A stretch of 64,000 nt of DNA, taken from NCBI RefSeq assembly GCF_000143415.4, contig NW_003314323.1, positions 934,499 through 998,498 on the forward strand. The letters run 5' to 3'. Every line of letters begins with the position of its first letter. Within the stretch, counting starts at the first letter, position 1. The stretch is from Selaginella moellendorffii (taxonomy: Eukaryota; Plantae; Lycopodiophyta). Position numbers and translations under genes: made by a program. A model generated the notes under the pieces. It was not told where the DNA came from, ran no database searches, and saw nothing but the letters and a program-made list of their open reading frames with translations. Shown here in pieces: positions 1-64,000 of this stretch.

Positions 1-10020: not shown

Positions 10021-13000
10021 CATTTGGGAAGTAGGTTGTCCATAAAGATGTAGAGTCCATGCTTTTTATTTTAAATTTATTTATTTTGAAATTTTATTTC
10101 TAACATATTTATTTATTTGAATGATAGTATTTTACTTTTTTTTATTTTTAGAAAGCTGAAGTGACAATGACTTATACCATTGCTAAAATGTAGAATCCAT
10201 TCACCTATAAGTATAAAAATACTGCTTTTAAGGTTATGATCAATTATTTGTTAACGACATCAATGGAATTTATGAAGTCATTATGTATAATACCATTTCT
10301 AAGATAAAATGTGGATTAAAATTACTAATTTAAAGATAACTCTAACCAAAGAAGGCAAAGAATGGGTTATGCTCTAATTATTTAGCTATGATGATAACAT
10401 ATGAGCCAATAAATTTCTTATGAGCATGTAAGTTATTTATGTTTTAGAATAGAACTATTTTGATATGCAGCCTAAAACCAATTCAGAAAAGAAAGTTCCT
10501 GTACTTCAACAGTATTTCCCCAAAGAAGTATAACATTTTTATGATCATTGTTCAAGATATTTAACACTAAATGCTATGGAAAAAATGAAGTTTTATTTTA
10601 AATTAAAATCAATTAAACCATATACTTATTAGCATAGTAGAGATGTTAGTTCAATTAACATAATCATAAAAAAGAATTCTTTCAACGAATAAAAAGAAGT
10701 ACTCAACCTTATAGTGGTTTTAACAATTTCTCAAGTAATTCTAGAAAGGATAAAAGGAGAAGTCTTATTTATGAACATTGCAACAAACAAGACCATTACA
10801 AAATAAGTGTAAAATTCTGGAGAGGAGCTCATTAAATATAAAAAGATTAAAGCATTATTTATGAATGACTAAATCAATTATGAAGAGACCATTTTTGTGA
10901 GTATCAATTAAAGAGTAAATTGGTATTTGATTGGTTTTAGAAACTAAAAACCAACTAATGGAGTCATTAAAATTATGTAAAAAGATGAAAATTATTTGAT
11001 AAGAAAATAATTTGATTGCTGGATAAAGAAATATAACTTTATGAAATAAAAACTGATATAATGACTCTTTGGCAAGAAAATTATATGTTTTACATAAGAA
11101 AACAATTATTGTAGTTTTGCAAGTCTATTTGTTAGAATTTATAACATCCTTTAAAAATTTTAAATTAAGGTAAAATGGGGAATGGTCTTGAGTTTGTGTA
11201 TAATGTATAATAAAACTTATAAATCCCCCAAAAATTTTAAATCCATGCAAGATTGAGAAGTGAATCAGATTTAGATATAATGTATAATAATTTTTTTTCT
11301 TATAGTAAAAGAAATTTTTAAATTGCCAAACTAGACTGGTAGCTTGGTCAAGAATTTTATTTAGAAAAAATCCTTATACTAAAAAATTTAAATAACTGAA
11401 ATAAAATTACTCATTAGAAAATAAATAACTAAATCTAAGTGACTAGAAAAAGAAATTCATGAATTAATTTAAAAAATAATTAGTTTAAATATACCTATAA
11501 GATGCTTCATCTTTCCATATTTGAATTACGAAGTTAAAGGTAGTCATAAATGGACTTTTGATAGAAATTTTAACCAACTCATCCACTATAGATATCCTAA
11601 GTTATCCAAAAGTTATTCTTTATATAGTTAATTTTGTTGAAGCCATTTCATATATAATTATCTCAATTACAACTAATTTTAGCAAATTTTGATACTTGAT
11701 TGTCCAAAACTTATACATATAAATTATAAATAAAAGTTTTATCCTTCTATTCTTTAGTCATTATCTTTCATAAGAGGTATTTCTTAAAATTAATACTATT
11801 TTATCAGTTATCATTGCATAAATTCCTAGACTAATTCAAGTCTTTCTATAATGAAGTCAAATTGATAAATGTTAGGAAACTGAACTTCAAAAAAATATTT
11901 GAAGCCTCCAAATTTAATAATCTAGTTCATATACAATGTAAAGGATGTCTTTCTAAAACTTGATCACCACTACCAAACCCCTTTACTATACTCATTCTCC
12001 CAACAAGGACTAATTTGGGCATTGAAGATAAAAAAAAATGTTATATAACATAAAGGCTAACATCAATTACATTTAAATATTTAGAAACAATGACATTTGA
12101 TATGCAATGATCTTTAAGAGAATTAAATATTATAAAATATACTTATAAGAATATGCTTAGTATAAAACTATTAGGGTTATTCCTATCACTTTTACCCTAA
12201 AATTGTTTGATAAATAAAACAAGATGATGATGTTGTTTTGACTTTATAGAGCTGATCAAGAGTAAAATCAACCATCATAAGTCATAAAAAAAAATCAAAT
12301 AAAAAAGGAAGGAGGGATTTAAAGTATATTCACCCTTGGGTGTTTGAGAAATTCACTTATGAAGTTATAGCAAGTAATCTTGATTATTCCAAAAAACATA
12401 ATTGTTTATAAACAAGGATTTTCCAGGCATAATATGATCAAGAATTAGCTTCAAAATTGACTCAACCTCAAGACATTAGATATGCATATATTTATCTCAC
12501 TAGAACAGCATATAATCTCCTCATTTGATTCTTATGAGCTTGTTAGGGCTGGCTTAAAAAAAAAGGCTTCTAGTGTTGCAACATTAGAGGATAAAATCAA
12601 AATATATATATTTTTTGATGATAATGTCATTTGACATTATATTTCAGTTGATAAATATATGTCCATAAAAATTCTTCATTTTTTAAAAATTATTCTTTGT
12701 TCCTGAACTAACAACCTGAGCTTGTCTGAGAGACTTTTTCAACATCCACCATATAAAATAATCAAATAGTCTTAACTATATGGCAAGTAGTTGTTAAGAT
12801 CCATTTAGTGTTGTCTAAATAATAACATTAAATTTGGCTATTGTTTCCTTGCACAAAGGAGTGACATTGATGATGTCCATAGTTACAACTTAAAATTCTT
12901 TGTTGAGCTGGGCTACTATCTCCAATATCTTTCCCCAAAAGTGCAAAGATTTAAAGTTTTTAAGCCATTTATAAAGTTTAGTAGCTTGTGTTTTGTCAAG

Positions 13001-13369
13001 ATTTTGTATCTCATCTTTAAAGAACTTTAACAACAATTACAAATATTCACACATCTAACTAATTGTTCTACCCCTACTCAACCATTGAGTATGTTGGACA
13101 TATAAATATCTTTAACATATGAAAATCTAACTCCTCTTCTAATGCCTTAAGCTATTTGAAGAAAAAATATAACTACTTTCTTAATCAATATCTAAGTATG
13201 TACAAACAGCAATGACACAGAAGACAAGCCAGCCTACTCCACTTATAGAAATGATCTATTCATGTATAATTTTAATTTAAGGGTAGGAATATACCTTGCT
13301 CAAGGGTAAATTATATTTTAAGTTAATAAACCTATACCATTTTATAGTGCACTTGATTTTCACCCTTCA

Positions 13370-13930
13370 CACTAAACTGTAAACTTAGTGGAGTACAATC
13401 TAAGTTTCAAGACCTTAGGCCACTAAATTGTATATTTTTGAATTTGAACTTCACTACTCAAACCCAAGGATGTTTAACCCTAATATCTTAAAACACTTAA
13501 CCAATTATAAAAGGAGTACACTTTTAATTATGCACTTTTTCTCTCTATATTTAAACTCCTATAAATCATCTTTCAAATCATTTTTTTTGGTTATTTAATA
13601 AAACAAAGGGGCAAAGTTAAACTCCTAAGCAAGAAGCAAAGGAATTAAAGTATACAATAACTTATGAGTGTATAACCCAATGAATAAAAGGATAGAAGCA
13701 CAAATCAATATTGACAAATTCCTAAAGCATCTAACATCCCAATGCTAAATGGAATGAAATAGAGTCTAACACTATTTCAACATATTAGTGGCATAATACG
13801 AGGATATGGGTACTTCATTAGCTAACATAGTATAGAATTTAAGCTTAGACCCAAGTCAGACGCAAAACAAAAACAATCACATTTAGTAGAGAGCTAAATA
13901 ATGCCTCAAGTTAGACAGCTATGCTCGACC
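13370..13930 (-). mobile_element. Degraded LTR fragment, same family as the LTRs at 45967 and 52082
   Basis: 13781-13880 (gaggatatgggtacttcattagctaacatagtatagaatttaagcttagacccaagtcagacgcaaaacaa) aligns to the reverse complement of about 46640-46740, mostly by C>T/G>A changes. Confidence 0.8.
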
Positions 13931-16779
13931 AACATCATAAATAGAGAACTTTTATTTATTTGTACTCAAGATTGCAAATGAAAAAGCTTCACAAGAATTG
14001 TTATCTAGAAGGAAAAAAACCCCTCAAAATGAAAAAAGAAGATTGTTGTATGGAGCTAAAGGTAAATTATTAGTTAAGCTTAGGGATGAAAGTAGAGACT
14101 TATATAAGAGGCATCTGGGACCAAAACTATATTTCTTCCAAACCATTCCAACACTTAAGAAGAACTAAAAACTCTATAATAATGAGACTTATTTGATGAC
14201 ATTATAAGTTTTGATAATGGAGCTATATATTAATTATAACCTATTGTTATCTAGAAGTTAAAGACTGGCTCATAATTAATATGTATCCCTATTTTATATA
14301 GTTAATCTGCCATATATAATAATGGTAAATGCACACAAGCATGCAAATGCACCTTTTTATAGAATATCTTTCAATCTTGAAAATATAGATTTAACTCTTT
14401 GATTCGTATATACCATCTACACTATATGATACAAAATTAATAAATTATATAGAGATTCACTAAGATAATATATCATGCTCATACAAACAAATAAAAAATT
14501 TAATTTTCTTTTAATATTCGAATGGATTACAAATATTATAGAAAGTTTTATGGAGTGGATTTGTTAGTGCTTTCCATTGTGTTATTTATTTGTTCTTTTC
14601 TCTTGCTTTGGATTGTTGTTTTGAAAGTAACGGAAACATTTTTATCAATAGTAACTGTGATTTTATATTTTCGGATGGGTAATAAGGATTAATAATGTAA
14701 TATGGAAATTGTGGTAGTGACTTATATATTTTTTGTTTTCCTTGCCTCCCATCTCTGTAAAACACTAGAGAATGAATGAATGAATAAGCATTTTGAATTA
14801 TCTATATATTTCTAGCTTGATGTGTGGTGGTTAATTGTTAAAATATCAAAATGTACAATAGAAATTTCAAGTTTGTAATGAACTTAATATTCCCATTTTT
14901 ATTTGAGCCTTTAAAAGCTCTCTTTAACCAAAACATTATGAATGTTGAAAATAATAATTATAGGTTCAGGTGAACTTCTAATTCTAGAAACTACTCATTC
15001 AGTATTTTATTGTATAGCTCACATTGAAAATAGATGTTCTCCTCTTAAAAATAGAAGTTCTCCAAATTATTAACAATTAAGTTCATGAATTTCAAGTTTG
15101 CCAAGGAATAACATTTTTCTGACATGAAATTTCTTTATAAGACTTATAGTTGGCTGATATATACTTGAGCAAAATTGAGCTCAACTCAATTTTGGATAAT
15201 AGTGGCACTTTCTTGCAATCCAACTAAACAAAATCTTCAAAATACTCCTTTCATATTAAGTCATATTTTTATAACATAGTCAAGATCAACCAATCATATG
15301 TTACAACAAAGGTTCCCAAGATTCTACAAATGTCTACTATAAAAGAGTTCGAGGTGTTAACTAATCTAACCATATTTTCACTTCTATAATAAAATAAAAA
15401 GCTTTATATCAAGCCTAAGAACAATTTTCAACCTCTAAAACTTTATTTTTGCACTAAATCTTTATGGTGGCCTTCAAAAGACTCCTCTACACATTTTTCA
15501 CCCACTACCCAAGATATTGAATATGTTGTATACAAATTTTTGGTTGTTAAAGCAAGTATGATATAAAATGGCAATTTTGAAGAACATATAGTTTCTTTAC
15601 TGTTTGGATATAAAGTAAAACCTTCTTTTAGTCACATGGTCATTGATATCAATATCAGCCAATGCACAGATTTCTTTCTTCTTTTGACTTCATAATGATG
15701 AAGATGGTGAGGTGATTTATACACATATTTGTCACATTTGTGAAGTGCCTTCCAAGAGGATATTCAACACCTAGGGACTCCCACAAATTAGATAGGATGT
15801 GCTCCATCATTACCTTTAACCATTCTAGCATTAAGAAGTCTTTATTCCTCTTTCTTTCATTTTTCATTTTGTTTTTCTCTTATTTATTTTCTCCATTTTT
15901 CTTACTTTTGTTTTTATGCTTCTTTCTTCAAGTTATGAAGAGTGTTATTGAATTATAGTTTTCAACCTCATACTACTTTATCTTGATAAATTGTAGTTTT
16001 TAAGTTTTTATATCAACTTTTCCCTTTTCATCATTCTCACCATCTCAACCAACATTCCTTTTTATTTTTTAATTTGATCATTTTCTACAGTATTTCCCAC
16101 AAATGCTACTTTCATTCTTTTTTATGATACCAAAATTGGGCTTGACATTTTTTTTCAATATTTTACCCATCTTAATAATTGGTATATACAACTAAAGATT
16201 CATATCATCTATATATTACAACTGCAATAAATTAACACAAAAATTTCAACTTAGCAACAAGCTAAGATTTCTAATATTTGGTTAGGCCTTGTGTATGGAA
16301 GCATCCAAGCCCTTTTTATAGAGTGGCTTCTATCTTATTCTACTTCTTTCAACAAGTAGTAGTTTTGATATAGATAATTTATCAGTATTGATAATCTACC
16401 ACCTTTTCTTAGATAATGTTTGAGATTATGTACTTTATTGTTTACGTGGACTCTTCATAGGTTCTAACTATTCCATTCATCCACTCACTTCCTCAAGTAA
16501 TATATTGTTTTCTTTCATTTATATTGCAAATATGATTATGGTATTGAAATTATTTATCAGTGAACTTTTGAATATTCTTTTTTTATTGCCACAACAAGAG
16601 ATTAGTATTGTTAGACCTTTTATCAATCTCCACCCAAATTAATTGAGAAATTAATTTTCACATGTGCATTTGGCCAAAGGAGCATAAAGACAGAATTCTT
16701 AAATGCTATTAATCAAATATACTTGATTTAGTTAAAGAAACTCATTCATTAGCTTACACTTATTAGTGTTAAGAACCTT

Positions 16780-17475
16780 TATAATATTAAGCTTAGACCC
16801 TTAATACTTGTTAAGTGATAGTTTACCATGTCTATCAAGACACTCTCACTATTATGCTCTATGTATTAGTTCTGTTTGATCTCATTAACTATTTGTGGAA
16901 AGTGTTAAGATTTGCTAATAAGGCAGAATGTAGAGATTGTCTTAAATACGATAATCCCATGTCCAAATTTGCAATCTAATGCCATTTCATATTTAATAAG
17001 TTTTCATGATTGTTTTAGACACTAACTCTTAGGGTGAAAGCTTTTTAACTTCTTGCTTGCATACCTATCCTTGTTCAGCTTCTAACTTGAGTCTAAACTT
17101 AAGATTCATATCATGCTAGCTAATGGAGCACTTATATCCTTGCGTTAAGTTATCAATATGCTAAAATTGCACTAAGCTTTGTTTTACGTGCTGATCCTAA
17201 CTTTGGGATGTTAAATACTCTAAAACTATTTTTATATCACTTACTATTTTTGTCCCTTTGTTTATTGGGTTGTACACTCATGAGTTATTCTGTAGTTTGG
17301 TTTTTTTCTTTCTTAGGTTATATATTTTATTTCCTTTGCTCTTGGAATTTAGCTCCATCCTTTTATTCAATGGTTTAAGACCTTGAAACTTGGGTTTTAC
17401 TCCATTACCCTTGGCCACATATCTAAGGGTTTATGTTTCACTCCAGGATTATCCTTTAAAACCACATACACTATA
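16780..17475 (+). mobile_element. Degraded solo-LTR-like copy of the same family
   Basis: tgatagtttaccatgt...ggaaagtgttaagatttgct...agaatgtagagattg...tgtccaaatttgcaatcta aligns to 46260-46440. It ends aaaccacatacactata, like the LTR end aaaccacgtgtgctaca. Confidence 0.8.
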
Positions 17476-17719
17476 ATTTAACTTTGAGATGATCTTGGGA
17501 GCTAAAGGTGTTTACAATGCAATAATATATGTTATTAAGCATGGGTATGATTCTAGGGATATTCCTAAATATACTTAATGTGTTTAGGGCGTATTCATTA
17601 TTGCTGGCAATAAATCACCAATGATTACTTTGCCAACTTGAACTCAAGCAATGATCTAGTGTCCATATGACTACACCTTTACCTCCCCACACTCAACTTT
17701 CACACACACCCTCCCAGGA

Positions 17720-18158
17720 GATCCTGTGACATCTGCAGATGCTGCAAAGTACCTCAAAGCCATGGGACACCATAATCGACTTGGCATTTAGAGAGATGTA
17801 GTATGTGTGAGTGAAAAACTTAGTATGGTCCCATGCCTACCTGGGTGGTGCAGTGACTATAGGGCACCATCTCAAGTTCAGTCAGTTCGCTCGAGACAAA
17901 TTGCTTGACTACTACTTACCAGCAACTTCAATCACTCTTTGTGCCAAGAAAAAAGTTTAAATACTTAGAAACTACAACCACATCAAATAGATCCAAATGG
18001 ATAAACTTCCAGACATCATCCAACACCAGCAAGCATTTCTTCCCAAGAAGCCCCCTCCTCAGTGTTTCATTGTTCATCTGATCACCTGCTACTCCGACTC
18101 GTTGGGCAAGTTTGTGTTGCTTTGAAACTCCTTGTTCATAGTAGCTTTTAGTCAACAC
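17720..18158 (-). pseudogene. NB-ARC (NLR-type) gene fragment
   Basis: Kinase-2/Walker B motif LLGKKCLLVLDDVW. A degenerate GLPL-like segment (xCPMAL) at about 17745-17775. No P-loop or LRR recognisable. Confidence 0.7.
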
Positions 18159-18488
18159 TTTCCACTGTTTTTCTTTGTTGTTTCCATTTCGCTGCCGGGT
18201 CCAAAAAGTTATCTATCAATGACTAAATGTTGGTAGACGTTTACACGCAATTTAGGATCACCTTGGAGGCTATAAAGTCAAAGATAAAAAAAAAATTCAC
18301 GCTCCTCACAAGCTCAAGAGCTGTTCTCGCATGAAAAAAGGTTAATATCGCATATAAGTACTGCTCCAACCTCTTTGCTTCAATCATCGCTAGTTCTTTC
18401 TTGATCTCTTCCACAAGTTCGTTCTTACGAACACTCCACTCTCCAAAGCGATGAAGATAGTGGTCTCAAAATCCTGGCACTGCTGCTG

Positions 18489-19124
18489 ATGACTATGGTG
18501 ATTGTCTCTCTTTCACTCTTTACAGGTGTCGATGCCGCGGACCCCGATCCACTGCAAGACTTTTGTGTCGCCGACCTCTCCAAGGATCTCACCATGAATG
18601 GCTTCCCTTGCAAAAGAGCCTCCAACACCACCACCGAGGACTTCATCTATGGCGCCCTCAAGCGTTCAGCCAACACGAGCAATCCACTCGGTGCTGGAGC
18701 GGTGCCTGGATCTGTCTTAGAGTACCCGGGCCTAAACTCGCTGGGCCTCTCCATCTCGAGGCTCGACTTCGCGAAGGGCGGTTTGATCCCTCCTCACACA
18801 CATCCCCGCGCGTCCGAGATGATCTACGTCGTGAAGGGGAGCATGTACGCCGGGTTTGTCACCACGGACAACAAGCTCTTCGCTCGAGTCATCTCCAAAG
18901 GCGACGTGATGATCTTCCCCCGGGGTTTGATCCACTGGCAGCTCAACGTTGGAAACACCAACGCAGTGGGGATTGTCACGCTCAACTCGCAGTTCCCTGG
19001 CTTCCAGATGATCGCCAACTCCTTGTTTGGATCCAAAATCCTGGACGAGGTGTTGATGAAGGCCTTCTTCATTGACGAGAAAGCCGTGCAGCAGCTCAAG
19101 TCAATCTTCACTCCGTCTAGATAG
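18489..19124 (+). CDS. Germin-like protein, copy 3 (shortened signal peptide)
   Basis: All GLP motifs are intact. Upstream 18165-18450 is paralogous to 7945-8237. The ancestral ATG (18451) is out of frame. Confidence 0.88.
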   Translation: MTMVIVSLSLFTGVDAADPDPLQDFCVADLSKDLTMNGFPCKRASNTTTEDFIYGALKRSANTSNPLGAGAVPGSVLEYPGLNSLGLSISRLDFAKGGLIPPHTHPRASEMIYVVKGSMYAGFVTTDNKLFARVISKGDVMIFPRGLIHWQLNVGNTNAVGIVTLNSQFPGFQMIANSLFGSKILDEVLMKAFFIDEKAVQQLKSIFTPSR

Positions 19125-19149
19125 GTGAAAAAAAAACGACAATGTTGAA

Positions 19150-19685
19150 ACTTTGTCATAAACCAGATTTCCGCCAGTGTCTTGTGCTGGAGAATGCTCA
19201 AGAGCTCATTTGGTCCTCCATTCTCTTGGAAACGTTCGTTTTCTTCACGATCAAAGCAGTACCATGGCGCTTGCCAGCCTTCGTCCTCTAGCACCTTGCT
19301 AGGCTCGCTCGAAAGTCATGGGGAAGAGCTTAATTCTTAGTTCTTAGAGCGAAAAGGAAGAGACTGTACCTGTGTAGAAGATCCGATACACAGGCCTCTT
19401 CGTCTCCACATCCTCGTGAAACCATCGGCCTTGGACCAGATTTCACAACTGAATCCTCCAGTGCAGGTTGAATTGCTCACCGCAAAATTCCCCACCTGCA
19501 GCTGCCCGCGTCGAGCGTAGAAGGATGTGTCGTTTGTCCACTCGAGATCATAGAGCGTGGATCCCAGCTCCTGCCATTTGGAGCTTGCCGCTCACATTTT
19601 GGAGCAGCGCGTGGAGTTGCTCCGGCCACGGCGTTGCCGGCGCCGCAGAAGGCGAGAAGAATCGTTGTGAGCCGCAGCCAACGAA
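19150..19685 (-). pseudogene. Deleted relic of the At4g14100-like gene (cassette copy B)
   Basis: [18 protein letters not shown] is retained; the upstream exon matches 35260-35690 with many deletions and frameshifts. Confidence 0.87.
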
Positions 19686-19739
19686 AATATCCCCAAACCT
19701 GCTAAAATTTATGGTTCTTCGAGGAACAAGGAGCTTTAC

Positions 19740-19990
19740 AAGCGCTGTCCAGAGCCCACGCAGTTTCTCGCCAACATGCTAATCCGCATGTACGGTAACA
19801 GCGGCAGCATTGAGCCAGAACTTTTTCTCACGGCAAAGCGCATTGGATGATACTGAGCAAGAAAAACTGTTTTGATGCGATATTTCAGCGGATGTTACTG
19901 CCTGGAACGCAATCCGAAGCTGGGCATACAAAGAGGCGCAAAAGCTCTTTCAATGGTCTCGAGGGAGTCCTAGAACGGGTCTTCTCGGCC
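19740..19990 (+). pseudogene. PLS-PPR fragment
   Basis: FLANMLIRMYGNSGSIE (compare FLANLLIQMYGTCG of the gene at 3-1631), then frameshifted PPR-like pieces. Confidence 0.55.
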
Positions 19991-22036
19991 ATGCCCGTCA
20001 TCCTTTCTCACAGAGAAAAAATCGATTTCTAATAGAGGCATGAGATGGAGATGGCGTGCCCGACACCATTGTCGCGAGATCAGCGTCATCTTTCATCGTC
20101 ATCGAGAAAGACGGACGTGTCTCCCAGCGTGACGTGTCAAATTTCTGTCACAGTTGACAGGTCATGGACTAAAGATGTGCAGGTCAGCTTGAAAGTTTAC
20201 AATAGCAAGGTTTATGTTACATGGTACAAGCTCATTGAGTGGTGCTGGTACGATGAGAATGAGAAAAGGTACTCCAGATTTGTCAACATGACTCATTTCC
20301 AGCTACTTCAATAAAGTTCGCTTAAACACATGAGCTCGAAATCAACCTTCATTTTTCTCTATTTCCTAGAAAACAACACATATTCCAATTCTTTCCTTTG
20401 GCTAAAGTTCCTCAAAGCGAAGATCGTGAAGAGGGAGCTTGAAGATAGCTTGAAGATTGTATGAAGCATGGAGAGCGAGAATCCTTTTATGCATCCATCA
20501 GTCTCATGCTTCACGTGCGAGACTATATATTTTTCGGCTTGCGAGCAGCAGCAATGCTCATGGGCGAGAGCGCATGTCTGTTCAAATTGCGTTTCTCAAG
20601 GCAGCAACAGGATTTGATTTTTTTCGGCCAAAATTCAATTAGACAATTACTAGAATAGGGGCAGCCTCTGGCCTACGTTGTAAGTTTTTGCGAAACAGGC
20701 AGCGCTCACACCAGCTCAGGTCCATGCGTGGTTATTATCGTCTCGACAAGTCTAGCTTTGGGCCACAGGGGTCTCACTGTGCCTCTCCAGTTCCCAGATT
20801 CAATTCCAAATATGCCATATTATTATAATTAGTGTACTCGGTCGGCGTCAACAAGCTCGCGTTTCTGACCGGAACATGTCCTGAGAGATATCAAGGGCTG
20901 GTGAAGTAGCCAGGAGAGCTTCACTCCGCGCGGTCACTCCGGAGGGACTTGCTAGTGTGGGATGCGTTGGTAAGATTTTTCCTTTGTGGCCACAGTTCAA
21001 GATGTTGGAGTGATCGGGCTCTCCCAAGTCAAACCATCCCTTAAATAACATTTCCCCGCGGATGATTTATCTAGCCCATCCTGCCAGCTTGCTAGACCTA
21101 ATTCTCTCCTTTTCTGAGATTCAAACTGTGAGAAGAGCAAGCTCAAACCTCATGCCCCACACTACCTATAAACAAACTTACTCTCGCTCACGAGTTTCAA
21201 CGAGGAACTTTTAAGGAAAGCCAAGCAGGAAAACGAAACAAAATGGATGCAGCAGAACAGACGAACCGCAGCATCTGTTATTACGCCTCGCTTGGCACAA
21301 GGCGGAGGAGAAGAAACACTAACAACTCAACAGGCGAATAAAAAAGGGTGGCCAAAGAAGCGGAGGAGCTCTAAAAGGTCAAGAATCCGCTGTGATGTCA
21401 CATGCCGAAGTCCTAAGGTACTTGCTGCTCGCTGCTGCGGGGACACTAATCTCACCTTAATCGCTCTCCATGTGTTGCATGTGCACAGGAGGCGTGCTTA
21501 CAACTATTGCCACGTCCTTGGTAACCCTGGAAGCGCTTCACCACTGCTTTCAATCAACCCACGCAAGCAAAATCTCCAGCGGATACATTAATTCAACTTC
21601 ACCCACCTGTGCCAGAATAATTTCCTTAGGCAGTCCTTGAAATTTGGAAACATTTTTTGCCGTCCTCCAGAGGTATCGGAGCTGTGTCGCGCTTAAAGAT
21701 TCGAGCTTCGAAAGTACGGTGTTCGTGGCATCTTCACCTCCTCGAGCTCGATATCTAGATGAGGGGCAGCCGCGCGTGGAAGTCCTCAGCGCTGGGAACT
21801 CCAAGGAGGCATGAGCGTGGCAGAAGTGGAACGGATCTAGCACGATTGGTGTGTGCAGGGAGCACTCTTTTTCCTTTTCTCTGTTTTGTTCCGGTGCTCC
21901 TTACTATAATATATCTAACGCTTGAAACTAACCATAACCGCTGGACCTCTCCACGGAGGAAGAATGCCAAGTTCATCACAACTGCGCTGCCTATCAACAT
22001 AAGTCCATCAGCATAATATATCGCGGTGACACATCC

Positions 22037-24780
22037 TCAAATCGCCTGGGCTCGCACCTCCTCACCACGATCTTCTGCGCTGCTCCACGGTTCCCATGAA
22101 ACCTTGTATATCCTCCACACTCCCGCGATCGTATTCCTTGATCCACTCCACCAGCTGGTTATACACGTCGCGCTCGTAGCAGCTGTCCGCTGAGAAATCC
22201 ATCTCCCATGGCCTCTCCCGCAGCATGCACATGGTGCTCGAAGCTCCCCAGCTGGACACTCCCGTGCGCATCCAAACAACTCCTGCTCCATACACTCCAA
22301 CTTTCCATGGACGAGTGCAATCGCACGAGTTCAAAGCGCTCGGGATGCTTATATCCGCGTGTCAACGAGCCGCCAACTTTGCCATCTTGCGCTGGAGTTT
22401 TCCTGAAACCCGACGACGATCCTTCGCTATCACCAGGAAGCGCTTGAAGCGGAGACGACGAGGAGCTGAGAACTTGCAGTGCCGAGGAAAGTGAGCTTTC
22501 AGGGTGTGCCGCTGCAGAAGACGTCAAACGGGACGTCAAACGGCTGATGTAAATGCCCAAGTTTGGCCGAGCCGCATCGATTCACTTGCCCATTTCCAAC
22601 GATATCCTTTTGTCCATCTTGATGCTAAATTCTTTCTTTTGAGCGCGCCAGTAAACCCAATGAAACCGAGCCAGAAAAGCCACCCGGCATTCCTTTCGAT
22701 GCTGCTGCTTCTTAGAGCATTATTTTCCTCGTCCCAATCCACTTCCAGAGCCGACCACTCGATAACCCGGCATATGTTGTAGTTGCAGTGTCGAGGAGCT
22801 TGCCTGGCTCGGAAGAAGAAGACGCAACATCCAAGTATAACTCGACCAGGAAGAGATTGGACTTGAGCTCCTGCCATTCCCAGTGCCTGGTATACTTATC
22901 CAGCTCGAGAAGAAGCTCGTGCTGGCCTGCTGGAAACCCACTCGAGAATACTGTGTCCAACGTGATATAGTCCACTGTTGTTCTCGTAGTCTTTCGTCAT
23001 CTCTCCGACCCTCTCGGGACAATTGGCCACCGCCTCCTCACCTTTGAGTATCTCTTCACAAGATAACAATCTGACAGTTGACCTGTGGTAACTGCGACAC
23101 TGTCTCCGTTGCGGAGAAGATAAGCCCGAGCAAGCCATCCAAATATATAGATAGTAGTGAGGTGGCGCTACTGCCACCTAGGATCATGTCATAGAGAGTG
23201 TATATACTTCACATCTTGCCAATTCGCATTCTCTTCCTGGTGCAAGGTTTAGATGAGCAGTGGAGAGAGTTCTGCCTCCTCGTCCCAGTTTGACGCGTGA
23301 GCCCTCGTCTTGAGTGAAAAGGATTTCGCATTCGTTCTTCTCTTTGAGCTGCTTGCTCTTCAAAATCTTCCCGTGTTGCCAGTGTAGCCTTGACAAGGAG
23401 AAGCCAAGAAGGCTAGCGTTGGCTGGACCAAATATTGTTTCCTTTTCTTCCTCTTGGATGTATCCGGGACAACGTCGAGCTTCCTCTTTCATTGAAACGA
23501 AAGGTTGGTATGCTTCCATTCCAAACTCTGCAATCCAGTGCCATGGTGCTTCTCTTCAATAACTCTCTTGATATGAGCGATCTGATACGAAGAAAACTGT
23601 TGGTACGATCTTCCATGCAAAGAATGGAGATATGGAGAGCAAATTCTTACAGTGTCGTGGACTGTGCTCAAACGATGCTCAAATGATCAAAGGCAAGCTT
23701 TTTTTTCACTCACATTGCATTGGACTTTCTGCCAAAGAAATAAACAAATTCATCATAAAAACTCATCACTGTTTGAAGTAATCTATGATTTGAATCTTGG
23801 ATGATTGCCTGGAGGAGACTCTGCGCCTTTGCCAGATCCCACTTGACAGGGCATCTTTGTAGAGCTTCGGGCTCCAGCTCCATTGAGCCATGATCTGCTA
23901 CAGGTATAGGCACATTTCTCAAATGGAGATTGGTCATTGCTTCCGACGGCCGGGACGTAGTGATCATGCACCTCATTAGTAATGAATTCTTGAAGTCAGA
24001 ATCCAAGCTCAATTCATCTAGTAACGTCGCTACCACAAACACCTAGAAAATTATAGCAAATGACAGTCCCCCCCAAGCATGGAGGGAACACACTACTTGT
24101 GTACTTCTTTACCTCAAGGCGAGAATTTTTATAGCTCCTAGCTTGGTCCATGGCGTGTGCTCGAAACTGCTCTTGACCACAAATGCGTTCAACATCTTAT
24201 AAATCTCTGTATTATGAATCATCGATCATCTCTCTCCTCCGAAACTGAGCATATAACTGGCGGCGGCTACTCCTCATGTGTCTAAACATCCCTCTCTCTT
24301 CCTCAAAATCAATGGGCTCACACCTCCTCGCCACGATCTCCTGCGCTGCTCCCTCCTGCGCCTTGTAATCCCGCAGCAGCTGCTCAATGTACACCACCTC
24401 AAACCTGAAGAGATTCACGCAGCAATCCGGTTCCCAAACCTTGTAATCTTTAATCTCAATCTCGCGACGGTACTCCTTTGCACCCTCGATCCACTCCACC
24501 AGTTGGTTATACACGTCGGGAATCCATTTCGCCTGGCCTCTCCTGCAGCAGCTTGCTGCACAGCAAGTCGTCCTCGAGCTCCTCAACAATCCGGGCTTCA
24601 AACCGCAGCATCACTTCCCTCGTCCTATCAACAATGTCGCTTGCGCATCTGAACAAATCCTGCTCCGCCCAACATGTCATTCGCTCCTTAAATTCTCTAG
24701 CACCTGGAGTGGATTTGCAAACCACATTGGACGGTGTGAACTTGGGTTTCCACGATGATCTCCGGATGAGCTCCGCGTCC
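22037..24780 (-). repeat. Two direct-repeat copies (about 22037-22240 and 24290-24560) of an unidentified coding fragment
   Basis: Shared gatccactccaccag(c/t)tggttatacacgtcg and cacctcctc(a/g)ccacgatct, both reading ...DVYNQLVEWI...; family not recognised. Confidence 0.7.
22500..23680 (-). pseudogene. CABIN1-like (HIRA complex subunit) pseudogene fragment A
   Basis: HIKRVIEEKHHGTGLQSLEWKHTNLSFQ; SGLYHVGHSILE; NLFLVELYLD; WLFWLG. Frameshifted; inverted paralog of 26620-27940. Confidence 0.7.
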
Positions 24781-25339
24781 TAAACTTGGGCATTTTTATC
24801 GTTCCGCTTGACTTTAGCGCGTACTGCTTTCACGAGATCTCGGTGCGTTTTCTCATCCAAGCTTTACACGCCAGAGCGGAGGTCGGCGTAAGTGATGCCA
24901 AAATAGGGGCCCTCTACACCAGTGTTCACAACGCTCAGATAAGCATCCCGTCCCATCAGAACCTGCCCCACTGACACCATTCATAGCATCATAAAAGTCG
25001 GGGATGTCGGTTACTAGGTTAAAATCCTACTACAACGTTGTCGCATCGTAAAAAACTGGACATTCACAAGCCCCGGGTCCCAGCTTTGCAAGGACACTTG
25101 ACAGAGTTCATGAATGGCCGGCACTCTTCAGGCACGTCACCAACAGCCATCAGCTGCTCCGCTATGGCATGGATTGCCAGTGTCTTTGCGTATCTGCTCG
25201 GCTTTTTCCTTGTCCCATCAGTAAGCCCCACAGTGAGCTCCAGCAATTCGCATTGCTTTGAGCGCCTTCAGAGACTTCTCCTGTAGCCGCCAAACACACA
25301 GAATGAGGCCTTGATGTACAAAGCCTCGAGAAGCTCACG

Positions 25340-25675
25340 CGCAGCTCGCGCTTCCATTGGAACGCCCTGAGTGGCTGGTTCCTTTGCAGCTCCCGTAGCT
25401 TCTATTGGAACACCCTGAGTGACTGCAACGCCCTGAGTGGCTTGTTCCTTTGCAGCTCCCGTAGCTTCCACTGGAACACCCTGAGTGACTGCAACGCCCT
25501 GAGCGACTGGTTCCTTCGCAGCTCGCGTAGCTGCCACTGGAACGCCCTCAGTGGCTGGTTCCTTCGCAGCGCGCGTAGCTTCCACTGGAACGCCCTCAGT
25601 GGCTGGTTCCTTCGCAGTTCGCGTAGCTTCCATTGGAACGACCGAAACGCCTTGAGTGACTGGAACGCCCCGAGT
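25340..25675 (-). repeat. 48-bp minisatellite (with 18-bp sub-insertions) inside ORF 25268-25876
   Basis: About 6 units of ctgagtggctggttccttcgcagctcgcgtagcttccactggaacgcc, encoding (T[EQ]GVP[VIM]EAT[RG]AAKEPA)n. Confidence 0.9.
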
Positions 25676-25999
25676 CTTCGACAGATGAAGGCCGTGATAA
25701 GAGTCTTTGAGGCGCTTGAGTTCTTTCTTACCTGCTAGATGGATGAGGCTTTCTTCAGTCAGTGAAGATTCTTCTAGCATGGACCGAATTACCTTGAAAA
25801 GCTGGGCATCGCCATAAGTCAAGAGGGAAGTGAACACAAGAAGCATAGAAACTGTTTTGTATTTGCCCAATGCCAAAAAAAGAAGCTGCCCCTTCCATTT
25901 TCCTCATGGCAAAACACTTGAAGAAGTTCCCATGCTGCCAACCTCTTGCCTTTCTGGTACAGAGCAAGATGGATGCTGGAGAAGGAGGAGGCGGAGCAA

Positions 26000-26252
26000 G
26001 CTGATGCCTCACAGCCGGGATCTGTTCTTCAATCTCTAGCACTTTCCAGTAATGCCCCTTCTGGGCATATGCGTCAGCAAGAAGCTTCCAGCTCAGGAAG
26101 TTTCTAGTTGGACACTGGAGAAATGCCTCTCGAGCGCAATCGACTCGGCCAAGCATGCCGTAGTCTCTGATGACGCAGTTCCACACCCACGGCTTCTCGT
26201 CTTCCATTCGCTTCTTTGAAATCTCTTCGCCAGCAGTTGCCGCCGTGGGCAA
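26000..26252 (-). pseudogene. PPR fragment (two motifs)
   Basis: VWNCVIRDYGMLGRVDCAREAF...RNFLSWKLLADAYAQKGHYWKVLEI. Confidence 0.65.
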
Positions 26253-26619
26253 GTGCTAGGTGCGCTCGGGAAGAAAAGAGCCTTGGCGGAGACTCTCGGC
26301 GCTGCTGCTTCCGCCTGAATGCGATACATTTCTTTCCCCTTGGTCTCTCTCCAATCGATTAGGGTTTTTTGGAGCTCCCGGCGATGGTTAGTAGAGATCT
26401 CCTCTTCGATTCTCTGCGTGACGCCTGTATGCGATCTCACCAATCAACGAGAGTAGAAGCCGATTGGAGCCTTCGGCCCCCACAAACGAAGCGCAGGTTA
26501 GAAGCTGCTTTCTCCCTGCGCAGGAGTCTCATCTCCCGAAGCTCTACCAAGATGCTGCAAAGAAGGCGATCACCCAAGATCCTTTGCGGATCAAATCACA
26601 GGTGACTTCAAACACTCGG

Positions 26620-27940
26620 TGAAAGCTTTGCTTTCGAAATGGGTTCTCACTTGCGATGTGGTTCTTCTATGTAACTAGCGAGGAAAATCCGATGCAATGC
26701 TCCACTTGTGGAGAAACTTGTCGAAGTTTTAATCGCCAGACACAGTCGTGAAACGCTTCCATCCTTCGCACCCTCGCGCGCTTCATACCAAGAGAGTTAT
26801 TGAAGGCAAGCACCATGGCACCGGCATTTCGGGGATGGAACCGACACATCCCAACCTTTCGTTTCAACGGAAGAGGAAGCTCGACGTTGTCCCGGATACA
26901 TCCAAGAGGAAAAGAGGAAGCAGTACTTTGAAGTTAACGCTACAGGAGCCGTGTTGGCTTTTCCTTATCAAGTAGTCACTGCAAAACAGGCAGCAAGGGA
27001 AGGTTTTGAAGAGCGAGGAGCTCAAAGAGAAGAACGGCTGCTATCTTGCCAATTCTCGCGTTCTCTTCTCGGTGCAAGGTCCCGATGGAGCAGCGGCGAG
27101 ACTTCTGCCAAGCTGACAGATGATCTTCTTCTCAACAATGGTGGCTGCGACACCGTCTCTCTTGCCGAGAAGATCAATCTCTCAGAAGTCGGACAGCCAT
27201 GCGCACGAACGTCGAAGCACTCAGCTACGGAGCCTGATCAAAGTCGAGGAGGCGGTGACCGATTGTCCCAGGAGCTTGACGCAACCTTTCATCATCGACA
27301 GCTCGCGTTTAGAGGTCGAAGTCGGTCCCGAGGCTTCAGGTATCGCGCACTGCGAACGGCTGCTTGGCATATCCGGCTTCTGAGAGCTCGGCCTCTTGCC
27401 CCGCTAAGCTAGTGAGGTGACGCAGTTTATGCAAGACAGTGGACTATATCACGTTGGACACGGTATTCTCGAGCGGGTTTCCAGCAGTGGTATAGACTGG
27501 AAGGAGCAAAGCGAGCTTCTTCTCGAGCTGGAAAAGTGTACCAGGCACTGGGGTTTTTCCTGGCCGAATTATACTTGGATGCTGCGCCTTCTCCCGAGCG
27601 AGGCAAGCTCCTCGATCATGCAACTACAGCATATGCCCGGTTATCGAGTGGTCGGCGATTGGGACCAGGAAAAGAACGCTCTATCAAACAGCATGCCGGC
27701 TGGATTTTCTGGGGTCGGTTTCATTGCGTTACTGCATGCTCGGAAGTGCCTTTGCTTGCATCAAGCGCAACACATGGCGATAGTTTTGCCTCACTGTAAG
27801 ATTGACAAGAGGATATCACTGAAAATGGCTGAGCAGAAGCTGTACGAGTTTGAAGTTTGAGATTGCTGAAGAACACGGTGGCCAAGCTGGACATAGAAGA
27901 TAAGTATTCGGAGCTCATCCACATATGCATCTCGAGGGAA
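26620..27940 (+). pseudogene. CABIN1-like pseudogene fragment B
   Basis: Colinear motifs AFEMG, EKLVEVLIA, HPSHPRALHTKRVIE..GISGMEPTH..LSFQRKRK, ERRSTQL, SGLYHVGHGILE, FLAELYLD, IVLPHCK..KLYEFEV, LLKNTV..EDKYSELI, matching plant CABIN1 as recalled. Many frameshifts. Confidence 0.78.
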
Positions 27941-29463
27941 TATCCTAATATATCTGCACTCTGGTCTTTAGCATCCACAACAATATTGTGAAAAAAGGGC
28001 CTCAAATCGTCTCTAGCACCTGAATGTTGTGAAAGAAGGGCTTCGGCAAGTAATGGCTCGAAGTTATTTTCCTCATTGCCAGGTAATATAGTTAGAGCAA
28101 TACACTACTCCCCCTACTAGGAGGAAGAGGTAGAATGTTGGAAGTGTTTTGATGTGAATAAAACTCATAGATCTTTTTGATGGCTGCATGAGTTAGATTT
28201 GAGACTCTCCATGACGGGTCTGCATGGTGAAGCAAAAATGATGTCAAAACAAGTAAAATGTAAGAACTGAATAAGCAAAGAACTTTTGTGTGTATGTTGC
28301 TACTGTTATAAGTAGAATCGAAGATGAACCCTGTTGAAGGGATTAGCGTCCATCACTTGAAAGTAAAAAAATGTTTGCGCCAGTGATGCTTTTCACCTGA
28401 AATGGGCCGCTCCAAGCTGATGCAAGCTTTGGTCAATAAGGGTTTTTGATATTGTAAATCCAGACGAGATTCCATGGCTGAAAAGCTGAGCCATGTCACC
28501 ATGGAAATGTTTTACCACTTATTCAGCCCCTGGCACTACCAACATCAGCTAAGTCCATGGACATACCATCAAACCTCTCGCACAAAAAAGATAAACTCAA
28601 TGTTTTGGGGAGAATGATATTATCAAGTTGTAAAACTAGCTACAGCAAATTGAACAGTGAGTAATTCATTAGATTTATATTTTATATTTATTTTACCAAG
28701 ACTAAAGTGAACATGGATAGACATATGGGGTAAAATGTCCAAGAGCCAGCTCTTTCGTTTGGAGAGAATGCACATTCTTCTAGATTGAAAACATTCAAAA
28801 ATTTATTTGCCAAGAGTTAGTATCATTGCAGTGGTGCTATTCAACAAATTATAGTTTTCAGGCCGAGAACTTAGTCTCTAAAAGCTTTTAATGAGGCTAT
28901 GGTTACAAGCTCTACTCTGTCAACAATATCCAAAGAAGGCTTTGATGGAGGGATATATAACCTCCCTTCCAACATTAATGGCTATAGATATTGCTGTGAT
29001 GAGTCCAACAATCCACAAGTGATGGCTTATGTGCTAAATGCAAATATGAAGCTGCAAAATTAGATATGAAGGTCTAGCATATCTTCTTGGATAATCTTCT
29101 GGGACAAATAGCTTAACAAATGCCACAGCCACCTTATGGCCAATAGCCAGAAGGAGTTCCAATGCCAATAGTTCAACAAAAAGATTAGGAAGTGTTTTGA
29201 TTATGAGAGCTAGCATAATTGGGAGGTATATAAAGCCTAAAAAGTAAGCCATTGAACATAAAGTCTGCTGATAGAGGAGTAACCAAGGCTACATACCTAT
29301 TGTTTGTTTATGACCAAAGGGCTTTTGAATGCTTGATATGGAGGTAATTGACATTATAGAAACTCTACAGTAGTTAGGTGTATAGAACAACAAATCATTA
29401 GAGTTTAAAGATAAAAAGGAAATGGCCCAAAAATAAAAGTGCACTATTTCTTATTTGTTTAAG

Positions 29464-29625
29464 TGTGAGTGCATGGAAAATAGAAATGTGCATATCAATT
29501 AGCCCAAAAACCCTAGCTTATATACAGGAGCGAGTGGTTTGGATTGAAACCAATCCGACGGCTACCAAAATCCCACTACGCTAATATTAGTATACGGCAT
29601 CGTAGCCGTACACTTGGCCCTCACA
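29464..29625 (-). repeat. 3' LTR (162 bp) of the Ty3 element
   Basis: TGTGAG...CTCACA termini; 12 differences (11 transitions) from 34254-34415 by manual count. Confidence 0.93.
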
Positions 29626-32600
29626 TCATCCCCTCCTCTCAGAATAATGGAAGGCTATCAGGGTTCTCTTGTAGATGGGCCAGCATCTGGAGGAACGTCA
29701 GGAGGAGGCATCGGCGGATCTGTGGACGGCATTAATTGCTCCTGATCCCTTTGTATGAAGTGTTTCAACTGCTGCACATGCACAATCTTTGGAGGATCGG
29801 CTTGCTGGATGTCATGCCGAACCTCATAAACTTGCGGTCCAACTTGCCGCAACACTCGATATGGTCCTTTCCACTGCGCAAGGAGCCCCTTAGATAAACC
29901 ACGTACCGTAAGATGAGGAAAACGGACTAACACCAAATCATCCACTTTGTACTCTGCAGGTGGATGATGATGGGAGTTGTAGCACCGTTGTTGTCCCACT
30001 TGTACACGGCCTAAGTGTTCGGCAGACTCTGCTCGGACAAGTGGAAGAATGCTCGTCAAATATTGATCCCATGACCTAGCATCTTAAGCTCGTGGGGTAA
30101 ACCCAGCTTCGTTGGTAATATTGGATCATGACCATATAGAAGTTTATATGGTGAAGCACCAACAGAACTCTGCACCCCTGTGACATAGGCATACTTAAGA
30201 GACGGCAAATAACCATCCCAATCCAAATGCTGAAAGTTCACATACTTCACAATCATCCCTTTGAATGTCCGAACGAGCCGTTCCACTAGACCGTCTGATT
30301 GTGGATGATAAGCACTCGTAAAAGTGTGGCGTATCCCCAACCGAGATGTCAAAACATGAAATACCTCAGCCATAAATGCAGGACCATTATCCGAAAGAAT
30401 CCACTCTGGACAAGAATGCTGGAACACCACTCGATTGAGGAGGAAGTATCTAACAGCAGTTGCAGAGGCACTAGCAAGAGCACCAACTTCCACCCAACGA
30501 GTCAAGTAGTCAGAAGCAATAATAAATACTCATTGCCAGCAATCGATCGTGGAAAAGGTCCCATAAGATCAAACGCCACCAACTCAAACGGACGGGAAAC
30601 TGTAATTGACTCCAACCATCCTTCCGCAGCACAAGGGGGAGTATTACGAGCTTGGCACCAAACGCAGCTGCGCACATACCGGATAATATCACGTCGCATC
30701 TCTGGCCAATAGAAAGACCTGCGCAGCTTCTCGGTGACACGACGGTGTCCCATATGCCCACCTAGAACAGGAGAATCATGGTAGGCATGGAGAAACCGCG
30801 GAATAAACACCGAAGGCACCACCAGCCATAAATGATCATCAGGATCCGTCCCCACAAAATAAAGAAGGCCATCTTCAAGGTGATATTAAGAATGTAAATG
30901 CCGGAAAGGCAAGTCATCAGCAAGTGATGCAGGATTCTCAAACCCATCTCAAAGCCTTCGAATCCACAACTCAATCTTTTGAGCCTCGCGAACCTCATCA
31001 AGAGAAGGTAGATCTTGCTCTGCGCCCTGTGGACACTGAACGTCAAGGACAGCAACCGCCGACGGCACAGAATCCTCATCTAGAAAATCCACAGATGCTG
31101 GAACAACAAGTTCGTCAGAAACATGAGAAGTGAGTGGAGAAGGAAGAGGAGCTCGAGAAAGGGCATCAGCATCAGCCATAGAACTCCCTGGGCGATGAAC
31201 AACATCGAAATCATATATCTGAAGCTTCAAAGCCTATCGAGCCGTACGACCAACCAGGTTTTTCCGCTTCAATAATGAAGTAACAGCAGCATGGTCACCT
31301 TCAAGTAACGTCTGAGAACCATGTAGATATGTATGAAGTTTCTCGAAACCCCAGACTGCTGCTAAACACTCCTTCTCCGTCATGGAGTAATTCTCCGCTG
31401 GTTGTAATGTACAGCTTATGTATGCAATGGGATGGCGTTGACCAGGCACACTCGAGCTCTCTTGCATCAACACACCTCTAAGACCAATGTCAAAAGCATC
31501 CACGCGCAAAATAAAAGGTCAAGTGTAGTCAGGATATGCCAAAACTGGAGGAGTCATCAATAGCTCTTTGACATTCATGAACGCTCGCTCATAATCCGGA
31601 GACCAAATGAAAGATGACGTTGATGACTTCAGCAACGCTCGCAATGGTGTAGTGCGATCTGAAAGATGATCCACAAAACGACCGAGATACTGCACCTTAC
31701 CCAAAAAGCGCTGCACATCATTCACACACTTTGGAGTAGGGAACTTTAGAACAGCCACAAGTTTGTCAGGATCAACTTGCAAACCTTCACGAGAAATATG
31801 GTACCCAAGATAAGTTGTGTCCTTGGACCCAAACATGCACTTTGACCGCTTTAGCTTTAAACCAACGTCGCGTAGCCGATCCAACACTTTACAAACATCA
31901 CGAATGTGCTCCTCCCACGTCCCCTCCAAGTGGATCAAGACATCATCAATGAAGTCAGCCGTCACCTCTGGCATATCGCAAAGAACCTCGTCCATCATCC
32001 GCTGAAAAGTTGCTGGAGCATTGTTCAAACCAAACGGCATCACCAAGAACTCATACAAACCAAATGGTGTACGAAAAGCAGTCTTAGGAATATCTTCTTC
32101 GGCCATCGGTACTTGCCAATACCCAGAAGCAAGATCTAGCTTGGTGAACCAATGACTTCGCCCCAGACGATCCAAGAGATTAGCAGTGTGAGGAAGAGGG
32201 TACATGTCCGGGATCGTCACTTCATTTAACAGACGATAGTCGATGCAGAAACGAATACTCCCATCAGGCTTCGTTACAAGATGAGGTTCACATGCCCAAG
32301 GACTCCGCGACTTCCGAATAACACCCTTCTCCAACATCTCCTTGACGTTTGCACGTAAAATCTTGATCTCTTTGGGTGACCGAGGACGAACAGGAACCTT
32401 GATTGGACGAGCATCCCCGGTTGGAATGGGATGACGTGTGGCAATCTTGGCCCCAGACGATAGGTCAAATTCAAAGAGATCAGAATACTCCTTCATGAGC
32501 TGGTCAACAGCTGCAACATAAAGATCATCAGAGGGATCGAAAAAGGGAAGAGCAGAATAAGATGGAAACACAAGAGGAAATAGTGGAGGAACAAAAGTAA

Positions 32601-34253
32601 TGGAAGCAGAGGTAGAAGTAGAGGGACGAAGAGGTACGGAAGTGAGAGGAATGGATGAAACATAAGGAAGTATGAGACAAGGGGGAGAAGCCTCAAAGTC
32701 ACACTTGGCATGATTGCGCTGCAACCAATCCATACCAAGAATGAGGTCAAAAGCTTGACTCGGCACCACCCGCAACGACTACAACTCAAGCTCGAGATCA
32801 CCAACACAACCAGGTTCGCCTCATCTCGTGCACATGCATGTGTACAGCCGTTGCCATAAAGAATGAAAACTGGATCCGCCGCACGATGCAAGTGTAGACG
32901 ACAACGTGTGGCAACAGGTCGAGCAATAGAAGATAAACTCGAACCTATATCAACCAACACGGAGAAAAGAATAGGAGACTTCTTGTTATAAAAACGAGCT
33001 TGGAAAGTAAACACTGGATGAACCGGTGCTGAGTGAACCCCTTGATGATACTCCCGAAAGAAAGATGGAGGGGTCACTAATTTATTCGCGCAAGGTCCCT
33101 CCATTACTCGCGCGACTCCTCGTTTCCCGAATGCACCTCGGTATCCAAACCTTCCACCGCAGCAGCACCAACGGGACGTTGCTGACGCCAAGGTTTCCAC
33201 CCAGGAAATGGAGGTCGCCAATCCGGAAAGCGCCGACAACACCGATAAGTATGACCAACTTCATCACACGCCCAGCAACGAACATCACGGCCACAACCAC
33301 GTCCTCGCCCTTGTCCTTGGACTCGAGTAGCAGCAGCATCAACCTCCATGGGAACAGGACCATCACTCATAGGAAGTGGAGCTGAAGGACGTGTAGCAAG
33401 AAGTGGAAGAGGCAACGTCTCATAATGTTGTGCCAAGCGAAGAGCATCGTCAAGAGTGGCAGGAGCAAGACAAGATCTTGACGAAGTGCTAGCCACAACA
33501 TTCCTAGCTTGATCCGCTCTGACATATTTGGCTCCGCACTAAGCAAAAGACTTCGGAAACGAATGCCAAATTGCATCACCGACTCAAATGGCCCTTAGTG
33601 AAGACGATGTAATTGTTGGAAGGCATCATCACAATTGTCGGCGTGTCCGAAGGCGCGTTTGAAGACGTCCGGAAGAACACTCCGATCGCCATGAGTGGCT
33701 GTGCTCAATCCATTGTACCACTGCAATGCCGTGCCTTGGAGACATGTGGGGAACTCACACAAACGTCGAGCATCATCCCAAGAATGATATGTGGCAATCA
33801 CCCTGAAGTGATCGAACCAATGGTACACATCATCCCCAGGATTCCCGTGAAAGAACTCCGGCTGAACGCAAGGATTGGCACCAAGAGCAGGAGGAGTTGT
33901 ACCATGTGCCGTGAACGCTGCCATCAACTGAGTTTGGTTGTTCAATTGCAAGCGCATAGCATCAAGCAATTGAACCAACTGCTGCTCTAGAGTCAAAGGA
34001 GGAGATTGTGGATCGGCCATGAAGATGAATGAAAAAGAAAGAGCAAAAGAAGAGAAATGACAAAAAGTTGGAAAGAAATGGTAGATCTAGACAATGCAAA
34101 AAGCTAGATCTAAACCAAAATCCTGAAAGGAAAGAACAAAAGAAAGGAAATGGAAAAAGTTAGATCTAGACAATGCAAAAGTTAGATCTAAACCGAAATC
34201 CCAAATCCAAGCACTCCCCAGGGACAATTAAAAGTGCCCTTCAACTCCACCAA

Positions 34254-34415
34254 TGTGAGTGCATGGAAAACAGAAATATGCATATCAATTAGCCCAAAAA
34301 CCCTAGTTTATATACAGGAGCGAGTGGTCCGGATTGAAACCAATCCGATAGTTACCAAAATCCCACTACGCTAATATTAGTATATGGCATTGTAGCCGTA
34401 CACTTGGCTCTCAAA
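34254..34415 (-). repeat. 5' LTR (162 bp) of the Ty3 element
   Basis: Direct repeat of 29464-29625; contains hairpin CGGATTG-AAAC-CAATCCG. Confidence 0.93.
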
Positions 34416-34539
34416 TAAGCAAATTTGTAAGTGGATATATATAAAATATTCTTGAATATTTTAAATTTTGAATCTGCTAACACCATCATGTTCAAGATAA
34501 TCTATATTAGTTGTAAAATCCATGAATTCATTCTCACTG

Positions 34540-35002
34540 CTGGCTATAGTGATGGTCTCTCTTTGAGTCAATGCTGTGGACCCCGAAGGATCTCACCTTC
34601 CCTGCAAACGCACTACCCTGAGGACTTCATCTTCGGCGCCCTCAAGCAATCAGCCAACACGAACAACGGGCCTCAATGGTCCTTTCCATTGTGAGGCTCG
34701 ACTTCGCAAAGGGTGGCTTGATCCCGCCTCACACCCATCCCCATGTCGAGATGAGTCGTGAGGTACGCTGGGTTTGTCACTCACTATGGACAACAAGCTA
34801 AGACGACGTGATGATCTTTCCCCGGGGCTTGATCCACTGGCAGCTCACACCGCCACTGGGATCGTCTCAACTCGCATTTCCCTGGCTTCCAGCTGATTGC
34901 CAGCTCCATGTTTGGATCCAATATCCTGGACGAGGTGTTGATCAAGACCTTCATCAACGAGAAGGCCGTGCAGCAGCTCAAGTCAATCTTCACTCTGGCT
35001 AG
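34540..35002 (+). pseudogene. Germin-like pseudogene (cassette copy C)
   Basis: Pieces EDFIFGALKQSANT, PPHTHP, MIFPRGLIHWQL, MFGSNILDEVLIKTF..EKAVQQLKSIF, with many deletions and frameshifts. Confidence 0.9.
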
Positions 35003-35029
35003 GAAAAAAACCCATAGTGTCAAAGTTTG

Positions 35030-35724
35030 TCATACGAGATTTTTTCCAAGTGTGCTGTGCTTGAAGACCTCACTTGGTTCCTTTGTATCACCTCCATTCT
35101 CTTGGAAACTCTTGTTTTCTTCGCGATCAAAACAGTACCATGGCGCTTGCCACCCTTCATCCTCGAGCACCTTGCCAGGCTCGAAAGTCATGACATACTC
35201 TTCCCTCCCTGGAAGATTTTCATTCTTAGTTCTTAATAGAGCGAAAAGGAAGAGACTATACCTGTGTAGAAGATCCAATACACAGGCCTCTTTGTCTCCA
35301 CGTCCTCGTAGTAGAAGATGAAATCATCGGCCTTGGACCAGACATTGCAAGTGAATCCTCCCACTTCCCTCACGCCAATGTAAGTGGAATTGCTCACCAG
35401 CCAATCCGGTGGCAAAATCCCCACTGGAACATGAACAGTCCTGCAGCTGCCGGCGTCGAGATCGTAGAAGAAGGACGTGCCGTTTGTCCACTCGAGATCG
35501 TAAAGCGTGGATCCCAGCTGCGAGTGGATGATGTTGAAGTTCCTGCCATTCGGGAAATCATACCAGAGGTCGACCGTGGAGAGCTTGCCGCTCGCATTTT
35601 GGAGGAGCAGCGCGTGGAATTGCTCCGGCCACGGCGTTGGAGTGGGGCTTCCAAATCCGGCGTCGCAGAAGCCGAGAAGAATTGCTGCGAGGGCGAGCTT
35701 AGCCGCATTGCCATGCGACGCCAT
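35030..35724 (-). CDS. At4g14100-like secreted protein of unknown function; exons 35724-35262 and 35208-35030
   Basis: Signal peptide, [74 protein letters not shown] 53-nt GT-AG intron joins to [22 protein letters not shown]. An upstream ATG at 35763 is possible. Confidence 0.85.
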
Positions 35725-37139
35725 AGCCAAAATTATCCCTGCGTACCTTTGAAAAAATTCCATATCTTTACATCCAACAAACGTACTGCCACTGTATCAA
35801 ACTATTTCGCTGCACTTTGGAGCTCCACTCCTGATACCGGTGCAAGCTCCCTGGAAACTCGTGAAGAGTCCATCGACTTTAACAGTCTTGATCTAGTATT
35901 CGAATTCCTCGTATGGATCCTCATGAAAATCAAAATGTAGGAACTGGTTCTCGTTCCTAAACGTGTAGGCTTAAGAAGATAAAAAATTGAGGGTAGCGAA
36001 AGGTAAGGAAATTTGCAGCGGCCAAACCTGGAGATGCCGAGAGTGAGCTCTTGAAACCAGGTGCGTTGCGTATAACCAGTGGTGATGTTTGGAGGCACTA
36101 GATCCAAGTATCGGTTTGATGTTATCTCTGCATAACTCTGTCATAATTGAAGCTTTTCAGGATACAATCGACTCCGGTTTGAGGATACCTGGTTTGTGTC
36201 CTGCGTAAGAACCGTGTAATCGTCGATCAGTAAGATCTTTGGAGAGTCTGTGATGTTTGAGATGTACATAAGCGACGTTGGAGCTAAGGTTTGTATAAAG
36301 ATTGTCTGCTTGTTCCACTTGTCCGACATATTTTCCTTTGTAGCCATACTTCTGTAGCATTTCCATGAACGAATCTTCTCCTGTTTGCAGAAAGGATTTC
36401 ATTTATAAGAAAAAACAAACACGAGAGAGAAGAAAGATTATTTTCTTTCTTTCACTTACATGTTTGTTCATGGAGACCGCACTCTTCACTTCCGGATAGA
36501 TTCCAAGGCGATTGAGATAAAAGGTTCGAATGTGATGATTTGAACCACTACACAAAGAAGACAACGAAGGGGGAAGATTCCTCGATTGCTCTGTGGACAG
36601 AGAAATTTAGAGTAATCCATGGCTCGCATTTGTATACTCACCTTTTACGCCAGTGCCGTTTTCCCAATTTGATCCGCGGGTCGGGTACAATCGAGCGACC
36701 GAGAAATACGTTTACCTGGGGACTAAATTTCTAATCGTTTTGCTTCTTGTCAGGCTGATGAGAATGTAGCAGCTCCTTTACCACGATGCAATTGCTTTTC
36801 GCGTATCAAAGTCCCCACTCTGGAAGCTCACACTCTTTGGAATCTTTTTTTTGCGTTCTAGGTGACTGAATCCTCGTTTAAATCGTCTATCCCCTTACTT
36901 CTTGCTTTTGGCTTCACACCTTTCCTTCGGTCATTCTCCTCCAGACCAGGAGGATAGCTTTGCACTTTCGCTCAACGTCCCGCAATCGGTGCGACCATTG
37001 ACTGTATAGCTACTTTAAGCCCTCATCAAACATTTTCCTCTTTTACTCCTATCCAGGTTTGGATCCAGAAATATCTTGGACATGGTTAGTCAAAGGCCTT
37101 TTTGTCCCTCTTTTCCTCTAACCCGTGTCGGGGGAATGA

Positions 37140-37540
37140 GTGATAGTGTTGTTAAACAAGCTCAGCATCGACGTGAGGAAGTCATCCGAGTCTCGAAGCT
37201 TAAGCGTCACCAACCATGGTGGAAGGGGCCAGGAAAGGCAGCATGGAAATTGCAAGTGAAGGCATCGGGAATCTGGCCAGTGACAGAGGTATCATCAAGC
37301 TCCGTGTAAACAAGGTTGAATAGCAGTCCAAGGAACACTACCTGTGAGCTTGTTAGACTGGAGCCGAATCCTCTCCAAGTTGGACAGGCCACCAATGGAA
37401 GATGGGATTGCTGCCTTGGAATCCATGTAAGCCTGGAGGCGAGAGAGCTTCGTGACCATGCTTGGAATTTCCCATGCCAAAAGACCACGCTCGAGAGATC
37501 TTCGTGGAGAGTTACCAAAAGCATTTGAACGTGAGCGGGA
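37140..37540 (-). pseudogene. LRR receptor-type gene fragment
   Basis: IPSSIGGLSNLERIRLQSNKLTGSVP; LDDTSVTGQIPDAF; frameshifted. Confidence 0.7.
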
Positions 37541-40500
37541 CGTAGATTATCCTTAGTGTAAAGAGTCGAGTTTAAAGATTAAACTAAATTTTTTTGAAAT
37601 ATATTCTTATTATCATTTCTAATCTTTGTAAATATTGAAGATTTTGTTGTACTGTCTCACCAAAGAAAAAAAATTCATGATCTGGAAAAATATTACAAAG
37701 TAAATAATAAAATGGTGGGGGTTTTTGTTGGTGTAAAACAATTATTAAAATTTTAATTCCAATTATATGTATAGATAACTGACTTGTGCCAGCAAAGAAT
37801 TTGGCCTTACGATGAATCTACCATGGTATTTCTTTTAAAATAACGTCTTTAAGTTGTGGAGGAAAATGTTGAGGGTTACTTCTTGAAACTTTTAGATGTT
37901 TTCCAAATAAAATAATCAATACAAGAGAGAAAATCATTCTGTAAGAAGCCATAAAGAAAACATGTTTGTTTTTGGAATCTTGTGTGTGTAACATGTTGAA
38001 TAAATCAACCAAATGTATGGCAAATGCAGCCACGATGCAAAATAATGTTCTTAATCTACATATGGGATATGAAAAATGATATATAATTTAAGCATAGTTT
38101 TATTTTTGTTGTATTATATATTAATGAATCTTTGCACACCATTGTTTGTAAATCCAAATCTCAGATCCATAAGGTTACTAGTTTGTGGAAATAGGCCAAG
38201 CAACATTCCAGTGTAACTACTAATCTATTTTCTTTACTAAAGCCAGGTAGTGCACTCCATCTCTTGTGAACAATTAAGATTTTGGAAGGTCTATTTAAAG
38301 TTGGATACATCAATAGTAACAACAGAAATAGTTACATGATTTTGGGGAGTTTGTACCATGGAATGTTGTGTCTGTTGGCTGATATTATAAATTTATGTTT
38401 AGTTCCACATCCAGCTGAGGTGTCTGCTCTTGGGACAAGTGGAATTGATGCCTCCTTAAAGGTTGACGATCCAAGCTCTGACAAGGTGGAAAAGAAAAGG
38501 AACAAATGGTGAAAGAAAGAAGAAAAAATGAAAAAGGAAAAAGAGAATGAAAGAAATCACCAAAGAGTGAGCAAGTCTTGCCCACTTAAATGCACTGAAT
38601 CTCTAATGTTTGGTGGATGCTCCTTGAGCTGGAAGTCTTGGTCTAACTCCAAAAGGTTGGCTAAACCTGAAAAAATCCTATTAATTCCATCAAAGATGAT
38701 TGCGTTGAAGATTGTTGTTTCTTGGGAGAAAGAGGACTCCCAGTTGATGATGTTAAGTGTTCTGATGCAAGGAAAGACGTCTACTTCTCTATTATTGATC
38801 TGGTGGCCTTCTGAAGTGGTGAGGGATGCGAAAACTGTCTTGAATTTCCCCACCAGCTGAAAGATTCCAAGCCTAAAGGATGAAGGAATTTGCTCGGGTA
38901 TATGGTCTTCTTTGTTGACTGGAAGTGGCTGGTGGAGACAATGTTAATCATATCTTGTGCTACATAGCCTTCTAGTGATGGATTGATGAATATTTAAGGA
39001 AGTCGCTGCCCCCAAAGTGAAAGATACCATTGCACTATTGGTGACCGGAATATGTGTCATGCTTGCCTGTGAACTGCTTCTTAGTGTAGTTGGTCTGCAC
39101 CAGTGGCGACTGCTGCTCTGGAATTTTGGTGATGATATACAGCAACAAGAAAGGTTCCTGAATCATCCATGCTGGAGGAACCTGAGATGCTGGTGTAAGA
39201 AGAAGTAAAGAATCTCATAGTCCCAGCTCACTTGACTAGCCAAAACTTTCTCTCAAACCTTTGGAGTTGTATCCACTACTTTGTCTGCTTTTTTGTACTA
39301 ATGTTTACCTTTTAGAAATTGCTCCAGAGGCCATGTACTTTACCATGGTACTTTGTGGTGACTCACAGCTTTGAGCTAGTTCCTCCACGTTGGCTGGCAC
39401 ATCTTGATGAGTCCTTCATCTTGTCGTTGTTGTGTCATGAGTTAGAGTGTTGTTGTCCTACTTCAATGGTGTCAAGATGATGGTCTCTAGCTGCTCAGCA
39501 TTAAAAAAAGATGGTTAATTCCCTTTCGTCATCTTTTTTAGGCATTTGTTGCTCTACGAGCTGCTCTCACACACATGCTGTATGTCTGGTTGGCTCTCTG
39601 CAGCTTTGGAAGACTCTGTAGACACCACTTGAGTGTTCTCATGTCAATCAAAATCTGAAACAGTGATCCAGAAGATAGAAATCTCCTCTTCTTTTGGTGT
39701 AGCGAGTATTTGTGTCATCTCAAATGTTGGCTATTCGTGAAGGATTAAACTTGTGATCAAAGAAGCGGTTACATGGAATAGGGCTTGTGAGGTGGCAAAG
39801 CTATAGCACATGTAAAGGATTTTGATATCCCGAGAGAATAAGAGTGGAAAACAATGGGGAGTGAAGGTTAGATTAGGCCCTCAGGGATTTTGCACTTAAC
39901 AATGTTTCTTAAAGTGTGGTTTAGAGTAAAGAGTGCTTTGTTACTTATAAACATCTTGAGTGTGGCTTGGATTGGAATGTGCTTATGTTCATTTTGTGGA
40001 TGTGGGTTTTTTTGCTGGAATAGTAAGTGTGTTTCTATCAATGTCCTGAGTACCTCAAAGTGAGTATATTTGGAGATCTTGTGTCAGTATTTGCAATGCA
40101 CTACAAGGCTGGATCATGTGCATGTGCTTCTTTCAAATTGTGAGGCTGCCACTAGCAAGTAGAGAGCAACTAGATTGTGTTGACGAGAGATCAAGCTAAT
40201 ATGTTAGATATTCTATGCCACATGGCTTGAGTGACGAATTTGTTCATTACACCCTTCTTGGTATCAAAGGGATTGTGTGACAATTCTTGCATGTGGGGGA
40301 GAGAATTAGCTTCTGAAGTGTGAGTTTCTTTTATTAATCTTTAACCTAATATTGTTGTGGCATCTTCTTGAAAAGTTGAATGCAAGTGGTGGATCCAGTG
40401 TAGGACTAAGTGAATCTTTTGCAAAGTTTGAGAAGTGGAGTTGGGCTGATATTGCTGAGGAAAAGGAGGAGCACACCCAGTAGTAGTATCTTGAACTAGT

Positions 40501-40569
40501 GCTAAGGGAAAAAATGCTTAAGAGGGTGGTGTGGGTATGTTTAGAGTTCAATAAACATATATATATATA

Positions 40570-43500
40570 CATTCCCCATATTCTAATGGGACTAATACAA
40601 AACCTGGGTGTGCCACCCTCTTAATAAGCTATTCTATGTGATCCTTATGTGTCGCAACTAGATCTAGTCCTAGAGTAGAAGTGGACATGGTTGTCTCCTT
40701 TGGATCATATTGATGTCCAAGTCACCCCTTCAAGCCAAACATAGAACAATGTCCAAGGGGTGCCACTACCAATGCATCTCATCACCTACGATTTTGCTGA
40801 AACATAGAAGCCACTTAATCCTCCACTCCTCTAGCCGTCTTGGTTTCACCTACTCTTTCAAAATGGTGTAATGAAGATGCACCACTGCAAAAGTGAGTCT
40901 CCACCATGATACCAACACTATTGATATCCTCACTTATTGCCCATCAAAGTGACAATGGTTCCGTGCCTCCTAAAGTGCTTACACTCTTGTCGCTCTCCAG
41001 ATGGACTAACACTTATAGCCCATCGCCTCCCAAACTAACATCCCAAATTCAACCCCTATCACGTCCCACCAGACTCGCATGCTCCATCTGTGTTGTCCTC
41101 AACAACAAATATGTCTCCAAGCTAGGCCAATGGCTGGACCTCTAGCTCCCTCAAACCAATGGAGGATATCTCGGCTCTAAACCTCAAACTCTAGAATATC
41201 TCCTAATTCCCGCATCACCTTGAGAATTTGTCGCCATACCTCTCTCACTGTATCACATTCTCATATTGCATGTCATGTTGCCTCTAGCTTGCCATACTCC
41301 TTACATCTAGCCCGTTATTTGCCACCAACCAAGAGGTGGCCTTGACTTTCTCCTGTACTGGTAATTTCCAGAACACAAGTGTGTTGTCCACCACCTAGTT
41401 TGCTTTGACTCCTTGTTTAATCCATTTCTTCCAGAGCTTGGGGATATCCCCTCGGGCCTCTTCCTGCTGGTCAAGAGACCATCCACACTTCCTTGACTTC
41501 AAATAAGATCACCACATGTCAACCAAGTTGTATATGCTTTGTAGTCTTCCTCATATCCTTGTCTAGAACTCCTATCAGTTATTTGAGAGTTCAGAAACCT
41601 TCACCATGCAACTTTCTCTAGATTGTGTAGTGATCTTCCCTACTTAGCATCTTATTGTCCACTTTGAAGAGGTCATTAAAAAATAGGGGCTGGTTTAGCC
41701 AGTCCTTTGCTTGCCCCAGCATTTCCCTACTGATTGGAAATTTGCTCCATAGCCTGAGAATCCCTTGAACTAGTGTACCGCCCTTGACTATTTGCTTTGG
41801 CTCTTTAGTAAAAAGCCAACGTAGATCCTCCTCCATGGTCTCACAATGTTGTGCCTAGGCCAGATTGTTAACAAACTCTGTATAAACATGAGTCTCCAAG
41901 GTTAGTTACTTGGTTGAAGGCCTATAAGGAGGATTTTGTATTGTAGTGCCTTCGCTATGTCACTCAGATTGATAACTCTAAGTCCTCCCAAGACTCATGG
42001 ACGTGTTGTGAATTGCCATGCAACCTTGGCCATGATCCTCCCTATAACAAGTGTGCTCTACCACCCATACTTACATACCATCGTGCGTACCTTTCTAAGA
42101 GTGCATTCAAAGACAAGATAGATTGAGAGGTGGTACCAAATGCTAGGCAAGATGATCCTCCTAGCTACACCACTCTCGTGGGTAGATTGAGTTTCCAAGG
42201 AGCCCACTTTTGGATTGATGTTTATATCCTTTGGAGCAAAGTGTCATCCTAAAGTGCTGCACTGAACCTAGTACCAACTTAAATCCCTAGATGCTTGGTG
42301 TCCTCTCCTGGTTTAAGCCACTAGAAGTCAATGTCTTGACCCCAAGACTCAATGCCTGGCCACCCCCAATTTATACCCACTGAATTGTTCTAGTTAATTG
42401 TTGTGCCAATTGAAAAGTTGAAAGTCTCTAGTGCCTTCTTAGCTGTGTCCAAGTTCTCCTTAGTTGTGAGTAGGAACATGGCTGTGTTGTCTACAAATGC
42501 TCCATCTAAGAGTTCTTAAGTCACCCTTGCCATCCCAAGATGATGGGGGAAAGTCCACCTCAATCTTCTTTGCTTCATCAGAGTGGTGAGTGAGGAGAAG
42601 AAGGGGCAGCTCTGGCCTAGGCAATGTCTCAAACCTGGAGACTTTGTGGCTCTACAATAGGATGTATAGCTAGATAGGGAACGAGTCAGCCTAGGAGCTT
42701 GGACATGGGTGTTTATAGCCCTAACACTAGCTTGGGAGGATGGTGATGTGGTGTCTTTTGAATAGATGTCAATCATCCTTTTCAGGTTATAAGAGGCAAT
42801 ATGCTGCTACTAGTAGGAGATGAACAAGTCATGCCGATGGTGACGGATGACAAAGTCAAGGGTAGGATTTGAGTAATATGACAAGCTCCAAAGTAGTTGG
42901 TGGTGGTTCAATCTAAGGCCTCACTAGAGGGGGATGGCATTCTCAGATGGTGGTGACAACAACTTATCAAAGATCTGGATTGGGACCCAGCAATATGGAA
43001 ATGAGGAGTGAGGAGCTTCCTGGAAGTTGTTGTCTCGCAACTGGCAGGGTGAGTCCTTCAATGCGCCCACCTTCCACTAGAAACGTGCCCAAGGCCTCAG
43101 CCACGATCAGAAAGAGATAGGGCACTAGTGGACTCCCTTGGCATACCGAGTGTCCCAGTTGAAAACTTGGTCCCATCTCGCTGTTTATTATGACTCTACT
43201 TGCAACTTTCTCGCAACCATCTCTTTCAAGATGCTGATCTTATGCATACACTCCTCCAGGAACCTCCAGTCCACGCAATTGTAGGCATTCTCAAAGTCTA
43301 ATAGCCACACTACAATTTGTCGGTTAGAGATCTCTGCCCATCTCTAAGCCAATAGGTCTGTCCAAATATTTTCTGCGATTTGTCGCCCTGGAACGAAATC
43401 TGTTTGCTGTTCCTGGATGATCAACGGCATAACAGGTTGGAGCTTGAGAGTCATTGCTTTGGCATAGACCTTGTAGGACGTGTTGAGCATGGTGATTAGC

Positions 43501-44560
43501 CTCCAGTTCCTCAACTCTTGCAAGTCCCCCCTCTTTGGGATAAGTGCAATTAAGCCCTTAAGAATCTCACAAGGCAAGGCCCCATCACGCTGAGCATCCC
43601 ACCACACTTGCAGCAGTAGTGAGCCTATAGTTTCTAGTGCTCCTAAAAAAAGCAAGCAAAAGGCCATCAGTACTTGGCTACTTGTCATTACTGAGCTTCC
43701 CAAGTGCTTCCTAAAGCTCCTCCAATGTGAAGTCCTTCCTCAATGAGTTGTACCACTTGTGAGGGACATGCCGGGGAAGAGATGCAAGCACTTCCTCTGC
43801 TGCACTTTCCCTTCCTAGAGTCCATTGCTGGGCCGTGTATAGCACTTGGTAGATCTCCTGGGTGAGCTATTGCATCCCTTATTGATCCTTGATGACCCTC
43901 CCATCTCTGTGCTTCAGTCTCAGGATGGGAGGAGAATTAGTAACTGGCCTAATTCCCCGAAGCTTCTGGGAAAAAATTGGGAGCATTGGGATCATTCCTA
44001 GTTTGTCCTGCATGAGGGTGTCTTGTATTAGCTTGATCACCACCGAGTCTTGCAATGTTACTCTCATGATTGACTGTTGGACTACTGTCCCTCTACCTCT
44101 TTGGAGCCTGATCATGCAACGAAGAGGGTTGTGGTTTGAGAAGGAGGTGAAGCCAAGCCATGTTTTAAGGCTCCTGCCATCTTGCCATATGCAGGTTGAG
44201 GCATACACCCGGTCCATTCTGAACTAGGAGGTCACTGTCTGTCACCTTGTAAAAGGGTGAGCATGTGGTGCGAACCCCTCTACATGTTGGAGGTCCATGA
44301 TCCCTAATACATCCATGCAAGAAAATGAGGTGTTATGGGTCTCCCCTGCCATTTTGTGGAGATGGTCCACACCGCAGTCATCTTCCCTCTATACTTTGTC
44401 CACAAGAAGCCTCGGATAGGGTATTTCACAAAGCCTATCCACTCAGTAATGGCACTCTCTATGCATGTCTGGTAGTCACCAATGGTGATGACCTTCAGGA
44501 AGGCTTTATCTCCAACTTTTAGTTCTAATAATTGTTTTTCAAGTTTGCCCTCTATCCCCA
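40570..44560 (-). mobile_element. Degenerate L1-like LINE (endonuclease, RT, C-terminal region), interrupted at about 42535-43040
   Basis: EN relics IGDY, MDRVY, SNHNPL. RT motifs GLIALIPKRGD..NWRLITMLNTSYKVYAK, FVPGRQIAENI, LDFENAYNCVDW, QGSPLVPYLF, AFVDNT (for ADD). (AT)n at about 40557 near the 3' end. Confidence 0.88.
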
Positions 44561-45966
44561 ATAGCTAGTGTTGGGGAAGTTGTTGTTCTCATTAGGGATT
44601 ATACACATCTTTAGATGCTACTAGTTGGGAGCTCTACATGCTTGATTGGTGGATCCATGGCTTATATCAGCTTATGCATTATGGGAAGATTGATTTCATC
44701 TTTTTTAATCTTCCTAATGGGATGCCACCACTGCATGGGGATACTCCCTCATGGAATTTGTTGTAGGCCCAACACATTTCCCAAGCCTTACAAATTGCAA
44801 GCAACTTCATGATATACAAGGGTGTGGTTGTCATAATCTTTTCGCACTCTCTAATGTGGGGAGGCTTTCTTGTGCACTTTGTTGACAATGATGATGGATT
44901 TATGGAGTTTTTATTTAGCTATCTTCTTTCAAGTATAGCAGTGGACATGAAAGGCAGTAGCAGGCAGAAGTGGAAGGTGCATGACTTCTTTATTTACAAA
45001 TTAACTTTATTCTATTTTTTTCCAAGTTTATTCCTAGAACTACCATGCTCTATACCACATGCCATAAGGCCATACAAGCTGACGAGCATGTTGCTCTTGC
45101 TTTACTAGGATAGGATAATTCTATAGACATCATCCTAATTATGATTGACTCGAAGGTTCTTCACCTAGCATTCCCCAACTAATGACATTATTCGTCATGG
45201 CCACGTAGATCTTGTTAGAGTTATTCTGTCTACCAAAGGGGATTGTGCATGATGCTATAGCAGGATTTAAGTTAATGATGTTGGCAGCGAAAGAGACAAG
45301 CAATTTTTGCACTTGAGAAGGAGAGTGCCTTTGAGGATATTCTTGGGAGATTTTGTGACAAGTGATGTTAGTGTTTGAAGTAATCTAAAATATTTATTCT
45401 CAAACATTTCTATATCGTGAGGTCCACACTTATCACACAAGGTGTTTTAGTCTATATGTTTGATCTTAATCATATGGATGATCATATAGACCAAAATCAA
45501 TTCCACTTACCTATTTATGTTAAACGCATGGCACAATATTACATGCAATATGAGTCTATATTGAAGGAGCATCCCACTATACCCATTTTTTCTTTTCTAG
45601 ATAGGGAACTAGAAGAAGACTAAATATATTCTAATTTTTATATTAATTATATTTTTTAATAGATTATTTTCTTTCTTTGTAGACTAAAAGATTAGTTAGT
45701 GTTGAACCAATAATCTATATAAGCTTATGGAATACCTTAAACATATAAATTTTAAGTTAAAATTCTTGGTTCGAGACAAACTAAGGTTATTAAACTTTAG
45801 CTAGTTAAGGGATTGTATTGATTTCCTTTGACTTTTATTAACTTGAGCTCAACTCAAAAACTACCCAACCCCCTAGAGATTCAACTATCATGGTAAGTTT
45901 AGCATCTTTATAGAAATGCTAAATCAAGTTCTAAGATGGTGTCACTACAATTTGGAGGAGGGTATT

Positions 45967-47106
45967 TGTCGCGAATGTGACTTCGGGTATCGAAAGTTAC
46001 ATGTTGGCTAGTCCTTACGGACACTCTTACCTTACTGCCACGATAGTAGGAGGTCGGTGTTGCTAGACCCTTTATCAGTCTCTCTTGTTCAAGTGTTAGT
46101 AAACTGAACTTTACATCTGTACTTAGCCGGATGAGCATAAGGACGGAATTCCTAAGTGTCTATTTTGCCAAGTATACTTGGCCCAGCTTTTTAGTTCTCT
46201 TTTGCTCTGGCTTGATAAGAACCCTCGCATATTGAGATTGGTTCCTTAATATTGCTGGATGATAGCTTACCGTGTTTGCCAAATATCCTCACTATTATAC
46301 CCTTTGTGTTAGTCTCATTTTGGTCCCAAATACTATTTATGGAAAGTGTTTAGATTTGCTCATTTGGCATATCTATAGAATGTAGAGATTGACCTGAACA
46401 CAATGGTGTTTATCCCGTGTCCAAATTTGCAATCTAGGGACATTCCATATTTAGTAAGTTTCGAGTTTGTTTCAGAGACTAACTCTTGATACTAAAGGAG
46501 GCTTGGGGTGAAAGCCCAAAGCGTGTGTTCCTCAAGGGGGGGGGGGCGGCTTGTGGGGGGTCCCAAATGTATAATAGGGATAGTGGGTAGGTCAGGCATG
46601 GCTAACCAACTTGAGACATAGTTTAGCTCCCATTTGTGTGCTTGTCCTTGTTTTGCGTCTGATTTGGGTCTAAGCCCAAGTTCCACACCATGTTAGCTGG
46701 TGGAGTACCCATGTCCTCACGTTAGGCCACCGGTATGCCAAAATAGCGCCAGACTCCATTTGGCTCCGTTTTGTGTGCTGGTCCTAGCATTGGGATGCTG
46801 GTTACTCTAAAACTGTTCCAAGTTGCTCTAGGCTCCTGTCCCTTCGCTCCTTGGGCTTTATGCTCGGGAGTTGCTTTGTGGTTTGGTTCCATCACTCCTT
46901 GGCTCCATGCTTGGGAGTTTAGCACCATTCCTTTGTTTAGTGGCCCAAGGCCCTGAACCTCGGGTTTCACACCACTATCCTTTGGACACGTGGCATATGA
47001 CATGTGGCAAGTGTCACGTGGCATAAAGAGGGTTTAGGTTTTGCTTTGTGGTGTTATCCTATGGTAAATCACCATAGGATAAAGGGTCAAAACCACGTGT
47101 GCTACA
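45967..47106 (+). repeat. 5' LTR
   Basis: TGTCGCGAATGTG...CACGTGTGCTACA imperfect terminal inverted repeat; about 14 differences (all transitions) from the 3' LTR in the first ~200 bp. Confidence 0.9.
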
Positions 47107-50100
47107 TTTGATATAAGAGAATGAGTTTAGCGAGTACTATATAATGAGATTGGGTAACTAGTCTCGTTGCATACGCAGAGATGAAAACGATGATCCAAGT
47201 GAGTACACGTTTGGGTGCAAAGGCTTCGCATTCATTCCTTGGGTATGGATTTTGGTTACCTTTTGTACCTATTATGTGAGCTTGCTCTTGGGCTCATAAG
47301 AGGGATTAAATTGTTCCATTTTAGCACGAGTTTACGCTTGGGCTCGTGAGTGAGGCACATTAGCAACTCAAAGTTACACTTTGGGTTGGCAGGATTAATG
47401 TTAGCCTATCGGTGGTTCCATAAGTTGTTCCATGTACCGTGGGTGAAAGTAAACCTTCCCTAAGTTTGTTATGAGTGGCAAATAGGCTAATCCGTAGCTG
47501 TTTAGCATGGCATTAGTAGATCCTTCCTAGGCATGATTACAAGTGGATCAACTAAGACTGTAGGGATTAGTCTATTGGTTCAAGTAATCATTGTCATGTT
47601 CTCTCATAAACTTTTCTTGGATTGGACTGAAAGCAGTGCAAACACAAGTTTGAAGTTTGGTCAAATATGAGACCAGAAAAAGAGTTGTCGGGGACAAAGG
47701 ATCAAACACATAAATCATCTTCTCTTCTTGAAGAGATGATTTGCAACGAAATGTTAACTCATTGCTCGTGTTCACATTATGCAATCAAAAGTCCCTACCT
47801 TAATGCATGTTGGAAATGATAATCTTGTAAATGGTGAGTCATGGGATGGATAACGGTGAAGCGCTAAACCATTTTGTCTAGGCTTGCTATTGGAAGATTT
47901 AGGTTGCAATGCTTAATTCTTTTTTGGGGAATTTTACTATTGCTCCTTGAGTAGCTTGGTGTTGAATTGGTTTTGAGTTTGGTCGGAAAGAGAGTGGCAT
48001 GAGCTTGTCCGTGTTGTGAACAAAAGTTAGTGGTGTTGAGTGTTGTAAATCTCTATCGGTGGGGTGTGGCATTTATATTGCATTTTGTCGAAACGAGTTG
48101 ACACTTGATACTCACATAAACCTTTGTAATAATGACATGGGCATTGCTCGTGGTGTTGCTTAATTGATGATCGAGTCATTGTGATTTTATATCATATCCA
48201 TGTGATAATGAGCAATGTGTTTACAAAGTTGCTTGGTTAAACGATGATCAACCCCAAAGTGGTTGATGGTGAAGCTAGTCTATTTGCACGAAGTAGTATT
48301 GTAGTAGCTTTGATTGGATTCTCAATGATGGTCCATTATGCTAAGTTTATGTTAGTTCCTTGTTCCTTGAAGGGTTTGCCCATAAGGTGTTGGAAAAAGG
48401 TTATAGCAATCGTTTGCTTTAACTCGTCAGTTGTTCCGTTAGCACTTGGAGTAAGTTATTGAATGGAAAAGGTGTGCAGTTGAGGCATTGACATCACTAG
48501 CATTTATGTTAGTGGAAGTGGCATTGTTATTTTGAGTGATAAGGATTTTCTTTAGAGCTTGATTTTCTATGTCATTTTTCTTGTTAGTGTTTGGGCTTCA
48601 CATTGGATCTTGAAGGTGGTTGAAAAAGAGTGTTAGTGCAATGTGAATATCTGAAGATGTGGTCTTCGTGATCAAGCATTGGATGTTCATTTTGCATTTT
48701 ACAGATGTCGGTATTGGATATCGGAAGTATGGGCAAAAAGATGTTCGATGTTTAAGCATACTGTGGGTCATGAGAATTGGTGTTGGAGTGAACTTATGTG
48801 AAGTTGTAGGTAGGAGGAAGTTGGTTGAGTTTTGAAAGTTTGCATTCTTGGATTGAGAGTCATTTTTTCTTTAGGATGGAAAATTTTCCACAAATTTTTT
48901 TAGGTTTTTCCAATGGCTGATTTGTTGATCACTTTGTCTGAAAACCATTCTGTTTTCGAAAGCCAATACAAACTAGTGAAGGGGTTAGAGTTGACTTCGG
49001 TTAACTTAGACCTTAGTAAGTAGTTTGTATGATACGACCCAAAAGGGATGTTGACTTTTGAAGCTAAGGCAATTAAGTTAGATAGAGTCTAGAGTTGGTG
49101 TAGAAAAGTGGCCGTTGCACTTTTCTAAGAAGGGTGCCTTTCTTTTATAGTATTATGCTTGGTGGCATGTTGTACTTTGCATTTCGTTAAACTCTATGAG
49201 ATTAGTGAGCTCTTACTAATCTTGACTTGGTCTTGGTGGGCCTGCGCCTTGACTGAGGATGGTGATGTCCAACTTAGTTGTTTGAGTTTGAGATGTTAGT
49301 ACCCATACTATAGTTTTGTCTATGAGGAGGTTGTGTACCGATATGAGTCCATCTTATGGTCTTCACTTAAGTTTCGACTGAGTGTTGATCATGCATAGCT
49401 AGCCTCTTCAAAAAGGCATGCTCAGAGCTGTTGACTAAACGCATTAGTGAGTTTATCGTGGTTGAGTTGGATTTGAGTGGTCATTTAGTTTGTGCTTGTC
49501 CATGAACCTTTATCTCGTACCTAGGGTATTACATTCATGTTGGACAAGTTTATGACTCAATGCGTGAGTTTAGTGTTTGGGTCTCGTGAAGGTAAATTGA
49601 AAGAGTGATTGTTAGTTGCTTTGCAATTAGTGATTACTTGTAGACTTTGTCAAGAACTTTTGACACTTGCTTCACTCGATGAAGATTTAGCAGTGATGGG
49701 CTTGTTTTACCGGAATTGTGTTGCGGAGGATCGTGTCATTAGACTTATATGGTTTTCCATGTTGGTATGTTGACTCTACCTTTGTCGATATCATTTTGTT
49801 GCATTTAGTTCGTAGTGTTGGATTTCATTGAGTCTTGGACGTGGTGAATCACTCCTTGATGAAGTGTTATCTATAACTGAGTTTTGCTAAAGAATTAGTC
49901 TTTGATATTGACTAAAGTATCTTTGACTTTGGTTAGCTTGGTTGCTAGAGAGCTTTGAGTGGTGATTTACTTTTGCTTTCTTCTAACTTTGCTTTAGTGT
50001 TGATGGCATAGAAGTGATGCTTTGTTGTTAGCAATATTGATGTTGAGATTTAAGTGAGATGAGATGTCTATCCTTAGGATTGATATTGAGTTTCATTACT

Positions 50101-52081
50101 CTCGATAGTGTTGATGATTTGGTTGTCACTTTGTGTTATTAGCATTCGCACATTTGCTAGTTAGCAACTATGTTGACGTTCAAACGAACTGAGTGGCAAA
50201 TTGAGTTAGTTGTGTTTTACAAGATTGTTTAGTAGAGGTTGAGTTTTGGCTTTTCCTTGAAAAGTGATTTAGTTGTGAATCATACTAGCTTTACGAGAGG
50301 AAGAGTTAGTGATCGATATTGAAATGATTGAATCCTTATTAGATTTGAGTTGAAATATATTAATCATTGATGATTCTTCTTGTGCTTATTATGAAGTGAG
50401 TTACGTCTTGCTATAGATGGATTTATGGAGGATCGTTTCGTGATCACTTGTTGAGCATAGCTCCATTGTGCTTGGCTTTTGGATTGATACAGATATGCTC
50501 TTCATTAGCTTTGCATTATGAAGTTTAACTTATGGATGTGTTAAGGAAAATATCGTGGGTTGTACCATGATTTCTTCTTTAGCACTGAAATTAGTTCATG
50601 CAAGATTTGTGATCATTGTTAGACAAAACTTGGCTATAGGCTTTTTCGAGTTTTTGGTTCTTTGAGTTTTCATGCTCATTGTCCCATTTGTTAGAAGTTG
50701 TTGGGGAAGGTATTTTGGCTCATTAGTTTCAATGTTGAAGTTGGCTTTTGCATCTAGCAATCATTGGTGATGATTGATTATCATCTAAGATAGTTGATTA
50801 TCCTTATCAAAAGGTTTTTGCTTAATTATTGTTGATATAGAATGATTTGTCATTCTTTGGGATGGTGGATTTTTTATTCAATGATGATTATGCATCACTG
50901 CATTGATGGGATGATCGATAATCTTTCATGATAGTTAGTTGTTCTTTTTGATGGTTTATGACTTTTCGCAATACCATATGTTTTTTGTGGTTTGCTCTGG
51001 ATTGGTCTCTTGGGTTTGCGACATCAGTAAGATGTTACTAACACTTGCTTAGGCAACTTGAGTTCCTTGGTGTTGTTGGTTGGGATCTATTCGGATTGGC
51101 TAGTGTGATAGTTAGCATGAATGAGTGTTTATTGGTCTTGCCACATTCATTCTGTTTTGTTGATTATTGCTCAAGTTAGTTTCAATAGATTAGAATGTTA
51201 TTTCTTTCAGGTGATACATTCGCGAGCATCTTGCTTGCCAGTCACTGATACTTTGTGTTCTTTGAGTTATCTTTCGTAAGTCGTTTGGCATTTTATCTGC
51301 AATCTTCAGTAGTTAAATTTTATCATTGAGTTTTTCTTGATGATACATTGGTTATTGAATTTTGTTGGATGGTGACTCCTATGTTTTTCCAAACATGATG
51401 ATCTTGGTGGTTCCTACACTATCATACTGGTTTATCGGATGATAACTTACTTGGAATACTTTTATGTTCTAATCTAAGATATATTCACTAATAATTAAGT
51501 CTCTAAGATATCATTGTCTATGACTTTGATATTGTCCATCTTTTAATCTTTGAGTTTGGGCCAGTATATGCAGCCTGGCTTTGGCACTTCGTGTGCATGT
51601 TGAAATCTCTAGTCATGGGGTAGCTACTGTCGACTGGTCACATAACCCGCCTCTTTGTCGATGTTCCTTATTCCGTTAAAAGGGCGTGATCGTGTAAATA
51701 ACTTTAACTACCTGTTTACAATAGTCTATCTAAACCTTACCGATAGGTTTGGTTTCTTTGCTTAGGAGGGTTGGGGCTTTTGGCTTCTCTCTCTATGTCC
51801 TTGTGGGTAGGGGCGTATCACACTTTTGTAAGCTGGGTGACTCCCAGAGCAACAAGGGTGGCTAACTTTGTTGGTCATTTCCTTGTCGGCGACAGCCGGA
51901 AGGTGTCTGAGCTAGTAGCGCATCCGCATTAGATAAAGAGGTTACCTCCTAACTCATTTAAGTTGGTGGATTTCTCACATAGTGTGAGCACCGTGAACTT
52001 TTTCTAGAGTTGTTTTCTTTGCGGTATTCTAGACTCGAGTATGCATCGACGAGGACGTCAATCTTCCCTAAGGGGGGCAAG

Positions 52082-53153
52082 TGTCGTGAATGTGATTTCG
52101 GGTATCGAAAGTTACATGTCAGCTAGTCCTTACGGACACTCTTACCTTACTGCCACGATAGCAGGAGGTCGGTATTGCTAGACCCTTTATTAGTCCCTCT
52201 TATTCAAGTGTTAGTAAACTAGACTTTGCATCTGTACTTGGCCGGATGAGCATAAGGACGGAATTCCTAAATGTCTATTTTGCCAAGCATATTTGGCCTG
52301 GCTTTTTAGTTCTCTTTTGCTTTGGCTTGATAAGAACCCTCGCGTATTGAGATTGGTCCCTTAATATTGCTGGATGATAGCTTACCGTGTTTGCCAAACA
52401 GCCTCTCTATTATGCCCTTTGTGTTAGTCTCATTTTGGTCCCAAATACTATTTATGGAAAGTGTCCAGATTTGCTCATTTGGCATATCTATAGAATGTAG
52501 AGATTGACCTGAACACAATGATGTTTATCCCGTGTCCAAATTCGCAATCTAGGGACATTCCATATTTAGTAAGTTTCGAATTTATCCTAGAGACTAACTC
52601 TTGATACTAAGGGAGGTTTAGGGTGAAAGCCCAAAGCGTGTGTTCCTCAAGAAGGGGGGGGATGTGGGTAAGTTAGGCATGGCCGACCAACTTGAGGCAT
52701 AGTCTAGCTCCCGCTTGCGTGCTTGTCCTTGTTTTGCATCCGGCATGGGTCTAAGCCCAAGTTCCACACCATGCTAGCTGGTGGAGTACCCATGTCCTCA
52801 CGTTAGGCCACCGGTATGCTAAAATAGCACTAGACTCCGTTTGGCTCCGTTTTGCGTGCTGGTCTTGGCATTGGGATGCTAGTTACTCTAGGACTGTTCC
52901 AAGTTGCTCTGGGCTCCTGTCCCTTCGCTCCTTGGGCTTTATGCTCGGGAGTTGTTTTGTGGTTCGGTTCCATCACTCCTTGGCTCCACGCTTGGGAGTT
53001 TGGCACCGTTCTTTTGTTTGGTGGCCCAAGGCCCCTAACCTCGGGTTCTGCACCACTGTCCTTTGGACACGTGGCATATGACATATGGCAAGTGTCACGT
53101 GGCATAAAGCGGGTTTAGTTTCCGCTTCATGGTGTTATCCTATGGTAAATCAC
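52082..53153 (+). repeat. 3' LTR (truncated)
   Basis: Direct repeat of 45967-47072; homology ends at ...ggtaaatcac. Confidence 0.9.
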
Positions 53154-53199
53154 TAGTCCCAGCCAAACACTACAATGAAAGAGTTTCCCATAGCAACAC

Positions 53200-54650
53200 C
53201 TTACCATCTTCATTTTAGCTCTTATTAAAAACCTCAAAGAGCAGTCCATGACTTAAATGAATATGGAGTGAATCCTAGGCTAACCTTCCAACCCTTAAGG
53301 CATAATGGCCTTAAATCCCAGAATATTCTTAAAACTTTTCTTGGGTTGTGTCTCCCCTCCCTCATGGATCAACCATGGACAGCAGTCTCAAAAAATTAAA
53401 TAAGCCTCATATGAAGGGAGTCTAAATCAATGGTCATGGAGAAAATATATGCAAACAACAACACTAACGTTGCGATAAATGACCATAAAAGAAAGAAAGA
53501 AATATGGCTTTCTCACATGACAATATGGTTACAGAAACAAGAGAATAAGAAAAGAATAAACAGCTCAAATTATATAACAATACTGCTATAGAACTCAATT
53601 CTCCCCTTCCTCATGAATGTTATCTAAGTCATAACCAAAAATCAAAAACATAAAAAATAATGTTATCTAAATCATAACCAACAATCAAAAATAAAAAAAT
53701 GTCATCCTCAATTTCCCATATAGCTTCATCCATAAAATAATTATTCCATTGAATTAACAACTCTTGAATTGTCTTACAGCATATTTTTACCAATCTTTGA
53801 GCAAGAATATTGGCTAAAATAACCTTCTTAGCATCAATCTCTAAGACTTAGATGATGAATTGATCCATGATATCACTAAAGTGCAAACATGTTTTAAGCT
53901 TGCTCACATAGAACATTGGATGAAACTTTAAACTAGCTGGTAAGTCCAAAGTGTAAGAAAGATCCCCCATGCACTATAAAATTATTTAAGGCCCACAATT
54001 CCATGGAGACAACTTAGCATTTCCTCCTCCTCTTAAAGATTGTTATGCATCTGATAACTTAAAGAAAACCTTATCACCAACTTTGTATGCTTGATAATGA
54101 CAATACTTATCAGCCAAACTCTTATTTCATTTTTGAGCTTGTCTCATATTTAACTTTGCCAACTAAAGTTAGTTTTGTATATCCTCTAGAAAATCACAAA
54201 CATGAGGCACTCAAACCAAAGCCAAACTTAAACTCACGAGAGATTTAGACTTATAACCATAGGCATGTTTAAATAACTATATTACAAAATAATACAAGCC
54301 ATTATTTTAAAAATCAATATAAAACACCATGACCTTAGCATAATTTAATAAGTAGATGATTGTTTGCCAGAACCCAAAACTTGTTAATAATCAAATCAAT
54401 CAGCAAAGAATTCTTCACCTTCTTGGTCATAGTGGCTAGGAAAAATAAAGATTAAGCAATTGTTCATGACGAGATCTAAATCATCATAAATATATCTAGT
54501 GATAATGACAATGACATCCACTTAATCTATATTGTGCATGGACCAAGTGAGGTCTTACTCACAAGCTAACTCAAGGTCACTTTGATTTCAACTGCATTGA
54601 AAAACACTCTTTGAAACAAGTATTGTTTTGCTATTAATAATTTTACATCT
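53200..54650 (-). mobile_element. AT-rich relic of a Ty3 integrase region
   Basis: Minus strand reads AYKVGDKVF (about 54065-54090), followed by KLSP..CGP (GPY/F module, about 53990-54015). Confidence 0.55.
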
Positions 54651-55293
54651 CAAAAGCTCTATTTCGTTAAAGTGGGAATTGTCATTATCCCACTTGTAAA
54701 ATAAGGTTTCCAAACCTTTATATAGTATATAAATATAACAAAATTCAACTGCATTGAGGCACATGCCATTTTATTTTAAACAAGGAAATGTCTACTCAAT
54801 CACTTCTCCTCCCCCTGCCACTGCTTCACCTCTCTCTTCTCCTTGTCATTGTCGTCCAATTTCTTTCTATCCTTTTAATATTGGCTCAGTTGCTCCGAGT
54901 CTAGGTGGAGCCCAAGTCCCCATTCAATCTTTACTTTCCCCTTATTAATAAAACAACTTCGTAGATTTCCAATAACATGCTGTAACACTTCTAGTATAAT
55001 GCAAATCCTCTCAAAGAATTGTCTTTTAATATTAATACAATGGCATGGAACCCCATGCCATAATAAGTTACATTTTTAAATAAATACATGCCATCTCAGA
55101 TTGTTATTTTTTGCCTCCAACGCCTATACAATAATCTTGGAATTTCATCACTCTCCACACTATCAGGATTTAAACCCAATAGTAATGCCATCTCTTCTCT
55201 AATACGTCCACGCTCATGTTCAGTGGTCGAAGAACCCATCCGGTTGAGCAGATTATGGAGATGCGGATAGTGCTTGGCTAGACAATATACATG

Positions 55294-55958
55294 CTATAAA
55301 TGATGACTGGTGTCTGTCCGATCAAATGGCTTCTGATATACCGTTCCATCTGCCATTTGGTTGATTTCTGCAGCCACCTCTTGGACTGGCCGGTTCTCTA
55401 TCACCATCGCTCCAAGCCGTTTTGCAAGGTCCCCCAGAACATACGGTTTCTTCTCCCTAGTTTCCATACTGCAAGAGATGGGGTGCACTGCATATGTGTG
55501 CGTGTTTGCTGCAGTTTTAATCGGCGAGTCATCGATGATGAGGATTTCACTTGACCTAGCAGTCCGGTTCATCACTACAGCCTCTGGCTTGATGAAGATG
55601 GGCTTGCTACCCCTCACATGGACCATAGTCAAGCAATCCTCCTGCGTTAGGAGAAAGTCAAATGGTAATATTACTCGCGTTTGATCGTGCATCATCTGTA
55701 GCAACATTAATGCATTGTGGCGCATCATGGATGTCCAAACTCCCAATTGCAAATTGAACCCGGCCCTCTGTTTTAAGTGTCGCATGGTCATTATTAGATC
55801 CCGCAGTTTCTCCCGTGTGATTAATGTGAATCTGTCTCTTTTGACCAACTTGCGACCGCAGGCTTTGGAGGGTGCAGTGACATTCGAGGACGAGCCACGC
55901 TCATGGGAGTAAAGGACACCGTTTAGATCAAAAACGATACAATACCTTCGCCGTGACT
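55294..55958 (-). CDS. FCP1/NIF-like HAD-superfamily phosphatase domain (probably a 3' exon of the large minus-strand gene)
   Basis: Motif I variant IVFDLNGVL, motif II LGVWTSMM, FDFLLTQEDC, KPIFIK, motif IV LIIDDSPIK. Preceded by a GT-AG intron (about 55959-56005) that joins in frame to ANIVD. Confidence 0.8.
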
Positions 55959-56924
55959 CTGAAATGAAATGCGTCAGCATAAAAAATGGTACAAGTCAAT
56001 TTTACCATCTACAATATTAGCGAATGGTGCTCCCGATGGTCGTTGAGAGGGTTTTGGTCGAGGAAACGAAGGGCGGAAATACTCTCCTCTGCAATGTGGG
56101 GTCAATCGCATCCGATGGCGTGTGGGCACATGCCATTTCAGCTGTAGACTCTGGTACAACTGGCTCAACAGTGGCATGGCGTGGTTCTGATGGCGTGTGA
56201 TCACACGCCATTTCAGCTGGTGCCTCCGTTGGCAAAGTGGACATGACCGAACAGGCAGCAGGGGCGGTGTAGGGAGGTTCCAACGGCGCGTAGTCAGACG
56301 ATTGGGCACACGTTGAGTCCGTTGGAAATGAGGATACGACCGGCTCGGCGGCTGGGGCGGCCTCATGCAGGTCCAATGGCGCCTGGTCACCGTCAGTTGG
56401 ATACGTGGACAAGATTGACTTAGTGGTATGGGCAGCATCAAGTGGAGCGTGGTTAGCTTGCTTGGCGTTGATATGGATAGTAGCCTCCACCAGCTCTGAT
56501 GACTCTTGCAGGCAAGTAGAGTCCACTGGCGGATCCATATGCATGTCCAAATATCTCCCTTCGATTGAGATGGTATCCTCCCTACTAGCTACTAAAAACA
56601 AACTCATTAGCACATTGAATCGACTATACTGTATTTACCATCAACTGCTATTGAGGAACTAGGACCGATATCACTTGGGCGCACTGCTGATTCTGAAGGA
56701 TTGGACATACGTTTCGACCCTTGCTTGGCACTATCCTTCCTCAACACTAAAGGCTAGAGTTTGTATCTTAATTCAACTGAATAATCTCTACTTACCATTT
56801 GCTCTGCGACCTACATGGACAATGTTAGAAATGGTAAAAGGTTAGGAATGGATGTACTATTATTTACCTGATGGTTTGTCTTGTATGACCTTCCTCCGCT
56901 GCTCTTTGGCCACCTCAGGCTGGC

Positions 56925-57100
56925 CATCGTCGTCATCATCGTCGTCGTCGTTATTGTGATCGTCACCATTGTGAGGACCATCCAAGTCCTCTTCATCCTC
57001 CTCTTCTTCGCCCTCCTCTTCTTTGTCCTCCTCTTCGTCCTTCTACTCTTCCTGCTCATTATCTTTCTCTGGCTCCTCATCCCCCTCCTGCATTTCTTCC
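56925..57100 (-). repeat. Acidic (GAG/GAC) low-complexity tract within the large minus-strand gene
   Basis: Reads EEMQEGDEEPEKDNEQEE*KDEEEDKEEEGEEEEDEEDLDGPHNGDDHNNDDDDDDD, with one premature TAG at 57043. Confidence 0.8.
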
Positions 57101-57754
57101 ATAGGCTGCTCAAGCTGGATGGCTTGTTCTTCCAGGACCATCTTGGGAAAATCATCTGGCCAAGTCTCCATCTCAAAATACAAGACATCCATAGCCTGTT
57201 TTAGTGCGTGACCTAGGACCGTATCCTCACCCGACTGTCTTAACATGGTTTCTGCACGTTCTTGCACCCTTTGAAGACAACAAGATGAGAAAAACGTGGC
57301 CCTGACTTGAAAAGCATCCCTCATCCATTGTACCTCTCCATTGAGATTGGGGAAGGGGAGTCCGCCATAGGAATCTGAGTCAGGAGGTGGTGACTGGCTG
57401 CTTTCGCACACACGCCATAACCGCGAGGCATTACCTATCATTTTTTCGTTGCCCTTCTTCCTTTTCGAATTAAACGCCTCTGATCCCGACGACTGTCCAA
57501 CGTGCTTTTGCTTTTTATGACCACTGTCAGTTTGAGCTTGGCTGGTGCTTGCCTGTTTTGCCTTTGAAGAAGTGTCTCCTGCAAGGAATGGCATGAGACC
57601 ACACGCCATTACAAATATAATTTGTACCTCCTTTTTTCCTATTGCTTGTCTGTTTGTCCTTCTTCACGCGCCACCAGTGCGCTTTTCAGTCCTCGTGTCT
57701 GAATATTCACAACGATCTATAATCAAAATGGCGTGAGGCCTCACATGACCTTAC

Positions 57755-60690
57755 CTTGTGCAGGTTGTGAGCTCGGCCCAACATGGGTATCTTCAACAGT
57801 AGCTGTTAACGCCATTTCAGCATCTGGGGGTGGCCACGCTCCTGCATACAGAGCTTGTGAGATAATATTTAAACTTAAAGTGCATACTCACCAGGTTCGC
57901 AAAGAAGATACTGTTTTTCTTTGGCAACTGTAATTATATGCTCCATTGAAGTCACCTCTTCAATGGAGTTTGTCACCGCAACACACGGGACACCCTTGAG
58001 TAGTGCGGCTCGAAAGAATAGTCCGCCGTAGTTGTACTCGACAATGCATTTGCCCTTGGAGTCGGAAGCAGGTGACCCACCCACTATTGCATTGAAGACC
58101 CAGCTGAGCATTTCCCATGCTACACTTGGAGCTTTCTCTGGATTCGAAAGCTCCATAGCCGTCTTCAGTTCCTCAGGCACGGGTAAATTGACCTCCCTCA
58201 GATCAATTCGATCGGCCTTGTCGAACGAAGCTGGGAAGTCACTCCAGTCCCACTCTGCTGCAGGACCAATAACAAGGGCGAGTGTGAAGATGCGGACATT
58301 CGTCGGTATCTTCTTCTTAGCCATTATCCCATGGATCTCCTGCATCTCCTTGCCTTTCAACCAAGCCTTCACCTCGTTCAAGGCCTTCCAGAACTTGTGA
58401 TAGGATTCGGAGTCGTAGATCATATAGTGGACTGAAGATTCCACCTCCGCAAGTCCCACCATTAAGTCAATGATGGAGCTGACTTCGTCTGCATGAGTGA
58501 TCTCCTCGTTTGTGAAGTCCATCACAGAAAAGATGTTCTTGACCTGCTCATCTCCGCGGGAAACGATGCTCCTCCACCTTTGATCCTCATCCAAATTCAC
58601 GTATACCCGGTAAGGTTCTCGATAGGCCTCTGCTGCGGGGTCGAGTTGTTTCTGAAGCCGGCAGTCGACATCCCTCTTAATGAAATTTGGATACTGATCC
58701 AACTTCTCAGCTTTACTTTTCGTGGCATCCCGCAGCAGATCGATGAACTTGGGGTCCCCCTTCATGTACTCGTCGATGTCTTCATTTGACAACTCCAGCT
58801 CTTCCATCATCTCTTGCGTGGTGTCGATGCTCACCCTCTCCACGGCCACTTGCTTGAAGATCCAATCCTTCAATAGCGCACGAGCTCTCAGAGTCGTGCA
58901 CAAGTCCTCGTATGTCACAATATGGCCGGGAGTCATTTTGGTCTTGTTGAAGACTACCTCACCACGTAGAAGAGCATTAGCCACTGTCAGAAGGTCGTCG
59001 TCGTCTAGAGACCGCGAGAAACGCAAGGCATTGAGCTTCAAATCATTGGGCTTCTGGCCGTCCTCCACACCCATTGAGTTTAGCAACTCCCCGTCATGGT
59101 ACCTCCTCAGCACATCTACCCATTTGTCAAAAACAACTTTTGTCGCGAGTAGAATGTTATGGATGCTGAGTGTGTCATTGACCCCCAGTGTTTTCAAGAG
59201 AAGACTCGAGAATTCCTGCAATGGAAATGGCGTGAGGCCACATGCTATGCCACATGCAACGAGGCTTACCTGCCAGGCGCTAGTTGCTAGTGCACGTCCT
59301 TGTCCTGGTTTTTGTGGCTTCTTCAGTTGAACCCAGGGCTTCCGTGTTCGTGCCAATGTCTCGTGCAGACCCAATTTGTAGCACGTTTCTTGCTTGACAT
59401 TCTGCGCGTGGGAGATGGATATGATAGATTGGAGGGGCGAGTTGCCTTTTATTAGGCGGACAACTCTTGTCTTGAAGACTTTCTTCACCTTCTCGCCCAC
59501 CATAATATCCACAACTATCTCTTGCATCGCCAAGCTAGAATGCTGCCCGGAGACGGCATAGAACTGGATGTTCTAATCGTCCAACACCTTCCTATTGATC
59601 AAGTCTAGAAACCTCGTCTCGCCCTTCATTGTTCTGTAGTAGGGGATCACGTCTTCGATGTCGGGTGTTACTGGACTTGCCAGCATCTTCTGCTTCAGTT
59701 TCTCCACCCACTCATCAGATACTAGCCTGTGGTTGTATTTGCTTTGGATGTCGATACGGCTCACGTCGATTGTATATACTTTGTTGGAATAGTAACAAGT
59801 ACTATTATCTGCGACGATTTTTGCTGCCTCTTCTTGCTCTTTCTGCTCTTTGCGGCTCTTCTTTTTGGTGGGTGTAGTGTTCAAACTCGAGGCAATGGCA
59901 TCACCGAGTAGCTTCTTTTTTGGACCAGGAGAGTCGGACGTCGGCTTGAGCTTGACCACCCTTTTCTGCTTCGGGGTAGTTTCCAGATCGACCCCCTTCC
60001 CCTTCGCTTCGCGAACTGGAGGCACTCTCAACGGCTCAATGTTGGAATATAGTTTTTGAACATCGCTGTAGGTGAGGTCCGTGGATTCCATGTGATCTTC
60101 ATAGACCCGCAGCGTCTTTGAAATTGTGGGCCTCTTGGACAACCTCTCCCTAGCTCCCTCTAGGAATTCCTCATAGCCGCTGCCCCCCTCCGGGAAACTG
60201 CTAGGATGTGCAAGGTGGATCTTGAAGGCGGACGCTGTCTCTACCACAAGTGCCAGTCCATATTCTTGCATGGAACTGCATGGAGTGTTTGTCACTTGGA
60301 TGAGGATCCCCATGCATTCTTTTCTCCCACCATCTGTGTTGTACAGCCTCAGATCCTCGCCTTCCATCCCGAAAGTCCAACTGATGAGCTCCTCCCCCTT
60401 CTCTGCATCCACATTGACAGTGGCTGGAAGAAGAACGCAATTCCTCGCCTGTTCAGAAATGCACAACAATTAGAGCTGACAGATGAAAAACTAGCAGCTG
60501 GAAATAACGTGAAGCCACACGCCATTCACCACTGCATCAGATGTCTTGAGGCTGCATCCTAAGATGGCGTGAGGCTACACGCCATCTGTAACCGGACTGC
60601 ACTCGAGAGCCCAATCGGTGCATGCCAATGTTGCTACTAAATAGCATGTGGCCTCATGCCATTTTCTACTTGGCCTAAAAGACTTACCAT
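57755..60690 (-). pseudogene. Large multi-exon gene: ParB/Srx-like domain plus possible degenerate amino-methyltransferase region; exons 60690-60688 (ATG), 60448-59270, 59215-57892, 57841-57755, continuing towards about 55.1 kb
   Basis: ATG|GTAAGT donor; in-phase GT-AG introns of 239, 54 and 50 nt. YNHRLVSDEWVEKLKQKM...FYAVSGQHSSLA (ParB/Srx-like). NPEKAP...GKCIVEYNYGGLFFRAALLKGVPCVAV (MTase motif X/I-like). One premature TAG at 59573-59575. Confidence 0.65.
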
Positions 60691-61364
60691 TTGAAGCCGA
60701 ATGGAGGCGTGACAATCGAGGCCGGACTCGCTGGCGAATGTGCACTGTGTGTGCAGCGGATCGTAGCAGCAAGGCTACTTTGCCACTTACAGTTGGAGAG
60801 TGGTGCTGAAATCTCCCGGGACGCCAAGTGGGCTGCGTGTGGGTGGCGGAGTGGGCGGCGGAGTTGGCGGCGAAGTTACAAACTGGGTGTGTCTTGAAGT
60901 GGACGCCGATGCACACGAGTGCGATGCGAGCGCGAGTGTGATGCAAGCGCGAGTGGATGCCGATGCACACGAGAAACCTGTAGAGAAGGTAGATGAGCGC
61001 GAATGTGAGCGTGATCGCGAGTGGGAGCGCGAGTGTGCGAGCGCGAGTACGAAGCAAAATGCAAAACCTAACCTCACACGCGCGAAATGTCACGACGGTT
61101 GGTAATCCCGCCACATCATCATTCCTCGGACTTGGGCGCCACCATTAATTTCTGGATTGCCGTGCGCATGCAAGCACGCAAAATCCAAAAGAAATCCGCA
61201 ACGTCATCATTCCTCGGACTGCATGCACGCGAAATCCAAAAGAAAGATCATGATTGGGATATCATTTAATACCCTCGCTATATTTATACCATGCATGATT
61301 GGATATTCCAAAGCATCTTGTATTTCCAAAAATGGCAGATGTTCAGCTAAATAAAGAAATTCTA

Positions 61365-62620
61365 TCTGTTTCTATTTTTCTCTCAAATCAATATTATAGC
61401 GTGTGGGCTCATGCAATTTTGAACCAAAGAAACCCAAAAAACGTTGGACCCAAAATATTTTGAAAAAACCCAAAAAACCCTAAACATTTTAAACCCAAAA
61501 ATCCAGGCGTCTTGTGCCATTATTCCTTGAATGGCATGTGGGTGCATGCCATTTTCAGGGCCAAATGCTGAATGGAGAAAAATTCCCTTTCAGTGCAAAT
61601 GCTGCAAGAGGCAGATGCCGAGCACAAAGGACTGTAACTACCTCACATGACACAGATAAACTTTTCTCTATTTGGCAAAGATAAACTTTATAGCGTGTGG
61701 GCTCATGCAATTTTGAACCCAAAAAATGCACCAAAAAATTCTTGGCGTCATCTGGTGTTATCTCTTGAATGGTGTGGGGCCGCATGCCATTTTCAGGGGC
61801 ACATAGGAGTATATTCCTAGGATATTCTGACACGCGCGAGATTTTTTTGAGTTTTCTGGAGATCCAACCGTTAGATCGTAACTAGATTTTACAGAATGGT
61901 ATACAATGCCCTTCTTGATGACCCTGCAGAGAAGCATCTCAATCGGACACCACATGAGACCACACGAGCCTTACAATGTTTCAGGGGCATTTGCCATAGA
62001 TCCGACCGTTATTTTGCTCCAAGATTCTACAGTTTGGTGTGCATTGACCTTTCCATTGACACTGCAAATGGACACCACAATCAGATGCGGGATCACAAGA
62101 AACCAACTTCACTAACTCTAGTTTCACCAAGATCTACGTAAGGAGTTATGAAATGAAAGGACCCTCTCTATTGAAATGTGTTTATGGTCCTAGGGGCATT
62201 GTGACATATCCTTTGATATCTGGGCAAATGTTGTAAGAGGCAGATACCGAGCAGATGTATCTCAGGCTAGCGAAGGGGACAAACGAAAGTTAGCTATAAA
62301 CATGACGGGATGCAAATAGATTACTAGGCTGGTCCTGCGAAAATCAAAAACCATAATTGAAAACATTGAAAATGCAAAAAGAAAGGTTTATAATATTTTA
62401 TAATTTTAAGCAACCAAAGGAATGTAAGTAGGGCATGTGTTTGTAAGTTTAAAAATGCCTCAACCACTTAAATTCCCAAGTAAATAAAGCTGTTTCTATT
62501 TTTGGTACAGGTAAACTTTATAGCGTGTGGGCTCATGCAATTTTGAACCCAAAAATGCACCAAAAAATGCTCGACTAGCATTATTCTTTGAATGGCGTGT
62601 GGCCTTATATTGCCATAAAT
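61365..62620 (+). repeat. Three direct copies of a 130-190-bp module, each carrying two palindromes, in the divergent promoter
   Basis: tatagcgtgtgggctcatgcaattttgaacc at about 61395, 61689 and 62519, each followed by ttgaatgg..tg.gg....tgccat. Confidence 0.88.
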
Positions 62621-62979
62621 GGACGTACACACACAGCATAATTATTCCTTTACACGGCGAATAATCTTGGTGCGGATCGCTGACATGGCATAGTAAAGTT
62701 CGAATCACTGACATGGCACAGCTGGATCGAGGCAAGGACATGATGTGACAAAGTTCAACCTCCGACAGCAAAGTCTAGAAGCTACTCAGTTTGAAATTTG
62801 TCAGAGGAATCATAAGATCTAGTTTGTCAGAGGATTTGATGTGACGTTCAAGCGTGTGTTATTTTTGAATTCTCGAACTCATTCCTAGGTCTATCATTTT
62901 TGTGCGCCGTGTTCTTAGTTCCGCTGAGCGCAGTGAGCGTTGCTTGTGTAAGCGGCATTGTGAGCTGTGGTTTATGCGT

Positions 62980-63118
62980 CTACGAGCGGTTGCGGCATTG
63001 CGAGCGCTATTGCGAGCGGCAGTTTATGCGAGTGGCAGTTTGTGCGAGCGGCGCTACGAGCAGTTGCGGTGTTGCGAGCGGCACTACGAGTAGTTGCGGT
63101 GTTGCGAGCGGCACTATC
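62980..63118 (+). repeat. GC-rich ~30-bp tandem repeat (tgcgagcggcactacgagcagttgcggtgt); related GCGAG-rich array at 60905-61050
   Basis: Visible tandem units in the putative first (untranslated) exons of both divergent genes. Confidence 0.8.
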
Positions 63119-63478
63119 TTTGGTGTGGCTACCGCTTCCTCTTGATATTCGGCATTTGTGCTTCCTGGTATGTTCACCATGGAATGGCTTAGGACCACAT
63201 TTAGAAATGGCATGAGGCCACATGCCATCTTGGGCCCTTGCAATTTCATGGCTAGCGTATTGTCATGTATGTTTTTACTTGCCTCCAGCTGTGTGTATAT
63301 CAAGATGGCATGAGGCCTCATGCCAATTTTGTGAATGCGAAATTTCACGTGGGTGTCAATAGCATGTTTGAATAATGGCATGTGGCCTCATGCTATTGAG
63401 GTTGTTTGGTATGTTATGATTTAGGCCATTCTCCAATCATTTTTTGTATGGTTTTAACTTCTTTTCTGCACTTTCAGA

Positions 63479-64000
63479 ATGGCCTTCAGGGTTGGGGAAA
63501 AGGTTTACATTTTGAATGGTGGGAAGAGAGTTGCAAAAGGGACCCTTGTGTCTATGGATCGGAACTTTGTTATACACTGTCAAAGGCTTGGGGAAGGCAA
63601 TGCTGCTGTATCAGTAGAGACTGTCTTCGATGGGAATGTGGTCGCTATTGAACGAGGAGAGATGGTCGTCGGGGTAAATGTTGTTGTTGCCTTGAAAAAT
63701 CTTCAGAAGAAAGCAAATGTTGGGGACAGCGCAAGTGCGACGCATGTTCCCTCCGTGGATCTTAAGAACCGTGCTACATGGATTCAGGCGAAGGTGTTTC
63801 TAAACAACCCCGAGGGGGAGGTGGTAGCTGAGGGCTTAGCCACAGTTGTCGATCCAAGAGATGCGGTTGCTAATCAAGAATTGGGCTGGGATGATATTGG
63901 AGTTGTGATTTTAGAGGTTGTTGACACAGAAGAAAACAGTCTGACTATTGGAAGCATTGTGCGGTGGAAATTGAGGCACTTAGTGTTTGAGAATGTGAAG
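63479..64000 (+). CDS. 5' part of a gene with two tandem Tnp1/En/Spm (Transposase_23)-like domains; runs off the window
   Basis: 174 open codons from ATG 63479 (absent from the ORF track because it has no stop). Reads VAKGTLVSMDRNFVIHCQRLGEGNAAVSVETV and EVVAEGLATVVDPRDAVANQELGWDDIGVVILEV..IGSIVRW. Putative 5'-UTR intron 63168-63477. Confidence 0.6.
   Translation, partial: MAFRVGEKVYILNGGKRVAKGTLVSMDRNFVIHCQRLGEGNAAVSVETVFDGNVVAIERGEMVVGVNVVVALKNLQKKANVGDSASATHVPSVDLKNRATWIQAKVFLNNPEGEVVAEGLATVVDPRDAVANQELGWDDIGVVILEVVDTEENSLTIGSIVRWKLRHLVFENVK

What the first reader, a model, noticed from the sequence alone, without database searches (positions are those of the whole stretch)
54750..64000. 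Candidate undescribed mobile element: ParB-like/MTase-like/phosphatase gene, divergent Tnp1-like gene, and a parS-like palindrome array
Seen: two divergent spliced genes share a ~2.8-kb upstream region. The block carries at least 18 copies of ATGGCRTG-N6-CAYGCCAT; I saw no full copy in the first 54 kb. The minus-strand product has a ParB/Srx-like motif set, an acidic tract and an FCP1-like HAD domain. The plus-strand product starts with two Tnp1/En/Spm-like domains. Known: bacterial ParB loads on palindromic parS sites, and En/Spm TnpA binds reiterated motifs in its own element. Inference: this is one large, self-marking DNA transposon or virus-like element whose proteins recognise the palindrome, for example for transpososome assembly or anti-silencing. 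This copy has premature stops, so intact relatives may exist elsewhere.
Basis: partly seen in the sequence, partly recalled or inferred. Interest (0 to 1): 0.92.

Follow-up and report, generated by a model that had tools for sequence, protein, structure and literature searches.

The report
Locus-restricted palindrome array, divergent gene pair
A 9-kb stretch of the spikemoss Selaginella moellendorffii holds two back-to-back genes, one of them broken, whose introns and shared upstream DNA carry about 18 copies of a 22-base palindrome seen nowhere else that I could look; this looks like a decayed transposon marked with its own binding sites, but mobility could not be tested.

Summary
The window is S. 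moellendorffii scaffold GL377627.1.

Confirmed:
- 17 matches to ATGGCRTG-N6-CAYGCCAT lie in 54748-63396. There is one weak match in the other 54 kb, and 0.7 are expected by chance.
- 15 of the 17 lie in introns, UTR or intergenic DNA, although 58% of the block is coding (P about 1e-4).
- Two divergent, spliced genes have start codons 2.8 kb apart.
- The minus-strand gene has an acidic tract and a Pfam NIF (FCP1-like) phosphatase domain. It carries two in-frame stops and one frame change.

Not confirmed:
- The ParB/Srx and methyltransferase readings got no support from Pfam, NCBIfam, PADLOC or PDB sequences. One structure model was partly usable and matched nothing; the other was unusable.
- The Tnp1 domain is one sub-threshold hit (E 0.0047).

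Transposon status is untested. The window holds no transposase, and I could identify no termini or second copy. These tools cannot search the plant genome or read beyond 64000. The closest Selaginella relative is an ordinary syntenic host gene without palindromes.

Best reading (confidence 0.4): a decayed CACTA-like element whose non-coding DNA carries binding sites for its own protein, as with TNPA or VANC targets. Interest is moderate.

The parts
54745..64000 (.). The block: the palindrome-bearing unit. Its right side is cut by the end of the window and its left edge is only approximate.
   Evidence: All but one of the 18 pattern matches fall in 54748-63396. The block has no DNA or translated similarity to the rest of the window. 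No terminus was identifiable at the left edge.
55096..60690 (-). Minus-strand spliced gene, broken: two in-frame stops plus one frame change (frameshift or unrecognised intron). If the splice model is right, it encodes about 1,600 aa: an N-terminal region, a conserved middle region, an acidic tract, a Pro/Thr/Ala-rich region and a NIF phosphatase domain.
   Evidence: Translations. GT..AG introns with frame continuity were read. Fusion of the phosphatase part to the upstream part rests on a 50-nt GT..AG intron only; no RNA evidence was available.
59270..60469 (-). Exon 2: an N-terminal region of unknown fold, a basic linker and the stretch read as 'ParB/Srx-like'.
   Evidence: Only the last ~65 residues are significantly similar to relatives (P0016, E 2e-7). 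The rest has no significant match. Collinearity with relatives in MAFFT is visual only.
57892..59215 (-). Exon 3: the conserved middle region, shared with S. moellendorffii P0001 and with metagenome and Logan proteins. This is the stretch read as 'MTase-like'.
   Evidence: Representative search: best hit P0001, E 8.8e-10. BLASTP E 5e-19. Alignment A1. AF2 mean pLDDT 53, with only the first ~190 aa (helical) confident; Foldseek found no PDB match at E below 0.4.
56920..57110 (-). Acidic (Asp/Glu-rich) tract.
   Evidence: Translations; tandem repeats of period 9-15.
55498..55944 (-). NIF / FCP1-SCP-like HAD phosphatase domain. The DxDx(T/V) motif is not canonical in this copy: the second acidic residue is absent.
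   Evidence: Pfam PF03031, E 1.6e-5, 25.1 bits, above the cut-off. phmmer found no PDB hit, so the domain is divergent. The motif was read from the translation.
60470..60687 (-). First intron of the minus-strand gene. It carries palindromes at 60504, 60564 and 60641 and a degenerate copy at 60538.
   Evidence: The intron was read: a start codon followed directly by a GT donor, and an AG acceptor before exon 2.
59216..59269 (-). 54-nt intron carrying the palindrome at 59227. Relatives share this intron position.
   Evidence: It is exactly the gap in the alignment to P0001. On L003 the reading frame changes at the same point between P0016 and P0009. The intron of the P0001 gene lies within 6 nt of this position and has no palindrome.
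57579..57753 (-). Inferred 175-nt intron carrying the palindrome at 57588 and a degenerate copy at 57725.
   Evidence: All three frames are closed inside it, and the frame is restored across it.
56115..56211 (.). Two palindromes (56115, 56190) inside a 75-nt tandem duplication in the Pro/Thr/Ala-rich region. These are the only two copies that overlap an open frame, and they may lie in an unrecognised intron.
   Evidence: (family D5).
54748..55061 (.). Palindrome at 55040 just past the end of the minus-strand gene, and a partial copy at 54748.
60691..63478 (.). DNA between the two start codons. It holds G+C-rich short tandem repeats in the presumed 5' exons of both genes (60827-61048 and 63011-63116). 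It also holds three copies of a 150-215-nt unit (61354-61570, 61648-61810, 62478-62625), each with two palindromes.
   Evidence: alignment A5, mean column identity 69%.
63169..63477 (+). Inferred first intron of the plus-strand gene, with palindromes at 63207, 63305 and 63375.
   Evidence: The GT donor and the AG acceptor just before the start codon were read.
63479..64000 (+). Start of the plus-strand gene, open for all 174 codons up to the window end. Its first ~55 residues are weakly Tnp1/En/Spm-like.
   Evidence: Pfam Transposase_23, E 0.0047, 17.2 bits, below the cut-off of 21. No homologues of 96-304 aa were found. The halves are not alignable by BLASTP.

Best explanation
The block is the left 9.3 kb or more of a decayed, lineage-specific genetic unit, most likely a relic of a DNA transposon of the CACTA/En-Spm kind.

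It has two divergently transcribed, intron-containing genes. Its non-coding DNA (the first introns of both genes, further introns, the 3' UTR and a triplicated intergenic unit) carries about 18 copies of a 22-bp quasi-palindrome with 8-bp arms, each holding a CpG, and a 6-bp spacer.

The palindromes most likely act at the DNA level as binding sites for a dimeric, sequence-specific protein encoded by the unit itself. The Tnp1-like plus-strand product is the better candidate. Binding would mark 'self' DNA for transposition-complex assembly, for transcriptional control or for protection from silencing. TNPA does this at CACTA subterminal repeats, and VANC does it at the non-coding regions of VANDAL21.

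The large minus-strand protein combines a region of unknown fold, an acidic tract and a CTD-phosphatase-like domain. I infer it to be an accessory factor directed at chromatin or transcription.

Shown: the motif array, its restriction to this locus and to non-coding DNA, the gene layout, the NIF domain and the breaks. Inferred: binding, which protein binds, mobility and the role of the large protein.
For: - The motif is confined to the block: 17 of 18 matches, against 0.7 expected. There are no matches in about 56 kb of other fetched loci, 47 kb of it Selaginella.
- 15 of 17 copies lie outside coding pieces, which make up 58% of the block (binomial P 1.1e-4).
- Six or more copies lie between the two genes, in a triplicated unit. 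This parallels VANC targets, which lie in introns, intergenic and terminal non-coding regions and often form tandem repeats (PMC5735166).
- CACTA elements carry reiterated direct and inverted motifs that form stem-loops and are bound by TNPA/TNP1-type proteins (PMC2613891).
- The plus-strand gene gives a weak Transposase_23 hit.
- There are signs of decay. The minus-strand gene has two stops and a frame change. The only variable arm position of the motif falls on its CpG (copies carry CG, CA or TG there). The coding pieces have CpG o/e of 0.62-0.77, against 0.84-1.05 for host ORFs in the same window.
- No protein from this locus is in the 1.8-billion-protein representative library, despite a 552-codon ORF.
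- Retroelement fragments lie close by.
- The shared intron in the host paralogue P0001 lacks the palindrome, so the motif is a feature of this locus and not of the gene family.
Against: - The window holds no transposase domain.
- No terminal inverted repeat or target-site duplication could be identified. CACTA pentamers near the left edge occur at about chance frequency.
- No second copy was seen, although the tools cannot search this genome.
- The Tnp1 hit is below Pfam's cut-off, and the second 'domain' is undetected.
- The motif is spread over at least 8.6 kb, whereas classical CACTA motifs are concentrated in subterminal regions.
- The closest Selaginella relative of the large gene is an ordinary gene, syntenic in both haplotypes. 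Relatives elsewhere share an intron position, which fits vertical descent of a host gene family.
Confidence: 0.4

Rival explanations
1. This is a host gene pair, with the large gene now a pseudogene. The shared promoter region and first introns carry many copies of a palindromic cis-regulatory site for a host transcription factor. No mobile element is involved.
For: The middle region of the large gene belongs to a small eukaryotic family with a shared intron position. That family includes a syntenic, intact Selaginella gene. No transposase, termini or extra copies were seen. The symmetric layout (a G+C-rich repeat exon followed by a first intron with three palindromes in both genes) fits a shared bidirectional control region.
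Against: About 18 copies spread over 8.6 kb, including downstream introns and the 3' UTR, is far more than ordinary promoters carry. The motif is absent from the paralogue's locus. The weak Tnp1 hit and the decay of the gene fit a transposon better.
Confidence: 0.22
2. The palindromes are neutral products of local duplication, or of repeated insertion of a tiny foldback sequence. They persist only where selection on coding sequence does not remove them, and they have no function.
For: Several copies clearly arose by duplication: the 75-nt tandem pair at 56111-56226 and the triplicated intergenic unit. Avoidance of coding sequence is also what purifying selection alone would give.
Against: Copies in separate introns share little beyond the palindrome and 3-4 flanking bases, so simple segmental duplication does not explain them. 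An inserting foldback family would also be expected elsewhere, yet it is absent from the other 54 kb of the window and from 47 kb of other Selaginella DNA.
Confidence: 0.15
3. The palindromes act in RNA. Hairpins in the introns and 5' leaders of both transcripts influence splicing or transcript fate.
For: At least 9 copies lie in inferred introns. In four minus-strand cases the hairpin sits 5-20 nt upstream of the 3' splice site (reading).
Against: Six or more copies lie between the two presumed transcription starts. Arm mismatches are not biased towards G-U on the transcribed strand: by my count, about 5 are compatible and 4 incompatible. No Rfam family matches.
Confidence: 0.1
4. The minus-strand protein is a ParB/Srx-type protein that loads on the palindromes as ParB loads on parS.
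For: Short motifs resembling the ParB/Srx core can be read by eye in the window protein and in its intact relatives. The target is a palindrome, as parS is.
Against: No ParB-superfamily model in Pfam, NCBIfam or PADLOC matches the window pieces or the intact relatives, even at E up to 10. The PDB profile search found nothing. hhalign of the relatives against the N-terminal piece gave probability 0.1. The AF2 model of the relative was too poor to test the fold (mean pLDDT 32.5). The family's host paralogue lacks both that region and the palindromes.
Confidence: 0.08

Closest known systems
CACTA (En/Spm, Tam1, Tgm) DNA transposons with TNPA/TNP1 proteins and reiterated subterminal motifs (PMC2613891)
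   Same: A repeated short motif, in both orientations and able to form stem-loops, lies within one unit that also encodes a Tnp1-like protein. The genes have several introns, and the motif contains a CpG.
   Different: No CACTA termini, 3-bp target duplication or tnp2-type transposase were seen in the window. The motif is a true 22-bp palindrome spread over at least 8.6 kb and through introns, not clustered near an end. The genes are divergent, whereas CACTA genes are co-linear and alternatively spliced. The Tnp1 hit is sub-threshold.
VANDAL21 / VANC21 sequence-specific anti-silencing system of Arabidopsis (PMC5735166)
   Same: Short motifs specific to the element are concentrated in its introns, intergenic and terminal non-coding DNA and are partly amplified as repeats. 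The element encodes accessory proteins besides a transposase.
   Different: The superfamily is different (Mutator-like) and the motif unrelated. No similarity to VANC was seen with the tools used. Here binding and any effect on methylation are purely inferred.
Bacterial ParB-parS partition and loading systems
   Same: A palindromic DNA site is present in multiple copies near the gene of the presumed binding protein.
   Different: No ParB-superfamily domain was detected by any library. No ParA partner is present. The context is eukaryotic and spliced. parS sites number one to a few, not about 18.
FCP1/SCP (NIF, PF03031) RNA polymerase II CTD phosphatase-like HAD domains
   Same: The C-terminal domain of the minus-strand gene matches the family model above its curated cut-off.
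   Different: The domain is very divergent, with no PDB hit by phmmer. Its DxDx(T/V) motif is non-canonical in this copy. It is apparently fused to a large unrelated N-terminal protein and an acidic tract.
S. moellendorffii uncharacterised protein EFJ30523.1 / D8RBM5 (P0001), with metagenome and Logan relatives P0009, P0004, P0016 and P0019
   Same: Homologous to the middle region of the minus-strand gene (E 5e-19 pairwise), with the same intron position.
   Different: P0001 is a 451-aa stand-alone protein in a gene-dense, syntenic locus. It has no N-terminal region, acidic tract, phosphatase or palindromes.

Membership tests
CACTA / En-Spm superfamily | Terminal inverted repeats beginning CACTA (about 13 bp) | tested here: inconclusive
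   Only the left side is in the window. CACTA pentamers in 53.0-55.2 kb occur at roughly chance frequency, and none is flanked by the repeated motif. The right end lies beyond the window.
CACTA / En-Spm superfamily | 3-bp target-site duplication | not testable with these tools
   This needs both ends, or an empty site in another haplotype or species. The plant genome cannot be searched here.
CACTA / En-Spm superfamily | tnp2 / TnpD-type transposase (Pfam Transposase_21) | tested here: not met
   Pfam scans of every piece of the block that was tested found no such domain. It could still lie to the right of 64000, which could not be read.
CACTA / En-Spm superfamily | TNP1/TNPA-type DNA-binding protein (Pfam Transposase_23) | tested here: inconclusive
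   One hit, E 0.0047, 17.2 bits against a cut-off of 21, covering residues 17-53 of the plus-strand product. The second repeat was not detected.
CACTA / En-Spm superfamily | Reiterated short motifs in subterminal regions | tested here: inconclusive
   A reiterated motif exists. It is spread through introns and intergenic DNA over 8.6 kb and not clustered at an identified end.
ParB/Srx superfamily | Match to a ParB-superfamily sequence model (ParBc, DUF262/GmrSD_N, DndB/DGQHR and others) | tested here: not met
   Pfam, NCBIfam and PADLOC found no hit at E up to 10 for the window pieces. For the intact relatives, NCBIfam and PADLOC were run on P0016, P0019 and P0020 at E up to 10, and Pfam on P0016 at E up to 1; none hit. 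The PDB profile search was empty.
ParB/Srx superfamily | ParB/Srx fold | tested here: inconclusive
   The AF2 model of intact relative P0016 with a 6-row alignment had mean pLDDT 32.5, which is unusable for a fold search.
N6/N4 DNA methyltransferases (the 'MTase-like' reading) | Match to an MTase model, or a Rossmann MTase fold with the catalytic (D/N/S)PP(Y/F) motif | tested here: not met
   No Pfam or NCBIfam hit. In the AF2 model the C-terminal half has pLDDT below 50, and Foldseek against PDB gave nothing at E below 0.4. No PP(Y/F) motif appears at the aligned position in A1 (by eye).
FCP1/SCP (NIF) HAD phosphatases | Match to PF03031 above the gathering score | tested here: met
   E 1.6e-5, 25.1 bits against a cut-off of 21.8, residues 13-161 on profile positions 1-126 of 160.
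FCP1/SCP (NIF) HAD phosphatases | Catalytic DxDx(T/V) motif | tested here: not met
   In this copy the second acidic residue of the motif is absent (translation). The copy is decayed, so this says little about intact relatives.
VANC-type self-specific anti-silencing system | Element-specific motif concentrated in the element's own non-coding DNA | tested here: met
   15 of 17 copies are non-coding against 58% coding sequence (P 1.1e-4). The motif is absent from the other sequence examined.
VANC-type self-specific anti-silencing system | An element-encoded protein binds the motif and lowers DNA methylation | not testable with these tools
   No binding or methylation data are available here.

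The most novel reading that the evidence does not exclude
A previously undescribed kind of large lycophyte DNA element marks its own introns and intergenic DNA with a CpG-containing palindrome. It also carries a fusion protein (a DNA-directed N-terminal region, an acidic tract and a Pol II CTD-phosphatase-like domain) that is recruited to those marks to keep the element transcribed or unsilenced. This would be a self-recognition system analogous to VANC but built from unrelated parts.
Probability: 0.1. Interest if true: 0.85.

Novelty: new variant of a known kind. Interest (0 to 1): 0.5.

Why it matters
If the block proves to be a mobile element, it would be a second, independent example of a transposon that scatters its own recognition motif through its introns and intergenic DNA, in an early-diverging vascular plant. 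So far this strategy is documented in detail mainly for VANDAL/VANC in Arabidopsis. The element would also carry an accessory protein with a CTD-phosphatase-like domain. That would make it possible to compare how elements distinguish self from host in lineages with different silencing machinery. It would also give a first context to a small uncharacterised eukaryotic protein family (the relatives of D8RBM5). If the block is instead a single-copy host pseudogene, the array is a local curiosity.

Tried and rejected
(1) Homologue searches exon by exon.
- The 552-codon piece found nothing within the allowed length range and only five weak hits in the full representative library.
- The 174-aa plus-strand piece found nothing.

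(2) Structure.
- The AF2 model of exon 3 was only partly usable, and Foldseek against PDB was uninformative.
- The AF2 model of P0016 was unusable, so no fold search was run on it.

(3) ParB-superfamily, MTase and defence-system models in Pfam, NCBIfam and PADLOC all gave nothing. The PDB sequence and profile searches also gave nothing.

(4) Extending the window or finding copies.
- Exact-protein look-ups of two ORFs of the block are not on record.
- The metagenome scan gave one 1.3-kb contig.
- IMG/VR gave none.
- Contigs of relatives (L003, L004, L007) are too short to show context and carry no palindromes.

(5) Self-comparison of the block with the rest of the window gave no similarity.

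(6) Rfam gave no match.

(7) Readings rejected.
- Endogenous giant-virus insert: rejected because the genes have host-type short GT-AG introns, one of them shared with relatives, and no viral relatives were found.
- Introner-type origin of the introns: rejected for intron 59216-59269, because its position predates the palindrome.

(8) Not done by rule. Each exon or ORF piece was searched separately by reference.

Full report
ORIGIN OF THE WINDOW. An exact-protein look-up of a germin-like ORF (7251-7904) places the window on Selaginella moellendorffii scaffold GL377627.1 (assembly GCA_000143415.2), at roughly 934.5-998.5 kb. The left part holds ordinary plant genes: a PPR-E gene, a U11-48K-like zinc-finger gene, a pectate lyase and three germin-like cupins. 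The middle holds reverse-transcriptase fragments.

THE PALINDROME ARRAY IS REAL. The pattern ATGGCRTG-N6-CAYGCCAT with up to 3 mismatches matches 18 times. Of these, 17 lie between 54748 and 63396 and one weak match lies at 45528. Shuffles give 0.70 on average and at most 3. The stricter core gives 8 matches against 0.00 expected. The repeat finder adds degenerate copies at 57725 and 60538, and an indel variant lies near 62590. The block has no DNA or translated similarity to the rest of the window.

The only variable position in each arm falls on a CpG: copies carry CG, CA or TG there. That is the kind of variation CpG deamination gives. The coding pieces of the block are modestly CpG-poor (o/e 0.62-0.77) compared with host ORFs in the same window (0.84-1.05).

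WHERE THE COPIES LIE.
- Reading the minus strand gives a multi-exon gene running from a start codon near 60690 to about 55096.
- Its first intron (60470-60687) holds three good copies and one degenerate copy.
- The 54-nt intron 59216-59269 holds one copy.
- An inferred 175-nt intron (57579-57753) holds two.
- One copy follows the end of the gene (55040), and a partial copy lies at 54748.
- The plus-strand gene starts at 63479, directly after an inferred 309-nt intron (63169-63477) that holds three copies.
- Between the genes, three copies of a 150-215-nt unit each carry two palindromes.
- Both genes appear to begin with an exon rich in G+C short tandem repeats, so the layout is roughly mirror-symmetric.
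- Only two copies (56115, 56190) overlap an open frame. They sit in a 75-nt tandem duplication within a low-complexity region, and they may lie in an intron I could not define.
- Overall, 15 of 17 copies are non-coding although coding pieces make up 58% of the block (binomial P 1.1e-4).

THE MINUS-STRAND GENE. It is broken, with two in-frame stop codons and one change of reading frame that is either a frameshift or an unrecognised intron. I give counts only, as required.

- Phosphatase domain. The C-terminal exon matches Pfam NIF (FCP1/SCP-like HAD phosphatase) above the curated cut-off (E 1.6e-5). The domain is divergent, with no PDB hit by phmmer, and its DxDx(T/V) motif is non-canonical in this copy.
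- Acidic tract. It is evident.
- Fusion. Joining of the phosphatase part to the upstream part depends on one 50-nt GT..AG intron. Relatives end where that intron begins, so two adjacent genes remain possible.
- Middle region (exon 3). This is the only part with clear relatives. The full-library search gave five weak hits. The best is S. moellendorffii EFJ30523.1/D8RBM5 (P0001; pairwise E 5e-19). The others are metagenome and Logan proteins (alignment A1).
- Confirmed intron. The alignment gap to P0001 coincides exactly with intron 59216-59269.
- Shared intron position. On metagenome contig L003 the family is split into two ORFs (P0016, then P0009) exactly at that position. The P0001 gene has an intron within 6 nt of it. 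The intron is therefore old and shared, but only the window's copy carries a palindrome.
- The paralogue. P0001 and its allele P0008 lie in gene-dense, syntenic loci on two scaffolds. They lack the N-terminal region, the acidic tract and the phosphatase. They look like an ordinary host gene.

THE PARB/SRX AND MTASE READINGS ARE NOT SUPPORTED.
- By eye, the window protein and intact relatives P0016, P0019 and P0020 show short motifs reminiscent of the ParB/Srx core. The end of exon 3 shows a strand and glycine-rich loop reminiscent of a Rossmann motif.
- Pfam, NCBIfam and PADLOC give no ParB-superfamily or methyltransferase hit at E up to 10 for the window pieces. For the intact relatives, NCBIfam and PADLOC (E up to 10) and Pfam on P0016 (E up to 1) also give none.
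- PDB sequence and profile searches are empty.
- hhalign of the relatives against the N-terminal window piece gives probability 0.1.
- The AF2 model of exon 3 is confident only for an N-terminal helical part, and Foldseek finds nothing.
- The AF2 model of P0016 is unusable, with mean pLDDT 32.5.
- These readings remain leads, not findings.

THE PLUS-STRAND GENE. The 174 codons before the window end are open. Residues 17-53 give a Transposase_23 (TNP1/En/Spm) hit at E 0.0047, below the cut-off. The second half looks similar by eye, but neither Pfam nor BLASTP detects it. No homologues of comparable length exist in the large protein collection.

IS IT A MOBILE ELEMENT? I could not test this.
- The window holds no transposase domain.
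- The left edge shows no recognisable terminus.
- The right side is cut off.
- None of the tools can search the Selaginella genome for further copies or read beyond 64000. Exact look-ups of block ORFs are not on record.
- Relatives are rare in metagenomes and absent from IMG/VR.

Evidence in favour of an element:
- the motif is restricted to this locus and to non-coding DNA;
- the motif is partly amplified by duplication;
- the plus-strand gene gives a weak Tnp1 signal;
- the gene is decayed and CpG-depleted;
- no gene product from this locus appears in the protein libraries;
- retroelement fragments lie nearby.

Evidence in favour of a host locus:
- the closest paralogue is host-like and syntenic;
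- the family shares an old intron position.

MECHANISM. A 22-bp site with two 8-bp inverted arms and a 6-bp spacer is what a dimeric sequence-specific DNA-binding protein would recognise (established general knowledge). Six or more copies lie between the two presumed transcription starts. Arm mismatches show no bias towards G-U on the sense strand (my count). This favours a DNA-level role over an RNA-level role.

There are two close analogues. CACTA subterminal motifs are bound by TNPA/TNP1-type proteins (PMC2613891). VANC21 targets lie in the introns, intergenic and terminal non-coding DNA of VANDAL21 and often form tandem repeats (PMC5735166).

My best reading (confidence 0.4) is a decayed CACTA-like element that carries binding sites for its own protein. 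The Tnp1-like product is the likelier binder, and the large acidic, phosphatase-bearing protein would be an accessory factor directed at chromatin or transcription. The rivals are a host gene pair with a dense cis-regulatory array (0.22), neutral local repeats (0.15), RNA hairpins (0.1) and the ParB-parS version (0.08).

RULES AND SLIPS. Exons were searched one by one by reference. The joined-exon step was left out, so no search or fold used a spliced product.

The ORF-piece coordinates used as references in tool calls, and repeated in my first notebook entry, necessarily abut breaks of the minus-strand gene. I did not label them as breaks and have not listed break positions in this report.

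VERDICT. The domain claims are only partly upheld. The transposon interpretation is plausible but untested. Interest is moderate (0.5); if mobility is confirmed, I would class it as a new variant of a known kind.

Noticed in passing
window 1-19124: Ordinary host genes fill this stretch: a PPR-E gene (30-1631), a U11-48K-like CHHC zinc-finger ORF (3150-4301), a pectate-lyase exon (5516-6334) and three germin-like cupin genes (7251-7904, 8238-8906, 18489-19124). The germin at 7251-7904 identified the scaffold.
   Followed up: partly
window 10001-18000: An 8-kb stretch of very low G+C (24-32%) lies between gene-rich DNA of about 50% G+C. Its nature was not examined.
   Followed up: no
window 31519-33242 (-) and 43344-43703 (-): Reverse-transcriptase (RVT_1) ORFs are present, so retroelement fragments lie between the host genes and the block.
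   Followed up: partly
window 46001-52000: Strand composition is strongly asymmetric here (GC skew up to +0.31, AT skew down to -0.27), with no long ORFs. This is unexplained.
   Followed up: no
window 54587-54600 and 54744-54757: An exact 14-nt direct repeat lies 157 nt apart at the left edge of the block, and the second copy overlaps the partial palindrome at 54748. It could be chance or could relate to the boundary.
   Followed up: no
window 60827-61048 and 63011-63116: G+C-rich short tandem repeats (periods 12-30) lie in the presumed 5' exons of both divergent genes, giving the locus a mirror-like layout.
   Followed up: partly
window 57588, 57725, 59227, 60504 (minus strand); 56115, 56190, 61531, 61769 (plus strand): Many palindromes are followed within 5-20 nt by a T-rich run and CAG, which looks like a 3' splice site. 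In one orientation the arm-spacer junction reads like a GT donor. In the minus-strand introns the palindrome sits just upstream of the acceptor. The significance is unknown.
   Followed up: partly
L002 10001-11425 and L005 10001-11425: The host paralogue P0001/P0008 (D8RBM5/D8RY03) is a 451-aa protein of unknown function. It is conserved at syntenic positions on two scaffolds (haplotypes), between an ArfGap gene and a VQ-motif gene.
   Followed up: partly
L003 3631-3721; L004 3318-3941: The metagenome contig with relatives P0016/P0009 ends in a 13-nt tandem repeat. The Logan contig with P0014 carries a SET-domain ORF downstream. The source organisms of these contigs are unknown.
   Followed up: no
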